This document shows, piece after piece, positions 1 through 64,000 of a stretch of DNA of 64,000 nt. The notes under the pieces were generated by a model, which saw nothing but the letters and a program-made list of their open reading frames with translations, ran no database searches and was not told the origin of the DNA. Both the position numbers and the translations under genes were made by a program. Source of the DNA: a virus. Position 1 is the first letter of the stretch. Each line of letters starts with the position of its first letter. The stretch is taken from positions 206,630-270,629 of the IMG/VR virus record IMGVR_UViG_3300017917_003822. The stretch is one strand, 5' to 3'.

Positions 1-692
1 GATTTTCAGAAAAACTGAGACAGTATTTTGTAACTGAGGATTTTGTAAAAGATTCCGAGTATGCTAAAGTGATAGCATGGAGAAATAAAACGGTAGCAAC
101 TATGAACAACATCATCAGAAAAACAATCTATGGAGACGTTGCGGAGGGTACTAAAATTCTGGAAGGTGAAAAACTTATCGCCAACAACCCAGTCATCGAA
201 GACAAGATTATTATATTGAATACCAATGATGAGTTTACTGTTGAGCGTTACACTATAGAAAAGGACACAGCAAGATTTGTTATTGATGATCATCCCGATG
301 CGGAACCACTGTCAGTTGAATTAAACTATTATGACACGGAGGTAAGTTACCTGAATGATGCAGATGAGGTTGTTAAGGTCTGGATTAAGATACTACATGA
401 GAGTAGTGAGGTTGAATTTCAGAAGGTTGCTAACATTCTTAAACTTCGAGCAATACAGAAGAGAGGAAAGGATAAATCTTGGCTTCATTATTATAACTTT
501 CTAAGAAGATTTGCTGATGTAAATTACGCTTATGCAATCACCGCACACAAATCCCAAGGAAGTACATATAACACAACATTCGTTCTGGAGGATGATATTG
601 ATATGAATCTGGACATAGTGGAAAGAAACAGAATCAAATATACAGCCTATACAAGAGCGAGTAGAAAGCTCTATGTTCTAAAGAGATTCTAG
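1..692 (+). CDS. SF1 helicase (Dda/RecD-like), C-terminal part; 5' end lies outside window
   Basis: Frame is open from nt 3 with no upstream stop. Motif AITAHKSQGSTYNTTFV matches helicase motif VI (HKSQG). Confidence 0.5.
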   Translation, partial: FSEKLRQYFVTEDFVKDSEYAKVIAWRNKTVATMNNIIRKTIYGDVAEGTKILEGEKLIANNPVIEDKIIILNTNDEFTVERYTIEKDTARFVIDDHPDAEPLSVELNYYDTEVSYLNDADEVVKVWIKILHESSEVEFQKVANILKLRAIQKRGKDKSWLHYYNFLRRFADVNYAYAITAHKSQGSTYNTTFVLEDDIDMNLDIVERNRIKYTAYTRASRKLYVLKRF

Positions 693-696
693 TTAT

Positions 697-727
697 TTTT
701 TTTATCCGGGATTATTTGATAGATTTG
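697..727 (+). promoter_or_regulatory. recurring promoter-like motif copy 1
   Basis: TTTTTTTT-ATCCGGG-N9-TAGATTTG, ~22 nt upstream of ATG 750. Confidence 0.4.
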
Positions 728-749
728 TAATGTTTAAAAAAATAACAAG

Positions 750-998
750 ATGGCATCAAATCATTATGACGTGAATCACGAGGTTGAAATAAAAATTAAG
801 GTTAAAATTAAGGCCCTTCATAATTATCGTGATCTTGACGAGGAAGGAAAGAAGAAAGCTATAGATTCAGTTGTTGACGATCTACCATCCATAGTGGTGC
901 ACAGTCTGAATAATCATAATAGATTTGTCAGTTATGGAGATCATCTGGGGTACAAAGATTCTGCAGATAGCTACACATTGGAAGCTGAAGAAATATAA
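750..998 (+). CDS. hypothetical protein
   Basis: 82-aa ORF directly downstream of promoter motif 697-727. Confidence 0.35.
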   Translation: MASNHYDVNHEVEIKIKVKIKALHNYRDLDEEGKKKAIDSVVDDLPSIVVHSLNNHNRFVSYGDHLGYKDSADSYTLEAEEI

Positions 999-1011
999 AA
1001 AAAAATAAACT

Positions 1012-1470
1012 ATGTTATCGGATTTATCAAGAGGAGAAGAAAATGTATTAAAAAGCATCAGAAACTCCGAAAAGTATCAGGAAAAAAAATTCTCGGACAA
1101 CTATTTTAAGTTGTCAGGAGAAATGGGAAGGGTTGTGGAGGCTGCCAAAATATACATCCTGGACAACTTCCGAAAGGTTGATGACTATTCGGATCTTTCC
1201 ATGATGCTCAGATGTGCAAACCATAAGGGAACCATTTATATTGGTAAGAAGGAGAATAAAAAAAGAAGTAAATCCAACATCATCGATAAGATGTTGTCTG
1301 AATTGAATGAGATAACGATCGAGGTTTCGTCTTTTGATGATGCAGTTTACGATTGGAGCGACGGAGATTTTTCAATCGTTTTAAATGGGGTTGGATACAA
1401 TTGGATAGATCCACTTTCCATCATCAACATAGCGGACCACATAGAAAGCAAACTAGATGAAAACAATTAG
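1012..1470 (+). CDS. hypothetical protein
   Basis: 152-aa ORF, tight spacing with neighbours. Confidence 0.4.
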   Translation: MLSDLSRGEENVLKSIRNSEKYQEKKFSDNYFKLSGEMGRVVEAAKIYILDNFRKVDDYSDLSMMLRCANHKGTIYIGKKENKKRSKSNIIDKMLSELNEITIEVSSFDDAVYDWSDGDFSIVLNGVGYNWIDPLSIINIADHIESKLDENN

Positions 1471-1798
1471 ATTCTATCGAAAAGATACCAGATGGTATGC
1501 TCATTTACCCGAGTACATTGATCAGGGCGGAACTGAGGAGGAATGTGAGATGGTCTCTGGTGCCGACGATTGGTTGGATCGCATTTCAAATTACTCAGAT
1601 TCTGTGGTTCTGAATTTATCGGACAAGGACCCTCTATCAGAAAAAATAGTTCTCTACGAGAAGGATGAATTTGGTGCAACATATGTGGCACATAGCTATA
1701 AAGAGGAGGATATCAACCAGATCATGTGGCTTTGTCCGGTGACTGTTTATGTTTTTGGTTGCTATCCTGAAGTTATTTATTACAGTATTAAAAGATGA
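1457..1798 (+). CDS. hypothetical protein
   Basis: 113-aa ORF, ATGA overlap with the next gene. Confidence 0.35.
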   Translation: MKTIRFYRKDTRWYAHLPEYIDQGGTEEECEMVSGADDWLDRISNYSDSVVLNLSDKDPLSEKIVLYEKDEFGATYVAHSYKEEDINQIMWLCPVTVYVFGCYPEVIYYSIKR

Positions 1799-2043
1799 GA
1801 ATAAAAGCAATTTACAGAAAAAACCTGAAAATGAGCGAGGGGAAGCTCGCCGCACAGATAGCCCACGCAGTTAAGAACCTAGGAGAAACCCCGAGGGATT
1901 GCGATATAGTCGTTCTAAAGGTTTCAGATAAAAAGTTTGACGAGATGGTTTCGGAGCATGATTGTTACGTTCAGATAGACAAGGGTCTAACTGAGGTAGA
2001 ATCAGGAACTAGAACAGCGGCAGCCTGGATAGAAATAAAATAA
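1795..2043 (+). CDS. minimal PTH2-family (archaeal/eukaryotic type) peptidyl-tRNA hydrolase
   Basis: NLKMSEGKLAAQIAHAV, IVVLKV and DKGLTEVESGTRTAAAW align with PTH2 motifs (DLKMGKGKxAAQxxHA ... DAGLTQxxPGTxTVLAIGP). Only 82 aa. Confidence 0.55.
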   Translation: MRIKAIYRKNLKMSEGKLAAQIAHAVKNLGETPRDCDIVVLKVSDKKFDEMVSEHDCYVQIDKGLTEVESGTRTAAAWIEIK

Positions 2044-2055
2044 CCAACAAGAGAA

Positions 2056-2364
2056 ATGAGCATATTGTCAAAGATTTTTGGGACGAAAAAAGAGGCCGAA
2101 GGTGAAATTAAAATCGAGATACCAGAGGAGGTAATCTTCAAGAAAAAAGAAGTTTCCGAATGGGTAGAATTCAAGAAACAAAAACCTCCCCACGAAGTTG
2201 TTTTAGCTGCCTGTGATACGTATGATTGCGGATGGGTGATGGATACCGCTTGGTGGGATGTTAATAAAAAATGTTGGAGAACCACGGGAGCGATTAAATC
2301 AAAAAGAGCACATTTAGAATACACCCATTGGAGAAGACTTCCAGTTTCACCAGATGGAAATTAA
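2056..2364 (+). CDS. hypothetical protein
   Basis: 102-aa ORF. Confidence 0.35.
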   Translation: MSILSKIFGTKKEAEGEIKIEIPEEVIFKKKEVSEWVEFKKQKPPHEVVLAACDTYDCGWVMDTAWWDVNKKCWRTTGAIKSKRAHLEYTHWRRLPVSPDGN

Positions 2365-2388
2365 TAACATAATAAAGGAGACAAGATC

Positions 2389-2688
2389 ATGGATTTATCA
2401 ACTTACAAATTTCCGGAAGTAACCGGTGCAGACCTAGCATTTCCGACATTCGACACAACAAAGGAGCTAGTAGATGAAGCAAAAAGAAGGAACCCTGTGA
2501 AGGGTATGAAAAAGTTTTCCGAACTATTCTACAGCGGAGGAGAAATAAAACTAAAGGAAGACGTAAAGGGCACATGGAAAGAAAACGCCTATCTTTATGC
2601 AAGAGCACTGATGGGGAGCTGGGCACCTAAACACGAGAACAAGGAGTTGGTTGTAGGCATGATTTTCGAAGAATGTCTAGTTCTTTAG
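2389..2688 (+). CDS. hypothetical protein
   Basis: 99-aa ORF. Confidence 0.35.
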   Translation: MDLSTYKFPEVTGADLAFPTFDTTKELVDEAKRRNPVKGMKKFSELFYSGGEIKLKEDVKGTWKENAYLYARALMGSWAPKHENKELVVGMIFEECLVL

Positions 2689-2692
2689 TGGT

Positions 2693-3481
2693 ATGAGCGA
2701 GAGTAAATCTCTATTTAAGGCCTTTATCAGGGTGGTAAAATCCATCTCGGAAAGGGATAATTATTTCCTTGGTGGATTTGGTGCGGTTGAGGTTGTGAGA
2801 GAACCTCTAATAGAGGCCAAAGACAAATCTGAGGTTAAGAAGATATTACTGGAGAGATATCCCCAATTTTTTACCAACGGTAAAGTCCACGAAAGAGAAA
2901 CTAAGGATAATGCTCAATTTTTCTATGTTGTAATATACCCTCTATACGAATGGGAGAAAAAACAAATCGAAGAGGGAGAATGGATATGTGAAAGTTGTGG
3001 ACATATTCATGAAAATCAATATCTGTCAAAACCAAGAATTAACGAGAGGTTATTTGGAACAGATAAGCTCTTCTGTAGGAGTGACGAGGATCTTTGTCTG
3101 GAGAATTACAAGAAGGAATATTATAAGGATGTAGATCTTCCAGATGATCTAGCATACATCAAAAAAGATAGTCCAAATTACATCTATAAATGTACGGAGA
3201 AAGCAACAGGTAAAAGCTACATAGGTAAAACTAGAAATGCTCCATTCTTTAGATGGTGGAATCACCTAACGCACTCAAGCAGTCCCTTTGGAATTTATCT
3301 AAGACAAACCAAATTGAGTGATTGGACTTTCGAAGTTCTTGAGGAGCTGCCAGGAAATATTGATGAGAGCGAAGTTTTTAGAATAGAATCTGAGTACATA
3401 ATGAAATACGATAGCATTCAGAATGGCTATAATACGGTAATTAGTAATAAGAAGGTTCTGGCTGATAACAACGATAACTAA
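2693..3481 (+). CDS. GIY-YIG nuclease domain protein (possible free-standing homing endonuclease) with N-terminal CxxC region
   Basis: C-terminal YIYKCTEKATGKSYIGKT...R..W.H...E...NGYN is the GIY-YIG signature. CESCGH lies upstream. Confidence 0.6.
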   Translation: MSESKSLFKAFIRVVKSISERDNYFLGGFGAVEVVREPLIEAKDKSEVKKILLERYPQFFTNGKVHERETKDNAQFFYVVIYPLYEWEKKQIEEGEWICESCGHIHENQYLSKPRINERLFGTDKLFCRSDEDLCLENYKKEYYKDVDLPDDLAYIKKDSPNYIYKCTEKATGKSYIGKTRNAPFFRWWNHLTHSSSPFGIYLRQTKLSDWTFEVLEELPGNIDESEVFRIESEYIMKYDSIQNGYNTVISNKKVLADNNDN

Positions 3482-3532
3482 CTTTTTGTAGCTTGTTTCA
3501 GTTGCAAATTATTAGCTAAACATGTAAAAATT

Positions 3533-3724
3533 ATGGATAAGTGGAATTACGATAAAAGAGTTAGAGAATTATCTCAAAAAATTGAACAGTATAAAATACA
3601 CGCTAAACGTGAAATTGAAAACAATAAAGTTTGTCATCCAAGCAAAGTGAGAAATAATTCTCAACGATATTTGGAAATCTGTAAACAAAGGTATAAGGAT
3701 TTTACAGGTGAGGACTATGAATAA
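3533..3724 (+). CDS. hypothetical protein (AT-rich island)
   Basis: 63-aa ORF in the compositionally distinct 3.5-4.9 kb island. Confidence 0.3.
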   Translation: MDKWNYDKRVRELSQKIEQYKIHAKREIENNKVCHPSKVRNNSQRYLEICKQRYKDFTGEDYE

Positions 3725-3799
3725 TTTTTATTGCTTATAACGTTCCCACGCTTGGCGAAGTGGCGGATGTAAAGCACTAAATTTTTAATTAAACAAATT

Positions 3800-4018
3800 A
3801 TGAAAAAGAACAAAACTCGAAATATAGACAAACAACTTCAAAAATTGTTATATGAACAATATGGTGAAGAATACACTCAATGGTATATGAAAACTTTTGA
3901 TGTTAAATTATATTTTGATGGAGCGGAAACATCAGATAGAGGTTATTTAACAGATAGAGAGTTTGACGAATGGAAAGAAGAAAAATGGAAACAATTTTTG
4001 TCCAAGTATGGTTATTAA
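3800..4018 (+). CDS. hypothetical protein (AT-rich island)
   Basis: 72-aa ORF preceded by the TATAACGTT...CTAAATTT motif. Confidence 0.3.
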   Translation: MKKNKTRNIDKQLQKLLYEQYGEEYTQWYMKTFDVKLYFDGAETSDRGYLTDREFDEWKEEKWKQFLSKYGY

Positions 4019-4114
4019 AAATTTATTATATATAACGTTTTCCGTGTATAATAAGTGGCGTACACGATAAACCAAGCCACTAAATTTAAAAATTAACTTT
4101 AAAATACAAAACAA

Positions 4115-4399
4115 ATGAAAAATTTAAAACTTAGAAGCCATTTTTTATACACGTTGTTATGTGTAGTTTTTTTAACATCTTGTAATTGTGATAAACAAAA
4201 AAAAGAAATTATTATTGAAGAAAATAATCATCAAGAAGATTATTACATTTACAATGATACATTACAAAATAATGCAATTCAAGAAAAAAATAATAGTAGC
4301 GGTGTAGGTATCACAACAAGTAGTAAATTAGGTGTAGAAGTAACAGAAGGTGTTTATATTAATTCAAGCGGTGAGTTAGAATTAGGATTTGGTTTGTAA
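4115..4399 (+). CDS. putative lipoprotein
   Basis: N-terminus MKNLKLRSHFLYTLLCVVFLTSC: signal peptide plus lipobox Cys, Bacteroidetes style. Confidence 0.45.
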   Translation: MKNLKLRSHFLYTLLCVVFLTSCNCDKQKKEIIIEENNHQEDYYIYNDTLQNNAIQEKNNSSGVGITTSSKLGVEVTEGVYINSSGELELGFGL

Positions 4400-4474
4400 A
4401 ATTACACATAACGGTTTGCGTATTGGCGTTGTTGCCAATACTGATGTTAAATTGAAAAACTAAATTTGAAATAT

Positions 4475-4723
4475 ATGGAAAATGACAATATGAAACAAGA
4501 AGGCAATAACGCTAATACGCTGTTATCGGCAGTTGTTGTTCATCCACATCCGATAATTGAAATGCAAATAAAGAACTTTAAAAAAGATGAAGTTGGCTAC
4601 ATCGCTGAATGTATTTTATACAACAAAGAATTTAAAGAAGTAGAAAGCTCATTCTTTATTGACGAATATAGAGCCAACGAAATCATTGATTTAATGCAGA
4701 CGTTTTTGAACAATTGCCGATAA
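4475..4723 (+). CDS. hypothetical protein
   Basis: Track start 4466 is TTG. First ATG at 4475 gives MENDNMKQ... Confidence 0.3.
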
Positions 4724-4724
4724 A

Positions 4725-4907
4725 AAATATATTGATAATACTTCATCTATACACACTTTAAGACATTCATCATTTACAAATTTACTAGAATCTGGAACAG
4801 ATTTAAGGATAATTCAAAAAATTGCGGGACATTCAAGTTCCAAAACAACAGAAATCTACACCCATGTTTCGAATAATATCCTAAATAAAGTAAAACTTCC
4901 GATTTAA
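4725..4907 (+). pseudogene. remnant of tyrosine recombinase/integrase (C-terminal box II only, no start codon)
   Basis: Frame translates ...[52 protein letters not shown]. This is the HxxR...Y catalytic C-terminus of XerC/D-like integrases. No ATG in frame, and the catalytic N-terminal ~250 aa is absent. Confidence 0.6.
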
Positions 4908-4939
4908 TTTTTTTATGTCGAGATAATTAATTACTTTTG
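4908..4939 (+). promoter_or_regulatory. promoter-like motif copy 2
   Basis: TTTTTTT-ATGTCGAG-N9-TACTTTTG, upstream of 4972. Confidence 0.4.
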
Positions 4940-4971
4940 TTTTCTTAATAATCCACTATAAATCATAAAAA

Positions 4972-5541
4972 ATGGGACTAGATATCACGGTTTATAAACC
5001 AATTAAAGTAAAGGAGGAGGATTTTCAAAAGATTGAGGATTTTTTAAACATCGAAGACCACCCGGAACTTTCAGTGTTTTCTGATTTTATATTCGAGAAA
5101 GAAAACGAATACTATGATCTTGAAAACGAAGCCAGAGATCTGGGTTACAATCTTGAGGATTTAATCTGGACCGGAACATCTTTTGGACCGGAATCTGCTT
5201 ACACTTTCAAAGATAGTGATGGAAATGATGTTAAAATTATCATCACAAAAACAATCAAGAAAATTGATAAGTGTATTGCCATCGAGGAGGTTGGGTATCA
5301 GAGAAAAGGTGCGAATAAAAAATTCTATGAAGATAAGATATGGGACAGTCCATGTGTTATAGATCAGAAGACACTAAACAATCACTGGGAGACTTACTTT
5401 TCAAACCAAACCCCCGAGAGCAAAGGTGGATGGGGAAGCGGGGTTGAATATGAACAGGATGATGAGACCATGAGAAAAAACTTTAAGAAAAATATCATAG
5501 ATAAATTCATCGAGGGGGAAACTTTTGTCATATATCATTAG
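4972..5541 (+). CDS. hypothetical protein
   Basis: 189-aa ORF downstream of promoter motif 4908-4939. Confidence 0.4.
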   Translation: MGLDITVYKPIKVKEEDFQKIEDFLNIEDHPELSVFSDFIFEKENEYYDLENEARDLGYNLEDLIWTGTSFGPESAYTFKDSDGNDVKIIITKTIKKIDKCIAIEEVGYQRKGANKKFYEDKIWDSPCVIDQKTLNNHWETYFSNQTPESKGGWGSGVEYEQDDETMRKNFKKNIIDKFIEGETFVIYH

Positions 5542-5550
5542 GAGAGCTTT

Positions 5551-5775
5551 ATGAAAAATGAAACTATTATAAAAAAGGTTTTTAAGGAATTTGGTGAGAA
5601 CTTTAATGACTTAACAGGTAGTCAATTATTAGCTATTGATGAGTGTATGTTATTAGCAAGACAAGACAAAGCCAATAGAGTAATTAAAGAAATTGAAAAT
5701 CGCACTAATAAAGTGGGTTGTTTTTGGGCTGATGAGGAAAGAACGAAAAAAATAATCCATGGATACGGGAATTAA
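5551..5775 (+). CDS. hypothetical protein
   Basis: 74-aa ORF. Confidence 0.35.
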   Translation: MKNETIIKKVFKEFGENFNDLTGSQLLAIDECMLLARQDKANRVIKEIENRTNKVGCFWADEERTKKIIHGYGN

Positions 5776-5783
5776 GTAATATT

Positions 5784-6053
5784 ATGAGAGTTGGAGATTT
5801 ATATGAAATGGGATTCTTTCATAGAGATGGCAATTATGCAACATCCAAATGGATAGTTAAAGATGATGGATGGGGTGAAAATAGTTCAGCAACCATACAA
5901 TATAGACCAGGAAATGGGATCGTTTTGAATAGCGGAGACGATGTAGATTTTAGCAGATTTTCCCTCTGTATTTATGGTAATTCATCATGTCCCAGTATAC
6001 CAGTAAAAATAAGATCCAAGGAGGACCTGATTCAGCTGGAGAGATTCTTCTAA
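5784..6053 (+). CDS. hypothetical protein
   Basis: 89-aa ORF. Confidence 0.35.
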   Translation: MRVGDLYEMGFFHRDGNYATSKWIVKDDGWGENSSATIQYRPGNGIVLNSGDDVDFSRFSLCIYGNSSCPSIPVKIRSKEDLIQLERFF

Positions 6054-6065
6054 AAAAAATATGCT

Positions 6066-6530
6066 ATGGAAAGAAAAACATCAAAAGAATGGTATGATTT
6101 AATACCGGATGAATATGGATTAAAAATACTAGATCCAGATGGATGGGATAGAGAAAATTTCCAGATTTCTTTTTATGAGGAACTGATAACAAGGGAGGAG
6201 TTCAAAAATAGAATATCACTTTCCACGATTCAATGTAAAAAAATTAATTTCCTCGATGATGTCACATATAAGGGGAGTTCTCTAAATGGGCACACCATAG
6301 AAGACATTAAGGCAGAAATTTCAAAGTCCACAGGTTACGATCCTTCAAATATTAGATTATTTGGTTCAAGAATAACGGGTGGTTGGAACGATCATTCGGA
6401 TCTTGATGTCGCTATAATGGACGAAAATAAAGTTCATTTGTGTTTATCCAGTGTAAACTATCTTGGATTAAACTGTGAGATCCGATTTGTTGAAGATTTT
6501 GAGGTCTCCTGGTTAAAGGATTCAGTTTAA
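6066..6530 (+). CDS. minimal nucleotidyltransferase (Pol-beta superfamily) domain protein
   Basis: LFGSRITGGWNDHSDLDVAI matches the hG[GS]x(9-13)DhD nucleotidyltransferase motif. Confidence 0.5.
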   Translation: MERKTSKEWYDLIPDEYGLKILDPDGWDRENFQISFYEELITREEFKNRISLSTIQCKKINFLDDVTYKGSSLNGHTIEDIKAEISKSTGYDPSNIRLFGSRITGGWNDHSDLDVAIMDENKVHLCLSSVNYLGLNCEIRFVEDFEVSWLKDSV

Positions 6531-6552
6531 TTAACAATAAACCACAAATTTA

Positions 6553-6585
6553 ATTTTTTTATCCCGAAATAATTTACTATGTTTG
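6553..6585 (+). promoter_or_regulatory. promoter-like motif copy 3
   Basis: TTTTTTT-ATCCCGA-N10-TATGTTTG, upstream of rnlA. Confidence 0.4.
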
Positions 6586-6603
6586 CGTCTATAATCCTTA
6601 GAG

Positions 6604-7683
6604 ATGAAATACGACATAAACATATTAAATAGCTATATTGATAATGGGCTGCTGGAAAAAAACCCACATCCAACATTACCTCTCGATATCTACAACTACT
6701 CCCGGGAGTGCCAATTTTCACGTCATTGGGATGAGATAACCCTCAACATGAGGGGCACAGTCTTAGACAGAGATGGAAATGTAGTAGCAAGAACATTTTC
6801 AAAATTCTTCAATCTGGAAGAACATCAACCCGAAGAAATTCCAAATGAATCATTTGACGTTTTTGAAAAAATGGATGGTTCACTGGGTATTTTATTTAAT
6901 TACAACGATCAGTGGATATTTGCAACTAAGGGATCATTCTCGTCAGATCAATCAATCAGAGGTAAGGAAATTTTGGAGAAGTACGACTATCAAAGTCTAG
7001 CGAAAGATTGCACATATTTATTCGAGATCATATATCCAGAAAATAGAATTGTCGTCAGCTACGATTTCGAAGATCTAGTACTATTAGCAATCATCAATAA
7101 CGAGGATGGCTATGAATATGACATACACTCGGAGGAGGCGCTTTCTGATGTACTGGATATCAAGGGTTTTAGAATTGTTAAAAAATACCATGGAGTTCAG
7201 GACTATAAGGAGCTTAAGAAAATCATAGATAACAATGCAGAGGGATTCGTCATCAGATTCAAATCTGGTTTCAGAATGAAGATCAAAGGGGAAGAGTATG
7301 TTAGACTCCATCGGCTTCTAACAAACTTCTCGAACATTGACATCTGGGAACTTTTGAAGAATGGGGAGGATCTTGGTAATTTTCTGGACAGAGTTCCTGA
7401 TGAATTTGATCTCTGGGTCAAGAATATTATCTCAGATCTAAGAAGACAGTACCTGGTAATCGAGGAATCAGCACATGAGGTCCATTCATCATTCTTTGTT
7501 GCGAGACCAGATTTTTCGAGAGAAGCGGGAAAGAAAGAATATGCTCTGTGGGTTAAAGAACAAGAAAAGAATTTGCAAGGTATATTATTTTGTCTGTATG
7601 ACGAGAAAAGGTATTCGGATCACATTTGGAAAATGATAAGACCGAAATACCAAAAACCATTTTGGAACAAAATTGAGGATTGA
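6604..7683 (+). CDS. rnlA: ATP-dependent RNA ligase, T4 RnlA (Rnl1) family
   Basis: MRGTVLDRDGNVVARTFSKFFNLEE and FEKMDGSLGILF...ATKGSFSSDQ align with T4 Rnl1 (ECRGIMFEMDGE...EKFFNLNE; TKEDGSL...SKGSIKSEQ). Motif I is KxDGS, motif IV is EGFVIR. Confidence 0.8.
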   Translation: MKYDINILNSYIDNGLLEKNPHPTLPLDIYNYSRECQFSRHWDEITLNMRGTVLDRDGNVVARTFSKFFNLEEHQPEEIPNESFDVFEKMDGSLGILFNYNDQWIFATKGSFSSDQSIRGKEILEKYDYQSLAKDCTYLFEIIYPENRIVVSYDFEDLVLLAIINNEDGYEYDIHSEEALSDVLDIKGFRIVKKYHGVQDYKELKKIIDNNAEGFVIRFKSGFRMKIKGEEYVRLHRLLTNFSNIDIWELLKNGEDLGNFLDRVPDEFDLWVKNIISDLRRQYLVIEESAHEVHSSFFVARPDFSREAGKKEYALWVKEQEKNLQGILFCLYDEKRYSDHIWKMIRPKYQKPFWNKIED

Positions 7684-8326
7684 TATGAAAATTATATTAG
7701 AAAAAAACCAGAATTTATATTTCACGAGTGATACACACTATAATCACTCCAATATTTGCCGGGGAACGTCAAATTGGCCAGGCGGAAGAGGAACCCGAAA
7801 TTTCCATTCACTTGGAGAGATGAACGATGCCATAGTCTCTGGGATCAATTCTATTGTAGGTCCTGACGATTATCTTGTTCATATGGGAGATTGGAGCTTT
7901 GGTGGATTTGAATCTATCATAGAATTCAGAAAAAGAATAGCATGTAAGAACATTATTCTTTTCCTCGGGAATCACGATCATCATATCAGAAACAATAAGG
8001 AAGGTGTTCAAGGATACTTTAGAAAAGTTTCAAGCTACGATGTACTGGATATTAGAAGACCGGAAGGAAAGGAAACTGCTAAATATCAATTTGTATGTTG
8101 TCACTTTCCCATAGCAAGTTGGGACGGCATGAACAAGAAGGTTCCACATCTACATGGTCACGTTCACTTGCCTCCAAATTTAAAAATTCACGAGGGGAGA
8201 GCAATGGACGTTGGAGTAGATGGAAACAATCTACAACCCTACAGCTTAAATGAAATATTAAAGATCATGAAGGATCGTCCAATTAAACATTTGACTTTAC
8301 CAAAAGACCATCACACAGAGGAATAG
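7673..8326 (+). CDS. calcineurin-like metallophosphoesterase (candidate RNA-end healing phosphatase)
   Basis: SDTHYNH, HMGDWSFGG and GNHDHH are metallophosphoesterase motifs. Position between ligase and kinase. Confidence 0.65.
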   Translation: MRIDMKIILEKNQNLYFTSDTHYNHSNICRGTSNWPGGRGTRNFHSLGEMNDAIVSGINSIVGPDDYLVHMGDWSFGGFESIIEFRKRIACKNIILFLGNHDHHIRNNKEGVQGYFRKVSSYDVLDIRRPEGKETAKYQFVCCHFPIASWDGMNKKVPHLHGHVHLPPNLKIHEGRAMDVGVDGNNLQPYSLNEILKIMKDRPIKHLTLPKDHHTEE

Positions 8327-8470
8327 TATGGAAGTAAATGTGGCACAAAGGAGGTTTTGTATCTGGAGATTAGAATTGTGGTGGATCGCTTTTGATTTGC
8401 ACCAATTTCATCCGGAAGGTAGGGTTCATTTAAGAGGTAACTGGTTCTGGAGAATATAAAAACAAGAGAA

Positions 8471-8644
8471 ATGATAACACAAGAAATTTTAAACACTTTT
8501 GTCTTCGATACAATCGGGGGAGAAAAATTTGGGGTCAATGATCCAATAGCTCATGATGAGATTATTGGATACTATCCATCGAGAGAGGAAGCAGAAAAAG
8601 CTTTCATTGAGTACGTAGAAAAAGAAGGTATAATATTCGAATAA
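8471..8644 (+). CDS. small hypothetical protein (57 aa, below ORF-track cutoff)
   Basis: ATG at 8471. Stop overlaps the next start (TAATG). MITQEILNTFVFDTIGGEKFG... Confidence 0.25.
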   Translation: MITQEILNTFVFDTIGGEKFGVNDPIAHDEIIGYYPSREEAEKAFIEYVEKEGIIFE

Positions 8645-9090
8645 TGGAAAATTCAAGAACTGGATACAGTATAATTAAACCAACCATGTTTCTCATAAGA
8701 GGAATCCCAGGATCTGGTAAATCGACATTTGCAAATCACATCTGGAACGAGTATGCAATCTGCGAAGCAGACAAATACTTCATAGACAAGGAAACTGGTG
8801 AATATAAATTTGATGCCTCTAAGCTGAAGGATGCGCATGAATGGTGCAGAAATGAAGTTGAGAACAGAATGAAAGAACATCATCTTAATCCACAGTACTA
8901 TCCTGAAATAGCAGTGTCCAATACATTCACCCAAGAATGGGAAATGCAAAATTATCTGGATCTTGCTGATAAGTATGGTTATCAGGTTGTTTCTTTGATA
9001 GTGGAGAACCGACACGGAGGATCGAACGTTCACAACGTTCCGGAAGAAACCTTGGATAGAATGAGACAAAGATTTGAAATTAAACTATAA
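8644..9090 (+). CDS. P-loop polynucleotide 5'-kinase-like protein (T4 Pnk kinase-domain-like)
   Basis: Walker A GIPGSGKST. Overall pattern resembles the T4 Pnk kinase domain (ISDTNL...; ...DRMRQRF). Confidence 0.6.
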   Translation: MENSRTGYSIIKPTMFLIRGIPGSGKSTFANHIWNEYAICEADKYFIDKETGEYKFDASKLKDAHEWCRNEVENRMKEHHLNPQYYPEIAVSNTFTQEWEMQNYLDLADKYGYQVVSLIVENRHGGSNVHNVPEETLDRMRQRFEIKL

Positions 9091-9096
9091 CAACCA

Positions 9097-9843
9097 ATGG
9101 AGGAATTAACATTATCGGAAGCTAAAGAAAAATACAGAGTCAGAAAGGCTTTCGACATCTACATAGAGGACAAACTTCATACAGTTTATGATATAGATGG
9201 ATATGAACATAAAAATGGTGAATGGAACGGTACACCAACAACGTGGTGGTTGGATTACAGCAGGGATGTAGTTAGAGGCGAGGTTACTCCGGAGAGAAAT
9301 CTGATTCCATATGTTGATAAGGGAAATAATAGGATCTGCTGGGAAATTCGTTTCAAACAGAGAAATTATATGAAGCACAAATGGGACGAATGGAGCTTGA
9401 GGAACTCTGGAACCTGCGAGATATTTGCAAATGGCAAAAAGGTCTACAGCTTTGGTACATTTGATGTTTCATACGCTCTAAGTAAGGCACAATATCTGAT
9501 GGTTCAGTTAAGAGAACATCCGTATGATTTTCTCAATCCGGAGAATGAGCAAGATAGAAAGATATGGTACTATGGTCTACCGGCTAAGGTTAAGCCTAGC
9601 GATTATGCACCAGGAGAAATTAGTATACTCCCAGATTACACTGGAATTGAACCAGAAAGATGGTGGGATGAATACGAGAAAAGAAGAAAACCTGTGGATT
9701 TGAAATCGGATAGAGAACTCAGCGAGTGGGAAAAACAAGACATTGAATCTGACGAGCAGGATTTTAATGAGACTAGGAGCTACGGCAGAATAAATCACGG
9801 CGATGCACTCTGGGACGGAATGATAAATTGGTTTAGAAACTAA
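9097..9843 (+). CDS. hypothetical protein
   Basis: 248-aa ORF. Confidence 0.4.
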   Translation: MEELTLSEAKEKYRVRKAFDIYIEDKLHTVYDIDGYEHKNGEWNGTPTTWWLDYSRDVVRGEVTPERNLIPYVDKGNNRICWEIRFKQRNYMKHKWDEWSLRNSGTCEIFANGKKVYSFGTFDVSYALSKAQYLMVQLREHPYDFLNPENEQDRKIWYYGLPAKVKPSDYAPGEISILPDYTGIEPERWWDEYEKRRKPVDLKSDRELSEWEKQDIESDEQDFNETRSYGRINHGDALWDGMINWFRN

Positions 9844-9849
9844 TAAGGA

Positions 9850-10233
9850 ATGACAACATCTCTTATCATCAGAGGCGAAGTTTTGGGAGCATATGATCTT
9901 ACTTTTGAAGAATTTAAGACATCGGAGCTCAGAACAGTTTTTTTCGAGGAGATCGAAAGAACAATCAGCATGATATATCAGAGATACGCTTTTGAACCAA
10001 GAAGTCCAAAAGTTTTAGCAAAGATACTCGAGGATTCGAGGGAGATTCTATTTCCAGGTAAACCCAATGTTAGATTAACATTTAGCAAGGACGTAAATAA
10101 AGGAAGACTCGATTTGAATGTCATCATGAACTCGATGAAAATAGTAATCAGGAAGCAAGAGCTTTCCATAGTTGAATATCTGATCCACTTGGCAGCAATT
10201 AAGTGTGGCATCGCTTTTATAAAAATAAAATAA
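9850..10233 (+). CDS. hypothetical protein
   Basis: 127-aa ORF. Confidence 0.35.
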   Translation: MTTSLIIRGEVLGAYDLTFEEFKTSELRTVFFEEIERTISMIYQRYAFEPRSPKVLAKILEDSREILFPGKPNVRLTFSKDVNKGRLDLNVIMNSMKIVIRKQELSIVEYLIHLAAIKCGIAFIKIK

Positions 10234-10238
10234 TAAAC

Positions 10239-10649
10239 ATGGAATATAATTTATTTCTAGACGACTTCAGGCACCCATATGATTGTGTGCCATATATGCC
10301 GAATCGTGAAATTTACGCGAAATGGAAATGGGAGATAGTTAGAAACTATGACGAGTTTGTCGAGTATATTACGAAAAATGGTCTTCCTACTCACGTCTCA
10401 TTCGATCACGATCTTGCTGATGAGCATTATGACGATAGCATGTATGGAGGTCAGGCAGACTATGATAGGATGTATCAGGAATTCAAGGAAAAGACTGGAC
10501 TTGACTGTGCAAAATGGTTAGTTGATTACTGTATGGACAACAACCAGAAGCTTCCTGAATATTCTGTTCACTCGATGAATCCTGCTGGTGGAAAAAACAT
10601 TCTGGAGTACCTTAACAACTTTAAAAAATTTCAGGAAGATGGAAAATAA
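10239..10649 (+). CDS. hypothetical protein with conserved SFDHDL motif
   Basis: Track start 10203 is GTG. First ATG at 10239 gives MEYNLFLDDFRHP... Confidence 0.4.
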   Translation: MEYNLFLDDFRHPYDCVPYMPNREIYAKWKWEIVRNYDEFVEYITKNGLPTHVSFDHDLADEHYDDSMYGGQADYDRMYQEFKEKTGLDCAKWLVDYCMDNNQKLPEYSVHSMNPAGGKNILEYLNNFKKFQEDGK

Positions 10650-11046
10650 GAAACCTCTCAGAACACTATCAAAAGAAGATCTCATTAATAGCTTCAACCA
10701 CGGTCTGACTGTTGGAGGACTTAAAAAATTCATCGAGGAGAACAACGTTCCGGATGATGCCAAAGTTATGGTTCAGAGAGTTCATGACCACTACTTTGAA
10801 AATAATAATTGGGGAGTTTATCTAAAGGAGGGCTATTGGTATTATTCGGCAGAAAAAACAAATGAAAATATGCTCGAGGAGATCGAGAGAAGAAACAAAG
10901 GGCTTGAACCTGAATATGATCTAGAAGATCCAAAATCTTTAATGGTAGAGCTCGGAGATGAACTTAAGGAACAATATTATCCAGCTTGGTCATGTGTTAG
11001 ATACAGAGATGACCAGGATTTATTATTTATAGACTCACATTATTAA
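10639..11046 (+). CDS. hypothetical protein
   Basis: In-frame ATG at 10639 (MENKKPL) overlaps the upstream stop by 11 nt. The track extension overlaps the previous gene. Confidence 0.4.
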   Translation: MENKKPLRTLSKEDLINSFNHGLTVGGLKKFIEENNVPDDAKVMVQRVHDHYFENNNWGVYLKEGYWYYSAEKTNENMLEEIERRNKGLEPEYDLEDPKSLMVELGDELKEQYYPAWSCVRYRDDQDLLFIDSHY

Positions 11047-11060
11047 CAAAAAATAGAAAT

Positions 11061-11729
11061 ATGAACAACTCAGCAGAATTTAGAAAATACGCTTTAAGTC
11101 AGGGTATAAGCTCGCTAACACTGGACTATCACGATAAACAAATCCAGGCATCAATGACTCCGATGATCCTTGAGGAAAGGGAAATGAGAGTCACCCAGAT
11201 GACTGTTTTTGATAGATTGATGATGGATAGAATCCTTTGGGTAGCTGGTCCGGTTAACGATAGAATGTCAACCATAGTTCAGGCTCAACTTATGTTCCTT
11301 GATTCCGTTGATGATAGGGATATTACTATGCACATTGACTCCCCCGGTGGGTCTGTTAAATCTGGTCTGAGTATGGTTGATGTTATGTCGTATATTAAAT
11401 CGGATATCCGAACAGTTAACACAGGGATGGCAGCTTCGATGGGATCAATTTTACTTGGAGCAGGAACTAAAGGAAAAAGATCGTCGTTAAGATTTAGTAA
11501 AGTTATGTTGCACCAATCCAGCGGTGGATTTAGTGGAAACATCCAGGATGCAGAAATCGACATGATAGAATGGAAAAAATACAATGAGATCCTGTTTGAG
11601 TTATTGGGTGAATATTGTGACAAACCAGCAGAACAAGTAATGCAAGATGCGACTAGGGATTTTTGGTTGAGTGCAGATGATGCTGTTGCTTATGGCATTA
11701 TCGACGAGGTAATCAGATCTAAAAAATAA
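11061..11729 (+). CDS. clpP: ClpP-family serine protease (candidate prohead protease)
   Basis: Catalytic triad context is GMAASMGS (Ser), MLHQ (His), DATRDFWLSA (Asp). Overall ClpP alignment: DSPGGSV..., GAGTKGKR. Confidence 0.85.
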   Translation: MNNSAEFRKYALSQGISSLTLDYHDKQIQASMTPMILEEREMRVTQMTVFDRLMMDRILWVAGPVNDRMSTIVQAQLMFLDSVDDRDITMHIDSPGGSVKSGLSMVDVMSYIKSDIRTVNTGMAASMGSILLGAGTKGKRSSLRFSKVMLHQSSGGFSGNIQDAEIDMIEWKKYNEILFELLGEYCDKPAEQVMQDATRDFWLSADDAVAYGIIDEVIRSKK

Positions 11730-11738
11730 TATCGGGAT

Positions 11739-11948
11739 ATGGCCAAGGGAAACTATATAATTCACGAGGAGCTCAACGACAAACAGCAGAAAATGTACGA
11801 AGAATGGATCGCTCACATTAAAGCGATCTATGGTGAGTATGGTACATTTACCTGGAAGGTTACTCCGACAGGTATTGGAAGCGGAATATCCGTTTATAGT
11901 CACAAAACAAAAACTGAATTGGATCTAACAGATGTCGATAGCTGGTAA
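11739..11948 (+). CDS. hypothetical protein
   Basis: 69-aa ORF. Confidence 0.35.
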   Translation: MAKGNYIIHEELNDKQQKMYEEWIAHIKAIYGEYGTFTWKVTPTGIGSGISVYSHKTKTELDLTDVDSW

Positions 11949-12267
11949 CAAGGAAAAAGAATTATGTGAATGCGGGAAGATGGCCGTTTGGTGCTACCTT
12001 CCAGGTTACAGAGATGGTAGCAGTCCATATTCCTGTGAAGATTGCGTAAATCGAGGTTGTGACTGTAATCACCGATATGTTGACCCTAACTCATATCATC
12101 CTCCACTCGATGAACCGGATCTTCCAGATGGTGAGGAGGGGGTTGATTGGACTTGGGTAGATGAAGATAAGAAAGCATGGACATATATCGACGAAAAGGG
12201 AAGACAGTATCCCTGCTGTGAATATCATCATGATCCCGAGGGGTTCGACGTTTACGAGGAAGACTAA
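11932..12267 (+). CDS. cysteine-rich hypothetical protein
   Basis: CECG...CEDC...CDCNH...CCEYHH suggest metal-binding. Confidence 0.35.
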   Translation: MSIAGNKEKELCECGKMAVWCYLPGYRDGSSPYSCEDCVNRGCDCNHRYVDPNSYHPPLDEPDLPDGEEGVDWTWVDEDKKAWTYIDEKGRQYPCCEYHHDPEGFDVYEED

Positions 12268-12280
12268 AAAAAGATAATAT

Positions 12281-12571
12281 ATGGTAGAATTAAAAGAAAA
12301 GAAAGAAATTTTGATCTGTGATTGCCACTCGACAGAACACCAGGTCGTGATATATTACAGTGAGGATGAGTTTGAGGATGGTAGAAAATACCCCATGTGT
12401 TATTTTCATATTCACTTAAACAAATTACCATTTCTGGAGAGACTGAGGTATGCGATCAAATACATATTCGGACGGAAGTCGAGATATGGGGCATTCGATG
12501 AATTTATCATTAACCCATCCGATGCTGATAAGTTACAGGATCTGGTTAATTATTTAAAACAAAAAGAATGA
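12281..12571 (+). CDS. hypothetical protein
   Basis: 96-aa ORF. Confidence 0.35.
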   Translation: MVELKEKKEILICDCHSTEHQVVIYYSEDEFEDGRKYPMCYFHIHLNKLPFLERLRYAIKYIFGRKSRYGAFDEFIINPSDADKLQDLVNYLKQKE

Positions 12572-12795
12572 TCTGGAAAAGTATCGAAGAAGAAACTCCG
12601 GTTGCCTATGAAAGTGGTAACTGGGACGGACTAAGAAGCGAAGAAGTTCTGGTGTCTGATAAAGAAGGTAAATTGAACATAGCCCGAATGTATAAGGGCA
12701 CAATGGACGGATCTCACTTTAGACAATTCTATGACCATCGAGATTTTGAGATACCTGAAGTAACTCACTGGTGTAAAATTCCCATGCTACTTTAG
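12568..12795 (+). CDS. hypothetical protein
   Basis: 75-aa ORF. Confidence 0.3.
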   Translation: MIWKSIEEETPVAYESGNWDGLRSEEVLVSDKEGKLNIARMYKGTMDGSHFRQFYDHRDFEIPEVTHWCKIPMLL

Positions 12796-12826
12796 TGCAT
12801 GGGAATTTTTTTTTGATATATAGTTC

Positions 12827-13564
12827 ATGCTAAAATACCTAAAGGAATATCACGAATTTGAATATTCACAAGAAACAGATCTTAATGAGGGGTTTCTCGG
12901 TGACATCAAGGACATATGGAACAGCTTCATGAGACTAGTCGAAAAAATACTCAAGGAGAAGAAGGCTGGTCAGAAAACAAAGACACCAACAGTAAAAAAA
13001 CCTTCACCCCTGGAGGGTCAACATATGTTATATCTTCCGCATCAACAGGGACCATCCGGTGCTGTTAAATTGGTAGATGTTTATAGAGGTAAAAAGAAAC
13101 TCGATCCAAACGACAGAACAAAGCTACTTAAGAATATGCCATCATCGGATCCAGGCTATCAAAAAGTTTTAAAAGGTAACGATAGGGAGGCGGTAACTGC
13201 TTTTCTGAATTACCAAAAAAATACATGGGATAATTATCAAAAGGAAGCTCTATCAAAAATAAAACTACCAGAAAATAAGGTAGTTAAAAAAGCGATAGAT
13301 AAGCTACCAAATCCAAATTTTCCTAAAGAATTTTTAACCACTGTGGCTTATAAGGAATCGAGATTTGTTCCAAATCCACCAACAAACAAAACATATAGAG
13401 GACTATTTCAAATAGGTCCTTCTGCGTGGGCACAATTAAAAAGAATAAACCCGGAAAAATATAAAGGATCTCTCCCACCAATAGATCCTATCAAAAACAC
13501 CCAAGCGGGTCACGATTATCTTAAGTGGACCTACGAACAATTTGAAAAGGACGTAAGGGTATAA
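12827..13564 (+). CDS. SLT-like (lytic transglycosylase-like) domain protein
   Basis: KESRFVPNPPTNKTYRGLFQIGPSAW resembles the SLT motif ES.FNP.A.S..GA.GLMQ. Paralogous to the 58931-59749 product. Confidence 0.45.
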   Translation: MLKYLKEYHEFEYSQETDLNEGFLGDIKDIWNSFMRLVEKILKEKKAGQKTKTPTVKKPSPLEGQHMLYLPHQQGPSGAVKLVDVYRGKKKLDPNDRTKLLKNMPSSDPGYQKVLKGNDREAVTAFLNYQKNTWDNYQKEALSKIKLPENKVVKKAIDKLPNPNFPKEFLTTVAYKESRFVPNPPTNKTYRGLFQIGPSAWAQLKRINPEKYKGSLPPIDPIKNTQAGHDYLKWTYEQFEKDVRV

Positions 13565-14143
13565 TTATTTTTTATCTTTTAGATTTGCTTTTGCTTGCTT
13601 GTATAGCGCTTTATCACCGACTTCGGTTGTTCTTCCGCCAGTCACAAAAGAATTAACTCTTGCCATGGCCCATTGCTGAGGAGTAGTTCCGGGAACATGA
13701 CCAGTTTTCCAAGCCGCATAGCCTCTAGCCCAAACTTTCTTTAATATACCAAGAGGGAATCCGGTCTTATCCGATTTCTTTTTAAGAGCCTTGTATACCG
13801 GACTATTTTTACCCATTGACGATTCTTGTAAAATTTCCTCCGTCAAATCATCATTTTCTATAAGGATATCCTCAAAAAGATTGTCTGGCAAGCCGAATGA
13901 ATCGAAATCCACTATATTCTTAGGTTCGAAGTTGTCACTTTCACCAAACATCTCCTTATACTTTTTCGTGTATTTAGATGCTTTGGTTGGAACAGGTTTA
14001 CCCTTTCCAGCTTTTCTGCTTTTATAGTCAGCATCCCATGGACCGTATGCTGATGAGTCATCATCTGCTTTGTGTCCGTGTTTTTTAATTTCTCTCTTCA
14101 TCACTTCCGGATTTCTGGTGAGATATTTCTTAGGTAATTTCAT
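13565..14143 (-). CDS. lysine-rich hypothetical protein
   Basis: 192-aa minus-strand ORF, convergent with the upstream + gene. Confidence 0.4.
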   Translation of the reverse strand: MKLPKKYLTRNPEVMKREIKKHGHKADDDSSAYGPWDADYKSRKAGKGKPVPTKASKYTKKYKEMFGESDNFEPKNIVDFDSFGLPDNLFEDILIENDDLTEEILQESSMGKNSPVYKALKKKSDKTGFPLGILKKVWARGYAAWKTGHVPGTTPQQWAMARVNSFVTGGRTTEVGDKALYKQAKANLKDKK

Positions 14144-14174
14144 ATTCTATATATCGTAAAATTTTTTGAATTAA

Positions 14175-14206
14175 TTTTTTTAATTCGAGAGAATGCCCTA
14201 TATTTG
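14175..14206 (+). promoter_or_regulatory. promoter-like motif copy 4
   Basis: TTTTTTT-AATTCGAG-N9-TATATTTG. Confidence 0.4.
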
Positions 14207-14221
14207 AGAAAAAAATACAAC

Positions 14222-15076
14222 ATGAGTCATTTCACAGTAATGGTTATCGGGGAGAATCCAGAAGATCAACTTGCCCCGTTTCAAGAAAATAACATGAGCA
14301 ATTGTCCGGAGGAGTATCTGGAATTCAACGACGAAACTGAAATTCTACAGAAAGAATGGGAGAGCCTATCTGAGGATGAAAAAAACGAATATGATGACTT
14401 CGAATCTTTCGTTGGTGATCGTGGATATGATGAACATGAAGGTAAGTTTGGTTATTGGGAGAACCCAAACGCCAAATGGGACTGGTATGTTCTGGGAGGA
14501 AGATGGACCGGTTTCTTTAAAATGAAACCAGGTCACAAAGGAGAATCTGGCAGGGGTGGATTGTTTACACCACCACCAGCGTCAGGAACTGCGGATTCAG
14601 CTCTCAAGAAGGATATAGACTTCAGAGAGATGCGAAGAAGTGCTGGTGAGGAGGCTGGTAAAACTTGGGATAAAGTCATGAAAATCGTTGGTAATTTGAA
14701 AGATTATGCAACTTGGGAATATGTTAGGGATACCATATCATCAGGTGATATTGATGCTGCCAGAGAGTATTATGCCAATCAGAAAGCAGTTGTCAAGCTA
14801 AATGAATACAACAGAAAAAACAGCTACAAGATGGCATTTATTAATCTTGATGATTTTGTGGGTTCAAGAGAGGATTACTGTATCGATGCTGCCAATTCTT
14901 CATTCGTAACTTTCGCAGTAATTAAGGACGGAGTTTGGTATGAAAAAGGATCAATGGGATGGTGGGGAATGGTTAGCAACGAGAAAAATCAGGATGATTG
15001 GAATTCGGAGGTTTCTAAAATGATCGACGAACTACCGGAGGACACACTAATCTCAGTTTACGACTGTCATATTTAA
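14222..15076 (+). CDS. hypothetical protein
   Basis: Track start 14204 is TTG inside the promoter -7 box. First ATG at 14222 gives MSHFTVMV... Confidence 0.4.
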   Translation: MSHFTVMVIGENPEDQLAPFQENNMSNCPEEYLEFNDETEILQKEWESLSEDEKNEYDDFESFVGDRGYDEHEGKFGYWENPNAKWDWYVLGGRWTGFFKMKPGHKGESGRGGLFTPPPASGTADSALKKDIDFREMRRSAGEEAGKTWDKVMKIVGNLKDYATWEYVRDTISSGDIDAAREYYANQKAVVKLNEYNRKNSYKMAFINLDDFVGSREDYCIDAANSSFVTFAVIKDGVWYEKGSMGWWGMVSNEKNQDDWNSEVSKMIDELPEDTLISVYDCHI

Positions 15077-15080
15077 TCCA

Positions 15081-15536
15081 ATGATTAAGAATAACGAAAA
15101 TAAATCCATCTGCTTCGGTTGCGGACAGTGCTGCAAATCTCTTCCTGGTATAGTCTCTCCAAGTGATCTGAAAGAGGTTACTGTGGAGTCACTAACAGAT
15201 CTTTTTGAGTCTGGCTATCAGTTTGATTACTGGGAAGGCAATCTAACGGGTAACCCGGAACATGATGACATAACTTTCTTCTACCTACGTCCGCAGACAA
15301 AGAGCTCGGTTAACAAGATAGTTGATGCCTCCTGGGGGGGAGAATGTGTTTTTCTAAATGATGACGGATGTTCAAAATCTTTCGAAGAAAGACCATCCCA
15401 ATGCAGAGCTTTGACACCATCGAAAGATGGTAACTGCTACCTTGATAAAAAATACGAGAAAAAGATCATGATAGAGGAATGGTTACCGTACAATGAAATA
15501 ATTATCGAAACGATTGATAAGATAAGTAAGGATTGA
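15081..15536 (+). CDS. cysteine-rich protein (CxxCxxCC cluster)
   Basis: CFGCGQCCKS motif. Confidence 0.4.
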   Translation: MIKNNENKSICFGCGQCCKSLPGIVSPSDLKEVTVESLTDLFESGYQFDYWEGNLTGNPEHDDITFFYLRPQTKSSVNKIVDASWGGECVFLNDDGCSKSFEERPSQCRALTPSKDGNCYLDKKYEKKIMIEEWLPYNEIIIETIDKISKD

Positions 15537-15540
15537 TAAT

Positions 15541-15624
15541 ATGTATTACATTTTAACATTTTTAGCTGGTTTTATCATCGGAGCAGCAAGGGAAAGAGTG
15601 CTAAATTATAAAAATAAAAAATAA
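15541..15624 (+). CDS. small hydrophobic peptide (27 aa)
   Basis: MYYILTFLAGFIIGAAREKVLNYKNKK. Fills the gap between genes. Below track cutoff. Confidence 0.2.
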   Translation: MYYILTFLAGFIIGAARERVLNYKNKK

Positions 15625-15625
15625 T

Positions 15626-16240
15626 ATGCCAACAGGATACACAGCAGGAATTATAGAAGGTAAAATCACCACTTTTGAACAGTTTGCTAAAAAATGTATG
15701 AGAGCTTTCGGAGCAACAATTCATATGAGGGACGAGTCGCTAGATGCTGAATATGAACCTAGGACTCCATCAGATTATTATGTTGCTAGTCTGGAACGGG
15801 CAAAGAGAAAAATTAAGGAATTAGACGAATTACCAGATTCTCATTTTATTCAGGAGGAGATTTCACAAATCAAAAACGAAATAGTAAGAATAACCGATAA
15901 AATAGAGGAGATCAAAAAATCAAAAAAAAGATTGGAAACAATACTTTCTGATGTTGAAGCGTGGGTCCCCCCTGGGGAGGACCACATGAACTTCAAGGAT
16001 TTCATGATCCAACAGTTGACCGATACTATTGATAGAGATTGCGACACGGAATATTATGATGCCGAGTTGGACAAATATTACAAAAAACTCGAATCCCCTA
16101 TCGACGTGGAGTCAATAAAAGAGGAGTTAAGAAATTCTTTTGAATATGATATTGAGAGATGTCAAAAAAATCTAGACGAGGAAATAGCTAGATGTAAATC
16201 ATCAAACGATTGGGTTGAAACTTTATTAAAATCTATATAA
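15626..16240 (+). CDS. hypothetical protein (coiled-coil-like)
   Basis: 204-aa ORF. Confidence 0.4.
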   Translation: MPTGYTAGIIEGKITTFEQFAKKCMRAFGATIHMRDESLDAEYEPRTPSDYYVASLERAKRKIKELDELPDSHFIQEEISQIKNEIVRITDKIEEIKKSKKRLETILSDVEAWVPPGEDHMNFKDFMIQQLTDTIDRDCDTEYYDAELDKYYKKLESPIDVESIKEELRNSFEYDIERCQKNLDEEIARCKSSNDWVETLLKSI

Positions 16241-16417
16241 ATGGAACAAATTGTCATTATAACTAGTAGTCAATCGACTATCAACGAGCATCTCCGCTCC
16301 GGATGGAGGGTTAAATCTGTGACAGCACAACATGTGGTAACAGGAAGTACCTCCCAAATGAGAGGTGATTTTTGTTTTGTTTTGGAAAAAAATAACGAAC
16401 ACAAATAAACTATAACA

Positions 16418-17560
16418 ATGGAAAGAAAATTAGCAAGTATACAGAAAATAGGAAAAGTTCTGCCTATAGAGGGAGCAGATGCAATCGAGATGGTAATGGT
16501 TAACTCGTGGAAGGTCGTTTCTAAGAAGGATGAATTCAAGGAAGGTGACTATTGCGTTTATTTTGAAATTGATTCATTTCTTCCAATTAGAGAGGAATTT
16601 GAGTTCTTGAGAAAATCCTCCTATAGAAAGATGGGGGATCTTGAGGGATTCAGACTAAAAACCATAAAACTTAGAGGACAGGTTAGTCAGGGGCTTTGTT
16701 TACCAATCTCCATATTGGAGGGAGATGGTGAAATGAAAATTGGAATCAGCAAGCAACCTTGGGGAGATCAATTACAGCTTGGTCCTTATGACGATGCTCT
16801 TGTTATTCAAGAAGGAGTTGATGTCACAGAACATTTGGGAGTTGTTAAATTTGAACCACCTATACCGGCTGAACTTGCAGGAAAGGTTAAAGGAAATTTC
16901 CCTGGTTTCATCAGAAAAACAGACGAGGAAAGAATCCAGAATATGACGAAGCAATTTGAGGAGATGAAGTCACATCAATACTACATCACGGAAAAACTTG
17001 ACGGTAGTTCAGCAACTTACTATTTTAGAGACGGGGTTTTCGGTGTCTGTTCAAGAAACCTTGAGTTAGCGGATCCTGGAGAATTTGTACCTGGTACTAT
17101 CATTGGTGAAGATGGTGTCGAAAGACCCAAAAAAGAAAATACATTCTGGAAGGTTGCTAGAGAGCTAAAGATAGCAGAAAAACTAGGATCTCTTAATCAA
17201 AATTACGCAATCCAGGGGGAGCTTATTGGGGAAGGAGTGCAAGGAAATCCTTACAAGATCAAAGGACACACACTTAGAATATTTAATGTATTCAATATCG
17301 ATCAACAGGAGTATCTGGGACTTGATGAAATGAGGGATTTTCTTTCGAAGGTTAATGTTGACGATTCACCATTGGAATTGGTTCCTGTCATTGATGAAAA
17401 CTACAAGCTGCATGGAACCATCGAGGAAATTCTACAATATGCTGAGGGTAAATCAGTTCTTCATAATGAGGCCGAGAGAGAAGGAATTGTTATCAGAAAC
17501 AAAGACAAGAGCATCTCATTCAAGGCTATTTCTAATAAATTCTTGCTAAAGGAAAAATAG
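16418..17560 (+). CDS. second ATP-dependent RNA ligase (Rnl5/DraRnl-like: N-terminal OB-like domain + KxDG nucleotidyltransferase)
   Basis: Motif I ITEKLDGSS, motif IV EGIVIRNK, motif V KAISNKF. N-terminal ASIQKIGKVLPIEGADAIEMV...WKVVSKKDEFKEGDYCVYFEIDSFLP. Confidence 0.55.
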   Translation: MERKLASIQKIGKVLPIEGADAIEMVMVNSWKVVSKKDEFKEGDYCVYFEIDSFLPIREEFEFLRKSSYRKMGDLEGFRLKTIKLRGQVSQGLCLPISILEGDGEMKIGISKQPWGDQLQLGPYDDALVIQEGVDVTEHLGVVKFEPPIPAELAGKVKGNFPGFIRKTDEERIQNMTKQFEEMKSHQYYITEKLDGSSATYYFRDGVFGVCSRNLELADPGEFVPGTIIGEDGVERPKKENTFWKVARELKIAEKLGSLNQNYAIQGELIGEGVQGNPYKIKGHTLRIFNVFNIDQQEYLGLDEMRDFLSKVNVDDSPLELVPVIDENYKLHGTIEEILQYAEGKSVLHNEAEREGIVIRNKDKSISFKAISNKFLLKEK

Positions 17561-17561
17561 T

Positions 17562-17885
17562 ATGCAGAAACATCAATTAGAATATTTCGATTGGTTCGAT
17601 ATCCAAAGAGAAATCTGTAAGGAGATGGGTATTGAAGAACAATACTTCAGAGATTATCACAAGTTAGTTGGTGGAGAATATAAGGATCTTTGGCATATTT
17701 GGCTGGAATACTTCCAGTCGGAGGTTACAAATGATACGATAGTTCGTAATGATTGCGATGAAAGAATGGAAATTAAAATTGAATGGATAACCGAAGAAGG
17801 TGACGAATGGGCAATACCCTTTGTTGAGGCGGTTTACAAGGTTTGGGATAAATTCGGAATCGAGTATGTAAGATACAGCTGGTAA
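17562..17885 (+). CDS. hypothetical protein
   Basis: 107-aa ORF. Confidence 0.35.
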   Translation: MQKHQLEYFDWFDIQREICKEMGIEEQYFRDYHKLVGGEYKDLWHIWLEYFQSEVTNDTIVRNDCDERMEIKIEWITEEGDEWAIPFVEAVYKVWDKFGIEYVRYSW

Positions 17886-17901
17886 ATACAAAATACTATA
17901 A

Positions 17902-18936
17902 ATGAAAATAATTATCACAGGAGGTGCGGGTTATATTGGATCCCACACTGCAGTAGAAGCACTAAGAGCAGGTCATGAAGTTATCATTATAGATTCCTTC
18001 ATCAATTCATCGAGAGATGTACTTAAAAACATAGAAAAAGCATCAGGCAAGCCTTTTGTAGCTATCGATGTATGTATGACTCAGAATACGCTAGATATTG
18101 CGGAGAAGCTTTTTGGTTTTGCACATAACACCGATGCAATTATTCACTTTGCTGCATTAAAGGATTCCCCAGGATCAACAGAAAACCCGCTGGGATATTA
18201 TAGAAACAATATAGACTCATTGCTTAGTGCGCTGGGGGTTTCTAAATTACTTAAAATCAAGAACTTCATATTCTCCAGTTCTGCGACGGTTTATGGTTAT
18301 CCCGAGTATCTACCGATCAAAGAAACACACCCAATTCTAAGAGGAACTACACCATACGGGACTTCAAAAATAATGGGAGAATGGATTCTAGAGGATGTAA
18401 CCAGAGGTAACGATATGAGGTCCGTTGCACTGAGGTATTTTAATCCGGCTGGTGCAGATCACACTGGACTTATTGGGGAAATGCCAATAGGTAGAGCAAC
18501 AAACCTTGTACCTATTATAACACAATCAGCCGCTGGAATATATGGTCCGTTAAAAATAACTGGTACTGATTATTCAACTCCAGATGGCTCTGCGATTAGA
18601 GACTACATCCACGTGACGGACTTAGCAAAGGCGCACTTAGCGGCTCTAGATTGGATGGTTGACCACGAAATGAAGTTCTTTGAGACTTTTAATCTGGGTA
18701 CGGGTAGAGGAACATCGGTAATTGAAATGGCTGAATTGTTCGACAAGGAGATTGCCCCGGGCTTATTAAAAACAGAGTTTGCTGATAGAAGACCAGGAGA
18801 TCCGGCCGAAGTTTGGTGTGATTCATCAAAGGCACAAAGAATTCTTGGATGGAGATCTGAATTAGACAACTTGGATATTTTGAGAAGTGCCTGGGAGTGG
18901 CAGAAGAACATTGCAACTGAGAATTCGGATATATAA
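17902..18936 (+). CDS. galE: UDP-glucose 4-epimerase (NAD-dependent epimerase/dehydratase)
   Basis: GGAGYIGSH Rossmann motif, catalytic YGTSK, length 344 aa. Confidence 0.85.
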   Translation: MKIIITGGAGYIGSHTAVEALRAGHEVIIIDSFINSSRDVLKNIEKASGKPFVAIDVCMTQNTLDIAEKLFGFAHNTDAIIHFAALKDSPGSTENPLGYYRNNIDSLLSALGVSKLLKIKNFIFSSSATVYGYPEYLPIKETHPILRGTTPYGTSKIMGEWILEDVTRGNDMRSVALRYFNPAGADHTGLIGEMPIGRATNLVPIITQSAAGIYGPLKITGTDYSTPDGSAIRDYIHVTDLAKAHLAALDWMVDHEMKFFETFNLGTGRGTSVIEMAELFDKEIAPGLLKTEFADRRPGDPAEVWCDSSKAQRILGWRSELDNLDILRSAWEWQKNIATENSDI

Positions 18937-18939
18937 TGG

Positions 18940-19584
18940 ATGAAAAACATTAAACTATTCGAAGATTTTAGTAACATACCGGATTTCAATGATATTATTG
19001 ATCAGGTCGTAAAATTCCTTGAGAAGGATAAGAAGGACCTGATTTCAGTTAACAAGATGCATATAATCATAAAAAAAGCTTTTGATTCGGTCACGTTGGC
19101 CGAATTATTTAGCTTTCTGAATAATCTGGGATATAAAATGACAATATATCCCGACATTTCACCCTCCTCAATGAATTCGAGATTTACTGTAAGTAAAATA
19201 AACTACAAGGATCCCATAGGTGATCTAAAATACGGTCTTAGTTTATTAATAGATTCAAAGTTAGGAGAAAAGCAGACTAAAACCTGCATTAACATATTGG
19301 GAAACAACATTGGAATAACCAGTCTGGGTAATTTCATGCAGGATATTTTAATCAAAAAAATCAACGACAATGAAATTGATTTGCTTTTCTGGAACGGGAA
19401 ATATTTAGTTACAGGCGAATTTGAACAGACGTCCATCCACCGGGAGGATGATATGGTTGCATTAGACTTTGAAAGCTACGAGACTTCAGATAAAAGAGAC
19501 TATATTCTTTCCGCTACTGCATCAGGATCTTGGGCGGCAGGATATGATATTGAACAAATCGAATATATAGATTTTTTAAATTAA
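18940..19584 (+). CDS. hypothetical protein with MKNIKLFEDF N-terminal motif
   Basis: N-terminus matches the recurring motif seen on the minus-strand block proteins. Confidence 0.4.
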   Translation: MKNIKLFEDFSNIPDFNDIIDQVVKFLEKDKKDLISVNKMHIIIKKAFDSVTLAELFSFLNNLGYKMTIYPDISPSSMNSRFTVSKINYKDPIGDLKYGLSLLIDSKLGEKQTKTCINILGNNIGITSLGNFMQDILIKKINDNEIDLLFWNGKYLVTGEFEQTSIHREDDMVALDFESYETSDKRDYILSATASGSWAAGYDIEQIEYIDFLN

Positions 19585-20051
19585 TTCCCTATAGACATCC
19601 TTCTGTGTATTTGTTTTTTTGCATGATTTATCAGGTAGTCTCCAACTCCAGGAACTTTAAGAAGGTATGCTAATTCGGCTCTGTAACACACCAATTCTTC
19701 CTCATTTTCCGACATTTTTTGGTTACTCATCCTAATCATTAGGTGAAAGGATTCATGTACTAAAACCGCACATATGTTGTCTATATCATCATACTGAATG
19801 TCTCTTCGGGAGATGATGATAGTTCCTTTGGTGTCTATACCCCCGCCACTGTTGGTTGAAAAAGAACCATTCCAAAAGGAAATATTATTGCACGAGTTAA
19901 CTATAATGTCATAGTAGGCAGGATCAACGGATTTAATTTTATCCAAAGCCATCTGTGCCTTAACTTCCCAAAAATCACCAGCACGGTCTATTTTAATTTG
20001 GGCAGTTGAAAAAATGGGAAGGATAAATATTATCAATAGGTTTTTTAGCAT
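19581..20051 (-). CDS. secreted HExxH-motif protein (putative metallopeptidase)
   Basis: N-terminal signal MLKNLLIIFILPIFSTAQ. HESFH motif. Confidence 0.35.
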   Translation of the reverse strand: MLKNLLIIFILPIFSTAQIKIDRAGDFWEVKAQMALDKIKSVDPAYYDIIVNSCNNISFWNGSFSTNSGGGIDTKGTIIISRRDIQYDDIDNICAVLVHESFHLMIRMSNQKMSENEEELVCYRAELAYLLKVPGVGDYLINHAKKQIHRRMSIGN

Positions 20052-20078
20052 AACCTATATATTTTTAAAAAAGAGAGA

Positions 20079-20522
20079 ATGATGACTAGATCAAAAACAA
20101 AAAAGCAACCGGAAAAAAGAAGTGACGAGATTACCGATCTGGAGGTTGCTAGAAAAATGTTAAAAATATACCAGAGCGCACAGGACAGAAAGCTTGACTT
20201 TGATCTTGGCTTTGAGTCGGTTAAAAAATTATTGTCATACCCAACTTGTTACTATACTGGAAGAAGATTTGAAGAGGAAGGTTCGTTTTCCAGAAGTTTC
20301 GATAGAGTTGATTCATCCAAGGGATACGTCGAGGGAAATGTTGTTGCATGCACTGTTGACATTAACGGGAAAAAGAGCAATTTATCGGTGGAGGAAATAG
20401 AATGTCTGTACATTAAATTGGTTAAGCCTCAATCGTTTAAAATGGAGGAGTCCAAAAAAATAGAAATGGAGGTAAATTTCCAGGAAATAAATAATCTGGA
20501 GGGGAACCAGGAGGATATATAA
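20079..20522 (+). CDS. HNH-family endonuclease-like protein
   Basis: CYYTG...SFDRVDSSKGYVEGNVVACTVDINGKKSN resembles phage HNH homing endonucleases (SIDRIDxxKGY...N). Confidence 0.4.
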   Translation: MMTRSKTKKQPEKRSDEITDLEVARKMLKIYQSAQDRKLDFDLGFESVKKLLSYPTCYYTGRRFEEEGSFSRSFDRVDSSKGYVEGNVVACTVDINGKKSNLSVEEIECLYIKLVKPQSFKMEESKKIEMEVNFQEINNLEGNQEDI

Positions 20523-20525
20523 TGA

Positions 20526-21329
20526 ATGGAGATAAAAAATTTTAATACCTGGATAACTGAATCTGAAGACCCGGATAATGGTATAGTAAACAAGGACCAC
20601 ATAGATAAATTAATCAACGATGTGGATTTTTTAAAAAGAGTACCCAAGGGAGATCTACGTTTTGAGGTTCTTAAAAACGGTCAGCAACCACCATTAAAGT
20701 TTTATCTAATTAGGATAATGACGCATGGAAGCCTCTATAGACAAATAAACAGGCTGCTGGATGAAACCGGATTTGATGTTGTACCCGATATGGTTGGTAA
20801 TTATATTACAATTACAATTTTAATTGATGATAGCCTTCCCGGAGGCGATTTTAAAATCAAACAGCTATATGACTGGAGTGAAAGACATAATATGACTGTT
20901 TTATCAAACCCGAAGAACTATGATCAATTAAAAAACGTTGTAGAGAAATCAATTGAACATATTTTCGAGAAAATAAAACAGGTTAGATTGATTGTCCCAT
21001 CAAACATAAGAAAGATTGAAGGATTCTCGGATAAGATTAAGGAGAGCGTAAAGTCCCTTTACGATGGTATAATTGATAATTTTATTGAGAATGGAAGTAT
21101 ACCAAACGAACTAATTGATGATGATATTCTGACTGAAATTTTCACTAAAACTCTTCATGAAAATCCACAGTACATTGAGAAAATAAACAATCTACCTCCA
21201 TCTGCTAAGAAGAGGATTTTTAAAAGCTCGTTGGATCTTTTCAAGGACGATAATATTGAAATAAATCAAAAAACTCTGAACGGCATAGTGGCGTTCTTCA
21301 AAGTTAAAAAAACATGGGGGATGATATGA
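20526..21329 (+). CDS. hypothetical protein
   Basis: 267-aa ORF. Confidence 0.4.
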   Translation: MEIKNFNTWITESEDPDNGIVNKDHIDKLINDVDFLKRVPKGDLRFEVLKNGQQPPLKFYLIRIMTHGSLYRQINRLLDETGFDVVPDMVGNYITITILIDDSLPGGDFKIKQLYDWSERHNMTVLSNPKNYDQLKNVVEKSIEHIFEKIKQVRLIVPSNIRKIEGFSDKIKESVKSLYDGIIDNFIENGSIPNELIDDDILTEIFTKTLHENPQYIEKINNLPPSAKKRIFKSSLDLFKDDNIEINQKTLNGIVAFFKVKKTWGMI

Positions 21330-21724
21330 CAAAAAATCTAAAAACCTTTGAAAGCTGGAATAGTAAGGACGACGAAATAGAGAATCTTCAGGAGTTGCTT
21401 AATTATAACATGGATTATATTAGAGAACTCTTCGATGAGAGAACCATGGAATCGGATTTCTTGGAAATTTCGGAACCGGAAGAATTTGTGGTTGAATATT
21501 GGCCTAAATCTTTGGATGGAGCCATTCCAAAGAGAATCTCATATTATATAGACGAGATCGCGGAGAAAATATCGGAGCGAATGAAAAATAAAATCGATTG
21601 GAGATTCTCACCTAACGGCAACGTGCAGAGAATAATTTTCGAACTCGATAGTCCTGTAAATACGGAACATTTGGAACTCGTCAGAAAATTTAATAAAACA
21701 AAAGAAAAACTAAGATACACATAA
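21314..21724 (+). CDS. hypothetical protein
   Basis: 136-aa ORF. Confidence 0.35.
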   Translation: MGDDMTKNLKTFESWNSKDDEIENLQELLNYNMDYIRELFDERTMESDFLEISEPEEFVVEYWPKSLDGAIPKRISYYIDEIAEKISERMKNKIDWRFSPNGNVQRIIFELDSPVNTEHLELVRKFNKTKEKLRYT

Positions 21725-21754
21725 ATCCGGATTTAACCCCGGATTTATTTTTTT
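21722..21754 (+). terminator. rho-independent terminator
   Basis: 9-bp stem TAAATCCGG/CCGGATTTA, 8-nt loop, then a T7 run. It overlaps the stop codon. Confidence 0.5.
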
Positions 21755-21779
21755 GTAACGGATTCATTTATTACATTTG
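21748..21779 (+). promoter_or_regulatory. promoter-like motif copy 5
   Basis: TTTTTTT-GTAACGGA-N9-TACATTTG, immediately after terminator 21722-21754. Confidence 0.4.
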
Positions 21780-21797
21780 CCAGATAATATAGAAAAA

Positions 21798-22085
21798 ATG
21801 GATCATCTTTCAAAATACTTATCTTCGCCAAAACCGGAGGAAATAGTAGTCCAGTCCAGATATTCATATGTTGATCAATTACATTTGGAGAATAGTAATG
21901 TGGATATCGAGAGTGCACTTAAGAACGATATAGCTAGAAAAATGGTTGATATTTTAATCGAGAGGAATCTGATTGAATTTAAAATGATTAACACAACAAA
22001 TCCATACGAAGCTTCAGTTACGATTTCAGGTAAAATAAAAGTCCAACCTCCGTATTTAGAATTTAAACTTTCAGGAATGATATGA
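21798..22085 (+). CDS. hypothetical protein
   Basis: Track start 21777 is TTG inside the -7 box. ATG at 21798 gives MDHLSKY... Confidence 0.35.
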   Translation: MDHLSKYLSSPKPEEIVVQSRYSYVDQLHLENSNVDIESALKNDIARKMVDILIERNLIEFKMINTTNPYEASVTISGKIKVQPPYLEFKLSGMI

Positions 22086-22525
22086 TCAAGAAATCTGTAA
22101 ATATAGTTAATAAAAAGGCAAAATTTGAGTTCGAGTTCATCAGGGTTTTAGATGCTGGAATTCAGCTAACCGGATCCGAGGTCAAATCAATTAGGGATTC
22201 AAAAGTGGATTTTACAGATTCATATTGCTATTTTGTAAATAATGAGTTATTCATTAAGAATTTACACATTTCGTCCAATGACTATCGTTATTCACACGAT
22301 CCCAAAAGAGAAAGAAAACTACTTCTTAAAAGGAGAGAACTAGATAAGCTACAGAAGGATCTCGTTAAAAATATGAGCATAGTTCCATATAGAATTCACG
22401 AAAACGGAAAATCTCTACTAAAAATAGAAATAGCTTTGGGTAGAGGAAAAAAACTTTATGATAAAAGAGAAACTATCAAAAGTAGGGACATCGAAAGAGA
22501 AACACAAAAACAACTTAAGGGATAA
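22082..22525 (+). CDS. smpB: SsrA-binding protein SmpB homolog
   Basis: NKKAKFEFEFIRVLDAGIQLTGSEVKSIRDSKVDFTDSY, HDPKRERKLLLKRRELDKL and GRGKKLYDKRETIK align closely with bacterial SmpB. Confidence 0.85.
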   Translation: MIKKSVNIVNKKAKFEFEFIRVLDAGIQLTGSEVKSIRDSKVDFTDSYCYFVNNELFIKNLHISSNDYRYSHDPKRERKLLLKRRELDKLQKDLVKNMSIVPYRIHENGKSLLKIEIALGRGKKLYDKRETIKSRDIERETQKQLKG

Positions 22526-22541
22526 TCAAAATTTATTTATC

Positions 22542-23093
22542 ATGGAAAAGAAAATCAACTTCGTCATCAGCAAAGAAGATAAGATTCGTTGGATCATAGA
22601 AAAACACGTTCAGACAAATCACCAATATTCAGAATATTTACCGTACGAGTTTCATTTAAGAATGGTAGCTCAGGTTGCTAAAGACTTCGACTACCTTATA
22701 CCATCCGAAGAAATGAGGGAGTCGATATTGATAGCTGCATACGGTCACGATCTTATCGAGGATACCAGAGTTTCCTATAATGATGTTAAATCTATCCTCG
22801 GCGTAACTGTGGCTGATATTATCTATGCATTAACCAATGAGAAGGGTAAAAATAGAAAGGAGAGAGCAAATTCTAAATATTATGAGGGCATCTTAGAAAC
22901 TCCAGGTGCAGTTTTTGTTAAACTCTGCGATCGTATTGCCAATGTTCAGTATTCTAAAATGACCAAAAGCAGAATGTTCGAAATGTACAAGAAGGAGAAT
23001 CCAGAATTTCTAACCAGTCTGGGATTTCCTAAGGGACAAAGTCACCCATTGGAGCCAATGAGTAAATATTTGTTAAATTTATTTGAGGATTAA
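22542..23093 (+). CDS. HD-domain hydrolase resembling small alarmone (p)ppGpp hydrolases (Mesh1/SpoT-HD-like)
   Basis: AAYGHDLIEDT...LGVTVADIIYALTNEKG...VFVKLCDRIANV fits the RelA/SpoT HD pattern (HDxxED...LADRLHN). ATG at 22542; the track extension overlaps smpB. Confidence 0.5.
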   Translation: MEKKINFVISKEDKIRWIIEKHVQTNHQYSEYLPYEFHLRMVAQVAKDFDYLIPSEEMRESILIAAYGHDLIEDTRVSYNDVKSILGVTVADIIYALTNEKGKNRKERANSKYYEGILETPGAVFVKLCDRIANVQYSKMTKSRMFEMYKKENPEFLTSLGFPKGQSHPLEPMSKYLLNLFED

Positions 23094-23096
23094 ATT

Positions 23097-23375
23097 ATGA
23101 AACATAAGGCCATCAGAGGTAACAGGGGTAACGGAAAACCAGCTAATCCCTACGCATATCCGGTTTCAAGTAACAGTACCACATATTATGGAATGACCCT
23201 GAGGGACCATTTTGCTGGGATAGCAATGCAGGGTCTGATCAGTAATTTTAAAGGTGATGTTTCCGCTAATTATGAAATTGTATCTATTGCTTCCTACAAG
23301 ATGGCCGATGCCATGCTAAAGGAAAGATGCATAGAGAGATCATTAGATACTGATGACGACCAATCAAAATTTTAA
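23097..23375 (+). CDS. hypothetical protein
   Basis: 92-aa ORF. Confidence 0.35.
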   Translation: MKHKAIRGNRGNGKPANPYAYPVSSNSTTYYGMTLRDHFAGIAMQGLISNFKGDVSANYEIVSIASYKMADAMLKERCIERSLDTDDDQSKF

Positions 23376-23384
23376 CGTTTATAA

Positions 23385-23417
23385 TTTTTTAATCCCGAAT
23401 GATATTCATATATTTAG
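23385..23417 (+). promoter_or_regulatory. promoter-like motif copy 6
   Basis: TTTTTT-AATCCCGA-N10-TATATTTAG. Confidence 0.35.
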
Positions 23418-23435
23418 GAAACTAAAATTAAAAGG

Positions 23436-23843
23436 ATGAAAAGATTAGAAAATTTTTTAGATACTGCCTCGACATGGAAGGTTTTTATTTTTGGATGGGT
23501 ATTTTCTGGAGTATTGGCCTTTCTATTATTTCAGTTCCTTCCAGACGGTACAGAATTGGAGAGAGACGCATTTATTAATTTTAAGATTGGTGCCACGATG
23601 GGGATTATATTAGGATTAGTTTTCGCTCTTCTGAACTCAATGGCCAAAAAATCTCAAAAATTTTGGGATTACTCAAAAGAAGTTAAATCGTTAATAGATA
23701 AGGCGGAAACTAAGGAGGAATTAAGTTCCATTTATAAAAATGAATTTAATACTTTGAGAAATTTATCGATGGGCAACCCACACTCAATGGAACTAACAAG
23801 ATTGTTCGCAATCTTGCAAACAAAACATAAATATGGAAAATAA
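23436..23843 (+). CDS. membrane protein
   Basis: Two hydrophobic segments near the N-terminus. Confidence 0.4.
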   Translation: MKRLENFLDTASTWKVFIFGWVFSGVLAFLLFQFLPDGTELERDAFINFKIGATMGIILGLVFALLNSMAKKSQKFWDYSKEVKSLIDKAETKEELSSIYKNEFNTLRNLSMGNPHSMELTRLFAILQTKHKYGK

Positions 23844-24501
23844 AAAGAAACATTTGGATGTGGAAAATCCAATGGCAATTCTTGCTGCTTTTACTCAAAT
23901 GATTTCTGATCCAGGTATCGGAAATTACTTTGGTGGTCTCATCAAAGAAATGGATCCAGAATCAAAGTACCCACACGACAAATTAGGTGGCGGCTATGAA
24001 TTACGTGAAATTGAAATTCTTGCAGAGGGTGGTCAATTCATCGTAAATAATCGAGAAAAATACTCACATTTATACCATAACGGATTAAAAGTTTCTGATG
24101 AAGTCTTTCGTAGAGGTGGAACCGGTGGTAAATTCAAGGATGGTTATTGTAAACTAATTCATTACATTCAAAAGGAGCCTCATACTGAAAAACGTCACGG
24201 ATTTGATTTTGGTACTCATGTTATCATTAATCACTTAGGTGATATTAAGCTGAAAGGAGAAGGTATATCCTCATACCCGGACCATATAGGAGGACACTTG
24301 GGATCTCTTGGTAATTATGTATATGACTTAAGAACAGGTGAAGCGATTGCGGTGAAAAGCTCAACCTCCATTACTGGCTCTAATTGTATCATAATCGATC
24401 ACCGTTACGAATGGTACAATAAGGATATCTCAATGCCTCTAGGCATTTACCAAATAGATTTCTGGACAGCAGAAATCAAAAAAATTGACGACGTAAAATA
24501 A
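23833..24501 (+). CDS. hypothetical protein
   Basis: 222-aa ORF. Confidence 0.4.
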   Translation: MENKKKHLDVENPMAILAAFTQMISDPGIGNYFGGLIKEMDPESKYPHDKLGGGYELREIEILAEGGQFIVNNREKYSHLYHNGLKVSDEVFRRGGTGGKFKDGYCKLIHYIQKEPHTEKRHGFDFGTHVIINHLGDIKLKGEGISSYPDHIGGHLGSLGNYVYDLRTGEAIAVKSSTSITGSNCIIIDHRYEWYNKDISMPLGIYQIDFWTAEIKKIDDVK

Positions 24502-24508
24502 ATCTACT

Positions 24509-25009
24509 ATGAAATTTAACTATATAGAAGGGGATTTAATCAAGTTAGCTAAAGAGGGTAAATTTGATGTCATCACACACGGATGCAACTGTTTATCCAC
24601 AATGGGAGCCGGAATTGCACCACAAATGGCAAAAGCTTTCGGGTGCGACAAATTTGAGATGGAGTTAATCGGACCAGATATCAATAAACTGGGAAACATC
24701 GACTACCAAACCATGGTTTTAGGTGAGAATGCAGTTTGGTCACTGGAGGATTTTAAAAATAATAGAAATGAACCTGAATTGATTGTTATTAATTCATACA
24801 CTCAATATCACTACGGAGGTCAAAAACCTCTAGATTATGAGGCATTGACATTGTGTCTCCGTAAAATCAATCATCAATTCAAAGGAAAGCATATCGGATT
24901 ACCAAAGATTGGAGCTGGATTGGCAGGAGGAAACTGGAATCGAATAGAGCACATCATACAAACGGAATTAAAAGACATGGAGGTGTCAGTGGTAATCTAT
25001 AAAGGATAA
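24509..25009 (+). CDS. Macro domain protein (ADP-ribose binding/processing)
   Basis: GDLIKL...DVITHGCNCLSTMGAGIA and IGLPKIGAGLAGGNW resemble macro-domain motifs (GDIT..DAIVNAAN..GGGV; AFPAISTG). Confidence 0.5.
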   Translation: MKFNYIEGDLIKLAKEGKFDVITHGCNCLSTMGAGIAPQMAKAFGCDKFEMELIGPDINKLGNIDYQTMVLGENAVWSLEDFKNNRNEPELIVINSYTQYHYGGQKPLDYEALTLCLRKINHQFKGKHIGLPKIGAGLAGGNWNRIEHIIQTELKDMEVSVVIYKG

Positions 25010-25030
25010 GAAACAAAGAAAAATATTAAA

Positions 25031-25189
25031 ATGAAAAGATTAAAAGACTTACTGGCTCCAGCCTACTTAGGATTTGCACTTTCTTTTTTTGCAAATCTGA
25101 GCTTTACAAACCCAAAATTTTGGGCAATATTAATTCCATTCCTGGTTATTGTAAAAGTAACAGGATTTAACACAAAAGAGAATGAGTAG
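25031..25189 (+). CDS. small membrane protein (52 aa, not in track)
   Basis: MKRLKDLLAPAYLGFALSFFANLSFTNPKFWAILIPFLVIV... Confidence 0.25.
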   Translation: MKRLKDLLAPAYLGFALSFFANLSFTNPKFWAILIPFLVIVKVTGFNTKENE

Positions 25190-25763
25190 AACAGAATTTC
25201 ACACAGGAAAATTATACCCGGTTAGATTCTCAGGATCTTTAGAAGAGGCCTGCAGGGATATTGCTAGAAGACACAATTTTGATCTTGGAGAAAACTGGAA
25301 GGAAGAATTCAGAGATAAATTTGACGAATATTCAAATAAAAAGGATCATGCCTCAGAGGAGTACTTTATTCATGGTGAAAATTTATATCGGGTAATAGAT
25401 CACGAGGAGAGTGACTCAGAGGAATATTTCATGAAGCTTATTAGAAATTCGGACGGTAGCATCTCATTTATAGGTCAATTTTATAACGGGGGTACATGTT
25501 TCTCGGAAATGCTGGAAGATGCACTTAGTGAACTAAAGCCGACCTACGTTGAACTTATAAGAAATGAGATTGATGAAATTGTTAAAGAACACAACCAACC
25601 TCAACCTAAGACTGTTCCAAGTGCAGGATCTCTGATTATGAAATATAGAGGTCTTGATAGAGCAAGGAAGCTTTTTGAGGGTGCAGCAGAGGAAACGAAA
25701 TCAGACGTATTTAAAAGTTCGGCTTACGAAGCAACCCTGAAAACAATTCTTAAATCTAATTAA
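25182..25763 (+). CDS. hypothetical protein
   Basis: 193-aa ORF. Confidence 0.4.
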   Translation: MSRTEFHTGKLYPVRFSGSLEEACRDIARRHNFDLGENWKEEFRDKFDEYSNKKDHASEEYFIHGENLYRVIDHEESDSEEYFMKLIRNSDGSISFIGQFYNGGTCFSEMLEDALSELKPTYVELIRNEIDEIVKEHNQPQPKTVPSAGSLIMKYRGLDRARKLFEGAAEETKSDVFKSSAYEATLKTILKSN

Positions 25764-26285
25764 ATGAAAACAATAGAGATAGAGGATTCGGTATACGAAA
25801 AGCTAATTGAGCTTGCAACCGAGATGACGACTCAAGATCCTAGATGTACGAGGATGCCTCACATGTTCCAGATCAGAGACTGGGAAAGAGATTATGATTG
25901 GAACCTAAATGGTGATACTAAGTGCTGGATCGATCGAGATGACGACTTTACTGTTATTGAGACGCTCGAAGAGTTCAAAGATCATCTGGCGTACTTGGGA
26001 ATTGATGCACCTGAAAATATTAATGAGCTTTGGGAGGACGATTGGGATTTAAAGGATTGGATCTCCGATAACTGCGATCGATTAGAAGAATGCTCGTATT
26101 CAATGAGAGCAATCTATAAGAACTGCTTCTTAACCGCAAAGGCTGCTGAAGAACATTTAAAGTCGAATTATTATCACTATCATCCAAACGCGGATGTTTA
26201 TTTAAATCATGCTTGGAGAAATCCGGAGGCAGATCTTGTATCGGAGTTTCTGTGCAGTTTGGTAGGAAAATCACTACATACATAG
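25764..26285 (+). CDS. hypothetical protein
   Basis: 173-aa acidic ORF. Confidence 0.4.
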   Translation: MKTIEIEDSVYEKLIELATEMTTQDPRCTRMPHMFQIRDWERDYDWNLNGDTKCWIDRDDDFTVIETLEEFKDHLAYLGIDAPENINELWEDDWDLKDWISDNCDRLEECSYSMRAIYKNCFLTAKAAEEHLKSNYYHYHPNADVYLNHAWRNPEADLVSEFLCSLVGKSLHT

Positions 26286-26364
26286 AACTTTTTCGGAGTA
26301 CTGATCTATAATAACAATTAACCAGCATCCAACCCAACGGAAGGTTGCACAATACCATATAATT

Positions 26365-27138
26365 ATGAAAGACGCACTAGGCGACAGAATGAAAGAGTTC
26401 TATGAGGATAGAACTAGAATCAAACTCCCAAGGAGAACCTACACAATTATCCGCATCGACGGAAAAGCATTTCACACTTACACAAAAGGATTAGAAAGAC
26501 CGTTTGACGAAGGTCTAATTGAAGACATGAACGGCACGACTGCATACCTGTGCAAGAATATACAGGGTGCTAAATTCGGTTACGTCCAATCCGATGAGAT
26601 CTCACTAGTATTAACAGATTTTGATGATCTAAGTACACACGCATGGTTTGATAACAATCTTCAAAAGATGGCTTCTGTTGCAGCATCGATGGCCACATCT
26701 GAATTTAATCGATTGAGATTGATGAGAGATTCAAAGAACGGAGCACTTGATATTCGAGAGCTAAACCTTTTTAAAATGGCACAGTTTGATGCTAGAGTGT
26801 TTCAAATTCCATTTATCGATGAAGTTGAAAACTACTTCATCTGGAGACAACAGGATGCAGTAAGGAATAGTATATCATCAGTTGCACAAAGCCTATACAG
26901 TCCAAAGCAACTACACGGGGTTAAGACTGATCAGATGCAGGAGATGATCTTTCAAAAAGGAATTAATTGGAACGACTATGATTTCCGTCTGAAAAGAGGT
27001 GCAGTTATCGGGAAGGTCCCAGTTGAGCTAACCAGCGGGGACGTAACTTACACAAGGAATAGATGGATGGTAATAGACACTCCAACATTTACTCAGGATA
27101 GAGAATTCATTAAAAATCTTTTAAAAATAGAAAAATGA
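26365..27138 (+). CDS. Thg1-like protein (tRNA-His guanylyltransferase family, 3'-5' nucleotidyltransferase)
   Basis: TIIRIDGKAFHTY, YVQSDEISLVL and FDARVFQIP...IWRQQDAVRNS align with the Thg1 N-terminal catalytic core (VVRLDGRNFHRF; YGQSDEYSFVF; FDGRVVVYP...SWRQADCHINN). Confidence 0.8.
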   Translation: MKDALGDRMKEFYEDRTRIKLPRRTYTIIRIDGKAFHTYTKGLERPFDEGLIEDMNGTTAYLCKNIQGAKFGYVQSDEISLVLTDFDDLSTHAWFDNNLQKMASVAASMATSEFNRLRLMRDSKNGALDIRELNLFKMAQFDARVFQIPFIDEVENYFIWRQQDAVRNSISSVAQSLYSPKQLHGVKTDQMQEMIFQKGINWNDYDFRLKRGAVIGKVPVELTSGDVTYTRNRWMVIDTPTFTQDREFIKNLLKIEK

Positions 27139-27527
27139 AAAGTAAATTTTACTTTCAAGCAGGAAAGGTCCATTCAATTACATTAACTCCAGAAAGGGAA
27201 TCCGGTTACGAATGGTTTGAAGCAATTCCAGAACAATCCAAAAAGTTCCTAGGATTTACAATCGGTACCATACCATCAGTTCCAGCTGGATGGTCTGATT
27301 ATGAAGATGGCAGATTACGAAAAGAATCATCATATTTCGAACAGTACTCCTGGTATCGTGTTGACGAGGTAAATAAAAAAGTCTTTAATAAAGCAAACAT
27401 TAGCATTCGCTTTAATTATAAGGAGAGTTATGGAATGAATTTTAATTCTAATGAGGAGGCTCAACAGTGGATTGACGATTTAATCAAAGAAACCGGATTG
27501 GAATTTTCAGTAATCGTTAACAAATAA
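27135..27527 (+). CDS. hypothetical protein
   Basis: 130-aa ORF. Confidence 0.35.
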   Translation: MKSKFYFQAGKVHSITLTPERESGYEWFEAIPEQSKKFLGFTIGTIPSVPAGWSDYEDGRLRKESSYFEQYSWYRVDEVNKKVFNKANISIRFNYKESYGMNFNSNEEAQQWIDDLIKETGLEFSVIVNK

Positions 27528-27533
27528 GCATAA

Positions 27534-27565
27534 TTTTTTTATGCCGAGGATATTTTATATCTTTG
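27534..27565 (+). promoter_or_regulatory. promoter-like motif copy 7
   Basis: TTTTTTT-ATGCCGAG-N9-TATCTTTG. Confidence 0.4.
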
Positions 27566-27582
27566 TTAAAAAATAAAAAATA

Positions 27583-28341
27583 ATGGAAGAAAATGTTTTC
27601 GATAGGGGTTTACCTAAATGGCCAGCTCTAGTAGTAAAAGGGAAACCCGTTACGAAAGATCAGGCTAAGGAGATCATAGTTCGAACCTCTGGATTTTATT
27701 TTGGATGTAACGACAGGGAGTGGGAATCAATTATAAACGAGCTCATCTTCGGAATTCGAGCAACTAGTAACGAATTCGATAAGTTGCTGAAAGAAAAACA
27801 TGGAATAGACGAAAAGGATTTCAATAAATTCTGGGAAGTCAAGGAGAGTTATTACGAAAAATATAGCCCTGTAGAGAATCTTGACTATCTAACAAATAGT
27901 AGGATTTCGTCAGCCTGGATTGGTGGACCACATGGATGGTGCTCGTGGAACGGTAAGATTGGTTGTTCTAATTACAACATCGGAAAATACCCATCAGTTA
28001 CGGATGTCTATAACGAATGGGTAGAAATAGCCAAAGCATTTCCATTTCTAGATCTTAAATGTCAACTTATGAATGGAGAGGCTGGAGAGGACGAAGTTCC
28101 AGTTCCAGTTGTTGAATTCGAAGTTAAAGATGGGGAGGTTAAGGCATACGCTCCGAAAGAAATTCTAGATTACCCTTGCTTCGGATCTGATGATATTGCA
28201 CTTAGATTTTCAAATCCGTATGCGGAGAGAGGCTGTGACAGAGAAACCCTTAAAGATGCGCTTGAATACGTTTCAGCGGAATTTGTAACAAGAGAAAAAA
28301 TCAAGAAAAATGAATTTTGGGTGGATTTACCCGAAATCTAA
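27583..28341 (+). CDS. hypothetical protein
   Basis: 252-aa ORF downstream of promoter motif. Confidence 0.4.
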   Translation: MEENVFDRGLPKWPALVVKGKPVTKDQAKEIIVRTSGFYFGCNDREWESIINELIFGIRATSNEFDKLLKEKHGIDEKDFNKFWEVKESYYEKYSPVENLDYLTNSRISSAWIGGPHGWCSWNGKIGCSNYNIGKYPSVTDVYNEWVEIAKAFPFLDLKCQLMNGEAGEDEVPVPVVEFEVKDGEVKAYAPKEILDYPCFGSDDIALRFSNPYAERGCDRETLKDALEYVSAEFVTREKIKKNEFWVDLPEI

Positions 28342-28361
28342 TTAACTAAATTATAGAAAAA

Positions 28362-28904
28362 ATGAAATTAAATTTAAATTCAACATCAGCAAGATTATAT
28401 CGATGGGTATTTGCAACTAGTAGAATGCCAGATTCTCTTTGTCCATATTTTTGGAAACTCGTACTTATGTGGATCGTCTTGATTCCATACACGATACTTT
28501 CCTTGCCGTATATGACGATTCAAAAATTGTCAGAAGGCGATTTTTTCGAAAGAGGAAGTTCTTTCGGTGAAAAGCCTGGTTCAGGTTTGGTGATTTGGGG
28601 AGCTATTTATTTAGCTGGAGTTATGCTCTTCTCAATCTCAGTTTTTTGGGTCGATTTTCCAAAAGAATCGTTCGCTGAACACATGCAGATTTTAGGAATT
28701 TTCCTGTGGATCATCACATTAGGTGTTGGCGGATGGAACGGTACTAAATGGTTGATTGAGAAGTATAAGGACTCTAAAATAAAGTACGATGAAAATGGTT
28801 ACCGAATCTGGGAACCGGTTAAGGAAAAATCTGACTCAATCATAGTATCATTCGTTAAATCGACGTACCATAAGTACTGTCCTAAAATTGAATGGTTTAA
28901 ATAA
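28362..28904 (+). CDS. membrane protein
   Basis: Several hydrophobic helices. Confidence 0.4.
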   Translation: MKLNLNSTSARLYRWVFATSRMPDSLCPYFWKLVLMWIVLIPYTILSLPYMTIQKLSEGDFFERGSSFGEKPGSGLVIWGAIYLAGVMLFSISVFWVDFPKESFAEHMQILGIFLWIITLGVGGWNGTKWLIEKYKDSKIKYDENGYRIWEPVKEKSDSIIVSFVKSTYHKYCPKIEWFK

Positions 28905-28912
28905 TAGAAATC

Positions 28913-29350
28913 GTGGAAGAGAAAGATTTAAGGAGTTTGTCTCAGAGAATGAAGGATTGGTTTGATAGTCCGGAGGGAAGGAAGTCAGCCGAGGACTACT
29001 TCGAAAAGCTTAAAAAGAAAGAAGAGGTTTTAGAAAAAAGATGCGAGAGATTAAAAACTCATTTTAGTGACAATCAATCTTTCGATTCTCTAATGTCAAG
29101 GATCTTAGAGAAACAAGAAAAATACGACAAGAGACACTATTACACGTATACCGAGAGGCCTCTGCATGTAACCGATCTGGTCTGGGAATTGGCTTCAAGC
29201 GAGGGAACCCCAATCGAACCAGTTGATGGTTTAACGGAAAACTTTCCCTCCTCTATCTATGAATATTTTGGATATCAATTTGCTATCACACACGGACAAG
29301 GTTCGGTGTTAAGCATCTACAAAAACAAGGAATGCTTGTATAGAAGTTAA
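28913..29350 (+). CDS. hypothetical protein
   Basis: 145-aa ORF. Confidence 0.35.
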   Translation: MEEKDLRSLSQRMKDWFDSPEGRKSAEDYFEKLKKKEEVLEKRCERLKTHFSDNQSFDSLMSRILEKQEKYDKRHYYTYTERPLHVTDLVWELASSEGTPIEPVDGLTENFPSSIYEYFGYQFAITHGQGSVLSIYKNKECLYRS

Positions 29351-29360
29351 TCTGGTAATT

Positions 29361-29738
29361 ATGAGAATAAGAATCAATAACATAGAGTGCAGAAAGTACA
29401 CATCAACAAAAACTGATGATGTTCATTATGAGATCATAAAATGGGAACCTAATGAATACTTCGGTCAGGAGGAGAAACTGAGAAAAGAGGGTTATGAGGA
29501 TAGCTTTGGTGGCGATTTTCTAGTGAAGAATGGACATAATATACAAAAAACATTTTTCTCTAGTCCTGAATATTGCTTTACTATAGCATCATTATATCTC
29601 AATAGAAGAGAACCTTGCGTGTATTTAGAAAGCGTAGCTTCAAGACTTCTTGACTTGAACGAAGACGAGATCAAAGATTTTTTTGAGGTCTACAGATCAG
29701 CTGTTCCTAGGATAGAGAAAAAACATTTTAGAGATTAG
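29361..29738 (+). CDS. hypothetical protein
   Basis: 125-aa ORF. Confidence 0.35.
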   Translation: MRIRINNIECRKYTSTKTDDVHYEIIKWEPNEYFGQEEKLRKEGYEDSFGGDFLVKNGHNIQKTFFSSPEYCFTIASLYLNRREPCVYLESVASRLLDLNEDEIKDFFEVYRSAVPRIEKKHFRD

Positions 29739-29741
29739 AAC

Positions 29742-29894
29742 ATGGACAGAGAAACTGAAAAAATCTGGATTGGAATTCTCATCTTTCTTTTCGGATTTGC
29801 TGCAGGATATTTGCTTGCAAGTTCTATTCTAGATAAGAGGGAAGTTACTGAGGAGGATATGATAGAATTAAATAAAACACAATACTACGAATAA
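29742..29894 (+). CDS. small membrane protein (50 aa, not in track)
   Basis: MDRETEKIWIGILIFLFGFAAGYLLASSIL... Confidence 0.25.
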   Translation: MDRETEKIWIGILIFLFGFAAGYLLASSILDKREVTEEDMIELNKTQYYE

Positions 29895-29895
29895 T

Positions 29896-30228
29896 ATGAA
29901 AACAAAAATTGTTATTTTGATTGGGCTTCTACTTGCTCTTATCATTGCGTGCGAGGAAGCTGGGATCACCAGAACTAAAATACAGGGCACGGAGGGAAAC
30001 CTACCTCCAGAATTGAAGGGATTAAAGATCTATGACGTTTCTACCGGAGGTGGATCTTATGTTAAGGTTGGTATTTTAAACGGAGAGGTCAATGGACTAA
30101 CATACCCGAAGGGAAAACTTCAGGAATCTTTAATAATGGTCCAGAACGGTAAAAATAGAGTAATAGAAATTGAATCAATCATTTCGGAAAATGATTCCAT
30201 CATCGTTGTTAAAAAATCAACCAAGTAA
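29896..30228 (+). CDS. putative lipoprotein
   Basis: MKTKIVILIGLLLALIIAC has a lipobox-like Cys. Confidence 0.4.
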   Translation: MKTKIVILIGLLLALIIACEEAGITRTKIQGTEGNLPPELKGLKIYDVSTGGGSYVKVGILNGEVNGLTYPKGKLQESLIMVQNGKNRVIEIESIISENDSIIVVKKSTK

Positions 30229-30437
30229 TGGTATCTGCTGATTTTAAAAGAATGATGTCCGAGAGTGACGGTAGTCAAAGATCAAAAGAATATATCGAAC
30301 AACTTGCAAGACAACACGGCTACATTCTTGAATGGGATAAAGGGATTGCTTATGCCGAGACCAGATGTGGCTGGAGGGAAGAGATGCAAAGAGATAGGGA
30401 AGCAGTAAGAAGAGCCAAAGCTAGAGGTTGCTTTTAA
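30228..30437 (+). CDS. hypothetical protein
   Basis: 69-aa ORF. Confidence 0.3.
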   Translation: MVSADFKRMMSESDGSQRSKEYIEQLARQHGYILEWDKGIAYAETRCGWREEMQRDREAVRRAKARGCF

Positions 30438-30449
30438 AAATATAATATT

Positions 30450-30650
30450 ATGAACGAAAAAGACGAAAAAATGAATGATGATTTATGGTGTCACTACAGC
30501 AATCTTCCCTCGCCGATGGCTTACGCCGAATGTGCAGATTATGACAGCATGGGAAATCACGGGAGATTTCCGGAAACAAAGAAAAAGAATCCTAAATCAA
30601 TTCTTAAAAGGATGAAGAAGCTAAAATTAATCTCAACAATACTTCATTAA
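30450..30650 (+). CDS. hypothetical protein
   Basis: 66-aa ORF. Confidence 0.3.
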   Translation: MNEKDEKMNDDLWCHYSNLPSPMAYAECADYDSMGNHGRFPETKKKNPKSILKRMKKLKLISTILH

Positions 30651-30667
30651 TTATCAAGACTAGAAAA

Positions 30668-31153
30668 ATGAATAAAGAAAATCAACCATGGCTAAGAGCC
30701 AGCATTAAAATAACAAAACCAATAGTTCTAATTGATATGGACGGGGTTATTTGTGATTTTGATAAGAGAGCTAAAGAACTGGAGGCACAAGGTATTAAAG
30801 GTCACAGTCTTTTCAAACATCCGAGTGCATACAGAGCTTTAGAACCCATAGAAGGAGCGGTTGATGCATGGCACGATTTACAGGATAAGTACGAGACCTA
30901 TATTTTAAGTACTCCACCTTGGAGTAATCCTGATGCTTGGTCAGAAAAAAGAATCTGGGTTCAGCAGTATCTAGGTGACAGTGCTAAGAAAAAACTGATC
31001 CTATGTCACAACAAAGGTCTAGTTATCGGTGATTATCTTATCGATGATCGAATTGCCAACGGTGTAGCTGATTTCAAGGGGGAACACATTCACTTTGGAA
31101 CAGATAAGTTTCCTGGATGGGAAAGTGTACTTGAGTATCTTAAATCTAAATAA
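30668..31153 (+). CDS. 5'(3')-deoxyribonucleotidase (NT5C-family HAD phosphatase)
   Basis: VLIDMDGVICDF (DxDG HAD motif I) and LIDDR align with cytosolic 5'(3')-deoxyribonucleotidase. Confidence 0.7.
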   Translation: MNKENQPWLRASIKITKPIVLIDMDGVICDFDKRAKELEAQGIKGHSLFKHPSAYRALEPIEGAVDAWHDLQDKYETYILSTPPWSNPDAWSEKRIWVQQYLGDSAKKKLILCHNKGLVIGDYLIDDRIANGVADFKGEHIHFGTDKFPGWESVLEYLKSK

Positions 31154-31170
31154 TATGAATTTTGATATAG

Positions 31171-31404
31171 ATGAGAGGTGGCTTTAAATCTCTAAGAGAT
31201 CAGTATTATGACATTATATTAGGAAAGGTCATGATACCCAAGGAAGATCTCAATGAGGTAGAAATGGAAATAATCGATGCTGGTTTCGAACTGATGAAGG
31301 AAAAACTTGAGGATATAAAAATTCTCAATGATGAGATAAAGAGACTATCGATAGAGAACGCAAATCTAAAAGCATATAACGACGATAAAGAATACGGTGA
31401 ATAA
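31171..31404 (+). CDS. hypothetical protein (coiled-coil)
   Basis: 77-aa ORF. Confidence 0.35.
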   Translation: MRGGFKSLRDQYYDIILGKVMIPKEDLNEVEMEIIDAGFELMKEKLEDIKILNDEIKRLSIENANLKAYNDDKEYGE

Positions 31405-31427
31405 TTTTTATTCACCGTATTCTTTTA
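31389..31427 (+). terminator. rho-independent terminator
   Basis: ~16-bp stem AGAATACGGTGAATAA/TTATTCACCGTATTCT, then TTTTA. It overlaps the gene's 3' end. Confidence 0.55.
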
Positions 31428-31452
31428 TTAATCTTGCTAAAAAATAAAAAGG

Positions 31453-32196
31453 ATGTTTAAATTTTACGAAGTAGGTGGAAAAGTTAGAGATGAGATTTTA
31501 GGTCTAGAATCTAAGGACGTTGATTATGTTGCAGTTCCGAACGATGGGCTATTGGAAAAGAATCATGACGCTTATGAGATGTTTGTCATTCTCGAAACCT
31601 ATCTGCACAATCAGAATTTTGAAATTTTTCTAACAACACCAGAATGCTTTACGATCAGAGCAAAATTCCCGAAGGATCATAAATATCAAGGGGTTGCTGA
31701 TTTCGTGATGGCAAGGAAAGAGGTTGGATACATTCAGGGTACAAGAACTCCGATCATTAAACCTGGAACACTATATGATGATCTTGAAAGAAGAGACTTT
31801 ACTCTTAATGCACTAGCAAGAGATGAAGACGGTCAAATTATTGATTATTTCAATGGTTTAAACGATCTAAATGAGAAAAAGCTTGTAACCCCTCTGGAAG
31901 CAAAAACAACGATGCTAGACGATCCCTTAAGGCTTCTAAGAGCTTTCAGATTTTCAATCACCAAGGGATTTGAGATATCACCGGACATTATGAATACCTG
32001 CACGAGCAACGAGGTTATAGATAAGTTGGAGACTGTTGTTTCTCAGGAAAGAATCCGGGAGGAGATTTTTAAAATGACGAAGCATGACACATTAGGTACG
32101 TTGGAACTATTCGAGAGAATAAGAGTTCTAAACCCAAGAATTTTGAAAATTATATTCAGTAACGGTATGTGGCTAAAACCAACAAACGAGAAATAA
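31453..32196 (+). CDS. class II nucleotidyltransferase, CCA-adding enzyme / poly(A) polymerase head-domain type
   Basis: N-terminal YEVGGKVRDEILGLESKDVDYV matches the GG.VRD..LG...D.D head-domain signature. Confidence 0.55.
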   Translation: MFKFYEVGGKVRDEILGLESKDVDYVAVPNDGLLEKNHDAYEMFVILETYLHNQNFEIFLTTPECFTIRAKFPKDHKYQGVADFVMARKEVGYIQGTRTPIIKPGTLYDDLERRDFTLNALARDEDGQIIDYFNGLNDLNEKKLVTPLEAKTTMLDDPLRLLRAFRFSITKGFEISPDIMNTCTSNEVIDKLETVVSQERIREEIFKMTKHDTLGTLELFERIRVLNPRILKIIFSNGMWLKPTNEK

Positions 32197-32198
32197 TT

Positions 32199-32420
32199 AT
32201 GGACAAGAAAAACGAGTTTAAAAACGTAATCCCAGGCAAAATCTATAGACACTATAAGGGAGGTCTGTATGAGGTTTTACATTTAGCAACGCACACTGAT
32301 GACGATTCGATAATGGTCATCTATCGCTCAGTTCACTTCGGAACATATTATGCTAGACCATTGTCTGATTGGAACACACCAGTAAACAACAACCCAAGAT
32401 TTTATGAATACAACGGATAG
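32199..32420 (+). CDS. DUF1653-like hypothetical protein
   Basis: GKIYRHYKGGLYEV...HTDD...VIYRS...W.RP pattern. ATG at 32199. Confidence 0.35.
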   Translation: MDKKNEFKNVIPGKIYRHYKGGLYEVLHLATHTDDDSIMVIYRSVHFGTYYARPLSDWNTPVNNNPRFYEYNG

Positions 32421-32715
32421 GAACAAATTTTTAGAAATGGATGGACTTTATTGGGAATCTGAGACCCATGAATGGTTCAATGACAAGATATCTACGGATT
32501 ATGCCAGAAAAAAATCCGTTCTATGGGGAAGCGGAGAACAGAACGATGCACTGGACGTAGTTTGCTTTGTGGTTAGAAACAAAGAGACCGGAGAGTATGA
32601 TCGGGTTATGGTTGACGCTAAAACTAGTCAGCCAATCTACGATACAAAATCACTGGAGGATCTTTCATACAAGATAGATCAAATGAAAGTAACAAAAAGA
32701 TTCAACAATGCCTGA
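32404..32715 (+). CDS. hypothetical protein
   Basis: 103-aa ORF. Confidence 0.35.
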   Translation: MNTTDRNKFLEMDGLYWESETHEWFNDKISTDYARKKSVLWGSGEQNDALDVVCFVVRNKETGEYDRVMVDAKTSQPIYDTKSLEDLSYKIDQMKVTKRFNNA

Positions 32716-33445
32716 ATTTAAACTACTTTGTCCCGTCTGTAGATCTGAACTGGAGATTACACACACCGGTCGATATCAGGATATGTGCGAGCATGTATCA
32801 AATCCAAATTCCGAACCTAGCCTGAAGGATGGCTACCAATGCACAAACGTTGATTGGTGCGAAGCTGCACTGATGAATTTCACTTGGATAGCTGACGGTG
32901 ATGTTTTTCTATCTGATCCTCCACCAGGAGTAACAAGAAGTGGTGCGTTTGATAAACTAGAGAAGTTAAGCACCAGTGGCATGACATATGCGATAAACTC
33001 ATGGAATCATTTTTACCGTAGAGGCAAAGCTGAAATAGCTAAACGTTCTAGAAAAATTCATATCGGGAAATATACACTCAAGATCGAACCTAAAGAACTT
33101 GGATATAAGTACCCAACGTATAAACAATATATGCCAAGTACATTCAGCTGGAGATATGAGATATGGAAAAAAAATGAAAATCACACTTCAACACATATTA
33201 TACCAATCCATGAAATGGTCCTTTATACAGTCGGTAGCTTTAAAAGAACCTATGGATTAATTCAGAGGGGAAGTGAACACAAGTCTAATGTAAGAGAATG
33301 TATGGAATATATGACAGGGAGAAGGTATGGTCAGGATGACGATAGACTCTATGTCAGAATTTCGGCATTTCTGATTAAATTTTTATATCCGCTAAAATGC
33401 AGAAAGATACGAAGATTAACTAAAGAATTGAATATAACATGGTGA
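32708..33445 (+). CDS. hypothetical protein with N-terminal CxxC zinc-ribbon
   Basis: LLCPVCRSEL...CEH. Confidence 0.4.
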   Translation: MPEFKLLCPVCRSELEITHTGRYQDMCEHVSNPNSEPSLKDGYQCTNVDWCEAALMNFTWIADGDVFLSDPPPGVTRSGAFDKLEKLSTSGMTYAINSWNHFYRRGKAEIAKRSRKIHIGKYTLKIEPKELGYKYPTYKQYMPSTFSWRYEIWKKNENHTSTHIIPIHEMVLYTVGSFKRTYGLIQRGSEHKSNVRECMEYMTGRRYGQDDDRLYVRISAFLIKFLYPLKCRKIRRLTKELNITW

Positions 33446-33786
33446 GAATGAGCAGACAAAGTGGGAGGACATCAAAAATAGCTCTTTTTGCAGCTACCCA
33501 GCTATTCGAGGTTGGACAGGTGGTCGTTACAGATCACACCTCATTTGAATATAAGTCAGCTAGAAATGATACTCAGATGTATCTTGTTGATAAGATCAAA
33601 AGAATATATCATGCCATTAATTCGAGGGACACTGATGAGTATGAAATTCATCATAACATAATCCCAGCTGGACAGAGAGGGCGTAATGATTTTATGGTTG
33701 TTCATCTATGGGTGGAATTTAAAAAGAAGAGAAAAAATACTGAAGATGAGGAAGTTGAATGGATAAAACTAAAAGATTATGAATAA
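33439..33786 (+). CDS. hypothetical protein
   Basis: 115-aa ORF. Confidence 0.35.
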   Translation: MVRMSRQSGRTSKIALFAATQLFEVGQVVVTDHTSFEYKSARNDTQMYLVDKIKRIYHAINSRDTDEYEIHHNIIPAGQRGRNDFMVVHLWVEFKKKRKNTEDEEVEWIKLKDYE

Positions 33787-34033
33787 AGCAAAATATGTAA
33801 TAGTAGAAGGAAGTGCCATCGTTTTCTCTGCAGCTATCCAACATAAAGATATGGTTGGATTTAACCAAAAATGCGAGGGTGCTGGGTTTGTAACTTTTTA
33901 CACACAATTGGATACCTACGGTGATACCATTATCAAAGCCGATTGTTATGGTGAATCAATTTCACTTGGGATTAAATCAAGAGGGGCTGAAGATAGCGCC
34001 ATTGTAACCAGACAAATTTCAAACATCTTCTGA
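33779..34033 (+). CDS. hypothetical protein
   Basis: 84-aa ORF. Confidence 0.3.
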   Translation: MNKAKYVIVEGSAIVFSAAIQHKDMVGFNQKCEGAGFVTFYTQLDTYGDTIIKADCYGESISLGIKSRGAEDSAIVTRQISNIF

Positions 34034-34037
34034 TAAC

Positions 34038-34457
34038 ATGTACAGAGAATATTCACTTCTTGAAATTGGTAAACCAAATTCTATTGGCAACATCTATGAC
34101 AGAGAAGGTGTTGAAAAGATATTAGAGATATTTCACGATAAGGGCTCTCTATCGGGCGAATTTGTTGAAACACGTACGGGGGAAAGGGATTCGATTTTAT
34201 CTAAAACTCATGACATACATCACATGTATGTCGAGGACGATTTCTTGGTGATAGTGGTGAAATTTATGGACACTAAAAACGGGAGGATAGCAGAGAGAGC
34301 GTTTAGTGAGGGTGAGGCCGTATTTAGACCAACGATCAGAGGAAAAATCAACTACGATACTCAAATAATCAAAGTGATTGATGTTATAAGCATAGATCTG
34401 ATCTCAATAAACGATAGAATAACATCCCCCGATATATCATGGAAAAAATTAAAATAA
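34038..34457 (+). CDS. hypothetical protein
   Basis: 139-aa ORF. Confidence 0.35.
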   Translation: MYREYSLLEIGKPNSIGNIYDREGVEKILEIFHDKGSLSGEFVETRTGERDSILSKTHDIHHMYVEDDFLVIVVKFMDTKNGRIAERAFSEGEAVFRPTIRGKINYDTQIIKVIDVISIDLISINDRITSPDISWKKLK

Positions 34458-34468
34458 CCTTCAAATAA

Positions 34469-34500
34469 TTTTTTATTACCGAATAACTTATCTACATTTG
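34469..34500 (+). promoter_or_regulatory. promoter-like motif copy 8
   Basis: TTTTTT-ATTACCGA-N10-TACATTTG. Confidence 0.4.
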
Positions 34501-34527
34501 TCAAACAATCTTAAAAAAAAAGAAGTC

Positions 34528-34944
34528 ATGGCGGTAATATCAATCAATTACGACGGAGGCGGTAAAGAATATGACGATAACGATAACGTTATTGGGGAAA
34601 TACCAATAGTATACGAATCAGTTGAACTGAGTATCTCAGGTTCAGACAGAATTATTTTTTCTAGTGGTAATTTTATTAAAGATTGGTATGATGCTAAGAA
34701 GAAATATCTGGAGAATGATGAGGATCCAGTTTTTTGTCACTCGTCATCAGTCGATCATTTCTTCATGGACGGTGCAAAATACGACAGCGCATATCTACAT
34801 GTTGTTGACGGGTCACCAGTTCTTAAGTATTTAGATCGAACCAAGGAAGATTGGTATCTAGATCCAATTGGTGAAGGATGGGAATTCTTTGTTAACGAGG
34901 GAGAAACCCCAACATTTGAAGAACTTAAAGAGTTTTGTAAATAA
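34528..34944 (+). CDS. hypothetical protein
   Basis: Track start 34498 is TTG inside the -7 box. ATG at 34528 gives MAVISINYDGGG. Confidence 0.35.
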   Translation: MAVISINYDGGGKEYDDNDNVIGEIPIVYESVELSISGSDRIIFSSGNFIKDWYDAKKKYLENDEDPVFCHSSSVDHFFMDGAKYDSAYLHVVDGSPVLKYLDRTKEDWYLDPIGEGWEFFVNEGETPTFEELKEFCK

Positions 34945-35564
34945 TGAAAGCCACTGTAAAATATGATGTTCTTTTCTACAATGGTGAAAGGGGAACGGTA
35001 AGAGAAACGTACGATTGTCCAGACTTTGAGGATATGGGTCCACAACAGGTAGTAATAAACGGAGAAAAAATCTCGGACGAGTACAACAACACAATAGAGA
35101 ACCAGATCGATGAATGGGTCTCGGATCTTGATAAGAGAGACTTAATGAATTCCAGAGACATTGCCATCATATTTAATTGGGAGATTATATCGGCTAAAAA
35201 GGAGACAACCAAAAATTTAATCGTCAAAGAAAGAAAGCTTACCCAGTCTGAGTTGGTTGGTTTATTTGTTAAGATGTCTCCAATGTCAGACGAATTAAAA
35301 ACTGAATTCGTTGCAGTTTACAAGGAACTAAAACCATCAATCAAGAATCTTAAGTTCGACAAGCAAATTGATATAACATTCAAGGGATTAAATATTGGAA
35401 TGAAAGCTGCGAGTCAGGCATATAAGTACATTAACGAATTTTCAAAGACCATGAGCGATATGAAAACTGAGGACTATAAATCTGTTTCATGGGGAGAAAC
35501 GGTTTTTAATAAAAAGAAGATGTTGGAGGATGCTAAGGAAAAAACAACTAAGAAATTAGAATAG
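34944..35564 (+). CDS. hypothetical protein
   Basis: 206-aa ORF. Confidence 0.4.
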   Translation: MKATVKYDVLFYNGERGTVRETYDCPDFEDMGPQQVVINGEKISDEYNNTIENQIDEWVSDLDKRDLMNSRDIAIIFNWEIISAKKETTKNLIVKERKLTQSELVGLFVKMSPMSDELKTEFVAVYKELKPSIKNLKFDKQIDITFKGLNIGMKAASQAYKYINEFSKTMSDMKTEDYKSVSWGETVFNKKKMLEDAKEKTTKKLE

Positions 35565-35568
35565 ACAT

Positions 35569-35718
35569 ATGGAAACTATTTATATTATCTCAATTTTACT
35601 ATTTTTTAATCTGTTGTTATTCTTAATTATCTACATGGACAAAAAGATCTCAGAACTACCAGACAACCACCGCTTTAAGAAATGGTGGGAGAGAAATATA
35701 ATAGGTCCGGAGGAATAA
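35569..35718 (+). CDS. small membrane protein (49 aa, not in track)
   Basis: METIYIISILLFFNLLLFLIIYMDKK... Confidence 0.25.
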   Translation: METIYIISILLFFNLLLFLIIYMDKKISELPDNHRFKKWWERNIIGPEE

Positions 35719-35796
35719 TATTTATCAACAACTAAAATTTTTATAATAAGGAATGACTAAATTTGTAATTTTTAACTTTAATTTTAATTTATATTT

Positions 35797-37239
35797 ATGA
35801 CAACTATTTTATCTTTGGTATCTTACATAGTACCTGCAATTATCGGAATCTTTATTTTAATTTATATTCTCTCATTAAGGAGAATTGTACCAACCAATGT
35901 GGTTCACATCGTTCAAAGAGGAAACCAAACTGTTTCATACGGAACAAATAAACAATCAAATGTTTATTATGAATGGCCAAGCTGGCTACCTAAATTAGGG
36001 GTAACTGTTCGTGTTCTTCCTGTATCTAACTTCGATATTGATTTGAAACGTTATGAAGCTTATGATAAAGATCGTGTACCATTTGTCGTCGACGTTAAAG
36101 CTTTCTTCCATATTTCGAATACAAACATTGCAGCTGAAAAGGTTGAATCTTTCGAAGAACTTAGAGGCCAATTAGAAAATGTAGTTCAAGGTGCGGTTCG
36201 TTCAATCTTAGCTAAATCTAAATTGGAAGAGATCATGGAGGAACGTTCAGTCTTTGGTAAACAATTTACCGACGCAGTCAACACAGATTTACAAAACTGG
36301 GGTGTTGAAGCAATAAAAAGTATTGAATTAATGGACGTAAGAGACGCTGACGGATCTCACGTAATCCAACAGATCATGGCAAAACGTATGTCAGCAATCG
36401 ACATGGAATCAAGAACTGAAGTTGCTAAAAACCAGAAACTTGCGAAACAGGCAGAGCTTGAAGCCAAAAAAGAGATTGATGTAACTACGGCGGAGACTGA
36501 GAGAATTGCCGGAGAAGCACAAGCACAATCTCAACAAGCAATCGGTATCGCCAAAGCAGAATCGATGAAGAAAACTGGTATTGCCGAACAAGAGTCAATT
36601 TCAGAAATTGCCAGAGCCGAAAGAGCCACTGCAGAACAGCAAATGGAGGTTGTTAAGGTCAACCAGGTAAAACAAGCAGAGATCGACAGAGAGCGTGAAA
36701 TTATTACTGCCGAACAGGAAAAACAAAAAATGGAAATCCAGGCACAGGCTGATAAATTTAGAATTGAAACCGAAGCTGCTGCTCAATTAGAAGCAAAAAG
36801 AAAAGAGGCTGAGGCTGTTAAAACCGTCGGATCCGCAGAAGCAGAGGTTATTAAGGCTAAGGGTATTTCAGAGGCTGAATCTAAAAAGGCAATGGAATTG
36901 GCAGGGGTAACTGCACAAACAACACTGGCGAAAGAAATTGGTGAGAACAAGCCTTATCAAGAGTACTTAATTAAAGTTAAGGAAGTTGAAGTTAGTCAAG
37001 TTGTTGGAGTTGCTCAGTATGAGTCTATGGCAAAAGCATTATCAGCAGCTGACTTAAAGCTATTAGTTAACAGTGGAGATGTTCATTCTGGAATTGGTAA
37101 GTTATCTGACTTATTTACATCAAAGGGTGCATCTCAGATTAACGGGTTACTTGAAGGTCTAAAACAAACCGACGAGGGCAAGAATTTATTAGAGATGCTG
37201 AACGGCTTAACTTCGTCTAAGGTTACTAAATCTGAATAA
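35797..37239 (+). CDS. SPFH/band-7 (flotillin-like) domain protein with long coiled-coil
   Basis: N-terminal TM, then an SPFH-like region (VVHIVQRGNQ...VPFVVDVKAFFHISN...). A long E/A/K/Q-rich heptad region follows. Confidence 0.65.
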   Translation: MTTILSLVSYIVPAIIGIFILIYILSLRRIVPTNVVHIVQRGNQTVSYGTNKQSNVYYEWPSWLPKLGVTVRVLPVSNFDIDLKRYEAYDKDRVPFVVDVKAFFHISNTNIAAEKVESFEELRGQLENVVQGAVRSILAKSKLEEIMEERSVFGKQFTDAVNTDLQNWGVEAIKSIELMDVRDADGSHVIQQIMAKRMSAIDMESRTEVAKNQKLAKQAELEAKKEIDVTTAETERIAGEAQAQSQQAIGIAKAESMKKTGIAEQESISEIARAERATAEQQMEVVKVNQVKQAEIDREREIITAEQEKQKMEIQAQADKFRIETEAAAQLEAKRKEAEAVKTVGSAEAEVIKAKGISEAESKKAMELAGVTAQTTLAKEIGENKPYQEYLIKVKEVEVSQVVGVAQYESMAKALSAADLKLLVNSGDVHSGIGKLSDLFTSKGASQINGLLEGLKQTDEGKNLLEMLNGLTSSKVTKSE

Positions 37240-37243
37240 CAGG

Positions 37244-37591
37244 ATGAAGGTTATTATAGCAGGAAGCAGAGAATTCTCAAATTTCCAACTCATGTTTGCC
37301 AAATGCGAGGAGATACTCGGGGACGCTGAACAGGTAGAAATTGTCAGCGGAACAGCAAGAGGAGCGGATAAAATGGGAGAGCACTATGCTAGTCTAAAAG
37401 GGTTCAAAGTTAAACAATTTCCCGCTGACTGGAATAAATTCGGCAAGGCTGCTGGTCACATTAGAAATAAAGAGATGGCAGAATACGCAGATATGCTGAT
37501 AGCTTTCTGGGATGGAATAAGTTCAGGAACCAGTAGCATGATTAATCTCGCTAAGGAGAATGGACTTGAAGTTCACGTCATTAGATATTAA
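37244..37591 (+). CDS. SLOG-family (DUF2493/DprA-like Rossmann) protein
   Basis: VIIAGSREF...VSGTARGADKMGE...IAFWDGISSGTSSMINLA pattern. Confidence 0.4.
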   Translation: MKVIIAGSREFSNFQLMFAKCEEILGDAEQVEIVSGTARGADKMGEHYASLKGFKVKQFPADWNKFGKAAGHIRNKEMAEYADMLIAFWDGISSGTSSMINLAKENGLEVHVIRY

Positions 37592-37612
37592 ATAATCTCG
37601 AAACACACTAAC

Positions 37613-37642
37613 AAAAAACCCAATCATCAGATTGGGTTTTTT
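37613..37642. terminator. bidirectional hairpin terminator between convergent genes
   Basis: AAAAACCCAATC-ATCAG-GATTGGGTTTTTT stem-loop with A-run and T-run flanks. Confidence 0.5.
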
Positions 37643-37654
37643 ATTGTTTTTTTA

Positions 37655-37924
37655 TTATGAGTAGGGTTTATCCATCGTTGGGTAACCTGTTCTGTCCATA
37701 CATTTTTTAAGATACCCCATGGCCTCATTAATATATCCCTCATATGTGTGTGCCTCCTCCATATCATCGTGATAATCTTTAGCTTCCTTTGTCAGATACT
37801 CCTCACAAAGTTTTTCCATCTGCATTTTAGCAGATTCACTCATACAAGAACTTCCCTCCTGCATTCCGTAATTTTCCTGAATTTCGGAAATCCCGTAATT
37901 TTCATAAGATTGTAAATTTTTCAT
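37655..37924 (-). CDS. hypothetical protein
   Basis: 89-aa minus ORF. Confidence 0.35.
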   Translation of the reverse strand: MKNLQSYENYGISEIQENYGMQEGSSCMSESAKMQMEKLCEEYLTKEAKDYHDDMEEAHTYEGYINEAMGYLKKCMDRTGYPTMDKPYS

Positions 37925-37942
37925 AGTATTTTATTTAATTTT

Positions 37943-38191
37943 TTATTGTTCGTCTCCAGTTTTTTTGGAATTTTTAGCTGAAAATATTTTTTCGATTACA
38001 GTTAAACCTAAACCACCACCTGCTATTAAAACAAGGGCATCAAACATAAACTCCGGAGTAACGAAATCCTTAGAATTTATTGTTGCAACCCAGGTTAAGA
38101 TTATCACATTAAATAATGCAAAAAGTGCGGCGAACCTCTTGCTAGAAGTATCACTTTGCCCCGAAAGTAGGTCGTTAAAAAACTTTTTCAT
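37943..38191 (-). CDS. small two-TM membrane protein (holin-like architecture, speculative)
   Basis: 82 aa with two hydrophobic helices and charged C-terminus SAKNSKKTGDEQ. Preferred over the overlapping + ORF 37965-38243. Confidence 0.3.
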   Translation of the reverse strand: MKKFFNDLLSGQSDTSSKRFAALFALFNVIILTWVATINSKDFVTPEFMFDALVLIAGGGLGLTVIEKIFSAKNSKKTGDEQ

Positions 38192-38246
38192 GTCTATTTT
38201 GGTTATTTTAATCTATATATCTGAAAATGACTTAAATATATAGTAC

Positions 38247-38684
38247 ATGAAGAATCTACTTGAATATAATCACTGGAACAATAACAGCATAAAATGGAAC
38301 CAAGGAGGCTGGTTGTTGATTAAAGGTAAACCTAATAAAGAGGGTAAATCTCACATTTTCGCAGCACAGGTTAGAAACGTGAGCCAGCTTGCTAGATATA
38401 AGACTAGTGGCAAGGAAGGTATACCCGTTAATATGGCGAATCTATATCCAGATTTTTATGGGATTGTTACCGATAGTTCGGGTGAAATAAAGGCTATGAA
38501 ACTTATTTCAGATACAGCTTATATAGATAAGTGGATTGGTTTAAAAAATCTTAGTGTTGGTCTAAATAAAAACAAGACTCTAAATTGGAGAGAAACCATT
38601 GCAGAAACATCACTGAGCAAGGTACTAAAATCAAATGAAGGTTTACTAAAAAATTCAGATGAATTTATAATACCTCAGAAATAA
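38247..38684 (+). CDS. hypothetical protein
   Basis: 145-aa ORF. Confidence 0.35.
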   Translation: MKNLLEYNHWNNNSIKWNQGGWLLIKGKPNKEGKSHIFAAQVRNVSQLARYKTSGKEGIPVNMANLYPDFYGIVTDSSGEIKAMKLISDTAYIDKWIGLKNLSVGLNKNKTLNWRETIAETSLSKVLKSNEGLLKNSDEFIIPQK

Positions 38685-38716
38685 ACCGGCAGTTTATATT
38701 TTAAATATAAAATAAA

Positions 38717-39292
38717 CTATTTCTTATTTTTTAATAGATCATTAATAACCCATTGATCTCTCTCATCAATATGGATATCACTTAGATCCGTGTATGGTAT
38801 TTTTTCTAGTTCCAAATAATTTTTAATTATGGAGTCTATTTTGACGATTTCCTCCTTATCGTGGAATCTTATCCCGTCTGAAGTCTCCTCGTCATCCAAA
38901 AATGGAGGAACGTAATATATCTTGTGCCATCTCCCTATTGATTTTAATATCTCTTTCTGAATGTGATTGATGGTTGCAATATCCTTCAGACTGAGATTTG
39001 TACTAAATAGAGATCTGAAATAAAAATAATTAAGAACAGAGCTGGAGTCACAAACTATCCACTCCTTACTTCCCATGTACATGCTCTCCCTTGCAAGCTG
39101 CTTATAGAATATAACAATCTGATCCGTCGGGGTATCAGGTATTCCCCACTCGGCTATGTAATCAGTAGCAGCCTCACCTACAAAGACTGAATTTTTCTTT
39201 CTAATCTTTAAACCATGATGTACCGAAGTTGCCAATGTGCTTTTTCCTGAACTTGGTGCACCTATAACTGAAACTAATTTAGATGTGCTCAT
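38717..39292 (-). CDS. P-loop NTPase/kinase-like protein
   Basis: Walker A VIGAPSSGKSTLA at N-terminus. Confidence 0.45.
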   Translation of the reverse strand: MSTSKLVSVIGAPSSGKSTLATSVHHGLKIRKKNSVFVGEAATDYIAEWGIPDTPTDQIVIFYKQLARESMYMGSKEWIVCDSSSVLNYFYFRSLFSTNLSLKDIATINHIQKEILKSIGRWHKIYYVPPFLDDEETSDGIRFHDKEEIVKIDSIIKNYLELEKIPYTDLSDIHIDERDQWVINDLLKNKK

Positions 39293-39344
39293 TATTTTCT
39301 ATTTTAATTTTATATCAAAGGTGTTTAAAATAATTTCACATTTA

Positions 39345-39376
39345 TTTTTTATTACCGTGAATCTTTTTTACATTTG
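39345..39376 (+). promoter_or_regulatory. promoter-like motif copy 9
   Basis: TTTTTT-ATTACCGTG-N9-TACATTTG. Divergent intergenic region. Confidence 0.4.
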
Positions 39377-39411
39377 TCATCTATAAAAACAAAAAACAAA
39401 ATTATTAAAAA

Positions 39412-39969
39412 ATGGAAACATCAAAAATTATTAAGTACTCAATTATTGCATTAGTTGCATTTTTATTCATTGGGATATTCTCCAGTGTGATCTCAGTTTC
39501 TAACCAGGAGGTTGATTTAAGAAACAGATTCAAACAAAAGATGGATCAGAGAACTGCATTTTACGACAAAATGTGGAAGACTATTTCTCAGAAATCTCAA
39601 GTTGCGATCAAGAATGATAGCTCATTCGCAAAGAATGTTAATGTCATCATGGAGGGAAGAAAGGATGCACCTCAAGTCTTTATGAAGTGGGTCCAAGAAA
39701 GTAATCCGAACGCAAATTATGAATCAGTTGCAGCTTTATATGGAGACCTTAGCAGAGCTATCGAGGGACAAAGAAACGATTTCTTCATGGAGGAAAAAAT
39801 GATCCAGGGAATAGTTTTAGAGCACGATAATATAATGTCAAAATTCCCATCTGGATTTATCCTATCAACATTTATGGGCAGAACAAAACTTGTCTATAAG
39901 CCTATCACATCGGACAGAACCGACGAGGTCATTAAAACCGGCAAGGATAACGACGTGGACGTATTCTAA
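39412..39969 (+). CDS. LemA-like membrane protein
   Basis: N-terminal TM, then VSNQEVDLRNRFKQKMDQRTAFYDKMW. Length ~185 aa, typical of LemA. Confidence 0.35.
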   Translation: METSKIIKYSIIALVAFLFIGIFSSVISVSNQEVDLRNRFKQKMDQRTAFYDKMWKTISQKSQVAIKNDSSFAKNVNVIMEGRKDAPQVFMKWVQESNPNANYESVAALYGDLSRAIEGQRNDFFMEEKMIQGIVLEHDNIMSKFPSGFILSTFMGRTKLVYKPITSDRTDEVIKTGKDNDVDVF

Positions 39970-39986
39970 TATTCAATAAAAAACTA

Positions 39987-40020
39987 AAGCCAGTCTTAGG
40001 ACTGGCTTCTTATAATTTTT
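39987..40020 (+). terminator. rho-independent terminator
   Basis: AAGCCAGTC-TTAG-GACTGGCTT hairpin followed by a T-rich tract. Confidence 0.5.
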
Positions 40021-40033
40021 AAATCGTATCAAT

Positions 40034-41242
40034 ATGTCAATCTGGTTTTGTTTACTTATACCCGTAGTGGGTGCTTTAGTTATGCTAAAGTGGTTCAGAA
40101 AAAATCTTGCCTGGTGGGAGGTTATTGTTCCCGCTGTTGTTTGTTTTTTATTCATACTAATCTTTAAACTGACGGTTGAAAGAATCCAGGTTAATGATAC
40201 TGAATATCACGGAGCAATCATAACGGAGGCAAGATATTATGAGTATTGGGAAACTTATGTTCATAAAACATGCACAAGGACAGTTAGCTGTGGTAAGAAT
40301 TGCACGACCACGGTTAGCTACGATTGTTCATATTGTGACGAGACACCGAAACGTTGGACCGTTGTTAATTCATTGGGTGAGGAATTTAGAGTATCGGAAG
40401 AATATTATAAATATCTGACTAAAAAATGGAAAGCAACACCAAAATTTGTTGAACTTAATAGAGATATTGATTATACTGGTGGTTGTGGACAGGACGGAGA
40501 TATGTACGTCATTAAATGGAATGTTGATCCGATGACTGCTGAATCAACCACAACTGATCACTGGTACGAAAATAGAATACAGGCAGCACACACCGCATTC
40601 GATTTCGTTGATGTTACTGAAGAAGATGTCAAAAAATACTCTCTCTACGATTATCCCGACGTAAATGGATTCCACCAGGAAACTGTTCTTGGAATGGATA
40701 AAGCCAAATGGATCACCAAGATCCAAACTAACCGAATGAAACAATGGGGTAAATTTCTAAATGGTCATCTGGGAGTAAAGAAACATGCCCGCATCTATTT
40801 TCTTTTCTTTGTTGATAAATCAATGTTAGCTGCAAATATGCAGGAGGCTTATTGGGACGGAGGAAATGATAACGAGCTAGTTGTTTGCATTGGACTTAGC
40901 AGTAAATCCAAGGAGATTCAATGGGTTAAACCTTTCTCATGGTCACCAACGGGAAGAATAGTTCCTGATGTTCGTGAGGGTATAATGAAAAATCCAGATT
41001 TTAATGTTGATCAAATAGCAAAAACCGTTTGGAGTACTGTCGATAAAGAATATGTTAGAAGAGACTTCGAGGAATTTTCATATGTAACGGTTGAACCTCC
41101 TACATGGGCTATTTGGGTAACATTCTTTATAACTTTGGCAATAACAATTGGAATTTGTTATTGGGCAGTTGTTAATGATATAGATGGGGGCAACGATCCG
41201 ATATTCGGAAAAACAAATCGCTATGGAGGATATAGATATTAA
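40034..41242 (+). CDS. large cysteine-rich membrane protein
   Basis: 402 aa. N-terminal and C-terminal hydrophobic helices. Many Cys. Confidence 0.45.
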   Translation: MSIWFCLLIPVVGALVMLKWFRKNLAWWEVIVPAVVCFLFILIFKLTVERIQVNDTEYHGAIITEARYYEYWETYVHKTCTRTVSCGKNCTTTVSYDCSYCDETPKRWTVVNSLGEEFRVSEEYYKYLTKKWKATPKFVELNRDIDYTGGCGQDGDMYVIKWNVDPMTAESTTTDHWYENRIQAAHTAFDFVDVTEEDVKKYSLYDYPDVNGFHQETVLGMDKAKWITKIQTNRMKQWGKFLNGHLGVKKHARIYFLFFVDKSMLAANMQEAYWDGGNDNELVVCIGLSSKSKEIQWVKPFSWSPTGRIVPDVREGIMKNPDFNVDQIAKTVWSTVDKEYVRRDFEEFSYVTVEPPTWAIWVTFFITLAITIGICYWAVVNDIDGGNDPIFGKTNRYGGYRY

Positions 41243-41564
41243 AAAAACGGTGTCTTTTAAAAATAGACACGGAAAGGAGATCCTAATTTCAAGAACTGGA
41301 CTAAATGAATTTAGAATGAGAGGGATTGACACCTTCTTTATGAGAACTTCAACAACCGATGATGGAAAACTTATTATGTTTGATCCTTCAGGTGGTCCTT
41401 ATATGACAGCAGAGCACAATGATAGTCCAGGAATAGATATGGGATTTTTTGATATCGAGTGGGAAGGACTTAGAGTTGAATCTATGACCTGGGGTGAAAT
41501 TAGTGGAGAAGTTATTCTAAAGTGCTATTCAGAAAAACCAGTAGATTGGGTTGAAGTTAAATAA
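41223..41564 (+). CDS. hypothetical protein
   Basis: ATG at ~41223 gives MEDIDIKK. The track extension overlaps the upstream gene. Confidence 0.3.
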   Translation: MEDIDIKKTVSFKNRHGKEILISRTGLNEFRMRGIDTFFMRTSTTDDGKLIMFDPSGGPYMTAEHNDSPGIDMGFFDIEWEGLRVESMTWGEISGEVILKCYSEKPVDWVEVK

Positions 41565-42141
41565 AAGCTCTCTTCTTAATCTCCAGATACTTATTTATAT
41601 TCTTTTCGAACTCTTCCTTGGTCTGGTTTATTTTTCCGAGGAAGATTTCTCTTTCCCTTTCTGTTAATCTATTGTAAACCTTGATAAAGGAACCCGGATC
41701 TGATTTATAGACGTCAACAATCACATTTCCAAAGTTGGCATCTTGTCCCGTTGTTGCGTAGTCTATCGCTCTGCCCTTTCTGCTTTTATATCTCTTTCTT
41801 GCCCATTCCAGAACGTAGAAAAATCTAAGATTCCAATCATCAAGAGTTCTTATCTCGGTAAATCTCTTAAGAATATGAACATGGAATGAATTTTGATATC
41901 CCGGGGTCGATTTTCTTATCGGCCCATTTCCATAAATTGTGATGCAATTACCGGGCCTATCCATATCAAGTTCATCATTATAAAGTCTCATATTTCCATT
42001 ATCCCAGATCCTGTCGGTTGTGGAATCATAAAACCCAACAGATTCTAAAACTGAAAAAATAGGCAGGGCCTTTACCTCATCCAGGGTATAGTTATAACCA
42101 TTAGATTCGAAAAGAGCAAAGGACTTTAAATTGATCATCAT
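41557..42141 (-). CDS. hypothetical protein
   Basis: 194-aa minus ORF, divergent from 42215. Confidence 0.4.
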   Translation of the reverse strand: MMINLKSFALFESNGYNYTLDEVKALPIFSVLESVGFYDSTTDRIWDNGNMRLYNDELDMDRPGNCITIYGNGPIRKSTPGYQNSFHVHILKRFTEIRTLDDWNLRFFYVLEWARKRYKSRKGRAIDYATTGQDANFGNVIVDVYKSDPGSFIKVYNRLTEREREIFLGKINQTKEEFEKNINKYLEIKKRAFI

Positions 42142-42170
42142 ACGTGTGGTTTAAATTTATCCCATATATA

Positions 42171-42203
42171 TTTTTTTTATTCCGATGCTTTTTTATACAT
42201 TTG
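42171..42203 (+). promoter_or_regulatory. promoter-like motif copy 10
   Basis: TTTTTTTT-ATTCCGAT-N9-TACATTTG. Divergent intergenic region. Confidence 0.4.
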
Positions 42204-42214
42204 TAAAAAAAATA

Positions 42215-42973
42215 ATGGATATGAACCCTATATTGGAATCAGTAAAAGATTTTTGTCAGGTTAGAAACACCGGAAGAGCGTATGAGAATGGACCAGAACC
42301 AACTCCAAGGGTTAATTTCATAATCAGCCTATTAGAAAAGTTTGAGATACCGTACGAGATCGATGTGTTCGATGATTTTGATACGAATCTATATAATATC
42401 GTCATGAGAGGAACGAGTAAAAGAATGGTGATAGCACATCATGATATAGTCAATCCCAACTCAGAAAATGCCAATGATAACTCAGCATCAGTTATTAATG
42501 CGATCTATTTAAAGTCGCTGGTACCTGAACTTAACGTGGTTATTACCGACGGTGAGGAAGTTGGTTTCCGCGGTGCTAGAAGATTGGCCAAGAGAATAGT
42601 TAGCGGCGATTTTGGTGAGATTGAGTGGGTTCTCAATATAGAACTATCGGGAAGAGGGGGTAAACATTTCATGATAGGTAAACATGACGGCAAACTAACC
42701 GAACATATCGTGGACATGTTCGATCCACCGATTGTGCAGACCCCAGGAAGCGATTGTTATGCGCTTGCTTCATATGGGATAGATACTAATGTAATCAATC
42801 CACTTCCACTTCTGAGCGAAGGTCAGATTTCAGAAATAGCTAGCAACAATGGGTATTTGGATAATTCGTCATGGTGGTTATGTCACAGCGACGAGGACAC
42901 TCTAGACAAGATATCAACGAAAGACATGGAAGAGTTCGTAACTGAGGTTCTTGTTCCGATTGTAACAAAATAA
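42215..42973 (+). CDS. M28/M20-like zinc peptidase domain protein
   Basis: VIAHHDIV...NANDNSASV and DGEEVGFRGARRLA resemble the M28 aminopeptidase metal-binding motifs. Track ATG 42185 lies inside the promoter box; ATG 42215 (MDMNPIL) is preferred. Confidence 0.45.
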   Translation: MDMNPILESVKDFCQVRNTGRAYENGPEPTPRVNFIISLLEKFEIPYEIDVFDDFDTNLYNIVMRGTSKRMVIAHHDIVNPNSENANDNSASVINAIYLKSLVPELNVVITDGEEVGFRGARRLAKRIVSGDFGEIEWVLNIELSGRGGKHFMIGKHDGKLTEHIVDMFDPPIVQTPGSDCYALASYGIDTNVINPLPLLSEGQISEIASNNGYLDNSSWWLCHSDEDTLDKISTKDMEEFVTEVLVPIVTK

Positions 42974-42981
42974 AAATATAA

Positions 42982-43182
42982 ATGATAGGAGCAGTTGTAA
43001 TTAAAGCGGAGTACATCTCGGAGGCCAAAGAGAAATACGGTAATGAAATGGTGGATAAGATCTTCACTCTAATGAAAGGACAACATCCGGATACCATTTT
43101 ATGGGAACTAGAAAATGAGGAAAAAGAATGTTTTTTGTTACTGATGAAAAATAGATATCAAAAAGATGAAACAAAAAACTAA
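42982..43182 (+). CDS. hypothetical protein
   Basis: 66-aa ORF. Confidence 0.3.
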   Translation: MIGAVVIKAEYISEAKEKYGNEMVDKIFTLMKGQHPDTILWELENEEKECFLLLMKNRYQKDETKN

Positions 43183-43316
43183 ATGGCGGATATAGTAAAA
43201 GACAACTCTAGAAGGCTTGGTTTAAACCACTCATAGATGTTTGTTTTGGTTCACCAGGGTCCAATTGGACTCTGGTTTTTTGTTTCCCGTGAATATATAA
43301 AAAAAATCTTGTTGTT

Positions 43317-43502
43317 ATGGGTCTAACTAGTTCAGAAATAGTTGAAGAAATTCTTCATGAATGCCACAAATTGGGTATACACAAATCCGTTATGAGCTTA
43401 GCAAAAACTTACATCATAAAGGGTAAACCCGTTGCAGACTCCTACGAGAAAGCATTCAGCGAAGTTACCAGATCTTCAAAAACAGAAAAAGTCAATCCGT
43501 AG
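43317..43502 (+). CDS. hypothetical protein
   Basis: 61-aa ORF. Confidence 0.3.
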   Translation: MGLTSSEIVEEILHECHKLGIHKSVMSLAKTYIIKGKPVADSYEKAFSEVTRSSKTEKVNP

Positions 43503-43818
43503 GATCAACTTTCTCTTTCTTTGGGCCGAATATCAATAGCATCGGTGATTTACCCGAGAGCCAAAAATACAACCCAAAAAACAAGGCTGAGAGGCAATAG
43601 AAGATTCCGTCCGTAATCCAATATGACCCTGTCCACTTCATGACAAGAGCAAAGAGTGCATCGAACCCCAGGGGGTTGAAGAATGTCGCCAGTATCAGCA
43701 CAGCCGTCTGAAGTTTTTTCTTTTGCATTTCGTTTATTACTATCGGTGTCCATAATGGAAATATTTTGCACTTTTTTGATCCATGGTGGAAAAAAATAGC
43801 GGGATTCGAGTTATCCAA
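43492..43818 (-). CDS. membrane protein
   Basis: 108 aa with hydrophobic helices. Confidence 0.35.
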   Translation of the reverse strand: MDNSNPAIFFHHGSKKCKIFPLWTPIVINEMQKKKLQTAVLILATFFNPLGFDALFALVMKWTGSYWITDGIFYCLSALFFGLYFWLSGKSPMLLIFGPKKEKVDPTD

Positions 43819-43936
43819 TCTATATATTGGAAATTTTTTTTATTTTTCGAGTATAATTATTATGTTTGCAGAAAGATACGTAAAACACACTAGAAGTCAC
43901 TAAAAAAATAGATGAATAAAAACACCATGGTACAAG

Positions 43937-44260
43937 ATGAGTAAAGCCAAATTTAAAAAAATTGTAAAGGAGTATAAGGACGCAAGTTTCGCTGAGATAT
44001 TCGAGGGTATAAGAGATAATTTCACCTTCGGGTTACTTGGTGCCATCTTGGTGGTCTTTATCTCAGCCAGAGTTGATTTAGCTGTTCTCATTGGCTATAT
44101 TGTCTACTACTTCTATATGGGAAGAATTGTTAACAGACCCAAGTACGTGACATCATTAGGCAGACTTATAGTCTTTCCTATCCCATCGGCACTTGGGGCT
44201 TTCACAGGTTACAAGTTAGCTTCCATCTTAGCAGCAGCAATAGAAACATTCCCTAAATAA
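43937..44260 (+). CDS. membrane protein
   Basis: 107 aa with hydrophobic helices. Confidence 0.35.
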   Translation: MSKAKFKKIVKEYKDASFAEIFEGIRDNFTFGLLGAILVVFISARVDLAVLIGYIVYYFYMGRIVNRPKYVTSLGRLIVFPIPSALGAFTGYKLASILAAAIETFPK

Positions 44261-44280
44261 ATCTTAAAAAAATATAAATT

Positions 44281-44592
44281 ATGCCAGAATTTGAAGCATC
44301 AGTCGAAATCGAAACTTATGAATTTATCGAAGCTTGTTCAAGAAGAGAAAAAATCTCACTAGTTAATAATGTCATCGAGGAATGTGTAGTTGACAACGAC
44401 ATGGAGAAGGCACTTAGAAGTTCCCTTCGTGAACATTTTCCAGGAACTGATATTGAAACAGGGGAAGGTCTTAGCTACGATCATGAGTTCTTTATAAGCT
44501 CGCTAAGAGCCCTAGCAAGCTCGTATTATCAACTTTCTAACGAGGTAATAGAAAACATCAATTCGGTAGCAAACCCCTTTAGATATCGCTAA
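44281..44592 (+). CDS. hypothetical protein
   Basis: 103-aa ORF. Confidence 0.35.
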   Translation: MPEFEASVEIETYEFIEACSRREKISLVNNVIEECVVDNDMEKALRSSLREHFPGTDIETGEGLSYDHEFFISSLRALASSYYQLSNEVIENINSVANPFRYR

Positions 44593-44615
44593 AACAAGCT
44601 AAAAACAAAAGTATA

Positions 44616-44876
44616 ATGGGAGAACATAAATGCAAATGTGGGGATCAGGCAAAACTGAGGATCTACACAGATTCAGAAATGGGCAATTTTGTTGATTGTT
44701 GTCAAAAATGTGCAGATAAGTTTAAGAAAGATCTCGAAGACTGGAAAGAAGACGAAATGTACAGACAAGGGAGAAGCTTGAGCCATTATAACAGAAACAT
44801 CAGATTGGTTGAGATAGTGGTTGTTGCGTTTCTGGTGATTTTAGCTACAATCGTCATATCTAAAATAATAACATAA
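44616..44876 (+). CDS. zinc-ribbon protein with C-terminal TM anchor
   Basis: CKCGD...CCQKC. C-terminal VVAFLVILATIVISKII. Confidence 0.35.
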   Translation: MGEHKCKCGDQAKLRIYTDSEMGNFVDCCQKCADKFKKDLEDWKEDEMYRQGRSLSHYNRNIRLVEIVVVAFLVILATIVISKIIT

Positions 44877-44893
44877 TTCTAAAAATAAACAAA

Positions 44894-45136
44894 ATGAAAA
44901 AAAGCAGAGTTATTCAAGCTTTAAAGGCTCAAGCTGTAGCTGATAGAGAAAAAGCATTATTGGCGTTACATCTTATGAGGGATCAAGCAGTCGCTATTGG
45001 TGACCACACGGCAAATGATTTTTTAAAGGATGCAACTGAATCCCTACAGCTTCTAGTAGATGCCGAAGATAAATTGGAAGTAATCGAAAAGTATTTCGGC
45101 GAGGATGAATCAGCATTATCAACAGGAGCCAGATAA
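44894..45136 (+). CDS. hypothetical protein
   Basis: 80-aa ORF. Confidence 0.3.
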   Translation: MKKSRVIQALKAQAVADREKALLALHLMRDQAVAIGDHTANDFLKDATESLQLLVDAEDKLEVIEKYFGEDESALSTGAR

Positions 45137-45172
45137 TATCGAAACAAAATCATAATTTAAAAAAAATATATC

Positions 45173-45442
45173 ATGGCAAAAATTAAATTACTTGAGGACG
45201 TTCAAGTTGTGTGGTGGGTTGAAACAATTCAAGGGAAAGCAGAAGTTGATGGTGAAGTTGTTGAATTTAGATATTCAGAAAATCCCAAAGGAGTAGATTG
45301 TTATATCTGGGATGAAGAGTCCGGTAGATGGACCGATGAATATGATGAAAAATACGACTCCATTTTTAATGTGTGCGGAAGTCTTGAGATTAACAAGGAT
45401 TCGGAGGCTGGTGAGGAATTTGATTCGGAGGATTACGAATAA
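45173..45442 (+). CDS. acidic hypothetical protein
   Basis: 89-aa ORF. Confidence 0.35.
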   Translation: MAKIKLLEDVQVVWWVETIQGKAEVDGEVVEFRYSENPKGVDCYIWDEESGRWTDEYDEKYDSIFNVCGSLEINKDSEAGEEFDSEDYE

Positions 45443-45466
45443 GAGTCTAACAAAAACATATTTTCA

Positions 45467-45497
45467 AGCCCGGAATTTTTTTATTCCGGGCTTTTTA
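45467..45497 (+). terminator. rho-independent terminator
   Basis: AGCCCGGAAT-TTTTTT-ATTCCGGGCT hairpin plus T-run. Its 3' arm doubles as the ATTCCGGG promoter element. Confidence 0.5.
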
Positions 45498-45507
45498 GTT
45501 ATCTTTG
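45476..45507 (+). promoter_or_regulatory. promoter-like motif copy 11
   Basis: TTTTTTT-ATTCCGGG-N9-TATCTTTG. Overlaps terminator 45467-45497. Confidence 0.4.
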
Positions 45508-45533
45508 CTTTTGTAATTTAATTAGAAACGCTG

Positions 45534-46241
45534 ATGAAAAATATTTTTAAAGTTGCGAAGTATAAAAAAACCGAGGAGGGTTTCTCACATCTGGGTTATG
45601 ATGAATATGTCATCGAATACCTCAAAGGTAAAAAGGTACATCAACTAAGAATTGTTGTTAACGGGATTTTAACAAATAGCGTTATTAATCTGGTTGATCC
45701 AGGTAAGGGTTACAGAAACAGTATATTGATGGGCATTAGCGACTATGTAAACGGTAGGATAAGCCACAATAATACCATCTCAGAAAAGAAGAAAATCACA
45801 ATTTCTAACATCTCAAATTTTTACAGCAAACATATTGTTAGTAATGTTAAGAATTATCTTATCGGAATCAATAAGGAAGAAAGCAGAGACAGATTGACAA
45901 AATATGGGTTAATTCCAAAAGAAGAGTCTCAAAATCTGGAAAACTTTAGAAAATTGGTCAGTGATGAGGTTTCTCCTGCTATGTCAAATTTCATAGAGGA
46001 GAAGAAGACAGATGAAAGAATTAAGAAGATAGCCGAAAGATTTTTTGAAGAGCAAGAAAAATTAAACTACAGCTACGATTCCATTGAATCTTTTATTGAG
46101 GGTTATAAATTAGCACAACAACAAATGTATAACGAAGATGATATGGAAGAATGCTGGAATGCTTGCTTAGCTTTTAATAGACCCGCTGGTTTTGACAGTG
46201 GTATCAATTTCAAGGATTTTATTAAATCAAAAAGAAAATAA
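45534..46241 (+). CDS. hypothetical protein
   Basis: 235-aa ORF. Confidence 0.4.
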   Translation: MKNIFKVAKYKKTEEGFSHLGYDEYVIEYLKGKKVHQLRIVVNGILTNSVINLVDPGKGYRNSILMGISDYVNGRISHNNTISEKKKITISNISNFYSKHIVSNVKNYLIGINKEESRDRLTKYGLIPKEESQNLENFRKLVSDEVSPAMSNFIEEKKTDERIKKIAERFFEEQEKLNYSYDSIESFIEGYKLAQQQMYNEDDMEECWNACLAFNRPAGFDSGINFKDFIKSKRK

Positions 46242-46245
46242 TATT

Positions 46246-46530
46246 ATGAAAAAATTAATTTTTTTAATCTGCTTTATGTTTCTATTTTCTTGTCAGGAAA
46301 AAAAATACGAGCATATAGGTCAGGAGGTAATCGACGGTAAGGTCTCTGCTACTAAGGAGGGAAAGACAGCCTCATATGGGAGTCCAGCATATTCTCCAAA
46401 AATATGGGTACAAACACCAACAGAAACTAAAGAAGTGGAAATTCCATTTCGATACGAGGGGAGATGGAAAGTCGGTGACAGCTGCTTATTAATTATTGAA
46501 AAATATAAAGAAGTAACGGATGGAAAATAA
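46246..46530 (+). CDS. putative lipoprotein
   Basis: ATG at 46246 gives MKKLIFLICFMFLFSCQEKK (signal plus lipobox). Confidence 0.45.
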   Translation: MKKLIFLICFMFLFSCQEKKYEHIGQEVIDGKVSATKEGKTASYGSPAYSPKIWVQTPTETKEVEIPFRYEGRWKVGDSCLLIIEKYKEVTDGK

Positions 46531-47110
46531 GAATATATTCATATTACCCACAGACAGACCGACCTGGTTACATAAATCATTATTGAGTGGAATTTTAAGA
46601 AAATCATCAGCCTGTATTGGTGATATGAAACAAGCACAAGGGATGAATATCTATATTACTTCCAACGAAGAAATTAAAGAGGGTGATTGGTGTTTGGATG
46701 AAGATGGGTTAAAGAAATGTACTGCTCACGCAGGTGCTATGAATCATTATTTTGAAAAAATCATCCTAACAACAGACCAAGACTTAATCAACGATGGTGT
46801 ACAAGCTATTGATGATGAGTTTTTAGAATGGTTTGTTAAGAATCCAAGTTGTGATGAGGTTGAAGTTGGATATGGGCGGATTAGGCTCACCGAAACTGAC
46901 AATAAAGGATATTGGGTTGCTATTCCTAATGCAGAATTTAATATGCAAGAAGAAAAACCTAAACAAGAAAAATCTGAAGATAAATTCCAATCTTGGGATG
47001 AATTAATAAAAGAAGTAGGTGGTGAAAAAGAATTATTAAGAATACTAAAACTTCCACATATAGCACCTTTAGTCAGAGAAGCAATGAGGAGTAATTGTAA
47101 AAACAAATAA
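46520..47110 (+). CDS. paralog family A member 1
   Basis: Shares NIYITS(N/D)E(E/K)IKEGDW and ILTTDQDLI(N/K)DGVQAIDDEFLEWFVKNPSC with the two following genes. Confidence 0.45.
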   Translation: MENKNIFILPTDRPTWLHKSLLSGILRKSSACIGDMKQAQGMNIYITSNEEIKEGDWCLDEDGLKKCTAHAGAMNHYFEKIILTTDQDLINDGVQAIDDEFLEWFVKNPSCDEVEVGYGRIRLTETDNKGYWVAIPNAEFNMQEEKPKQEKSEDKFQSWDELIKEVGGEKELLRILKLPHIAPLVREAMRSNCKNK

Positions 47111-47199
47111 GACTATGATGGAAGACTTTTTACTTATTTTCGCAATAATCTATACCTTAATGTATGGATTAAAAATTTGGGAGGAAAACAAATAATGAT

Positions 47200-47913
47200 A
47201 TGAAAAACATACACGTATTACCAACAGAAAAAGCAAGCAATGGATATGTTCTTGGAAAATGTATCAAAGAATTATCAGATGTAAAAATAGGTCAATTTAC
47301 TAAAACCTATTATTTAATGTTTGATGAAAAATATTTTCAACCACATAACATCTACATTACTTCCGATGAAAAAATTAAAGAAGGAGATTGGTTCTTACCG
47401 CAAGGACATATAAATCCTCATAAACTAAAAGGATATAATAAAATCAATGGGGATTTAGAAAGTTATAATGGGTTATGTTATGATATTTCAAAATGTAAAA
47501 AAATCATCCTAACAACAGACCAAGATTTAATCAAGGATGGTGTACAAGCTATTGATAATGAGTTTTTAGAATGGTTTGTTAAGAATCCAAGTTGTGAGTG
47601 GGTTGAGGTTGAAATAGAATCAAAGTTTGACAGAGTTGATGGTCATTATCATGATGTGTGGGAAATAATCATTCCAAAAGAAGAAGCTAAACAAGAAACA
47701 CTTGAAGAAGCTGCAGAGAGATGGGTATTTGAAACAAATGGGCATAAATGGTCCAATAACGACGATAGCGCAGGGGACAATTTCGGATCTTTCGTTGCAG
47801 GTTCAAGGTGGAGATCTGATAATTCATACACTCTGGATGAATTAAAGGAGGCTTATTCTATGGGGAGATTAGGAAAATCGATCTCAGAATTCAACGAAAG
47901 ATTCAAAAATTAA
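47200..47913 (+). CDS. paralog family A member 2
   Basis: ~100 nt of DNA is near-identical with member 1 (46748-46850 vs 47506-47608). Confidence 0.45.
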   Translation: MKNIHVLPTEKASNGYVLGKCIKELSDVKIGQFTKTYYLMFDEKYFQPHNIYITSDEKIKEGDWFLPQGHINPHKLKGYNKINGDLESYNGLCYDISKCKKIILTTDQDLIKDGVQAIDNEFLEWFVKNPSCEWVEVEIESKFDRVDGHYHDVWEIIIPKEEAKQETLEEAAERWVFETNGHKWSNNDDSAGDNFGSFVAGSRWRSDNSYTLDELKEAYSMGRLGKSISEFNERFKN

Positions 47914-47916
47914 TCT

Positions 47917-48591
47917 ATGAAAAATTTACATATATTACCGACATCCAAACCAAGTAGATTATATGAATTTGGTGGTGCATATTATATTCAAGACAAGCCA
48001 CAAGAAAATTTTAGAAGTTATAATATCTACATCACTGGGGAGGAAAAAATTAGGATAGGGGATTGGGTAATTGATGATGATTATGACGAACCAGTATTAT
48101 ATAAAGCAGACAAATATTTTTTTGATATTGGTAAGGAAGCTAGAAAAATCATATTAACAACCGACACAGAATTAATTGACGGAGGGGTACAGAACATCCA
48201 AGATGTATTTTTAAGTTGGCTGATCCAGAATCCAACTTGTGAGAAGGTCGAGGTTAGAAAAAATCCAAAAGTGAGTGGAATAGTAAAAGGTTTGGGTATT
48301 AAAAGTTTCGACAACGGTTATAAAATAATAATACCCAAGAATAAGAATAAAGAAGAGAAAGTTAACGAACCTCAAAACTTAAAAAACTTTAAAAAATTAG
48401 ACAGTGCAGCCATGGACGATTCCATAAAGAAAAAAGAAGCAATTGACGGGATTATTGGGGGATTATTTAAGAAATATTCAAACAATACTTCACTAGCTGA
48501 GGGTGATTATGAACACCTAATGGATAGCGAAGATTTTAGAGAAGCTTCTATTGAATTGATTGAATGGTTAGAAAAATTTAAAAAGGAATAG
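47917..48591 (+). CDS. paralog family A member 3 (more diverged)
   Basis: MKNLHILPTSKPSRL...NIYITGEEKIRIGDW...ILTTDTELIDGGVQNIQDVFLSWLIQNPTC. Confidence 0.45.
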   Translation: MKNLHILPTSKPSRLYEFGGAYYIQDKPQENFRSYNIYITGEEKIRIGDWVIDDDYDEPVLYKADKYFFDIGKEARKIILTTDTELIDGGVQNIQDVFLSWLIQNPTCEKVEVRKNPKVSGIVKGLGIKSFDNGYKIIIPKNKNKEEKVNEPQNLKNFKKLDSAAMDDSIKKKEAIDGIIGGLFKKYSNNTSLAEGDYEHLMDSEDFREASIELIEWLEKFKKE

Positions 48592-48594
48592 TTC

Positions 48595-48864
48595 ATGAGC
48601 ATTTTTTGTAAATTGGGATTTCATTCATATATCGAAAAAACCATCCATATTAATTGGCTAATGTCAACGGATCCATCAATCGAATGGGCAAAAAAACATT
48701 CAGGATGGCATGAATTTAGAGAGTGTGAAAGATGCGGTAACATTCAACAAAAAAGGATCTCTGTCTTCTATGGAAGGGTTTCTTATATAAGCAAATGGTC
48801 CGAGATGAATAAGGAATCGGAGATGGTTTTTAGAATGTATCTGGGTTTTAATAAAAAAAATTAA
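48595..48864 (+). CDS. hypothetical protein
   Basis: 89-aa ORF with CERCG. Confidence 0.3.
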   Translation: MSIFCKLGFHSYIEKTIHINWLMSTDPSIEWAKKHSGWHEFRECERCGNIQQKRISVFYGRVSYISKWSEMNKESEMVFRMYLGFNKKN

Positions 48865-48865
48865 T

Positions 48866-49234
48866 ATGGAGGGGGTACTGAAAATACGAAACATAGATTC
48901 ATTAAGAAAGCTTAGCTTAAAAAGGGCTATGGGTAAAAGAAAACACGTTTCTGAGATGTATAAATCAATTGACGTGACTCTAAAAACTCTTGAGGAAATT
49001 CAAGAACTCACACCGGAATTACTATGTAGATTAATCAGGAAAAAGGGATTGGTTGGAAAGGAGATTTATAAATTGGATCATGTTATATTTTGCAGACAGC
49101 GAGAGATCCCGGTGAGAGAAGAGGATGTTAATGCACACCTAAACAGACAATCAAATTTAAAAATACCGGTGTTGTTGGTTCCTTATGAATTTAGAGATAA
49201 GTATTCAAGATACATTTACGAGCATTTCAAATAG
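48866..49234 (+). CDS. hypothetical protein
   Basis: 122-aa ORF. Confidence 0.35.
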   Translation: MEGVLKIRNIDSLRKLSLKRAMGKRKHVSEMYKSIDVTLKTLEEIQELTPELLCRLIRKKGLVGKEIYKLDHVIFCRQREIPVREEDVNAHLNRQSNLKIPVLLVPYEFRDKYSRYIYEHFK

Positions 49235-49253
49235 TCACTACAATTCATTAAAA

Positions 49254-49287
49254 TATTTTTTTGAACCGGGATTCTGTTCTATATTAG
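49254..49287 (+). promoter_or_regulatory. promoter-like motif copy 12
   Basis: TTTTTTT-GAACCGGG-N9-TATATTAG. Confidence 0.35.
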
Positions 49288-49310
49288 CACTATCATTAAA
49301 AAAAAAGCAC

Positions 49311-49484
49311 ATGGCAAAACCTAGAGTTATTCTACAAGAAAAATACAAAAAAGGTGTGGTTGTAGATAAAAATGAAATAAAGAGGATGGTTGATGAAAAC
49401 ATCGAAAAAATAGTTGTTGAAATCAGAGAGACTCTTAAATACAGCGACGGAACTGAGGGTATAGTTATCGAAATCAGATTCTAA
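49311..49484 (+). CDS. small hypothetical protein
   Basis: The track ORF 49185-49484 contains a promoter motif at 49254-49287. In-frame ATG at 49311 (MAKPRVIL) is preferred. Confidence 0.25.
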   Translation: MAKPRVILQEKYKKGVVVDKNEIKRMVDENIEKIVVEIRETLKYSDGTEGIVIEIRF

Positions 49485-49495
49485 ATCTAGTCTAT

Positions 49496-49864
49496 ATGGA
49501 AAAAGAATTTATACCTTATGAACAGGCATTAGCTTTAAAAGAATTAGGATTTGATGAACCATGTTTTTGGTTATATGATGGAAAAATACTTAAAACTCAA
49601 ATTATACCAAGTAGTAATTCTGATTTTAAATATATTGATATAGTTCAAGCACCACTTAAACAACAAGCATTTAGATGGTTTAGAGAAAAGTATAAATTAT
49701 GTGGTTTAATTGAGATTGGAACACAAGAGTTTTCTTATCAAGTTTTTAATAATAAAGGGAATAGACAACTTGGAACTGAACCTATAAGCTATAATGGAAC
49801 CTACGAAGAAGCAGAACTTGAATGTTTAAAGAAACTAATTGAAATTGTTAAAGATAAGAAATAA
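49496..49864 (+). CDS. paralog family B member 1
   Basis: MEKEFIPYEQALALKELGFDEPCF...FRWFREKYKL...GTYEEAELECLKKLIEIVKDKK. Confidence 0.4.
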   Translation: MEKEFIPYEQALALKELGFDEPCFWLYDGKILKTQIIPSSNSDFKYIDIVQAPLKQQAFRWFREKYKLCGLIEIGTQEFSYQVFNNKGNRQLGTEPISYNGTYEEAELECLKKLIEIVKDKK

Positions 49865-50271
49865 TGGAAAAAGAATTTGTGCCTTATGAACAAGCACTAA
49901 CTTTAAAAGAACTTGGTTTTGATGAACCTTGTTTAGGTTACTACTTAACTAATTTGTTAACAAACGAAGTAAAACTATTTATTGATAATAGAACAGGACT
50001 TTCATCATTTGAAAAAACTACACCTGCTCCAACATTCTCTCAAGTATTTAGATGGTTTAGAGAGAAGTATAACTTGAGAGGATTTATTGGATTTAGACCA
50101 AATGTAAAAAAATTTGATTGTCATGTTTATGATATGTCTCTGTCTGGCAAAGAATATGTTGAACAAAGAACTATGGAAGAGTTTAACAAAGACCCTAAAG
50201 TTGGAACCTACGAAGAAGCAGAACTTGAATGTTTAAAGAAACTAATTGAAATTGTTAAAGATAAGAAATAA
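49864..50271 (+). CDS. paralog family B member 2
   Basis: C-terminal ~80 nt (including stop and next start) is identical to member 1 (49797-49875 vs 50204-50282). Confidence 0.4.
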   Translation: MEKEFVPYEQALTLKELGFDEPCLGYYLTNLLTNEVKLFIDNRTGLSSFEKTTPAPTFSQVFRWFREKYNLRGFIGFRPNVKKFDCHVYDMSLSGKEYVEQRTMEEFNKDPKVGTYEEAELECLKKLIEIVKDKK

Positions 50272-50777
50272 TGGAAAAAGAATTTATTCCTTACGAACAA
50301 GCATTAGTTTTAAAAGAATTAGGATTTGATGAACCTTGTTTTAAATATGTTTATATTGGAGATACTGGAAATAACTTTGATCATTATCTTGAAGTAGAAC
50401 CATCAAAGGCAAAAAATTATAATGAGGATGATTTATGTATATCACAGCCAACTTACTCAGCAGCATTTAGATGGTTTAGAGAGAAGTATAATATTCATCA
50501 TTCAATGAGACCCGTGGTTGGATCTAAAAATGGATACGACTCATATCCAATTTTGGGGTGGGAATCAGATATTTTTGCTACAAATCAAGGAACTCAAAAT
50601 TCATATTACATGGGATATCCGGTCTGTGAGTGGTTCACAGCAACACTAGATAATTTTGACGAGGGTGACACATTGAAGGATTTGAATTTAGATCCACTTA
50701 AATATGAAGAGGCAGAGCTTAAATGTTTAAAAAATATTATAAAATACGTCAAAAAAGAAAAGCTGAATGGAAGATAA
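50271..50777 (+). CDS. paralog family B member 3 (diverged C-terminus)
   Basis: Same N-terminus MEKEFIPYEQALVLKELGFDEPCF and the FRWFREKYN motif. Confidence 0.4.
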   Translation: MEKEFIPYEQALVLKELGFDEPCFKYVYIGDTGNNFDHYLEVEPSKAKNYNEDDLCISQPTYSAAFRWFREKYNIHHSMRPVVGSKNGYDSYPILGWESDIFATNQGTQNSYYMGYPVCEWFTATLDNFDEGDTLKDLNLDPLKYEEAELKCLKNIIKYVKKEKLNGR

Positions 50778-50883
50778 CTCATTAGGTACCGGTATAGGTA
50801 TGATCCTAGTTTTTATTGTTATTCCATTATTCTCAGAAATTATTTCCATTATCCTTAGTTGGAACAAAAGGAATAGGAAATAG
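50767..50883 (+). CDS. small hydrophobic peptide (38 aa)
   Basis: MEDNSLGTGIGMILVFIVIPLFSEIISIILSWNKRNRK. Directly precedes the first tRNA-like gene. Confidence 0.2.
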   Translation: MEDNSLGTGIGMILVFIVIPLFSEIISIILSWNKRNRK

Positions 50884-50894
50884 TAAAATGAAGG

Positions 50895-50982
50895 AGTCAG
50901 GTGACTGGTGTCTGCACAGTAAGCTGTGTGTTGGTTCGATCCCAACGAGGTGTAAATTCAGGTTCGAATCCTGTCCTGACTA
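50895..50982 (+). tRNA. tRNA-like gene U1 (non-canonical: two T-loop-like hairpins)
   Basis: 7-bp acceptor AGTCAGG/CCTGACT, D-like hairpin ACTG-GTGTCTGCA-CAGT, internal GTTGG-TTCGATC-CCAAC, T arm CAGG-TTCGAAT-CCTG, discriminator A. No encoded CCA. 88 nt. Confidence 0.4.
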
Positions 50983-51335
50983 CTAAGGTTAAACATTGAA
51001 TACCTTTGTAAATGTTAGAAGTGAGGAAGAGTACCTCAATAAAAAATAAGTTCAATTAAGAACAAATAATTTACATAAAGATACTATCAGTAATGGTAGA
51101 TGTGTTGTTCCCTTGAGAAAGGAATGGGCAAAGGTGGCTAATTAAAGTTAACAACAACTCCACACAACACAAATGAGTTCTCAGCAAGTAGTTCGAAAAG
51201 CTATGCAGTTTTAAAACTCTTATGGAGCCTTACAAACTAGAACTACGTGACCCTACTCCACTTGGGCGATTCACAGATGAGTTGTTAAGACAGGTTTGAA
51301 TCCTGTATTGTCCTACCGAAAGAGGGTGCTAAAAA

Positions 51336-51457
51336 AGTCAGGTGGCAGAATGGTAAACGCATGCTCCATCGGTGATACATCTCCTCGATGGACATGGTAT
51401 TTATTAAGTTCGCTTAATAATGTAAAACTGGTGCAGGTTCGAATCCTGCCCTGACTT
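51336..51457 (+). ncRNA. tRNA-like gene U2 with ~45-nt extra structure (122 nt)
   Basis: Same acceptor AGTCAGG/CCTGACT and T arm GCAGG-TTCGAAT-CCTGC. Leu-like D region GCAG-AATGGTAAA-CGC. Internal 11-bp hairpin with 14-nt loop, plus a 7-bp hairpin with a UUCG tetraloop. Confidence 0.4.
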
Positions 51458-51474
51458 CTATTAACTACAAAGAA

Positions 51475-51696
51475 ATGAAAAATCCAAAAATCAAAACGAA
51501 GGTTGTGCATTCAGAATCAAAACCTGCATGGAATATAATAGGAACAACATTGGGAGGAAAGTACAAAATAGCAAGAGTCCCTTATTTAGTGGAAACTGGA
51601 AATGATATTATAGACGCCAGGGAAAAAGCTGAAGCACTTGAACATGCAAATTTCATATCCTTCTGTTTTAACAATTCAGATTCAATCTGCAAGTAA
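51475..51696 (+). CDS. hypothetical protein
   Basis: 73-aa ORF between tRNA-like genes. Confidence 0.35.
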   Translation: MKNPKIKTKVVHSESKPAWNIIGTTLGGKYKIARVPYLVETGNDIIDAREKAEALEHANFISFCFNNSDSICK

Positions 51697-51716
51697 CTAA
51701 AAAAATCTCAAGAATT

Positions 51717-51749
51717 ATTTTTTTATTCCGATCTGATATCTTACATTAG
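51717..51749 (+). promoter_or_regulatory. promoter-like motif copy 13
   Basis: TTTTTTT-ATTCCGAT-N9-TACATTAG. Inside the tRNA-like array. Confidence 0.35.
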
Positions 51750-51781
51750 CAAAGTAAAAATAAACAAAAAGTTAAATCTAG

Positions 51782-51913
51782 ATGTTGGTAGAAATTTGTA
51801 ATTATTGCAACAAGTTGCTGGGAATATTAATCTTTAACGGTAAACCCTGCTGTCAATTTTGTGAGGAGGAACAGAAAAAGAAATCAAAAAATACCAAAGA
51901 AAATGAAAAGTAG
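51782..51913 (+). CDS. mini zinc-ribbon protein (43 aa, not in track)
   Basis: MLVEICNYCNKLLGILIFNGKPCCQFCEEEQKKKSKNTKENEK has two CxxC pairs. Follows promoter motif 51717-51749. Confidence 0.25.
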   Translation: MLVEICNYCNKLLGILIFNGKPCCQFCEEEQKKKSKNTKENEK

Positions 51914-52151
51914 AGGATGCAACGATTGCAAGAACTACAAATCAGAATTCGATTTCTGGGGAGAGAAACCAACACAAAGAATATGTTTATCTGGTAATGA
52001 TCTCGAGGTAAATGCATGGTGGAGGGATAATGGCAGAAAAAATATCAATGATGAGGTGGATTCAATGGATTGTTTCGAGGAGACAGAGTCTTCGAAAATG
52101 CTGAATAAAATGTCATCTTTATTGGATAAGATGAACGAAGTTCTAAAATAA
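51903..52151 (+). CDS. hypothetical protein with CxxC motif
   Basis: ATG at 51903 gives MKSRGCNDCKNYK. The track start 51861 overlaps the mini-ORF. Confidence 0.35.
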   Translation: MKSRGCNDCKNYKSEFDFWGEKPTQRICLSGNDLEVNAWWRDNGRKNINDEVDSMDCFEETESSKMLNKMSSLLDKMNEVLK

Positions 52152-52155
52152 AAAA

Positions 52156-52325
52156 GGTCGGGTGGCGGAATTTAATCGATTGCTGAAATTGGCCAATCTA
52201 CGAATCGATTATCGGTAGACGTTATGAGAAAACCCAAATACTGAGGGCGTCCATCTAGGGAGTGATAAAGGCAATACTAGTTTACCAATCAGGCTCCCGT
52301 CCAGGTTCGAATCCTGTACCGACTA
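52156..52325 (+). ncRNA. tRNA-like gene U3 with ~95-nt palindrome-rich insertion (170 nt)
   Basis: Acceptor GGTCGGG/ACCGACT (one mismatch) and T arm CCAGG-TTCGAAT-CCTGT. Leu-like GCGGAAT D region. Insert contains paired palindromes AATCGATT x2 and ATTGGCCAAT. Confidence 0.35.
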
Positions 52326-52486
52326 CAATGAGTTGATTACTCAGATGGATTCATCTATCCTGAAAGATGCCGACATACTCTTGGGCGTAAGGCAAGAGCG
52401 GGTTTTGAAATTCAGTAGCGCCGTTACGGAAACTGAGCTCGGAGGGCAATAAACTTCGTGAGGTCTAATCAACCGTAATTGCAAAT

Positions 52487-52564
52487 AGTCAGGTGGCGGA
52501 ATTGGTAGCGCATTTCTCTATACCAACGAGAATCGGAGTGCAGGTTCGAATCCTGTCCTGACTA
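52487..52564 (+). tRNA. tRNA-like gene U4 (canonical length, 78 nt; anticodon arm irregular so isotype unassigned)
   Basis: AGTCAGG-TG-GCGGAATTGGTAGCGC (Leu-like D arm) ... GCAGG-TTCGAAT-CCTGT-CCTGACT-A. Best anticodon stem TCTC/GAGA leaves an ATACCAA loop. Confidence 0.45.
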
Positions 52565-52579
52565 CTAAAAATTGGAAGT

Positions 52580-53194
52580 ATGATAGTAAATAAAATTGAA
52601 TTTCCTAAGTTCACTGGAGTAAAATGTAATATGATGCCATTCATCCAGGGGGACAGTTCATCATTACCAGATGAATATAAATCCTACTCAAAAATAGTCG
52701 AGGAGAATTATATTGAGAAGGGAGAGGTTGGCTATCTAACTATTGACGAATCCTTTGTTAGTTCGGGTGAATCCCAAAGAGGGTACAATTCCAAAGGGAT
52801 TAACAGAAACGTTCATATAGAAGTTGGACGATGTGGTGATAAAAACAGATGGGGAGGAAGTGGAGGAGGATCGTCTTGGGGAGGTAGAAATCAAACTTTT
52901 CTTTCCGACGACACAATGGTTCTAATTGCCAATAACATTTCTGACACTTGCAGGGTGTGGGACACAAAGGAGTTATCATACACAGATGACGGGGATTTGA
53001 GTGAGTACATAGACAAATATCCTGAGAATACCGGGATTATGTTAAAATCGGGTGAGGTTGCAAAGATAAGTATTTTTACTCCGCATGAATGCGTTACACA
53101 AAAAGAATCAGGTCTTAGACAATTCTTCAGGATTGTCGGTAAAGGTGTCACTGGGAGAGAAGAATATTTTACAATTAATCCATTGTTGAATTAG
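52580..53194 (+). CDS. hypothetical protein (Gly-rich centre)
   Basis: 204-aa ORF between tRNA-like genes. Confidence 0.4.
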   Translation: MIVNKIEFPKFTGVKCNMMPFIQGDSSSLPDEYKSYSKIVEENYIEKGEVGYLTIDESFVSSGESQRGYNSKGINRNVHIEVGRCGDKNRWGGSGGGSSWGGRNQTFLSDDTMVLIANNISDTCRVWDTKELSYTDDGDLSEYIDKYPENTGIMLKSGEVAKISIFTPHECVTQKESGLRQFFRIVGKGVTGREEYFTINPLLN

Positions 53195-53321
53195 TTACAA
53201 AAGCCCTAAGGCCAAGGGATCGTAGAACAGAAGCTGCCTCTTAACAATGCACACTGACTTCTCTGAATCGTAAGTCAGCACAGTTTCGGATGTTCTGGTG
53301 GTATTATAAAAACATCTAAAA

Positions 53322-53431
53322 GGTCAGGTGGCGGAATTGGCTATCGCACTCCACTTAAATATGGAGAGTATTGTTTCAACACAGTTAATCAGGTGAAAGG
53401 CACCATACAGGTTCGAGTCCTGTCCTGACCA
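53322..53431 (+). ncRNA. tRNA-like gene U5 with ~35-nt insertion in the variable region (110 nt)
   Basis: Perfect acceptor GGTCAGG/CCTGACC and T arm ACAGG-TTCGAGT-CCTGT. D arm GCGG-AATTGGCTAT-CGC. Anticodon-like hairpin CTCCA-CTTAAATA-TGGAG has an 8-nt loop containing UAA. Confidence 0.4.
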
Positions 53432-53444
53432 CAAAAATAAAGTT

Positions 53445-53627
53445 ATGATTGTAGAAATTTATCAATCCGAAATTGAAAATAGTATAACTGTGATATCCGA
53501 TGAATCTCAGAAGAAATTATTAGAACCCGATGCGGTACTATTAAGAACCATTGAGGGTGATGATTGGAATGATTGTATGACTCAACATCATAAATTAATG
53601 GGATGGGAACCTTATAAACCATTTTAA
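53445..53627 (+). CDS. hypothetical protein
   Basis: 60-aa ORF. Confidence 0.3.
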   Translation: MIVEIYQSEIENSITVISDESQKKLLEPDAVLLRTIEGDDWNDCMTQHHKLMGWEPYKPF

Positions 53628-53633
53628 AAAACT

Positions 53634-54245
53634 ATGGAATTTGTAAAAAAACCGGCATTTAATTATACACATCTCAAAGGATTGAGAAAATACATTAAGA
53701 ATACTAAAGGATTTATAGCCGGAGGGTGTTTTAAAGATATTTTTTCAGGAAAGAAACTTAGAGACGTCGATATTTTCTTCCCAACTGAGGAGGACTATAA
53801 CAAGGCACTTGAGATCTACACAAAAAAATGCAAGGGTAAAAAAGGGGGATTGAGTGAGATATACTCTAATGATAATTGCACAGGATACAGAGATTCCAAA
53901 AGAGGTATAAATATTGAGCTTATAAAATCTATATTTGGAAATCCGGAGGATGTTATTAATCAATTTGATTTTACTGTGGTTCAAGCGGCATATTTCAATC
54001 CGGAGGGGGACGAACCAATACAGTTCATATATCACCCGCAGTTTTTTGAACACCTAACCCTAAAAAGGTTGGTTGTTAACTCCGATAATATAGTAAAACC
54101 TGTCTCAACTCTAAACAGGGCATTTAAATATGCCGGGTATGGGTTTGGTTTATGTCGGGAGAGTAAGGTAACTTTGACTAAAGCTGTTATCGAGAGAGGA
54201 GTTGTTGACGATATTAACGGCGATCTTTATTTTGGATTCGATTAA
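53634..54245 (+). CDS. second nucleotidyltransferase with poly(A) polymerase/CCA-enzyme head-like motif
   Basis: KGFIAGGCFKDIFSGKKLRDVDIFFP follows the GG.hRD..hG....D.Dh head pattern, as in 31453-32196. Confidence 0.4.
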   Translation: MEFVKKPAFNYTHLKGLRKYIKNTKGFIAGGCFKDIFSGKKLRDVDIFFPTEEDYNKALEIYTKKCKGKKGGLSEIYSNDNCTGYRDSKRGINIELIKSIFGNPEDVINQFDFTVVQAAYFNPEGDEPIQFIYHPQFFEHLTLKRLVVNSDNIVKPVSTLNRAFKYAGYGFGLCRESKVTLTKAVIERGVVDDINGDLYFGFD

Positions 54246-54259
54246 TTAAATACTAAAAT

Positions 54260-54466
54260 ATGAGAAATTTGTTTATATTTCTGATCTTTTTAACTTTAAC
54301 ATCATGCTCAGTTGAGAAGAGAATCAAGGATCACAGCTACACTGAAGAGTGGCACTTCGAGAACGGAACAAGATACCAAGTCTATAAAACAAAGACTGGT
54401 AGAAAATACATCATAGTTTTTACACGAAACAACTACAATTTAAAAAGGAAATACATTAGAACCTAA
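54260..54466 (+). CDS. putative lipoprotein
   Basis: MRNLFIFLIFLTLTSCSVEKR. Confidence 0.4.
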   Translation: MRNLFIFLIFLTLTSCSVEKRIKDHSYTEEWHFENGTRYQVYKTKTGRKYIIVFTRNNYNLKRKYIRT

Positions 54467-54518
54467 AAAGAGAAACTAATACATTTTAGCAGCATAGAAT
54501 AATAAAAAGATAAACAAA

Positions 54519-54953
54519 ATGAGTAAAGTAAAGATTTCAACAGATAAGGGAGATATGATCGCGGAATTATATGATAAGGAAACTCCGATCACAGTAAACA
54601 ACTTTTTAAAGTTGATCAACGAGGGATTTTATAACGGATTGAATTTTCATCGAGTTATTCCAAATTTCGTTATCCAAGGAGGATGTCCAAATGGGACAGG
54701 TGCAGGTGGTCCTGGTTACACTATTCCGTGTGAGGTAACCGCACCTAATCAATACCATGACAGAGGAGTTTTATCCATGGCGCATGCAGGGCGTAATACC
54801 GGAGGATCTCAGTTCTTCATCTGTCACAGCAGACAAAACACTGCACACCTTGACGGAAACCACACATGCTTCGGTAAAGTTGTGGAGGGATTGGATATTA
54901 TAGATTCGATCCAAATGGGAGATAAAATTAATTCAATCACAGTAACAGAGTAA
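54519..54953 (+). CDS. cyclophilin-type peptidyl-prolyl cis-trans isomerase
   Basis: [29 protein letters not shown] and [10 protein letters not shown] are cyclophilin signatures. Confidence 0.85.
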
Positions 54954-54955
54954 TT

Positions 54956-55189
54956 ATGGCAAAGATCAATAAAACAAACACGATGGTGAGCTACTCTATT
55001 GAGAAGGATAATGTCGAGTATGCAGTAAGAATCAACACTAATCACGAGACAGGTAAAGATGAGTGGACTATTCTGGATTCGGATGGCAACGATGTTGCTG
55101 ATGTCGATCTTGTTGAGGAAATGGTATTTTTGGTTGAAGCTTACATTAATTACGAAATCATAAATAAGCATGACTTCCATAACAACTAA
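54956..55189 (+). CDS. hypothetical protein
   Basis: 77-aa ORF. Confidence 0.3.
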   Translation: MAKINKTNTMVSYSIEKDNVEYAVRINTNHETGKDEWTILDSDGNDVADVDLVEEMVFLVEAYINYEIINKHDFHNN

Positions 55190-55403
55190 CAAGATGCGTC
55201 ATATGGTTGAGTTAACCAAGATCGACGTTCTTGGTGATAGAAAAATAGCAATCAACACCCAGCTAATAGAGGCATTTTGGGAAAGACAAGGAGGAGAGGG
55301 GACAATCATTAGATTGGCGGCCAGCTCATATGAGTATCACATTAAAGAAAACTACGACGAGGTTAAAAAAGCAGTTAAAACAGCTAAAGATTTCGTCTTT
55401 TAA
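55170..55403 (+). CDS. hypothetical protein
   Basis: 77-aa ORF. Confidence 0.3.
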   Translation: MTSITTNKMRHMVELTKIDVLGDRKIAINTQLIEAFWERQGGEGTIIRLAASSYEYHIKENYDEVKKAVKTAKDFVF

Positions 55404-55415
55404 ATTGAATAAGAG

Positions 55416-55673
55416 ATGAAAAGAGAAAATTGGTTAGATTATGGAGATTTTTTAGATCTTGGATCGAATGTAGCTCAAAATTCTAATCTATTGGCAAATC
55501 TATGGGGTGAAGATGGGACAATAACTTCACAGAAACTCAGCGCAGAGAGGGAAATCGAGGAACTTCATAAGCTGTTCGATGAATTGGCTCCGGATACCTC
55601 AGGAATGAAAAGTATTGCCGATAAGCTTAGATCGATATTAACTGAGCCTAGATTTGAATCAGTTAGAAAATAG
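55416..55673 (+). CDS. hypothetical protein
   Basis: 85-aa ORF. Confidence 0.3.
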   Translation: MKRENWLDYGDFLDLGSNVAQNSNLLANLWGEDGTITSQKLSAEREIEELHKLFDELAPDTSGMKSIADKLRSILTEPRFESVRK

Positions 55674-55685
55674 AACTAATTAAAA

Positions 55686-55718
55686 AAAGGAATCTGTGAT
55701 AGATTCCTTTTTTTTGTT
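55686..55718. terminator. bidirectional hairpin terminator
   Basis: AAAGGAATCT-GTGAT-AGATTCCTTT flanked by an A-run and a T-run. Sits between convergent genes. Confidence 0.5.
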
Positions 55719-56387
55719 TTATACTGAGTATTTCTTAGCGAGATTTGCAAGACCCTGAAATAATCCCTTCCAGTTTGGATCGAGTTTAATCAACTGATCC
55801 ATCGTAAAGTATGATGCGTTCTCCATCTGAAAATCCTCACCATTTCTTTTATAGACAGCAACAAATCCATTATATGCTCCTGGAGCAACTTTGAGATCCT
55901 GCTTTTTAACTTTATCAAAGGGAGAATGCCATTCAAAATTTAAAGCTTTCTGATCATACCCAACTGCAACATCAATAAAAACTGTTGGATAATATCGGTC
56001 ATCATATTTAGACTCCTGGGTTCTCGTAGCATACATCCAAACTCCAGCACCTTTTCTAGGTCCTGATGCTGACCAAGAAGCATCAGCCCATTTTTCAATC
56101 TTGAAAGTTGCAGGTTTTATTTGTCCCCATTCCGGTATTTTGAAATCCTTTCCACCATAAGCAGCAACTAAATTTTTGGTGTCCTGATAATATGCCTTGG
56201 ATTTATTCTTATCGGTGTAATACGGATCCTCATTAACTTTAGCCTGATCACCGCTTGCAAGCATATTCTCAACCTGAGATTTATAATCCGCAATGTCTGA
56301 AGTTTTTCCTTTTAATTCAGGAGCCTCCATTGCTTCCATTGATGCTGACTCGTTTAAAAAGTCATCAAATCTTAATAATTTATTCAT
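55719..56387 (-). CDS. hypothetical protein with MNKLLRFDDFLNES N-terminal motif
   Basis: 222-aa minus ORF. Confidence 0.4.
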   Translation of the reverse strand: MNKLLRFDDFLNESASMEAMEAPELKGKTSDIADYKSQVENMLASGDQAKVNEDPYYTDKNKSKAYYQDTKNLVAAYGGKDFKIPEWGQIKPATFKIEKWADASWSASGPRKGAGVWMYATRTQESKYDDRYYPTVFIDVAVGYDQKALNFEWHSPFDKVKKQDLKVAPGAYNGFVAVYKRNGEDFQMENASYFTMDQLIKLDPNWKGLFQGLANLAKKYSV

Positions 56388-56391
56388 TTTA

Positions 56392-56748
56392 TTATTTATT
56401 TTGTCTAATTAATAATTCCCCTAAGACCTCGATTTTACCAACAATCTCCTGGAAATCAACCTGTGATATGTTCATATCATTTTTTGTTGATGAGTAAAGA
56501 ACATCAAGAAGATCTTTATACTCCTTCTCTGCCTCTGCTCTGTCAAATTTCCCCTCCTTTGCTTTCTTATAAGTCGATAGTTTAACCTTAAAGTGGTGAT
56601 ATGTTAACATCGCATCGCCGCCTTTTTCTTTAGCTGAGTCAGCTATTTTGGTAGCTCCTGCCAATCTAGTAGCAGAAAATTCTTCGAACGTCTCCTTAGT
56701 TTTGGATTCGTTTAAAAATTGGTTGTATTTTTTAATTTGTTCGCTCAT
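56392..56748 (-). CDS. hypothetical protein with ...KKYNQFLNESK N-terminal motif
   Basis: Track start is TTG. ATG five codons in gives MSEQIKKYNQFLNESK. Confidence 0.4.
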   Translation of the reverse strand: MSEQIKKYNQFLNESKTKETFEEFSATRLAGATKIADSAKEKGGDAMLTYHHFKVKLSTYKKAKEGKFDRAEAEKEYKDLLDVLYSSTKNDMNISQVDFQEIVGKIEVLGELLIRQNK

Positions 56749-56781
56749 ACATCTATATATCAATAAAAAAAACCAGTTTTA

Positions 56782-56813
56782 TTTTTTTATTCCGAGATAA
56801 TATCTTATATTTG
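56782..56813 (+). promoter_or_regulatory. promoter-like motif copy 14
   Basis: TTTTTTT-ATTCCGAG-N9-TATATTTG. Divergent intergenic region. Confidence 0.4.
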
Positions 56814-56838
56814 TATAACAAATTTAAAATATTTTAAA

Positions 56839-57258
56839 ATGTACGTAAAAAAACCAGTAAACAGCGCAGCACCATCTAATAACAAGATCTGGACAGCTGA
56901 AGAAGATGCTATTTTAAGAAAAATGGCTGAAGAAAAATCAACAACAGCAAAAATTGCTAAAGCTCTAGGAAGAACTAAAGCTTCAATTTGGGGCAGAAAA
57001 AGCATTCTAGGAATCAAAACTCGTTTGCTATCTTCTAAAGGACACAACATTTCGGTTCCAACAACTCTTTCTACAAAAAACAGAGGAGCAAAATCGAAAG
57101 TGAACAGCTCACCGAAAAACGTGGTTAAGGTCTCTACTCAATCAAACAAATCACAGGCTGCAGTTGAAAAATCTTATCAGGGTATGTGTTACGAGTTTGA
57201 TATGCTATCTAAATTAGCTAAACAAACTGGTGCTAAAATCGTTGTTACCTTCGAATAA
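56839..57258 (+). CDS. SANT/Myb-like DNA-binding domain protein (possible regulator)
   Basis: WTAEEDAILRK...IAKALGRTKASIWGRK resembles a Myb/SANT repeat. S/K-rich tail. Confidence 0.3.
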   Translation: MYVKKPVNSAAPSNNKIWTAEEDAILRKMAEEKSTTAKIAKALGRTKASIWGRKSILGIKTRLLSSKGHNISVPTTLSTKNRGAKSKVNSSPKNVVKVSTQSNKSQAAVEKSYQGMCYEFDMLSKLAKQTGAKIVVTFE

Positions 57259-57283
57259 GAAGGAACGAATAATCTTATTAAAA

Positions 57284-57311
57284 AGCCTGATGAGTCATCA
57301 GGCTTTTTTTA
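57284..57311 (+). terminator. rho-independent terminator
   Basis: AAGCCTGATGA-G-TCATCAGGCTT hairpin plus T7. Confidence 0.5.
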
Positions 57312-57327
57312 TGTAGATATATAAAGC

Positions 57328-57789
57328 ATGTTTAAATTTATTAGAACCTTCGACGATTACGACACGCCAATTTTACCATCCGGATTAAGTATAACTAAAG
57401 ACGGAATAGAAAATTTGGCAAATAGTTTTTTGGAAGAGATAGAGAAGAATTATAATATAGGGAGAAATAAGCCATTCGACAAAAAGATTGGGAACTGTGC
57501 TTGGTTCACCGAATCATTTTACGAGTGGAGCGAGATTAATAATGTACCAGCTAGAATCATATATTTTCCAGAAACTCAAAAGGCCAAGGATGCACACATA
57601 GCAATTCTGATTGGCGGATATGTTCTGGACTTCACACATAAACAATTTAGTAAGGATCCCAAAGATAATTTCTCAATCAACAAAGTTGACCACTATAAAA
57701 AATTCGGATATGATGTTGATGATGCGGAGGTGGTCGACGAATTTCCTTCCTGGATTGATGACATTCACCCGCCAAAAGAAAAAAAATAA
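57328..57789 (+). CDS. hypothetical protein
   Basis: 153-aa ORF. Confidence 0.35.
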   Translation: MFKFIRTFDDYDTPILPSGLSITKDGIENLANSFLEEIEKNYNIGRNKPFDKKIGNCAWFTESFYEWSEINNVPARIIYFPETQKAKDAHIAILIGGYVLDFTHKQFSKDPKDNFSINKVDHYKKFGYDVDDAEVVDEFPSWIDDIHPPKEKK

Positions 57790-57794
57790 GACAC

Positions 57795-58610
57795 ATGAAA
57801 CACATTCAACTATTCGAATGGTTTTTGAAAACAAGAGAACCGGAGGAAATTCTTAGATGGGACAAACCAATCAACAACCCATTGAAGCAGGGAAGATTTA
57901 AAGACGTTATTGTCAATTCAAAGAGAGTTTCTCCGAGAACAACCAAGGGGGTAAGAACCCTAGCAAGAGAAATGTATGAATTTCCAAACGATAAAGAATT
58001 ACTTAGAGATGTTAAATACATGACTAATTTATCAGACCGAGAAATTTCCACTCTGGTTGACTATGGACTTTCTCATATGCCCGCTAAAATAGACCTTATG
58101 GATTATGATACAATCCTTATACCCCAAACTGGATCTAAGATAGTTTATAAAATTCTAGATTCACTTTATAACGTTGAGACTGAATTTGGATCAAATAAGA
58201 AAACTCAGTGGAACCCTAAAGTTTATGATAACGCCTTCATAAAAAGAAAATGGAAAGACGTTGAGTGGAACATGGATTTAATTAACAAGACCGGTGAGAA
58301 AACTAAAAACGATGTTCTTAATATGATCGAGAGGCTAAAAACACAAAAAGGCAACGAGGATGCTAAATTAGGGGGAAATGTGATACCAATCTATAGAAAA
58401 TTTCTTGATAAGTTCATGGATATTAATCCAGAAATAGCTAAGGATCTGGCTGGAAAAAGGGTAATTATTCTGGACGATTTTGTAACAGATGGTGCGACTA
58501 GAAAACAGATGAGAAATTTAACGATTCCATATGGACCAAAGTCAATTCTAAATTTAGCTTTATTCCACATAAGAGGTCAAAAGAGAGAATCAGACCCTGA
58601 CTACGAATAA
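57795..58610 (+). CDS. hypothetical protein with MKHIQLFEWF N-terminal motif
   Basis: 271-aa ORF. Confidence 0.4.
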   Translation: MKHIQLFEWFLKTREPEEILRWDKPINNPLKQGRFKDVIVNSKRVSPRTTKGVRTLAREMYEFPNDKELLRDVKYMTNLSDREISTLVDYGLSHMPAKIDLMDYDTILIPQTGSKIVYKILDSLYNVETEFGSNKKTQWNPKVYDNAFIKRKWKDVEWNMDLINKTGEKTKNDVLNMIERLKTQKGNEDAKLGGNVIPIYRKFLDKFMDINPEIAKDLAGKRVIILDDFVTDGATRKQMRNLTIPYGPKSILNLALFHIRGQKRESDPDYE

Positions 58611-58639
58611 TCGATATATACAATAAATAAAAACTCAAT

Positions 58640-58930
58640 ATGTTACAAGGAAATAATTGCTATCGTTTAGTTGCAAGTACGAATTATCAACCAGGTGCTA
58701 CTGGTGCCACTGCGGGACCAACCTTAATGGAAGGACCAATTACATTAGTTTATGTTGCTCCTGGAGCAGCGGTCTTGGATTTTTATGATGCCAAGAATAA
58801 TAGGAATACGATTAATATAGGATCTACCAATACAGGTGTGCTTTTACCAATTACTGTTACCGCAACAGGATCAAGTTTATCTGGTACCATCTTTGGATTC
58901 TCACAAGGTGGAATCTATGCTAATAGATAA
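58640..58930 (+). CDS. Gly/Thr/Ala-rich small protein
   Basis: 96-aa ORF. Confidence 0.35.
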   Translation: MLQGNNCYRLVASTNYQPGATGATAGPTLMEGPITLVYVAPGAAVLDFYDAKNNRNTINIGSTNTGVLLPITVTATGSSLSGTIFGFSQGGIYANR

Positions 58931-59749
58931 TTAGGCTAGATTTTTAGCCCAAGATGCTATATTTAAGGAGGCAAGAGTTCTAGGTCCTAGAGTTTTCTTA
59001 AACTCCTTGATATTATCTTTTAGTGTTTGTATTCCAGCACTTGCATTATCATCTGCACTAAATATATTACCGCCAGGGACGTATTTGTTAAATCCAGGTT
59101 GACTTAGAGCATACAGACCTTTATATTTATTATTACCTGCCTTAGGATTAAATCCTGATTCTATCTTAGCTACAGTTGTTGCAAAATCAAAGGGAACACC
59201 GAACTTGGAGCTGTATTTCTGTATGGTTTGTTTAACTGCGGAGTTTTGTGGTTTATTGATATCGATTTTAGCCTGTTCTCCCTGTTTTTTCCATTTTTCT
59301 TTCCACATATTTAAGAAGAGAGCAGCAGCTGTTTTTTGATCTCCAGCATCAAGAGCTTTGATGATTGATGTCTTAACTTGAGGTTTATCGCTAGGAATAT
59401 TCTTTACTAGATTTGCGTATTTAACACCTCCCTTAGTTTTAATTGTGTCAGGTGCAAGTTTACCTGTACCCAAAGAAGCCTCTATTAAACCCTTAGCACC
59501 AGCTATTCCCTGTTGGTGCTGCATATAAAGTGTGAAATCATCGTTACCTGGGATTGGATTGAAGTCGGCAGGTAAAAAGGCTCCTTGTGAAGTATCGGAT
59601 ACCCCGGTGTCATCCGCCTTTTGTTTCTTAAGCTCTTCCGCTTTTTTCTGTGCTTCTATTTCCATATTACCCAGCATCGGAGCTATAGCTGACAAGAAAC
59701 TTCCAGTTCCTTCATTGATAAATTCTTCAAAAGATGATATTTTCTTCAT
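58931..59749 (-). CDS. SLT-like domain protein, paralog of 12827-13564, with MKKISSFEEFINE N-terminus
   Basis: YMQHQQGIAGAKGL and TVAKIESGFNPKAGNNKYKGLYALSQPGF parallel the + strand paralog (YLPHQQGPSGAVKL; TVAYKESRFVPNPPTNKTYRGLFQIGPSAW). Confidence 0.45.
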   Translation of the reverse strand: MKKISSFEEFINEGTGSFLSAIAPMLGNMEIEAQKKAEELKKQKADDTGVSDTSQGAFLPADFNPIPGNDDFTLYMQHQQGIAGAKGLIEASLGTGKLAPDTIKTKGGVKYANLVKNIPSDKPQVKTSIIKALDAGDQKTAAALFLNMWKEKWKKQGEQAKIDINKPQNSAVKQTIQKYSSKFGVPFDFATTVAKIESGFNPKAGNNKYKGLYALSQPGFNKYVPGGNIFSADDNASAGIQTLKDNIKEFKKTLGPRTLASLNIASWAKNLA

Positions 59750-59785
59750 ATGATGTTTATTGATTGTACTATATATCCAAAAAAA

Positions 59786-59817
59786 GACGGAAGTAGCGAA
59801 TTTCCGTCTTATATGTA
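59786..59817 (-). terminator. minus-strand hairpin terminator
   Basis: On the minus strand, AAGACGGAA-ATTCGCTAC-TTCCGTCTT followed by T7. Confidence 0.4.
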
Positions 59818-59881
59818 GTCGTAACTACTCCGGTCCTAAAATGGGGCACTGAGCCCGCCGGATATGTTTTAATGTGATAGT

Positions 59882-60334
59882 TTATTCTTCGTGAGCCAAA
59901 ACTCTTTTTAATCTACCCAATTCTCTAACCATGTCCTTATTTGTGTTATCCTCCAATACTATTTTGGGTGATTGTGATTCTTTATTTCCGACGGTATCCA
60001 GAACGATAGCATTTCTTTTTCTTGTTATACCCATATTCATGATCTTTTGGATCTGAATTGCAATCTCTTCCTCTCTTTCTATGATTTTGTTCGTACATTC
60101 TCTCTGTCCTCTGATTAATTCAAGATTAAGACGGGAAGTTTCGTTTTGTAATACACGTATTTGTGCTGATTGCTTCTCCAATGTGACATTAACATCATCA
60201 GGTGTACCTTTGATTGCTTTAATCAAATCGCTACCATTAGTCATTAGCACGATTGAAAATAGCAATAACAATAATGCAATCACTCTTTGTTGAGGTGTAA
60301 ATTTACCTAATATTTCTGATACGTAACTTAGCAT
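59882..60334 (-). CDS. membrane-anchored coiled-coil protein
   Basis: TM segment VIALLLLLFSIVLM near the N-terminus. Confidence 0.4.
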   Translation of the reverse strand: MLSYVSEILGKFTPQQRVIALLLLLFSIVLMTNGSDLIKAIKGTPDDVNVTLEKQSAQIRVLQNETSRLNLELIRGQRECTNKIIEREEEIAIQIQKIMNMGITRKRNAIVLDTVGNKESQSPKIVLEDNTNKDMVRELGRLKRVLAHEE

Positions 60335-60474
60335 AATTATTTCTTATTTATATTAAAATCCCTCGGACCTCATTTTTTATTCTTAAATTTGTCAACAATG
60401 AAAAATAATAAAATTACAAAAAATGGTGAGAGTATAATAAGAACAGACTCGGAGTGATACATTTCTGTGAATTA

Positions 60475-60828
60475 TTAACGTCTTAGAAATGCAAGATCTC
60501 TACCGCCTCTTTCACCTCCGTGCATCTTAGCCATTACAAGACCAAATAAAAACGCGTTAAACGCTTCGTAATGATCCGTAGCGTAAATTACATTGTTATC
60601 TATTGCTACACCTGATTGTCCGTCTGTGGTGTGTCTAATTGATAAATTTGGATATAATCTCTTAACATCCGATTCCAATTTAGCTCTCATTGCTTCTTGT
60701 TCTCTGTTTGCAACCGTATGATCCGCTGGAGAAGCAACATCGGTAGTTCCAGTAGATGTAGTCTGTGGTAGATTAGACATCTCAGGGGATTCGTTTACGA
60801 AGTTCTCGTATACTTTTAAATTTTCCAT
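60475..60828 (-). CDS. hypothetical protein with MENLKVYENFVNES N-terminal motif
   Basis: Internal ATG (CAT at 60826-60828) preferred. The track extension overlaps the upstream gene. Confidence 0.35.
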   Translation of the reverse strand: MENLKVYENFVNESPEMSNLPQTTSTGTTDVASPADHTVANREQEAMRAKLESDVKRLYPNLSIRHTTDGQSGVAIDNNVIYATDHYEAFNAFLFGLVMAKMHGGERGGRDLAFLRR

Positions 60829-60847
60829 CTCAAAAATCTGATATTTT

Positions 60848-61153
60848 TTATAAGTTCCAAGCAGGATTTGCAATTATGAGGATATCTCCCTCTATTCTAG
60901 GTAACTCCTTTGTTGAGTGATAATCATCATACTTTATCTGGTCAGGATAAAATTTCTTCCCATTAAAAACTATATAGTTATCCTCGGATCTTTCACCCTC
61001 ACCTCTAAGACTAAAATCATTTGTTTTTAGGACATCATGAGTTGCAGATTTAATGGTGGGTTTACCGAAGATGCTGTCCCAGAAGCTCTCGTTTACATCA
61101 GCATTTTCTGTAACTACTCCTCTGAAATCTTCGTATTTTTTAATGTTTTCCAT
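60848..61153 (-). CDS. hypothetical protein with MENIKKYEDF N-terminal motif
   Basis: 101-aa minus ORF. Confidence 0.35.
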   Translation of the reverse strand: MENIKKYEDFRGVVTENADVNESFWDSIFGKPTIKSATHDVLKTNDFSLRGEGERSEDNYIVFNGKKFYPDQIKYDDYHSTKELPRIEGDILIIANPAWNL

Positions 61154-61200
61154 GTGATATTTTTTCTTTATATATCACATAACAAATAGAGAAAGATTGA

Positions 61201-62190
61201 TTAGATGAGATCCTTGAGATTGTTATATCTTCTAAGGTTGGAGTATTTTTTAATCTCATCCTCCGAGAGATATGGGTTATCCTGAAACATATGAATCTGG
61301 TCCTCAATCGGTATTTTCTTCCAGACCTTAGAAAGGCCCATCCCGTAATCACCCTTCTCCTTTTTCATCGAGTTAAAGACCACTTTCAAGGTCTTCTCAC
61401 TTACTACGTTTCCTTTAAAGTTGAGTTGTCTTAGTGTTAAATTGATAGGTGCACCTTTTACAGATATTAACTGATTGAACGAAACATCTAGCCAATCAGT
61501 GATTTCCGGACATCCAATTAAATCCGTGAGTTGATTATAGGAGCATTTGAGAGATTCCATTTTTTTAACTCTTAGCCCAGAAAGTGATGTGATTGCATTT
61601 TTATTGCAGCTCATTGATTCAACCTTTATTGGTGCTCCTTCTAGACTTTTGAGTTCATTATATGAGCAATCGTAGTTATCAAGGACTTTAACCGGTCCAC
61701 CCTTAAGGGACTTAAGCTTATTATGTGACCCATCAAATCTTCTACATTTTTTTGGAAAATTCGGCCAGAATTTTGAAACCTTGCAAGATCTGATTGATAT
61801 CGAGGAAATGAATGAAAATTTGATACCCCTAGCTATCTTGGCATCTTTCTCTCTTTGTTTTTTCTCCTTAGCGCTTTCTTTATTCCATGTCCTGGAAGAT
61901 AAACCCCAGTCATCGGAGTACATGTGATCGATTACCACACCTCCATTTTCAGAATCAATATACCAGTTATTACTGGAACCATCAAGCAATCTGATCCCGT
62001 CCTCGGTTAGGCTATCACTTTTTCTGTATTTGTCGAATAAAAAATCCGATGCTGCAATGATCTGTGCATGTTGTTCAGGATGGTCCTTACTCATGCCAGA
62101 TATGAGATTCTCCAGTGCGGTTTTTTGTGAAGAGGTCCACTTAAATCTTCTCTCAATCATATCTACAATTCTAATAATGAATATCATCAT
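61201..62190 (-). CDS. leucine-rich repeat (LRR) protein
   Basis: Tandem ~22-aa repeats CSYNELKSLEGAP / CSYNQLTDLIGCP / VSFNQLISVKGAP / CNKNAITSLSGL. Confidence 0.5.
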   Translation of the reverse strand: MMIFIIRIVDMIERRFKWTSSQKTALENLISGMSKDHPEQHAQIIAASDFLFDKYRKSDSLTEDGIRLLDGSSNNWYIDSENGGVVIDHMYSDDWGLSSRTWNKESAKEKKQREKDAKIARGIKFSFISSISIRSCKVSKFWPNFPKKCRRFDGSHNKLKSLKGGPVKVLDNYDCSYNELKSLEGAPIKVESMSCNKNAITSLSGLRVKKMESLKCSYNQLTDLIGCPEITDWLDVSFNQLISVKGAPINLTLRQLNFKGNVVSEKTLKVVFNSMKKEKGDYGMGLSKVWKKIPIEDQIHMFQDNPYLSEDEIKKYSNLRRYNNLKDLI

Positions 62191-62234
62191 TATAGATAAT
62201 TGGGATGCGTGGGTTTCGGTAAAAAAATAGTGAT

Positions 62235-62741
62235 TTATTCTAGTGCGTGATTCTCCCAGTGGCCTTCAGGATAACTTGGATTCACGTAACAGATGTAATC
62301 TGTCCAGCCATTTCCTTTATCATCTTTCCAGTGGTTATAGACTGCATCCTCGTCCATGAATGGCACGTAACCAGACTTCTTAAGCAACTCAACGAACCAT
62401 TTTAGTAGATCCCGTTTGAATTCCTCAGGTTTCTCTCCTTCCAACGAGATCTGACATGCGATCCAAGGTGTTCTCATGGCTTTACCTGGTGAGTCCGGAT
62501 CGCCATAAGCAAGTAACTCTGGATAAAACACCATTGTGGTTTTATTAACCCAGTCCCTGTTCTTAGCATCAGGATTGATCTCAAATGGAGTCTTAACTTC
62601 CAAAACACCCTCATCAACAACCTCACATTCTGGATTTTGTAACATTTTATCGACCAATTCCTTGATCTCAGCATCAAGTTCAGCCGATACGTTGATCAAC
62701 GACTCGTTGATGAAGCTATTGAAATTTAATATTCTGATCAT
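62235..62741 (-). CDS. hypothetical protein with MIRILNFNSFINES N-terminal motif
   Basis: 168-aa minus ORF. Confidence 0.4.
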   Translation of the reverse strand: MIRILNFNSFINESLINVSAELDAEIKELVDKMLQNPECEVVDEGVLEVKTPFEINPDAKNRDWVNKTTMVFYPELLAYGDPDSPGKAMRTPWIACQISLEGEKPEEFKRDLLKWFVELLKKSGYVPFMDEDAVYNHWKDDKGNGWTDYICYVNPSYPEGHWENHALE

Positions 62742-62742
62742 C

Positions 62743-63030
62743 TTATTTCTTTTTATCAGTTTTAAACTTTTTGATGAATCTTTCTCTTCTACCCTTGTCC
62801 TCGCCTAAACCTGTGCCTGATATCATGTCCCTAACATCATATTTTTCTTTATGATCCTTATTAGCTTTCACGTATGCTGCTAGTTTTTCGGCATCTATGT
62901 CGTTGTCGTCGATGAAATTCTGAATTGAATTCTGTCCGGATCCAGTGATCTGATGAATATAAACAGCCTCCATTGAAACTTTCTCATTCAGAAAGTTCTC
63001 GTATAGTTCAATGTGTTTCATGTTTTTCAA
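62743..63030 (-). CDS. hypothetical protein with MKNMKHIELYENFLNE N-terminal motif
   Basis: 95-aa minus ORF. Confidence 0.35.
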   Translation of the reverse strand: MKNMKHIELYENFLNEKVSMEAVYIHQITGSGQNSIQNFIDDNDIDAEKLAAYVKANKDHKEKYDVRDMISGTGLGEDKGRRERFIKKFKTDKKK

Positions 63031-63044
63031 TTTTATATTTATGT

Positions 63045-63290
63045 TTATTCTATTACTCCATCGGTTCCATCCAGACTATCATGAACTGAATTAAGGCCAT
63101 TCACTGCTGAGGTTAATTTGGAATACATCCATGGGGACAGCTGTTGTCCTTTATTTACTCTATCCAGAATCATGTTGGCGTAATCTGAGATTCGTTCCAA
63201 ATCTCCTTTTGCCATCCTATTTAACCCATCGACAACCTCCTGTGGGGTTCTTTCAGCTGAAAATTCCTCTAGTAGTTTAATATTTTTCAT
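63045..63290 (-). CDS. hypothetical protein with MKNIKLLEEFSAE N-terminal motif
   Basis: 81-aa minus ORF. Confidence 0.35.
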   Translation of the reverse strand: MKNIKLLEEFSAERTPQEVVDGLNRMAKGDLERISDYANMILDRVNKGQQLSPWMYSKLTSAVNGLNSVHDSLDGTDGVIE

Positions 63291-63292
63291 GA

Positions 63293-63757
63293 TTATGATT
63301 TGTGATTTAATGTTTCAAAAACAACCTTCTGTTCCTGTAGATAAACGTCAGTGTCAACATAAACCATACCCAGATGATTCTCTTTGTCACGATCACTGAT
63401 GTCGGTGATGGAAAGCAAGGTTACATTCACTTTCTCACCTTTTCTACCCTGCATCATTAGCTGGTAGTCATTCAACCAATACTGGCTGTTGTGAATTCTA
63501 TATGTTGGACGATCTGGTGAATTTCCATTCGGTCTCACATCGAAATACTGATAGTGAACAAACATCGTACTTCCATAGAATGAAAAAACTCTTCTCTCTG
63601 CTTCATCTACAGTTGCTGCAGTTTTGGGCATGAGAGATGCAAAGAAAGCAGGATCTATCTCATTCTCAACATCAAGCTCCTTCGGATCAAATCTGTCGAT
63701 TGTCATCTCATTTAGAACGCTACCTGAGAAGTCCTCGTATAGTGCAATGTGTTTCAT
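63293..63757 (-). CDS. hypothetical protein with MKHIALYEDFSG N-terminal motif
   Basis: 154-aa minus ORF. Confidence 0.4.
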   Translation of the reverse strand: MKHIALYEDFSGSVLNEMTIDRFDPKELDVENEIDPAFFASLMPKTAATVDEAERRVFSFYGSTMFVHYQYFDVRPNGNSPDRPTYRIHNSQYWLNDYQLMMQGRKGEKVNVTLLSITDISDRDKENHLGMVYVDTDVYLQEQKVVFETLNHKS

Positions 63758-63765
63758 GTTATTAG

Positions 63766-64000
63766 TTATATATTATTTTGATCGGCATCTGAAATATCAT
63801 CTTCAAAAAATTCAAAATTTTCAATGACTTCTTCATTAATTACCGGTTCCTTATACTCCACATTAAAAAATAAAAGCCTTTCAATTAATGAATCCAAATC
63901 ATTAAAAAATTCTAAATTGGGTTGGGTTGTATTAACCACTTGTTCCTCCGTGATTTCACTATAGTGAAAAATGTCTACTGAATTATGTGCTAAAAAATAT
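63766..64000 (-). CDS. partial CDS (C-terminal 77 aa; N-terminus beyond window end)
   Basis: Minus-strand frame is open from the window edge to stop TAA (forward TTA at 63766-63768). Acidic ...EEVIENFEFFEDDISDADQNNI*. Confidence 0.35.
   Translation of the reverse strand, partial: YFLAHNSVDIFHYSEITEEQVVNTTQPNLEFFNDLDSLIERLLFFNVEYKEPVINEEVIENFEFFEDDISDADQNNI

Follow-up and report, generated by a model that had tools for sequence, protein, structure and literature searches.

The C-terminal end of a tyrosine recombinase, detached from the rest of its gene, lies in the 64,000-nt stretch of viral DNA analysed here (the window), and raises the question of what kind of element it once belonged to. 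An initial annotation had proposed the scar of a deleted or decayed integrative element of the temperate type, or an attachment-site remnant. By itself the fragment is a pseudogene remnant of modest interest. From the comparison with related loci set out below, we consider it probable that it is the inactive remnant of a recombinase that, in related large phages, serves an integron-like gene-cassette platform.

The recombinase fragment and its parent family

On the plus strand, the frame spanning 4708-4907 is open, closes with a stop codon at 4905-4907 and contains no in-frame ATG, GTG or TTG, which is why the fragment is missing from the program-made list of ORFs. Translation of 4725-4910 gives 60 protein letters matching the frame quoted by the initial annotation, and homology to relatives begins three bases further 5', at 4722 (KKYID...). 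The fragment matches PF00589 in a Pfam profile search (E 1.1e-13, profile positions 123-170 of 172) and is 74-93% identical to full-length relatives by tblastn (E 1e-25 to 1e-31), confirming a truncated C-terminal tail of the Xer/IntI type with Bacteroidota-like affinities, as initially read from the sequence. The HxxR motif, the second His and the Tyr nucleophile are kept, while Arg I, the Lys and the N-terminal domain (PF13495) are lacking, which sets the fragment apart from an active tyrosine recombinase. With a parent of ~266 aa, about 205 residues are missing, fewer than the ~250 first estimated.

The gene might be split rather than truncated, a full recombinase being restored by an intron, an intein-like insertion or a distant exon, and in one relative (L001) the gene is indeed found in two frames, as a result of a single-base frameshift. 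However, seven N-terminal queries run by tblastn (E up to 10) gave nothing credible within the 64 kb, with matches scattered over the window and a best E of 0.06, and the DNA left of the break is homologous to the end of a cassette in another relative, L040. A split gene is scarcely credible, and the truncation stands. A programmed frameshift leading from ORF 4475-4723 into the fragment was also considered and rejected, the offset being +1 across a stop codon, with no recognizable signal.

Related loci were fetched from large uncultured phages (82 loci, cited here by L numbers) by a search that was seeded with the C-terminus, and that among remnants could therefore find only C-terminal ones. 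The parent is a Xer-like tyrosine recombinase of 266 aa, present full length and in one frame in about 70 of the 82 loci. A first protein search had returned only ORFs of 52-114 aa, a list skewed to short entries, and the widespread C-terminal 'mini-integrase' that it suggested was dropped once tblastn on the fetched loci had recovered mostly full-length genes. The close family (60-93% identity to the reference recombinase) was found in large phage contigs only. Comparison with 50,697 deposited phage records gave no DNA match to it and no close protein match; the nearest proteins there, at 32-39% identity over their full length, come from Cellulophaga phage Ingeline and Polaribacter phages Freya and Leef. 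Likewise, no DNA match to deposited phages was obtained for window positions 1-20000 (near mode) or 4400-5000 (distant mode). The RNA ligase of the window (6604-7683) has its best matches in Streptomyces phages, at 36% identity, and gives no clue to the host. The hosts of the carrier phages are probably Bacteroidota.

The domain architecture of the parent (PF13495 plus PF00589) is that of Xer recombinases, and its best profile and structure matches are XerA (NF040815, 171-177 bits; PDB 4A8E, aligned in one piece) and XerC/D. All equivalog cut-offs are missed (XerA 171-177 against 220, XerC 138-139 against 335, XerD 137-141 against 330), as are those of the IntI profiles (TIGR02249, 155-157 bits in two stretches against 265; PRK15417, 98-108 against 435). 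The alignment to VchIntIA (2A3V) breaks into two, and query residues 174-207 face IntI 176-257, which indicates that ~48 residues, corresponding to the IntI-specific insertion between patch III and box II, are absent from the phage enzyme.

Truncated copies are also present in L002, L022, L032, L037 and L045, with junctions at other places than that of the window; the truncation points are all different (aa 105, 169, 172, 182, 197 and 206). That C-terminal parts alone are kept at several other phage loci might suggest that the 61-residue tail is a functional small protein under selection, for example a dominant-negative partner of an intact recombinase, and its 44-aa core is indeed identical to full-length relatives despite saturated synonymous divergence (dN/dS 0.02-0.13). 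A recent deletion explains the low dN/dS equally well, and this ratio together with the unchanged core leads us to consider the truncation recent. Moreover, the tail lacks a start codon, lies in frame +1 to the upstream ORF with no recognizable frameshift signal, and belongs to a set of remnants whose truncation point differs case by case, so that there is no conserved mini-protein, and which a C-terminus-seeded search would have returned in any case. We therefore find a functional small protein very improbable. The 28-mer spanning the junction has no exact match in viral or metagenome contigs, so this truncated allele is seen nowhere else.

Hairpin sites and cassettes upstream of the intact genes

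Intact loci follow one order on one strand: a variable number of cassettes, an attI-like site TAAC-TATTATATATA, about 55 nt, and the recombinase gene. Each cassette (median ~500 bp) is made of a structured site plus one small ORF, and 157 of 161 cassette ORFs are oriented towards the recombinase gene. The sites consist of a TAAC, a 5-nt spacer, a stem of 17-23 bp, a loop, the second arm, 1-3 nt and a GTTA. A scan of 832 kb gave 164 of them, every one on the strand of the recombinase gene and within 0-5.5 kb of its upstream side; the opposite strand and shuffled sequence gave none. Watson-Crick pairs occupy 90.7% of stem cells, a percentage inflated by the filter with which the sites were gathered (TAAC/GTTA plus a stem), whereas the diversity of pair types and the biases in strand and position are unaffected by it. 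Every stem position shows all four pair types, compensatory changes occur in 18 of 25 pairs, and the covariation score reaches 0.553, against 0.158 when shuffled and 0.06-0.12 when slid. The inner stem has no obvious extrahelical bases. G.T pairs number 250 against 9 A.C pairs, which indicates that one strand folds, an asymmetry that suits an RNA hairpin equally with folded single-stranded DNA. All 164 sites thus share the attributes of attC-type sites, namely an imperfect palindrome, the AAC/GTT triplets, an unpaired spacer, and conservation of structure over sequence. In sites of the long class, the hairpin loop also contains the start codon of an ORF and a putative promoter-like box resembling TAnnTTTG.

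The cassettes end in ~12 nt that pair with the bases right after their own GTTA. Over 111 cassettes, the 12 nt following the GTTA of one site and the 12 nt preceding the TAAC of the next are complementary at 7.5 positions on average, with a mode of 10-11, against 4.2 of 12 in same-site and random-pair controls. Cassettes common to different arrays stop at TAAC +3/4, and one of them occurs, at 99% identity, in two arrays carried by the same 246-kb contig; cassette bodies are nearly all unique (109 bodies, six small families), hence the few direct sightings of one cassette in two contexts. Of 68 loci, 57 have the attI-like motif at 30-110 nt from the gene on its upstream side, mostly at 40-80 nt, against 20 matches elsewhere in 1.66 Mb. 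In at least eight groups of loci, the 300 nt on the right side of the attI-like TAAC are 90-100% identical and the left side is unrelated, the break falling 0-2 nt from TAAC. Taken together, the complementary flanks, the divergence at the attI-like site and the ends of the cassettes indicate, as far as sequence comparison goes, site-specific exchange at TAAC, and the attI-like site would be where cassettes are inserted.

Alternatively, the hairpin repeats might act on transcripts, as promoter, terminator or RNA stem-loop units similar to the PeSL (promoter-early stem-loop) cassettes of T4-type phages, and be shuffled by homologous recombination; the recombinase would then be a mere neighbour and the fragment an ordinary pseudogene. 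Such units would account for the G.T (G.U) pairs on the transcribed strand, for the start codons and the TAAATTTG box found in loops, and for the hypervariability of the region among related phages. They would not account for the strict confinement of the sites to the upstream side of a co-oriented recombinase gene, nor for breaks next to the attI-like TAAC, which has no hairpin on its left, and flank complementarity across hundreds of bases is what a circular intermediate predicts. An Rfam search of window positions 3000-5600 (E up to 1) matched no family. We regard this alternative as unlikely.

The same loci bear on the initial proposal of a temperate-type scar, left by a prophage-style integrase module, or of an att remnant that bears a second copy of an integrase 3' end. 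A truncated tyrosine recombinase with the catalytic motifs of the integrase family would be expected in both cases, and the best deposited-phage matches are named 'integrase' (e.g. Cellulophaga phage Ingeline and Polaribacter phage Freya, 34-39%). Yet the parent family is found at the 3' end of hairpin-repeat cassette arrays in large phages and was not seen in a lysogeny module beside a tRNA or att site; the ~70 intact loci have a cassette array upstream and varied, unrelated phage genes downstream, and two genomes, L043 and L078, each carry two recombinase copies with arrays. The makeup of a temperate integration module (attP, tRNA 3' end, lysogeny genes) is not what we recognized in a non-exhaustive survey, since the only tRNA in the window (52487-52565) is 47 kb from the fragment and an array lies upstream in 82 loci. 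In addition, the window contains no intact gene whose 3' end could be copied, and the left side of its junction is a cassette end rather than host or att sequence. Nor is it established that an integrase restores the 3' end of its own gene at an att site, as the initial proposal presumed: what is known to be regenerated there is the target gene, such as a tRNA. Both forms of the proposal are therefore distinctly improbable.

The array remnant in the window

The fragment lies in a low-GC module, flanked by a GIY-YIG-like gene and by ORF 4972-5541, for which neither an exact-product look-up nor a related-locus search gave a match. Its parts are as follows.

3482-4971, plus strand: low-GC module with the array remnant (GC 0.20-0.32 against ~0.36 in the flanks; composition profile)
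3738-3766, plus strand: degenerate recombination site #1 (TAAC 3738-3741, 5-nt spacer, 5' arm CACGCTTGGCGAAGTGGCGG at 3747-3766)
3800-4018, plus strand: cassette ORF of 72 aa after site #1, no known domain
4033-4159, plus strand: recombination site #2, attC-like, long class, 127 nt (inverted repeat, 88% complementary; stem scan)
4115-4399, plus strand: cassette A ORF of 94 aa, starting in the loop of site #2, with a lipoprotein-signal-like N-terminus
4160-4171, plus strand: R' extension of cassette A, TGTGTAGTTTTT (11/12 complementary to 4397-4408, G.T at position 7)
4397-4408, plus strand: R'' extension of cassette A, AAAAATTACACA, at the end of the cassette
4409-4525, plus strand: recombination site #3, attC-like, 117 nt (inverted repeat, 89% complementary; stem scan)
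4475-4723, plus strand: cassette B ORF of 82 aa, with its start in the site #3 loop and a stop codon, TAA, that doubles as the TAA of the terminal core
4526-4537, plus strand: R' extension of cassette B, TCGGCAGTTGTT (11/12 complementary to 4709-4720, G.T at position 7)
4709-4723, plus strand: R'' extension of cassette B plus TAA, AACAATTGCCGA-TAA, which is the deletion junction (by comparison with L040 and full-length genes)
4722-4907, plus strand: array recombinase remnant, codons 206-266 plus stop (PF00589, tblastn)

Site #1 retains the motif ATAACG..CTAAATTT (3737-3784) and lacks a 3' arm matching its 5' arm, which has an intact partner in L008 (at 1523); neither the stem scan nor covariance model R1 detected it, and the 72-aa ORF that follows has no homologue in the 82 loci. 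Site #2 has its TAAC at 4033-4036, arms at 4043-4059 and 4137-4153, and GTTA at 4156-4159, with the ATG of the next ORF (4115) in the loop. The codons ..YTLLCVVF of cassette A, which recur in L001, come from the 3' stem arm and GTTA of this site. Provided that crossover takes place at TAAC, cassette A corresponds to 4033-4408. Site #3 (TAAC 4409-4412, arms 4418-4436 and 4502-4520, GTTA 4522-4525) carries in its loop the TAAATTTG box at 4461-4468 and an ATG at 4475, is 91% identical to L040 4787-4913, and gave the one significant match of the covariance model in 64 kb (4411-4523, E 6e-4). Some 20 N-terminal residues of cassette B recur in ORFs of L040, L031, L059 and L046 that are unrelated to it over the remainder of their sequence, since the recombination site itself codes for this stretch. 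Flank complementarity is 11/12 for both cassettes, and the reconstituted circular junction of cassette B folds at -32.5 kcal/mol, against -19.6 as found and -24.2 for the other strand.

The composite site motif occurs three times in the 64 kb, always within 3737-4467, against 0.01 expected. ATAACG...ACTAAATTT was also considered as a general phage promoter and discarded, its only three occurrences in 64 kb all lying beside the fragment. BLASTP showed no homology of window ORF 4466-4723 to the ORF that precedes the L001 recombinase, and the similarity of their DNA is that of the shared recombination site. The small ORF next to the fragment, which the initial annotation had described as unrelated, does adjoin it, but it is the last cassette ORF of the array and ends in a stop codon, TAA (4721-4723), that belongs to a recombination-site core. 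What remains in the window is a decayed copy: a cut recombinase, two or three cassettes, and three sites, of which one is broken and two are intact.

At the junction, TAAC has lost its C, and nothing is left of recombinase codons 1-205 or of what would be expected to precede them, the rest of the array or the attI-like site. The corresponding place is intact in L040, which reads AATTGCCGATAAC to the left of the break point and GGTTTGCG to its right, and the left side of the window junction is homologous to the L040 cassette end. Full-length recombinase genes read ..TATAA followed by AAAATATATTGAT at the homologous position. The deletion would have run from the core of the last cassette, between TAA and C, to TAA-A-AAATATAT within the recombinase gene, taking out the attI-like site and 205 codons. 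The recombinase itself could well be responsible, through action at a secondary site, although we would not go so far as to favour this origin: the junction is supported by a 4-nt overlap (ATAA), and the 7/12 match to the attI-like site after TAA is expected about once per gene by chance. With its recombinase truncated, the array of the window would be frozen, unless an intact copy lies beyond the window.

An integron-like platform and its closest counterparts

These data suggest a mechanism in which the recombinase would bind the folded sense strand, with the outer TAAC/GTTA stem and the inner stem acting as its two arms across the unpaired spacer, and would catalyse strand exchange at or inside TAAC. 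Cassettes would then leave as circles and re-enter at the attI-like site beside the gene, and the boxes in the loops might serve as their promoters. In the window this platform would have decayed, one site having lost an arm. On balance, we lean towards the broader view that large uncultured phages, probably of Bacteroidota, possess an undescribed integron-like platform, in which self-expressed cassettes are captured and shuffled by a 266-aa Xer-like recombinase devoid of the IntI insertion, acting on an attI-like site and on long hairpins (TAAC...GTTA) folded from the sense strand, with distant chromosomal versions of opposite ORF orientation in Flavobacterium and other bacteria, the window holding a decayed example whose recombinase was maybe cut by itself at a secondary site. 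If this is true, hairpin-based cassette capture would not be unique to IntI, and would represent a general route by which lytic phages gain accessory genes.

Similarities to integrons are extensive. In both systems, a tyrosine recombinase of the Xer/IntI branch lies beside a primary site, which in the phages is the attI-like site adjoining the gene, with its presumed role in insertion; the cassettes are small (~0.5 kb), mostly of a single ORF, and their cargo, which includes DNA methyltransferases, is highly diverse and for the most part unknown. Conservation of the sites lies in structure rather than sequence: an unpaired spacer separates the outer stem (R) from the inner stem (L), and AAC...GTT triplets are conserved; only one strand folds well, and array sites are chimeric through crossover at the R box, as the matching flanks of the phage cassettes suggest. 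When the opposite strand is read, the phage loci take the canonical order of gene, attI and array, and the strand that folds is the integron 'bottom' strand. Arrays with a broken or absent integrase are also common among integrons (CALINs, truncated intI).

The differences are equally clear. The phage enzyme lacks the ~48-aa IntI-specific insertion (I2 helix), which is thought to be needed for attC hairpin recognition, so that its absence counts against the platform. Phage stems, of ~16 bp plus 17-23 bp, are far longer, and their spacer is of unequal length on the two sides (5 nt against 1-3 nt). Whereas integron ORFs point away from the integrase and are promoterless, being expressed from the common Pc promoter, phage cassette ORFs face the recombinase, and the long-class phage site holds an ORF start and a promoter-like box in its loop and encodes the first ~20 residues. 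The absence of the IntI insertion and the orientation of the ORFs lead us to call the platform integron-like rather than an integron.

Integrons are regarded as a bacterial invention dependent on a single enzyme lineage, IntI, whose extra domain is held to account for single-stranded hairpin recognition. The phage loci point to a parallel system with the logic of integrons (a primary site by the gene, structure-defined hairpins, chimeric boundaries, diverse small cargo), in which a simpler Xer-like enzyme does the work and large lytic-looking phages are the carriers. Were it confirmed, this system would supply a mechanism by which the 'ORFan' regions of big phages come to be hypervariable, and would offer both a new natural experiment on the evolution of hairpin recognition by tyrosine recombinases and a compact recombinase-and-site pair for engineering; the cassette ORFs would become candidates for functions in phage-host conflict. 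It would also provide a search model, arrays of TAAC-stem-loop-stem-GTTA, that are missed by current integron finders, which report almost no integrons in Bacteroidetes. Canonical integrons are indeed almost absent from Bacteroidetes (PMC9024848), and classical IntI/attC have been found in phages (PMC9892861). In the part of the literature that we covered, including IntegronFinder surveys, we found no description matching the phage platform, and an earlier one may exist.

Concerning Xer recombinases (XerC/D, XerA, XerH), the phage enzyme has its best sequence matches among them and shares their two-domain architecture. However, its scores fall under the curated cut-offs, its sites are hairpins and not 28-bp dif-like duplexes, none of which was identified at the phage recombinase loci, and the gene is tied to a cassette array instead of chromosome dimer resolution or integration of a whole element. 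CTX-phi (IMEX) demonstrates that a Xer-type enzyme can act on a folded single-stranded hairpin. The pdif modules of Acinetobacter plasmids resemble the phage platform in being small gene modules bounded by Xer sites and found in varied contexts; they depend on the XerC/D of the host, their sites are short duplexes in inverted orientation, and we know of no hairpin site, array beside a dedicated recombinase gene or attI-like site in them.

The PeSL cassettes are likewise found in hypervariable regions of large lytic phages, as small accessory ORFs that each follow a conserved stem-loop and promoter unit. Their shuffling is attributed to homologous recombination without a dedicated recombinase, in contrast to the phage platform, which has its own tyrosine recombinase, an attI-like site, breaks at a fixed tetranucleotide and complementary cassette flanks. 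Moreover, the phage sites occur only upstream of the recombinase gene, and in the window only within 3737-4525 of the 64 kb. As for the integrases of Ingeline, Freya and Leef, they are the nearest deposited proteins and are annotated as such, yet they are distant when compared as proteins.

The initial annotation had suggested looking in related phages for an intact integrase or an empty site at the same locus. In the nearest relatives, L012 and L021, the place occupied in the window by 1783-6599 is empty, and the intact array and recombinase are found ~1 kb away, between homologues of window ORFs 69-692 and 1012-1470. Direct repeats around the whole unit of array and recombinase were considered as a general att site and set aside, since downstream sequences differ among most loci. 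In both L021 and the window, the motif TTTTTTTAYYYCGRRAGAT is repeated, following the homologue of ORF 69-692 as well as the recombinase gene.

The recombinase fragment and its parent protein

On the + strand, positions 4708-4907 form an open frame lacking ATG, GTG or TTG, which aligns with positions 123-170 of the 172 in the Pfam Phage_integrase profile (E 1.1e-13). The encoded fragment therefore carries no catalytic residues before the HxxR motif, but retains HxxR itself, the second His and the Tyr nucleophile. Such a start-less integrase tail, abutted by a small ORF (4475-4723, in a different frame), had been described in the initial annotation and is indeed present; however, homology begins at 4722 rather than 4725, and about 205 residues are missing instead of ~250. 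The N-terminal part of the recombinase is absent from the 64-kb window.

Among the matches listed, protein search returned only short C-terminal ORFs (77-93% identity). With a 65-aa query, the best 120 of 530 matches were all 50-114 aa, and equally identical full-length relatives exist in viral contigs. The candidate step of the search seems to favour short proteins, and such lists would be no sign that fragments outnumber intact genes. In one 633-kb phage-like contig (locus L001), the short ORF is the second half of a 266-aa gene split by a single frameshift. A scan of IMG/VR gave 215 relatives, from which 80 loci were kept; in about 70 of these, on contigs of at most 349 kb, a single frame encodes the full-length ~266-aa protein.

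The parent protein has domains PF13495 and PF00589. Its best curated matches are archaeal-type XerA (171-177 bits, cut-off 220) and the integron integrase model TIGR02249, the latter in two stretches (155-157 bits, cut-off 265). Because its alignment is unbroken with XerA (4A8E) but in two pieces with VchIntIA (2A3V), skipping about 48 IntI residues, the protein represents a simple Xer-like recombinase without the IntI-specific insertion. We found no relative above 39% identity in deposited phages (the nearest being Cellulophaga phage Ingeline and Polaribacter phage Freya), and no full-length match above about 50% in genomes of bacterial species, where matches are mostly from Bacteroidota.

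Hairpin sites upstream of the recombinase gene

The small ORFs directly upstream of the fragment are separated by ATAACG...ACTAAATTT repeats. The composite motif has three copies in the 64 kb, all within 3737-4467, against 0.01 expected. A repeat finder pairs each repeat, as the 5' half of a long hairpin, with a 3' half ~20 codons inside the next ORF.

Array features upstream of the recombinase fragment (window positions, strand)
3738-3766, +, site 1, 3' arm lost
4033-4159, +, site 2, intact
4043-4059 with 4137-4153, +, hairpin arms of site 2 (inverted repeat)
4409-4525, +, site 3, intact
4418-4436 with 4502-4520, +, hairpin arms of site 3 (inverted repeat)
4033-4408, +, cassette A, flanks 11/12 complementary
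4156-4170 with 4398-4412, +, post-GTTA/pre-TAAC complement of cassette A (inverted repeat)
4409-4723, +, cassette B, flanks 11/12 complementary
4523-4537 with 4709-4723, +, post-GTTA/pre-TAAC complement of cassette B (inverted repeat)

We scanned both strands of 82 loci around recombinase relatives in large uncultured phages, plus the window (832 kb), for the pattern TAAC, 4-7 nt, stem, loop, stem, 0-3 nt, GTTA. All 164 sites found lie on the recombinase strand, 0-5.5 kb upstream of the gene, and none occurs on the opposite strand or in shuffled sequence. Their lengths form two classes, about 85-90 nt and about 120-129 nt.

The sites are structures, and on one strand. Inner stems are 90.7% Watson-Crick, a percentage inflated by the stem filter, which leaves pair-type diversity unaffected: all four pair types occur at nearly each position. 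Inner-stem mismatches comprise 250 G.T versus 9 A.C, a bias that is real, since the scan penalizes all mismatches equally. For an alignment of 58 short-class sites, RNAalifold gave 25 pairs, 18 with compensatory changes. The covariation score is 0.553, versus 0.158 for shuffles (0/500 reaching 0.553) and 0.06-0.12 for slid partners. No Rfam family matches the sites, and a covariance model built from them has its only significant match in the window at 4411-4523. A near-perfect 20-bp hairpin at 31377-31430, flanked by TAACG...TATTA and weakly matched by the model (E 0.18), looks more like a terminator than a cassette site.

Probable recombination at TAAC and truncation of the gene

Three independent comparative signatures suggest that the hairpins are recombination sites. 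The 12 nt following GTTA of one site and the 12 nt preceding TAAC of the next are complementary at a mean of 7.5/12 positions (mode 10-11, n=111), versus 4.2 for both same-site flanks and random pairs, and with a constant G.T at position 7. This is predicted if a circular cassette was cut at a single point of a long hairpin, and complementary cassette flanks are likewise the hallmark of integron arrays. Of 68 full-length loci, 57 carry an attI-like motif, TAAC followed by TATTATATATA(C), upstream of the recombinase gene at a distance of 30-110 nt (mostly 40-80); only 20 matches occur elsewhere in 1.66 Mb. In at least eight locus groups (e.g. L052/L054/L058 and L067/L068), the 300 nt on the right side of this TAAC are 90-100% identical, the left sides are unrelated, and divergence sets in 0-2 nt from TAAC. 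Finally, cassettes common to different arrays (L018-L021, L020-L023, L046-L050) are 96-99% identical and stop at TAAC +3/4, as does the segment common to two arrays, L043 and L078, on one contig. This 246-kb contig (IMGVR_UViG_3300025030_000041) has two recombinase and array loci carrying the same 234-nt cassette at 99% identity in different array positions (L043 3319-3552, L078 5098-5331), next to the attI-like site in L078.

The attI-like site directly follows the last cassette with no hairpin between, so that a cassette is best read as TAAC-hairpin-GTTA-ORF-R'' extension (the last being its 3' flank), each therefore containing a complete gene. The reconstituted circular junction of cassette B folds at -32.5 kcal/mol, versus -19.6 as found and -24.2 on the opposite strand.

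Cassette B ends in AACAATTGCCGA-TAA, directly followed by AAAATATATTGAT..., that is, recombinase codon 206 onward. The intact counterpart of this end in L040 reads AATTGCCGATAAC|GGTTTGCG, and the homologous position in full-length genes is TATAA|AAAATATATTGAT; from these counterparts, the deletion extends from the TAA|C core of the last site as far as TAA-A-AAATATAT in the gene. In most family members the latter agrees with the attI-like motif in 6-8 of 12 positions, and the deletion might thus be a secondary-site reaction by the recombinase itself. This is only suggestive, because the overlap is 4 nt and chance alone would produce such a motif about once per gene. In five other truncated copies, the junctions are at different points. 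GC is low in the array module (0.20-0.32).

Between fragment and relatives dN/dS is 0.02-0.13, as it is among intact genes (median 0.055), and a 44-aa core is unchanged, which indicates that the truncation is young compared with the divergence sampled. In the window, the recombinase of an integron-like cassette array survives only as this inactive, recently truncated remnant. The earlier reading of the fragment as a truncated recombinase holds, whereas the parent belonged to a cassette array and the locus is unlikely to be the scar of an integrative element or attachment site.

Relation to integrons, cargo and genomic context

Comparative evidence supports the phage cassette-array system well, making its existence probable, and it appears to be a new variation on the integron principle. 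Read on the opposite strand, its layout is the canonical one: the gene points away and is followed by attI, which ends in G|TTA, and by cassettes whose site is at the distal end. The well-folding strand corresponds to the integron bottom strand. Unlike in integrons, the enzyme lacks the IntI insertion, cassette ORFs face the recombinase gene, and the hairpin loop of long-class sites holds a start codon and a TAnnTTTG-like box. Unrelated proteins consequently have common site-encoded N-termini, such as MENDNLK.ESNNAN.LL, MSKEMREQIDRVKNFKQF and MKDLKHIRRFNESEENLNISDV. Across L003-L082, unrelated cassette proteins have common N-terminal stretches of ~20 residues (MSKEMREQIDRVKNFKQF..., MELRKFIATTIREYLNEQ..., MKDLKHIRRFNESEENLNISDV...); a site alignment places the ENLNISDV and NNAN.LL stretches in the hairpin loop plus 3' arm.

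The median cassette unit is 501 bp and the median ORF 88 aa; 157 of 161 cassette ORFs are co-oriented with the recombinase, and nearly every cassette body is unique. Among 57 larger cargo proteins checked, we identified two DNA methyltransferases, two DUF carriers, and single cases of an RNA ligase, an Rv2179c-like exoribonuclease and an Arr-like ADP-ribosyltransferase; the remainder had no match.

IntegronFinder has detected classical integron components in a few phages (PMC9892861), and canonical integrons are almost absent from Bacteroidetes in the IntegronFinder 2.0 survey (PMC9024848). We found no published description resembling this system in a full-text literature covered in part, which is absence of evidence only. 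TAAC-stem-loop-stem-GTTA sites also occur in 17 of 80 loci of bacterial homologues (41-50% identity), including L157, L120, L140 (Desulfitobacterium), L095, L106, L117, L133, L135 and L160, and, except in L083, are located downstream of the gene on the other strand. In the one locus examined, L157 (Flavobacterium saccharophilum DSM 1811, 5776-12436), every site follows an antisense-reading ORF, and the recombinase has 347 aa with an N-terminal extension. In these loci the system may exist in a chromosomal form that is closer to an integron.

The nearest relatives of the window (L012, L021 and L005) have flanking genes in common with it (68-77% nucleotide identity) and lack all of 1783-6599; their intact array and gene lie between homologues of ORFs 69-692 and 1012-1470, so that the remnant sits elsewhere than their array. 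A motif of a T-run plus small palindrome (TTTTTTTAYYYCGRRAGATTTATTTA) follows both the gene preceding the array and the recombinase gene in L021 (2806-2835 and 6186-6215), and the ORF 69-692 homologue and the remnant in the window (693-725 and 4908-4935). This motif might act as a shared terminator, or else as a recombination hotspot through which the whole array moves. Directly upstream of the array remnant, 2693-3481 encodes a GIY-YIG homing-endonuclease-like protein (weak Pfam match, E 6e-4); L001 has a clear GIY-YIG/NUMOD gene at the same position (3190-3906), with no homology between the two detectable by tblastx.

For the most part, the window corresponds to a region of accessory genes in a large phage, and most of its ORFs are on the + strand. 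It encodes two different RNA ligases, Rnl1-like (6604-7683) and PHA02142-type (16418-17560), an SPFH/Band-7 protein (35797-37239) and an NAD-dependent epimerase (17902-18936). ARAGORN predicts a 79-nt tRNA-Tyr at 52487-52565 with anticodon ATA, where GTA is normal; the call may be wrong, or the tRNA may be a modified or decoding-variant one.

Follow-up and report, generated by a model that had tools for sequence, protein, structure and literature searches.

Why a phage would carry the ribosome-rescue protein SmpB with an HD-domain hydrolase directly behind it is the question raised by this locus. The two genes lie on the plus strand at positions 22082-22525 and 22542-23093 of the window, the 64-kb stretch of DNA that was analysed. 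A preliminary description of this DNA treated them as a meaningful pair that joins ribosome rescue to alarmone degradation in order to manipulate the host. Neither gene is new in phages, SmpB having already been published from huge phages (Al-Shayeb et al. 2020, Nature 578:425; PMC7162821) and small alarmone hydrolases from Salmonella phages (PMC7229694), and the pair does not constitute a new type of system. What the two genes are, what surrounds them and how far they belong together are examined in turn.

The source is a jumbo phage, represented by a contig of ~270 kb. Its phage origin is apparent from a head maturation protease gene in the window, and relatives were found on IMG/VR contigs of 319-373 kb. 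No DNA-level match to positions 21000-24500 was found among 50,697 phage records, so that relatives are recognised at the protein level only. The host is most likely a member of the Bacteroidota, since the cellular SmpBs nearest to the phage protein are almost all from this group (41-53% identity) and no Shine-Dalgarno sequence is present in the spacer before the HD gene. In the phage collection searched, the closest complete genome with both genes is LR756501 (735 kb), whose SmpB has 51.7% identity to that of the window. We take LR756501 to be the largest genome of the 2020 study by Al-Shayeb et al.

Identity of SmpB and of the hydrolase

Judged by its sequence, the 147-aa ORF at 22082-22525 is an intact, canonical SmpB (SsrA-binding protein), as had been proposed. 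The ORF matches PF01668 with an E of 6.7e-45 (153 bits vs a cut-off of 27), and it scores above both the curated NCBIfam cut-off of TIGR00086 (156.6 bits vs 119.1) and the cut-off of NF003843 (152.5 bits vs 130). The solved SmpB 7ljp aligns with it end to end (query 7-146, E 8e-38). Loss of the C-terminal tail had been raised as a point against a functional protein; the full-length product keeps this tail from G122 through K133 (G122-K123-K124, Y126, D127-K128-R129 and K133, in the pattern GKK..Y.DKR..K), with 18 residues after DKR compared to 21 in E. coli and 15 in T. thermophilus. Work on the E. coli and T. thermophilus proteins has shown that the G-K-K hinge, the aromatic/His position, D-K-R and the basic helix are the elements that entry into the decoding centre requires. 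All of the functional positions that were checked, tail included, are conserved over a phage clade of 58-100% identity.

The phages of Al-Shayeb et al. have SmpBs of the same protein family, genomes of >200 kb and a mostly uncultured status, as is the case here, and several of the SmpBs annotated in the supplement resemble, as judged by eye, the 58-62% relatives found in this work (PMC7162821). That study lists the gene only; the exact SmpB of the window and the sub-clade with a downstream hydrolase are not described there. Experimental work on any phage SmpB was not found in the literature searched.

The gene for the HD protein follows immediately, in agreement with the preliminary description. 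The SmpB stop codon (TAA, 22523-22525) is separated from the ATG at 22542 by an A/T-rich spacer of 16 nt. The resulting start of the 183-aa protein was chosen by gene callers on six independent metagenome contigs and agrees with the lengths of the homologues; there is no support for a longer ORF beginning at 22458. The protein contains the signatures GHDLIEDT and KLCDRIAN. The HD and ED elements of the HD...ED...LADR signature that had been noted earlier are therefore present as described, and the element given as LADR reads LCDR. The protein consists of one domain (residues 17-162) and has no synthetase domain.

Among solved sequences, the best match of the HD protein is the P. aeruginosa small alarmone hydrolase (6yvc, 2.8e-10), and further matches are Drosophila Mesh1 (3nqw, 2.4e-8) and human MESH1. 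Residues H38, H69-D70, E73-D74, D130 and N134 align with H35, H61-D62, E65-D66, D122 and N126 of MESH1. Across 53 diverse homologues and human MESH1, the residues H38, H69, D70, E73, K127, D130 and N134 are invariant, and D74 is nearly so (49 of the 53 homologues). The position of MESH1 R24, presumably the substrate-binding arginine of the first motif, is occupied by H27 in the phage protein and by histidine or glutamine in 41 and 8 of the 53 homologues, respectively. Because the P. aeruginosa enzyme, as aligned with the phage protein, is also without an arginine at this position, that residue may not define the whole family.

The predicted fold leads to the same assignment. When the AlphaFold model (pLDDT 88.9) was compared with the PDB using Foldseek, ranks 1-45 were all small alarmone hydrolases, MESH1, RelH, Aph1, Rel, SpoT and RelA, and the best match was the P. 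aeruginosa enzyme with a TM of 0.75-0.77. Generic HD proteins appeared from rank 46 on only, with E>0.3. The competing possibility of a dNTPase or phosphodiesterase had been mentioned with the original Mesh1/SpoT-like assignment; neither family occurs among the sequence matches or the 45 best Foldseek matches. From these comparisons the HD protein is predicted to be a hydrolase of the RelA/SpoT (RSH) type, a single-domain enzyme of the small-alarmone-hydrolase kind, and not a dNTPase or phosphodiesterase.

The likeness to characterised enzymes has limits. The P. aeruginosa enzyme (6yvc, 6z3n, 6z3o) and Mesh1/MESH1 (3nqw, 3nr1, 5vxa) have the same fold (TM 0.70-0.77) and have metal-binding and catalytic residues in common with the window hydrolase, but the identity is only 18-27%, the R24 position is a histidine and the phage family has a conserved motif of its own, H-x3-N-H-x-Y, plus R105, R108 and Y113-Y114. 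The score against Pfam HD_4 (PF13328) is 20.9 bits vs a gathering cut-off of 27.2; this cut-off is passed by some family members (P0402 with 29.6 bits and P0352 with 31.1 bits), and a precomputed PF13328 match exists on several close homologues. The family comprises 4,287 representatives at 50% clustering.

Stand-alone hydrolases have been characterised from the Salmonella phages SSU5 (PaSpo) and PVP-SE1 (PbcSpo), where they neutralise all toxic synthetases tested (Jimmy et al. 2020, PMC7229694). These enzymes come from lytic phages and were proposed to counter defence based on alarmones or toxic synthetases (PMC7229694). Like the window hydrolase, they are single-domain RSH hydrolases with no adjacent synthetase. 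At E<=1e-3 the search matched 260 phage records, and Salmonella phages are absent both from the ten most frequent of the 18 genera and from the 40 matches listed, so the window hydrolase probably belongs to another subfamily than PaSpo and PbcSpo. No RelA/SpoT-type synthetase domain was found in the flanking genes (SmpB, a 95-aa ORF and a 92-aa ORF) or in the other window genes tested. A type IV toxin-antitoxin pair, in which a toxic small alarmone synthetase would be matched with a hydrolase antitoxin, was rejected as there is no adjoining synthetase gene.

The RNA repair island and the neighbours of the hydrolase

All of the features described in this section lie on the plus strand. No terminator is predicted between smpB and the HD gene. 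A terminator-like hairpin with a T-run at 21721-21748 probably bounds the smpB/HD transcription unit on its upstream side, although it is a weak call from a consensus scan that finds no more of these than chance expectation. Between the hairpin and smpB lies a small ORF at 21798-22085 (95 aa in the gene calls of related contigs) without a family match, the stop of which overlaps the SmpB start (ATGA); it is conserved only where the SmpB of the relatives is at least 81% identical. On the other side, the 92-aa ORF (23097-23375, phrog_2201) starts 3 nt past the HD gene.

The wider window is, as annotated from its sequence, an RNA/tRNA-repair island with two RNA ligases, a phosphoesterase, a kinase-like protein, Thg1, a CCA-enzyme homologue and a Macro protein. 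Upstream of smpB, positions 6604-9090 hold an RNA "healing and sealing" cassette, which consists of a T4 Rnl1-type RNA ligase (6604-7683), a phosphoesterase (7673-8326) and a P-loop/polynucleotide-kinase-like protein (8644-9090). The second ligase, at 16418-17560, is an ATP-dependent RNA ligase of the DRB0094 family with an N-terminal OB fold (PF21189 1.3e-39; PF09414 5.9e-28), and its match to TIGR02306 has 188.3 bits vs a cut-off of 151.15. Downstream of the hydrolase is a Macro-domain protein (24509-25009; Pfam Macro 3.4e-4; phrog_335 5.9e-46) with a weak likeness to the DarG macrodomain (NF048014 1e-9, below the cut-off). It is followed by a Thg1-like protein of the tRNA-His guanylyltransferase/3'-5' polymerase family (26365-27138; PF04446 3.9e-29; phrog_4717 2.1e-87) and by a 130-aa protein, p130 (27135-27527), a homologue of which is found directly downstream of the HD gene in 6 other lineages. 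A short tRNA nucleotidyltransferase of 247 aa (PF01743 1.6e-17; phrog_24229 1.3e-58) is encoded at 31453-32196, at a distance of 8.4 kb from the hydrolase. The NCBIfam CCA models match this protein over its N-terminal part only, and it corresponds to the head of a CCA-adding enzyme.

The ligase, phosphoesterase and kinase-like protein in a row resemble the Pnkp/Rnl1 system of T4, and the window has further tRNA-end enzymes beside these T4-like genes. The T4 system differs in that it acts on anticodon-loop breaks, and the window hydrolase belongs to another family. To our knowledge, T4 does not have an SmpB.

The neighbours of the hydrolase were compared across 57 hydrolase lineages. Its commonest direct neighbour is the short tRNA nucleotidyltransferase, which is adjacent in 9 of the 57 in both gene orders and lies within 10 kb in 20; in an unbiased subset it is adjacent in 5 of 37 lineages. 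Other frequent neighbours are RNA ligases and kinase-like genes. These counts ignore shared ancestry and, because the region is loosely syntenic, the proximity of the hydrolase and the CCA-enzyme homologue may partly reflect inheritance. Nothing relevant to a link between them was found in the literature searched.

The arrangement recalls E. coli Cca in outline. In Cca, the nucleotidyltransferase head and a C-terminal HD phosphatase domain are parts of one protein, and in the phages a CCA head and an HD-superfamily phosphohydrolase occur as neighbouring genes. Unlike Cca, the phage genes are separate, and the phage HD protein has an HDxxED signature and the RelA/SpoT hydrolase fold. The HD domain of Cca reportedly has an "HD...LGK"-type motif with 2',3'-cyclic phosphodiesterase and phosphatase activities, as Yakunin et al. 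are said to have described in 2004. None of ten longer homologues of the phage hydrolase is a fusion with a CCA-enzyme head, and their extensions are without a Pfam domain.

Proposed roles and alternative readings

We think it fairly probable that smpB and the HD gene are two co-transcribed auxiliary genes within a long island of genes for RNA/tRNA repair and the maintenance of translation, that SmpB works with the tmRNA of the host, that the hydrolase undoes the products of synthetases and that the adjacency of the two is specific to the lineage. SmpB would bring alanyl-tmRNA, most likely that of the host, to ribosomes stalled on broken or stop-less mRNAs, and such ribosomes should build up in the course of infection as RNA is cut by nucleases of the phage or the host. 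The hydrolase, which is expected to be metal-dependent like MESH1, would act on an adenosine or guanosine nucleotide by taking pyrophosphate or phosphate off its ribose at the 3' (or 2') position, and its likely job would be the reversal of the products of host RelA/SpoT-type synthetases. Candidate substrates are alarmones, either (p)ppGpp or (p)ppApp, and/or tRNA whose CCA end has received a 3'-pyrophosphate from a toxic small alarmone synthetase (CapRel, FaRel2, PhRel). The pyrophosphorylation of tRNA CCA ends by toxic RelA/SpoT-type synthetases is a recognised form of anti-phage immunity (CapRel), and phage hydrolases are a proposed counter-measure to it. MESH1 and ATfaRel have been found to restore the aminoacylation of tRNA that had been pyrophosphorylated by FaRel2 (bioRxiv 10.1101/2021.04.30.441581).

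Given its setting in a repair island, it is plausible that the hydrolase mends tRNA 3' ends that have been pyrophosphorylated or breaks down alarmones made in defence. Since it is repeatedly linked to the tRNA nucleotidyltransferase, to RNA ligases and to kinase-like genes, a role at the tRNA end is no less likely than the mere degradation of ppGpp. The alarmone degradation of the preliminary description thus stands as to enzyme type, with (p)ppGpp as only one of several possible substrates. The repeated occurrence of a large phage-borne hydrolase family beside tRNA-end repair enzymes provides a concrete, testable prediction of substrate.

A less likely alternative is that the enzyme is a plain (p)ppGpp hydrolase that prevents a stringent response in the infected cell and does not act on tRNA. 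The substrates of its nearest solved relatives are (p)ppGpp and/or (p)ppApp, homologues are labelled "(p)ppGpp synthase/HD superfamily hydrolase" by JGI, and the same has been proposed for other phage hydrolases (PMC12846349; PMC7229694). However, the recurrent adjacency to the tRNA nucleotidyltransferase and RNA-repair genes would then be left unexplained, the substrate range of the family is broad (MESH1 acts on NADPH, PAPS and tRNA-3'-PP) and the arginine of the HD1 motif is replaced.

It is rather unlikely that the partner of SmpB is a tmRNA that the phage itself encodes beyond the 64-kb window, instead of the tmRNA of the host. Huge phages are reported to have tmRNAs besides SmpB (PMC7162821), ssrA is present in about 2.3% of phage genomes (PMC9004378) and a tmRNA adjoins a related SmpB on three viral contigs (L017, L018 and L058). 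Against this, no tmRNA was found in the window by ARAGORN or by Rfam, either at gathering thresholds or at E<=5, in accordance with what was seen previously, and none was found within 10 kb of SmpB in close relatives. The complete 735-kb LR756501, which was scanned whole in 15 pieces, also gave no tmRNA by ARAGORN or by Rfam at gathering thresholds, despite having SmpB, the hydrolase and 59 tRNAs (ARAGORN). The use of host tmRNA, as first suggested, is plausible in light of these searches. The other suggestion made at that time was the use of another RNA, with reference to a tRNA-like array. The tRNA-like repeats at 50.9-53.4 kb share an acceptor stem, read from ARAGORN drawings, of 5' (A/G)GTCAGG... 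with ...CCTGAC(T/C) 3', and were rejected as a substitute for the tRNA-like domain of tmRNA because the 3:70 pair is T-A and not the G-U pair of an alanine acceptor; neither ARAGORN nor Rfam called a tmRNA there.

More doubtful is an extension of the preferred reading in which Bacteroidota jumbo phages would have a split form of CCA repair made up of the RSH hydrolase and the head-only nucleotidyltransferase. Here, pyrophosphate or phosphate would be stripped from damaged tRNA 3' ends as a means of countering immunity of the CapRel/FaRel2 type. In the sub-clade with the gene behind SmpB, repair of the acceptor end would be coupled to ribosome rescue by keeping the CCA of tmRNA chargeable.

Taken further, the preliminary description would have the two proteins acting as a dedicated pair, with ribosome rescue and (p)ppGpp degradation suppressing the stalling and stringent responses of the host together, and this we regard as quite unlikely. 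The short spacer without a predicted terminator is consistent with a pair, as are the preservation of the adjacency at 78-100% SmpB identity and the distances of 1-13 kb between the genes in several more distant phages (1 kb in L084, 4.5 kb in L086 and 13.4 kb in LR756501). The adjacency is, however, confined to this one sub-clade with SmpBs at least 78% identical and is lost in sister lineages at 71-73% identity, where no hydrolase was found near SmpB within 10 kb on either side (L012) or within 6 kb (L171). SmpB adjoins the hydrolase in 4 of the 57 lineages, all from one clade, and in only 1 of the 37 in the unbiased subset; elsewhere, the hydrolase adjoins the CCA-enzyme homologue, an RNA ligase, Band7 or p130. 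Additionally, hydrolase homologues are present in Tenacibaculum, Caulobacter and Nodularia phages, groups from which no phage occurs among the SmpB matches. The comparison of gene orders indicates that the adjacency to SmpB is a lineage-specific arrangement and that the two do not form a conserved two-gene module.

It is improbable that the substrate of the hydrolase is some other 2'/3'-phosphorylated nucleotide, as NADPH and PAPS reportedly are for metazoan MESH1, or a defence signalling nucleotide. Complexes of MESH1 with NADPH and PAPS are among the structural matches (5vxa, 9chy), but the neighbours of the hydrolase are RNA-repair genes and no metabolic ones. A decoy SmpB that blocks host trans-translation is very improbable, being conceivable only because no partner RNA was seen, with nothing direct in its favour, and the functional positions kept across the clade, decoding-centre tail included, are the pattern expected of a working protein. 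SmpB has been retained over long evolutionary distances in this clade of giant phages and this retention, along with the tmRNA-less LR756501, makes these phages naturally suited to the question of why extra ribosome-rescue capacity would be needed by a virus.

The SmpB gene and the hydrolase that follows it

The 147-amino-acid product of the gene at 22082-22525 (+ strand) matches the SmpB family PF01668 in Pfam (E = 6.7e-45) and exceeds the curated cut-offs of two NCBIfam equivalog models, TIGR00086 (156.6 bits against 119.1) and NF003843 (152.5 bits against 130). It also aligns end to end with the solved SmpB 7ljp (E = 8e-38), which bears out its earlier description as a convincing SmpB. The protein was aligned with 17 relatives and with the E. 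coli and T. thermophilus SmpB sequences. N10, the EVKS block and the RKLLL block are present, and the C-terminal tail is retained in its entirety (G122-K123-K124, Y126, D127-K128-R129, K133), so the doubt raised in the preliminary description, that the tail might be missing, falls away. The DKR motif is followed by 18 residues; the E. coli protein has 21 at this place and the T. thermophilus protein 15.

The SmpB stop codon ends at 22525 and the ATG of the next gene (22542-23093, + strand) lies at 22542, leaving an A/T-rich spacer of 16 nt in which no Shine-Dalgarno sequence was found. The resulting 183-amino-acid reading is the version called on six independent metagenome contigs bearing an identical SmpB. 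Pfam gave only sub-threshold matches for this protein (HD_4, 20.9 bits; HD, 20.2 bits), and it matched the N-terminal hydrolase part of the NCBIfam spoT_relA model (5.5e-8). The best match among PDB sequences is the P. aeruginosa small alarmone hydrolase (2.8e-10), and further top matches are Drosophila Mesh1, Lmo0812, human MESH1 and Rel/SpoT proteins. An exhaustive HMMER search returned 4,287 cluster representatives at E ≤ 1e-3. When 53 diverse homologues were aligned with human MESH1, Y35, H38, H69, D70, E73, K127, D130 and N134 were invariant and D74 nearly so; the conserved residues correspond to the MESH1 metal ligands and catalytic Glu-Asp, and the position of MESH1 R24 is a histidine or glutamine in the phage family. 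An AlphaFold model built from 58 sequences (mean pLDDT 88.9) was compared with the PDB using Foldseek. Ranks 1-45 are all RelA/SpoT-family hydrolase domains, led by the Pseudomonas enzyme (TM 0.75-0.77), and the first generic HD protein stands at rank 46; a dNTPase or phosphodiesterase identity was rejected on this basis. Because sequence matches, conserved residues and modeled fold agree, the protein is classified as a RelA/SpoT-type small hydrolase, as had been proposed, with a substrate that cannot be read from its sequence.

A head maturation protease gene (phrog_94, 8.3e-34) lies in the window, together with about a hundred small genes that mostly share one strand. The exact SmpB sequence was found on a 270,629-bp contig. 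SmpBs that are 71-78% identical come from IMG/VR viral contigs measuring 319-373 kb, and SmpBs that are 58-62% identical from contigs of 259 and 386 kb whose gene content is phage-like. Among cellular SmpBs, the best matches belong almost exclusively to Bacteroidota (41-53% identity). Since the relatives lie on large viral or phage-like contigs and nearly all the best cellular matches are from Bacteroidota, the gene was probably captured long ago from that phylum and then kept in a jumbo-phage clade. Al-Shayeb et al. 2020 (PMC7162821) reported both tmRNAs and SmpB from huge phages, and their supplement annotates SmpBs in several of them; the resemblance of these to the phage SmpBs described here was judged by eye.

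Gene order and the proposed role of the hydrolase

SmpB and the hydrolase each belong to known kinds, and the preliminary description had treated them as a meaningful pair. The adjacency is real but lineage-specific: at SmpB identities of 78% or more (loci L002-L011, L173 and L174) the two genes are always neighbors, 5-16 nt apart. At 71% (L012, 10 kb read on either side) and 73% SmpB identity (L171, 6-kb flanks) no hydrolase was found near SmpB and other genes follow it, and the distance between the two genes in more remote phages is 1 kb (L084), 4.5 kb (L086) and 13.4 kb (LR756501). There is no evidence that they form a functional unit.

We fetched 80 viral loci via the hydrolase and merged them with other phage loci, and clustering of the hydrolases at 90% identity gave 57 lineages. 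Counted per lineage, uncorrected for shared ancestry and with adjacency defined as at most 200 nt, a homologue of the short, head-only tRNA nucleotidyltransferase of the window (31453-32196) lies within 10 kb of the hydrolase in 20 of the 57 lineages and is adjacent in nine, in both gene orders (gaps of 2-160 nt upstream, 6-7 nt downstream). The corresponding counts are 15 and two for a DRB0094-type RNA ligase, 12 and four (all one clade) for SmpB, and seven and six for a 130-amino-acid protein of no assigned function. When only hydrolase-fetched loci with 5 kb or more on each side are counted (37 lineages), five lineages have the nucleotidyltransferase adjacent to the hydrolase and one has SmpB there, again uncorrected for shared ancestry. 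These counts, which ignore shared ancestry, show that the most persistent partner of the hydrolase is a tRNA 3'-end enzyme and not SmpB. This recurrent linkage in jumbo phages is the more interesting by-product of the analysis, and no report of it was found in the literature searched. It recalls the E. coli Cca protein, in which a nucleotidyltransferase and an HD domain are fused, although the phage HD domain is of the different, RelA/SpoT type.

Other neighbors include, in L170, an RNA ligase adjoining the hydrolase with a TROVE/Ro protein near and, in L168, an adjoining Band7 gene with 2H-phosphoesterase-like and ligase genes near. Band7 homologues lie 35-833 nt from the hydrolase in three other lineages (L210, L168, L240), and the window has an SPFH/Band7 protein at 35797-37239 (+).

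Upon the established gene identities, residues, fold, gene order and distribution, a role can be proposed. The hydrolase would take off the ribose-linked pyrophosphate made by RelA/SpoT-type synthetases, a proposal backed by three lines of published work. After FaRel2 has pyrophosphorylated the CCA end of tRNA, aminoacylation is restored by MESH1 and by ATfaRel (bioRxiv 10.1101/2021.04.30.441581); the phages PVP-SE1 and SSU5 encode stand-alone hydrolases that neutralised all tested toxic synthetases (PMC7229694); and CapRel-type synthetases are anti-phage systems that occur in Bacteroidetes among other phyla. Given this work and the linkage to the CCA enzyme, tRNA 3'-end healing or breakdown of defence-made alarmones is the best-supported role, with plain ppGpp degradation a live rival.

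tmRNA and the use of SmpB

In agreement with the preliminary description, no tmRNA was detected in the window by ARAGORN or by Rfam, at gathering scores or at E ≤ 5, nor did one turn up in close relatives at up to 10 kb from SmpB. As a proxy for the source genome beyond the window we scanned LR756501, a complete 735-kb phage genome whose SmpB and hydrolase are 52% and 37% identical, respectively, and which also encodes a homologue of the CCA enzyme. ARAGORN found 59 tRNAs and no tmRNA in the whole genome, and Rfam found tRNAs and one group I intron and likewise no tmRNA. The sole complete genome examined therefore has an SmpB but no tmRNA of its own, which supports, but does not prove, the presumed use of host tmRNA. 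SmpB would then provide additional ribosome-rescue capacity during infection. In LR756501.1 the SmpB gene (199,509-199,949, - strand) lies within long same-strand tRNA arrays; the array and intron observation covers about 170-229 kb (L178, L179) and L189 25159-25390.

In other viral contigs a tmRNA adjoins SmpB (45-58% identical): L017 (10918-11312, -), L018 (4450-4844, -) and L058 (8783-9136, +). These may be phage-encoded tmRNA-SmpB pairs, and their tmRNAs carry the unusual tags GNILDKMSAIGLIRAEEVVVA and DDTTTYRMAA.

RNA-repair genes and other elements in the window

Judged by its predicted genes, the window is an RNA-repair island. A T4 Rnl1-type RNA ligase (6604-7683, +), a phosphoesterase (7673-8326, +) and a P-loop/polynucleotide-kinase-like protein (8644-9090, +) form a row resembling the T4-style tRNA healing-and-sealing cassette. 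A DRB0094-family RNA ligase (16418-17560; 188 bits, above cut-off), a Thg1-like enzyme (26365-27138) and an NT5C nucleotidase (30668-31153) are also encoded. The Macro-domain protein at 24509-25009 (+; phrog_335, 5.9e-46), whose similarity to the macrodomain of the DarG antitoxin is weak (1e-9, below cut-off), could counter ADP-ribosylating defences.

A family of tRNA-like elements (50895-50983, 51336-51458, 52302-52323, 52487-52565 and 53322-53432, all +) shares a 5' part, GTCAGGTGGCGGAAT, and a T-arm/acceptor 3' part, CAGGTTCGARTCCTGYCCTGAC, the latter motif occurring in five copies against none expected. The middles are variable, often with insertions, and CCA is not encoded. Only two elements reach the Rfam tRNA threshold, and ARAGORN anticodon calls are unstable (Tyr-ATA and Trp-CCA for the same element). 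Loci from other jumbo phages also contain the motif (10 times in L217). On L170, a related 304-kb jumbo-phage contig, ARAGORN calls a tRNA-Pyl with a CTA anticodon at 3770-3841 (+), possibly an amber suppressor. The abutting genes at 49864-50271 and 50271-50777 (+) have a near-identical start (MEKEF[VI]PYEQAL.LKELGFDEPC) and similar ends, and have the appearance of a tandem duplication whose middle part has diverged. The ORF at 54519-54953 (+) resembles, by eye, a cyclophilin-type peptidyl-prolyl isomerase.

What the first reader, a model, noticed from the sequence alone, without database searches (positions are those of the whole stretch)
26365..27138. Phage-encoded Thg1-like 3'-5' nucleotidyltransferase
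The N-terminal ~200 aa align motif by motif with the tRNA-His guanylyltransferase catalytic core: RIDGKAFH, YVQSDEISLV, FDARV...IWRQQDA. Bacterial and archaeal Thg1-like proteins repair tRNA 5' ends by templated 3'-5' addition. Together with the 3'-end (CCA) enzymes and the break-repair cassette, the element appears able to rebuild both tRNA termini. A Thg1 homolog in a phage is unusual.
Basis: partly seen in the sequence, partly recalled or inferred. Interest (0 to 1): 0.7.

Follow-up and report, generated by a model that had tools for sequence, protein, structure and literature searches.

The report
Phage Thg1-like tRNA repair enzyme
A gene in an uncultured giant-phage genome encodes an intact Thg1-like "reverse" (3'-5') RNA polymerase that most likely rebuilds damaged tRNA 5' ends, but the same kind of gene is already annotated in well over a hundred phage genomes, so this is a sound but ordinary member of a known family.

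Summary
ORF 26365-27138 (+, 257 aa) is a full-length Thg1-like protein (TLP): Pfam Thg1 E 3.9e-29, PHROG 4717 "tRNA-His guanylyltransferase" E 2e-87, and Bacillus thuringiensis TLP (PDB 4KGK) E 3.9e-62. An AlphaFold model matches only Thg1/TLP structures. All catalytic residues are present and are invariant in 80 viral homologues. The eukaryote-specific HINNLYN anticodon motif is absent, so the protein is a repair-type TLP rather than a dedicated G-1 enzyme. The gene is under purifying selection.

The window is part of a jumbo phage, syntenic with a 319-kb IMG/VR contig, and the host is probably in the Bacteroidota. It also carries two RNA ligases, a kinase, a phosphoesterase, a cREC domain, a CCA-type nucleotidyltransferase, SmpB and a macro domain.

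The claim that a phage Thg1 is unusual is not supported. There are 164 phage GenBank records with homologues and a dedicated PHROG, and papers from 2010, 2013 and 2021 describe phage Thg1 and predict RNA repair. No phage TLP seems to have been tested biochemically.

Two side observations remain unexplained. A conserved leader is specific to the TLP gene. A large family of tRNA-like elements has constant acceptor and T arms and hypervariable cores, and sits directly upstream of the TLP gene in the closest relatives.

The parts
26365..27138 (+). Thg1-like protein (TLP) gene, 257 aa. Palm/catalytic domain at about residues 7-149, C-terminal domain with a beta-hairpin at about 214-237.
   Evidence: ORF. 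Pfam Thg1 E 3.9e-29. PHROG 4717 E 2e-87. PDB 4kgk E 3.9e-62. Catalytic residues E14, R30, D32, S76, D77, E78, K101, R144, R161 and N168 are conserved. AF2 model and Foldseek. dN 0.10-0.19 against saturated dS.
26318..26364 (+). Conserved leader directly upstream of the TLP start codon. It includes a small hairpin, GCAUCC (26325-26330) paired with GGUUGC (26343-26348). Role unknown: 5'-UTR, operator or promoter-proximal element.
   Evidence: The motif ATCCRAC-N4-12-GGTTGCA occurs once in the window, with 0 expected. The leader is nearly invariant in 13 related loci although synonymous sites in the gene are saturated. No covariation was seen, and the folding z-score is -0.86.
24509..25009 (+). 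Context: macro-domain protein (DarG-like / Appr-1''-p-processing type), three genes upstream of the TLP gene.
   Evidence: PHROG 335 E 6e-46. Pfam Macro E 3e-4. DarG-like at 1e-9. Found within 10 kb of the TLP gene in 19 of 80 viral loci.
31453..32196 (+). Context: class II nucleotidyltransferase head domain (CCA-adding / poly(A) polymerase family), only 247 aa.
   Evidence: Pfam PolyA_pol E 1.6e-17. PDB CCA and poly(A) polymerases down to E 2.6e-24. NCBIfam CCA models hit but far below their cut-offs. Found within 10 kb of the TLP gene in 16 of 80 viral loci.
6604..7683 (+). Context: T4 Rnl1-family RNA ligase.
   Evidence: Pfam RNA_lig_T4_1 E 8e-22. TIGR02308 E 2.6e-20, below its cut-off.
7673..8326 (+). 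Context: metallophosphoesterase, candidate 3'-end healing phosphatase.
   Evidence: Pfam Metallophos E 6.6e-7. PHROG 547 E 3.7e-43.
8644..9090 (+). Context: P-loop kinase (AAA_33), candidate polynucleotide 5'-kinase.
   Evidence: Walker A motif GIPGSGKS. Pfam AAA_33 E 4e-10 at 40.5 bits, cut-off 27.
10203..10649 (+). Context: cREC_REC cyclic-phosphate-processing receiver domain.
   Evidence: Pfam PF20274 E 4.8e-22.
16418..17560 (+). Context: DraRnl-type (DRB0094) ATP-dependent RNA ligase with an N-terminal OB domain.
   Evidence: Pfam PHA02142 OB E 1.3e-39 and RNA_ligase E 5.9e-28. TIGR02306 E 1.6e-55 at 188 bits, cut-off 151. Found next to the TLP gene in 7 of 80 viral and 7 of 51 genome loci.
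22082..22525 (+). Context: SmpB (tmRNA-binding protein) homologue.
   Evidence: TIGR00086 E 4e-46, above its cut-off. Pfam SmpB E 6.7e-45.

Best explanation
The ORF encodes an active TLP-type member of the Thg1 family, a two-metal-ion 3'-5' RNA polymerase. The proposed mechanism has three steps. The enzyme activates a 5'-monophosphate RNA end with ATP or GTP, or it uses a 5'-triphosphate end directly. It then adds nucleotides to the 5' end of a truncated tRNA acceptor stem, one at a time, using the 3' acceptor strand as a Watson-Crick template. It stops once the stem is full length. The enzyme recognises the acceptor stem and the T-arm elbow, not the anticodon. In this jumbo phage it would act as one tool in a dispersed RNA-repair and tRNA-maintenance set (ligases, kinase, phosphoesterase, CCA-type nucleotidyltransferase, SmpB), keeping host and/or phage tRNAs usable during infection. 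What is shown: family membership, an intact active site, the fold, purifying selection, and the genomic association with tRNA genes and RNA-repair genes. What is inferred: the activity, the substrate and the biological purpose (counter-defence or quality control).
For: Sequence and structure place the protein in the Thg1/TLP family. The nearest solved relative is BtTLP, which prefers 5'-truncated tRNAs of any identity (PMC3061083 abstract).

The equivalents of BtTLP D30/D75/E76, E12, R28, S74, K99, R131, R147 and N154 are all present: D32/D77/E78, E14, R30, S76, K101, R144, R161 and N168. They are invariant in 80 viral homologues and nearly so in 51 genome homologues (residue roles from PMC3701042).

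The region that carries HINNLYN in eukaryotic Thg1 reads AVRNSISSVAQ here, like BtTLP's ASKNSISMVAQ (motif from PMC6471195).

The model has a C-terminal beta-hairpin at residues 214-237, and R231 is invariant. This matches the elbow-binding hairpin and conserved Arg of MaTLP (PMC4820378).

dN is 0.10-0.19 against saturated dS.

The TLP gene lies within 1 kb of tRNA genes in 11 of 80 viral loci, and inside large tRNA arrays in L035, L046 and L057.

Macro-domain, CCA-type, HD and RNA-ligase genes recur within 10 kb of the TLP gene. Published comparative genomics made the same prediction.
Against: No phage TLP has been assayed, as far as the searched library shows. I know of no bacterial defence nuclease that trims tRNA 5' acceptor ends, so the physiological substrate is unknown.

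In this window the TLP gene is 5-20 kb from the ligase/kinase cassette and is flanked by genes of unknown function. The toolkit is therefore a co-occurrence, not an operon.

The conserved activation-step lysine (BtTLP K43) is Arg here, as in 58 of 80 viral homologues. The effect is unknown. In BtTLP, K43A slows only ATP-dependent activation.

The Thg1C profile hit is below its threshold.
Confidence: 0.7

Rival explanations
1. The protein is a dedicated tRNA-His guanylyltransferase, as the database name says. It would add or restore G-1 on host or phage tRNA-His, templated by C73, to secure histidylation.
For: The annotation in phage records and in PHROG 4717 says so. In L035 a tRNA-His gene starts 27 nt after the TLP stop codon, and 8 tRNA-His genes lie in TLP loci. 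TLPs can add G-1 opposite C73 (PMC4820378; PMC3061083).
Against: Seven of the eight tRNA-His genes beside TLP genes encode G at -1 with C73, as in bacteria, where RNase P retains G-1; the eighth, L050, was not resolved. The window has no tRNA-His gene. The HINNLYN anticodon-recognition motif is absent. The closest characterised enzyme, BtTLP, kinetically prefers truncated tRNAs of any identity.
Confidence: 0.13
2. The main substrates are phage RNAs rather than damaged host tRNAs. Candidates are the family of tRNA-like elements with a constant acceptor/T-arm frame, or another RNA with a recessed 5' end such as the TLP gene's own conserved leader hairpin. The TLP would mature or maintain their 5' ends.
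For: Elements of this family lie 80 nt upstream of the TLP gene in the two closest large relatives, L005 and L008. They lie 225 and 140 nt upstream in L011, L012 and L014, and five copies lie at 50.9-53.4 kb in the window. They conserve exactly the parts a TLP recognises, the acceptor stem and T-arm elbow. The leader is specific to the TLP gene. DdiTLP4 is reported to have a separate, non-redundant role.
Against: Only 2 of 119 IMG/VR stretches carrying the element also carry a TLP gene, so there is no general linkage. The element acceptor stems are fully paired, so nothing needs repair. The leader hairpin shows no covariation and no significant stability.
Confidence: 0.12
3. The protein is not a 3'-5' polymerase in vivo. 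It would be an inactive relic, or a palm-domain enzyme with other chemistry, such as nucleotide-signal synthesis like its distant GGDEF/Cas10 relatives.
For: The Thg1 palm domain is related to GGDEF and CRISPR polymerase palms (PMC2904730). Weak Foldseek hits to Cas10 and GGDEF structures appear at E of about 0.01-0.07.
Against: Every residue tied to activation and nucleotidyl transfer in Thg1/TLP is conserved and invariant across the clade. The gene is under strong purifying selection. The protein is 45% identical to an enzyme with demonstrated repair activity. There is no match to defence-system models.
Confidence: 0.03

Closest known systems
Bacillus thuringiensis Thg1-like protein, BtTLP (PDB 4KGK/4KGM)
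   Same: Best match by sequence (E 3.9e-62 over residues 3-253, about 45% identity) and by structure (TM 0.73/0.81). The same carboxylates and the same nucleotidyl-transfer and activation residues are present. The same AxxNSIS segment replaces HINNLYN.
   Different: The gene is viral, not cellular. The BtTLP K43 position is Arg (R45) and the M158 position is Ser (S172). There is an insertion of about 12 residues between helix 99-123 and strand 140-148 (query 118-135), and this region varies in length in the clade. Activity is untested.
Phage TLPs of PHROG 4717, e.g. Bacillus phage TsarBomba gp154, Bc431v3 gp143, Xanthomonas phage XacN1 ORF126
   Same: The same family, matched over its full length (PHROG E 2e-87), at 47-51% identity. 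All are carried by large phages with tRNA genes and are annotated as tRNA-His guanylyltransferase.
   Different: The query belongs to a separate, mostly uncultured aquatic clade whose members are 70-88% identical to it and lie on IMG/VR contigs of up to 430 kb. The neighbouring genes differ.
Methanosarcina acetivorans TLP (PDB 5AXK-5AXN)
   Same: The same fold, with a C-terminal beta-hairpin and a conserved Arg that binds the tRNA elbow. This gives the mechanistic model for anticodon-independent, length-measured repair.
   Different: Sequence identity is only about 24%, and the protein is archaeal.
Eukaryotic Thg1 (yeast, Candida, human; PDB 5XOX, 3WBZ, 3OTB)
   Same: The same palm fold and the same two-metal site.
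   Different: Identity is 20-24%. The query lacks HINNLYN and so lacks the anticodon-dependent, non-templated G-1 specialisation.
Dictyostelium TLP3 / mitochondrial tRNA 5'-editing
   Same: This is the only TLP role demonstrated in vivo: it refills 5'-truncated acceptor stems.
   Different: That system needs genomically encoded 5' mismatches. Only 5 of 176 tRNAs next to the phage and genome TLP genes have a non-pair at acceptor positions 1-3.

Membership tests
Thg1/TLP superfamily (Pfam PF04446) | Significant full-domain match to the Thg1 catalytic-domain profile, above the curated threshold | tested here: met
   101.6 bits against a cut-off of 29.2, E 3.9e-29, profile positions 2-130 of 130.
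Thg1/TLP superfamily (Pfam PF04446) | Three conserved carboxylates (hTHG1 D29/D76/E77, BtTLP D30/D75/E76) | tested here: met
   D32, D77 and E78 are present and invariant in 80 viral homologues. D77 and E78 are invariant in all 51 genome homologues. D32 is D in 49 of these and aligns to a gap in 2. Residue definitions come from PMC3701042.
Thg1/TLP superfamily (Pfam PF04446) | Nucleotidyl-transfer residues (BtTLP R28, K99, R131) and activation residues (S74, K43) | tested here: met
   R30, K101, R144 and S76 are conserved and invariant. The K43 position is R45, a conservative change shared by 58 of 80 viral and 31 of 51 genome homologues. Its effect is not known.
Thg1/TLP superfamily (Pfam PF04446) | Polymerase-like palm fold with the Thg1 C-terminal domain | tested here: met
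   The AF2 model (pLDDT 79.7) has 32 significant Foldseek hits in the PDB, and all are Thg1/TLP chains. The Thg1C sequence profile alone is below its threshold, E 0.0082.
Thg1/TLP superfamily (Pfam PF04446) | 3'-5' nucleotide addition activity; tetrameric assembly | not testable with these tools
   Needs purified protein.
TLP subgroup (repair type), as opposed to eukaryotic Thg1 | Absence of the eukaryote-specific HINNLYN anticodon-recognition motif | tested here: met
   The query has AVRNSISSVAQ where Candida Thg1 has CHINNLYNTT and BtTLP has ASKNSISMVAQ. Motif from PMC6471195.
TLP subgroup (repair type), as opposed to eukaryotic Thg1 | Closer to characterised bacterial/archaeal TLPs than to Thg1 | tested here: met
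   BtTLP gives E 3.9e-62, against 5e-12 to 1e-5 for eukaryotic Thg1.
TLP subgroup (repair type), as opposed to eukaryotic Thg1 | Flexible C-terminal beta-hairpin with a conserved Arg that binds the tRNA elbow | tested here: inconclusive
   The model has a hairpin at 214-237, and R231 is invariant in 41 sequences. Equivalence to MaTLP R215 was not established by structural superposition.
TLP subgroup (repair type), as opposed to eukaryotic Thg1 | Kinetic preference for 5'-truncated tRNAs, templated addition | not testable with these tools
   Biochemical property (PMC3061083).
PHROG 4717 (phage tRNA-His guanylyltransferase family) | Full-length profile match | tested here: met
   E 2.1e-87, residues 1-254 against profile positions 1-240 of 250.
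Mitochondrial-type tRNA 5'-editing system | Genomically encoded mismatches in the first three acceptor-stem pairs of the tRNAs served | tested here: not met
   Only 5 of 176 ARAGORN tRNAs in TLP loci have a non-pair at 1:72, 2:71 or 3:70. The window's tRNA-like elements are fully paired.
Operonic Thg1-PNK-macro-RNA ligase neighbourhood of bacteria (Anantharaman et al. 2010) | TLP gene adjacent to a polynucleotide kinase, macro-domain and/or RNA ligase gene | tested here: inconclusive
   The macro-domain gene is 3 genes upstream. The kinase and ligases are 9-19 kb away in the window. Across loci, a macro-domain gene is near the TLP gene in 19 of 80 viral loci and a ligase in 7 of 80 viral and 7 of 51 genome loci. 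Neighbourhood definition.

The most novel reading that the evidence does not exclude
The phage TLP may not be a general repair enzyme. It may instead work on the phage's own tRNA-like RNAs, together with the CCA-type nucleotidyltransferase. These RNAs form a large, apparently undescribed family with an invariant acceptor stem, a tRNA-Leu-like D arm and a T arm around a hypervariable core of 54-259 nt. The family sits immediately upstream of the TLP gene in the closest relatives and keeps exactly the acceptor/elbow surface that TLPs recognise. Alternatively, the TLP may counter a host defence, not yet described, that trims tRNA 5' ends. Either reading would give the first physiological role for a non-eukaryotic TLP.
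Probability: 0.1. Interest if true: 0.65.

Novelty: new member of a known kind. Interest (0 to 1): 0.27.

Why it matters
The physiological role of bacterial, archaeal and viral TLPs is still open; only in vitro 5'-end repair has been shown. Phages that carry a TLP gene next to tRNA arrays, RNA ligases, kinases and CCA-type enzymes are a natural place to look for the in vivo substrate, and for a host activity that damages tRNA 5' ends. This particular gene adds a well-conserved, mostly uncultured viral clade. Its members are 70-88% identical to each other, while the nearest cellular genome reaches at most 62%. The gene also carries its own conserved leader. It does not change the picture: phage TLPs are already annotated, and their repair role has already been predicted. 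The protein could also be useful as a 3'-5' polymerase for RNA 5'-end engineering.

Tried and rejected
1. Nucleotide search of 20-34 kb against GenBank phages found no match, so no cultured close relative could be used for annotation.
2. NCBIfam has no model that hits the TLP, and PADLOC has none either.
3. The idea that the TLP serves a mitochondrial-type tRNA 5'-editing system was tested and rejected. Only 5 of 176 neighbouring tRNAs have a non-pair at acceptor positions 1-3.
4. The idea that the TLP supplies a missing G-1 was tested. Seven of the 8 tRNA-His genes in TLP loci encode G-1 and C73 and the eighth (L050) was not resolved, so the TLP is not required for this.
5. The idea that the tRNA-like element family is generally linked to the TLP gene was rejected. 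Only 2 of 119 element-bearing IMG/VR stretches encode a TLP.
6. The idea that the conserved leader is a structured RNA could not be supported. The hairpin is invariant, with no compensatory changes, and is no more stable than shuffled sequence (z -0.86).
7. The idea that the leader is a general phage promoter motif was rejected, because it occurs only once in the window.
8. The promoter and terminator scans around the gene were not above the shuffled expectation.
9. The HD protein at 22458-23093 was first considered the HD half of a CCA enzyme, but it resembles SpoT/RelA-type HD hydrolases instead.
10. Literature searches found no biochemical study of a phage TLP.
Full report
**1. The observation**

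An ORF runs from the ATG at 26365 to the stop at 27138 on the + strand and encodes 257 aa.

- **Sequence profiles.** The protein matches Pfam Thg1 (PF04446) over the whole profile at E 3.9e-29, 101.6 bits against a cut-off of 29.2. The C-terminal Thg1C profile is hit only weakly, E 0.0082.
- **Phage family.** PHROG 4717, annotated "tRNA-His guanylyltransferase", is matched end to end at E 2.1e-87.
- **Solved structures.** The best match is the Bacillus thuringiensis Thg1-like protein BtTLP (4KGK/4KGM), E 3.9e-62 over residues 3-253. Yeast, Candida, human and Methanosarcina enzymes follow at 5e-12 to 1e-5.
- **Predicted structure.** An AlphaFold2 model built on 41 homologues has pLDDT 79.7 and pTM 0.80. 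All 32 of its significant Foldseek hits in the PDB are Thg1/TLP chains. BtTLP is best at E 1e-19, TM 0.73/0.81.

**2. Is the enzyme intact, and which type is it?**

I used the BtTLP structure paper (PMC3701042) to define the functional residues, and an alignment of the query with BtTLP, 80 viral homologues and 51 genome homologues.

- The metal-binding aspartates (BtTLP D30, D75) are D32 and D77. The third carboxylate (E76) is E78.
- E12, R28, S74, K99, R131, R147 and N154 correspond to E14, R30, S76, K101, R144, R161 and N168.
- All are invariant in the 80 viral sequences and essentially so in the genome set.
- The only change at a named residue is K43 to R45. Arg is the majority state in this clade, in 58 of 80 viral and 31 of 51 genome sequences. 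In BtTLP, K43A slows only ATP-dependent activation about ten-fold and leaves GTP-dependent activation untouched. This is a conservative variation, not a loss of function.
- Where eukaryotic Thg1 carries the HINNLYN anticodon-recognition motif (PMC6471195), the query has AVRNSISSVAQ, like BtTLP's ASKNSISMVAQ.
- The model has a C-terminal beta-hairpin at 214-237, and R231 is invariant. This is the counterpart of the elbow-binding hairpin of the Methanosarcina TLP, which measures acceptor-stem length (PMC4820378).
- Against orthologues at 69-84% identity, dN is 0.10-0.19 while dS is saturated. The gene is therefore under purifying selection.

The protein is a full-length, catalytically intact TLP of the repair type.

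**3. What carries it**

- **No cultured relative.** No GenBank phage matches the region at the nucleotide level.
- **Viral relatives.** The closest TLP relatives, at 70-88% identity, are all metagenomic. Those found in IMG/VR (up to 84% identity) lie on viral contigs, many of 120-430 kb.
- **Synteny.** One of these contigs, L018 from a 319-kb contig, shares 27 ORFs in the same order with window 13.5-39 kb.
- **Cellular relatives.** The best cellular genomes reach only 62% identity and are mostly Bacteroidota MAGs. Several of these carry phage-like tRNA arrays about 1.3-1.5 kb from the TLP gene.
- **Host.** The 402-aa protein at 40034-41242 has homologues almost only in Tenacibaculum jumbo phages and Prevotella Lak megaphages.

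The window is therefore part of an uncultured jumbo phage. A Bacteroidota host is an inference.

**4. Context**

The immediate neighbours of the TLP gene have no assignable function, apart from a macro-domain protein three genes upstream at 24509-25009. That protein matches PHROG 335 at E 6e-46 and is weakly DarG-like.

Further away the window carries the following:

| Coordinates | Gene product |
|---|---|
| 6604-7683 | Rnl1-family RNA ligase |
| 7673-8326 | metallophosphoesterase |
| 8644-9090 | AAA_33 P-loop kinase |
| 10203-10649 | cREC cyclic-phosphate-processing domain |
| 16418-17560 | DraRnl-type ligase, above the NCBIfam cut-off |
| 22082-22525 | SmpB |
| 22458-23093 | SpoT-like HD hydrolase |
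| 31453-32196 | short CCA/poly(A)-polymerase-family nucleotidyltransferase |

They are dispersed over 25 kb rather than forming one unit with the TLP gene, and only one CCA-type enzyme was found.

Across the 80 viral loci, these genes lie within 10 kb of the TLP gene as follows:

- macro domain: 19 loci
- CCA type: 16 loci
- HD: 13 loci
- DraRnl-type ligase: 7 loci, plus 7 of the 51 genome loci

The TLP gene is within 1 kb of tRNA genes in 11 of 80 viral loci. It is embedded in arrays of 11-30 tRNAs in L035, L046 and L057. In XacN1 the gene is present in two places in the record. That phage's terminal repeats carry 56 tRNA genes (abstract shown).

**5. Mechanism**

The best-supported explanation is that the protein is a templated 3'-5' RNA polymerase that refills 5'-truncated acceptor stems.

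1. It activates a 5'-monophosphate end with ATP or GTP, or uses a 5'-triphosphate end directly.
2. An incoming NTP base-pairs with the 3' acceptor strand, and its 3'-OH attacks the activated 5' end.
3. Addition stops when the stem is full length.

These steps are established for BtTLP and MaTLP and are inferred here from conservation. The biological purpose is also an inference. It could be keeping tRNAs functional against host nucleases, or quality control of the phage's own tRNAs. It has a gap: I know of no bacterial nuclease that trims tRNA 5' ends.

I tested two specific alternatives.

- **5'-editing of mismatched tRNAs, as in Dictyostelium mitochondria.** This is not supported. Only 5 of 176 tRNAs in TLP loci have a non-pair at acceptor positions 1-3.
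- **Supplying a missing G-1 to tRNA-His.** This is not required. Seven of the 8 tRNA-His genes in TLP loci encode G-1 opposite C73, and the eighth (L050) was not resolved. Restoring a lost G-1 remains possible, because TLPs do this in vitro.

**6. Comparison with what is known, and novelty**

- tblastn finds them in 164 of 50,697 phage records, in phages of Bacillus, Prevotella, Caulobacter, Mycobacterium, Erwinia, Vibrio, Xanthomonas and others. Most of the listed records are already annotated as tRNA-His guanylyltransferase.
- A PHROG is dedicated to the family.
- At least 171 IMG/VR stretches encode close relatives of this one protein.
- More than 8000 database proteins match it at E of 1e-10 or lower.
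- Anantharaman et al. 2010 included a phage Thg1. They predicted a tRNA repair and splicing role from PNK, macro-domain and RNA-ligase neighbourhoods.
- The Bc431v3 genome paper (2013) highlighted gp143.
- Iyer et al. 2021 listed Thg1 among jumbo-phage RNA-repair enzymes that restore 5' nucleotides.

I found no biochemical or genetic test of a phage TLP. The finding is a new member of a known kind. It is correct, well supported and of modest interest.

**7. Things found on the way**

(a) *A conserved leader.* A stretch of about 47 nt directly upstream of the TLP start (26318-26364) is nearly invariant in 13 related loci. This holds whatever lies upstream and although synonymous sites in the gene are saturated. 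Its core motif occurs only once in the window. It contains a small hairpin without covariation or significant stability. Its role is unknown.

(b) *A family of tRNA-like elements.*
- The window holds five tRNA-like elements at 50895-53431. They share 5' AGUCAGG plus a tRNA-Leu-like D arm, and 3' CAGGUUCGAAUCCUG-U-CCUGACU-A. Their cores are completely different and the elements are 78-170 nt long. Only two pass the Rfam tRNA model, and their anticodon loops are 8-9 nt.
- The same family sits 80 nt upstream of the TLP gene in L005 and L008, and 140-225 nt upstream in L011, L012 and L014.
- The exact 25-mer of the 3' frame occurs in at least 119 IMG/VR stretches.
- Of 194 copies, 176 have a fully complementary 5' strand and 171 are distinct, with lengths of 54-259 nt. 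ARAGORN leaves 152 copies uncalled and gives the rest scattered "anticodons".
- The family is not generally linked to TLP genes: only 2 of 119 stretches carry one. It does keep exactly the acceptor/elbow surface that TLPs, CCA enzymes and RNase P recognise.
- The elements could be processing punctuation, stable tRNA-like RNAs, or decoys. From my own knowledge, T4 species 1 and 2 RNAs are comparable stable tRNA-like RNAs. This deserves its own follow-up.

(c) *SmpB without a tmRNA.* The phage encodes SmpB, but no tmRNA was detected in the window.

**8. Verdict**

It is broadly right on context and wrong on rarity.
- Confidence that this is an active TLP-type 3'-5' polymerase working on tRNA or tRNA-like 5' ends is about 0.7. 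Confidence in family membership is much higher.
- Interest is 0.27.

Noticed in passing
window 50895-50982, 51336-51457, 52157-52326, 52487-52564, 53322-53431 (+ strand); also L005 9814-9918, L008 9797-9918, L011 5054-5153, 8257-8350 and 8416-8493: A family of tRNA-like elements. All share an invariant acceptor stem (AGUCAGG/CCUGACU, A73, no CCA), a tRNA-Leu-like D arm and a T arm. Their central parts are hypervariable and carry 8-9-nt 'anticodon' loops and large inserts. The exact 3' 25-mer is in at least 119 IMG/VR stretches. Of 194 copies, 176 have full acceptor pairing, 171 are distinct (54-259 nt), and ARAGORN leaves 152 uncalled. The family lies directly upstream of the TLP gene in the closest relatives but is not generally linked to TLP genes (2 of 119 stretches). 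Function unknown; I found no description of it.
   Followed up: partly
window 26318-26364: A leader of about 47 nt directly upstream of the TLP start codon. It is nearly invariant in 13 related loci although synonymous sites in the gene are saturated, and it is unique in the window. A TATAAT/TATAAATA-like box lies about 50 nt upstream of the ATG in the relatives. The small hairpin GCAUCC/GGUUGC shows no covariation.
   Followed up: partly
window 22082-22525: A phage-encoded SmpB (tmRNA-binding protein), above the NCBIfam and Pfam cut-offs. Neither ARAGORN nor Rfam finds a tmRNA in the window.
   Followed up: partly
window 6604-10649: An RNA healing and sealing block: Rnl1-family ligase, metallophosphoesterase, AAA_33 P-loop kinase, two ORFs with no family match, and a cREC_REC cyclic-phosphate-processing domain.
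   Followed up: partly
window 16418-17560: A second RNA ligase, of the Deinococcus DraRnl (DRB0094) type with an N-terminal OB domain. It scores 188 bits against a cut-off of 151. Its best phage relatives are cyanophages at about 40-44% identity. It lies next to the TLP gene in 7 viral and 7 genome loci.
   Followed up: partly
L035 9184-11845, L046 656-10888, L057 1625-10942; genome loci L088, L090, L091, L093, L094 at about 8.0-9.3 kb: In several relatives the TLP gene sits inside or at the edge of large tRNA arrays of 11-30 genes. In L035 a tRNA-His gene follows the TLP gene by 27 nt. Seven of the 8 tRNA-His genes in TLP loci encode G-1 and C73; L050 was not resolved. The Bacteroidota MAG loci with such arrays may be phage or prophage DNA.
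   Followed up: yes
window 26365-27138, residues 45 and 172: The activation-step lysine of BtTLP (K43) is Arg, and M158 is Ser. Both are the majority state in the viral clade (R in 58 of 80, S in 64 of 80), whereas M at the second position prevails in the cellular genome loci (32 of 51). This may bear on the choice between ATP and GTP in 5'-end activation.
   Followed up: partly
window 24509-25009: A macro-domain protein with weak similarity to the DarG antitoxin macro domain (E 1e-9 in NCBIfam and PADLOC) and to Bacteroides BT1257. It could counter ADP-ribosylating defence rather than serve RNA repair. It is found near the TLP gene in 19 of 80 viral loci.
   Followed up: partly
window 46520-48591 and 49496-50777: Two runs of three adjacent ORFs that each hit the same region of related loci at 30-43% identity, so they look like tandem paralogues. 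No family was assigned. The second run lies just upstream of the tRNA-like element cluster and co-occurs with those elements in 8-9 IMG/VR stretches.
   Followed up: no
window 11061-11729, 17902-18936, 20079-20522, 30668-31153, 35797-37239, 42185-42973: Other auxiliary genes: ClpP protease, NAD-dependent sugar epimerase/dehydratase, an Srd/HNH-like protein, an NT5C-type 5'-nucleotidase, a 480-aa SPFH/Band-7 protein and an M28 peptidase.
   Followed up: no
window about 55700-64000: Gene orientation and GC skew flip to the minus strand after about 55.7 kb. The region includes an SLT lytic transglycosylase and an LRR protein, and may mark a module boundary.
   Followed up: no
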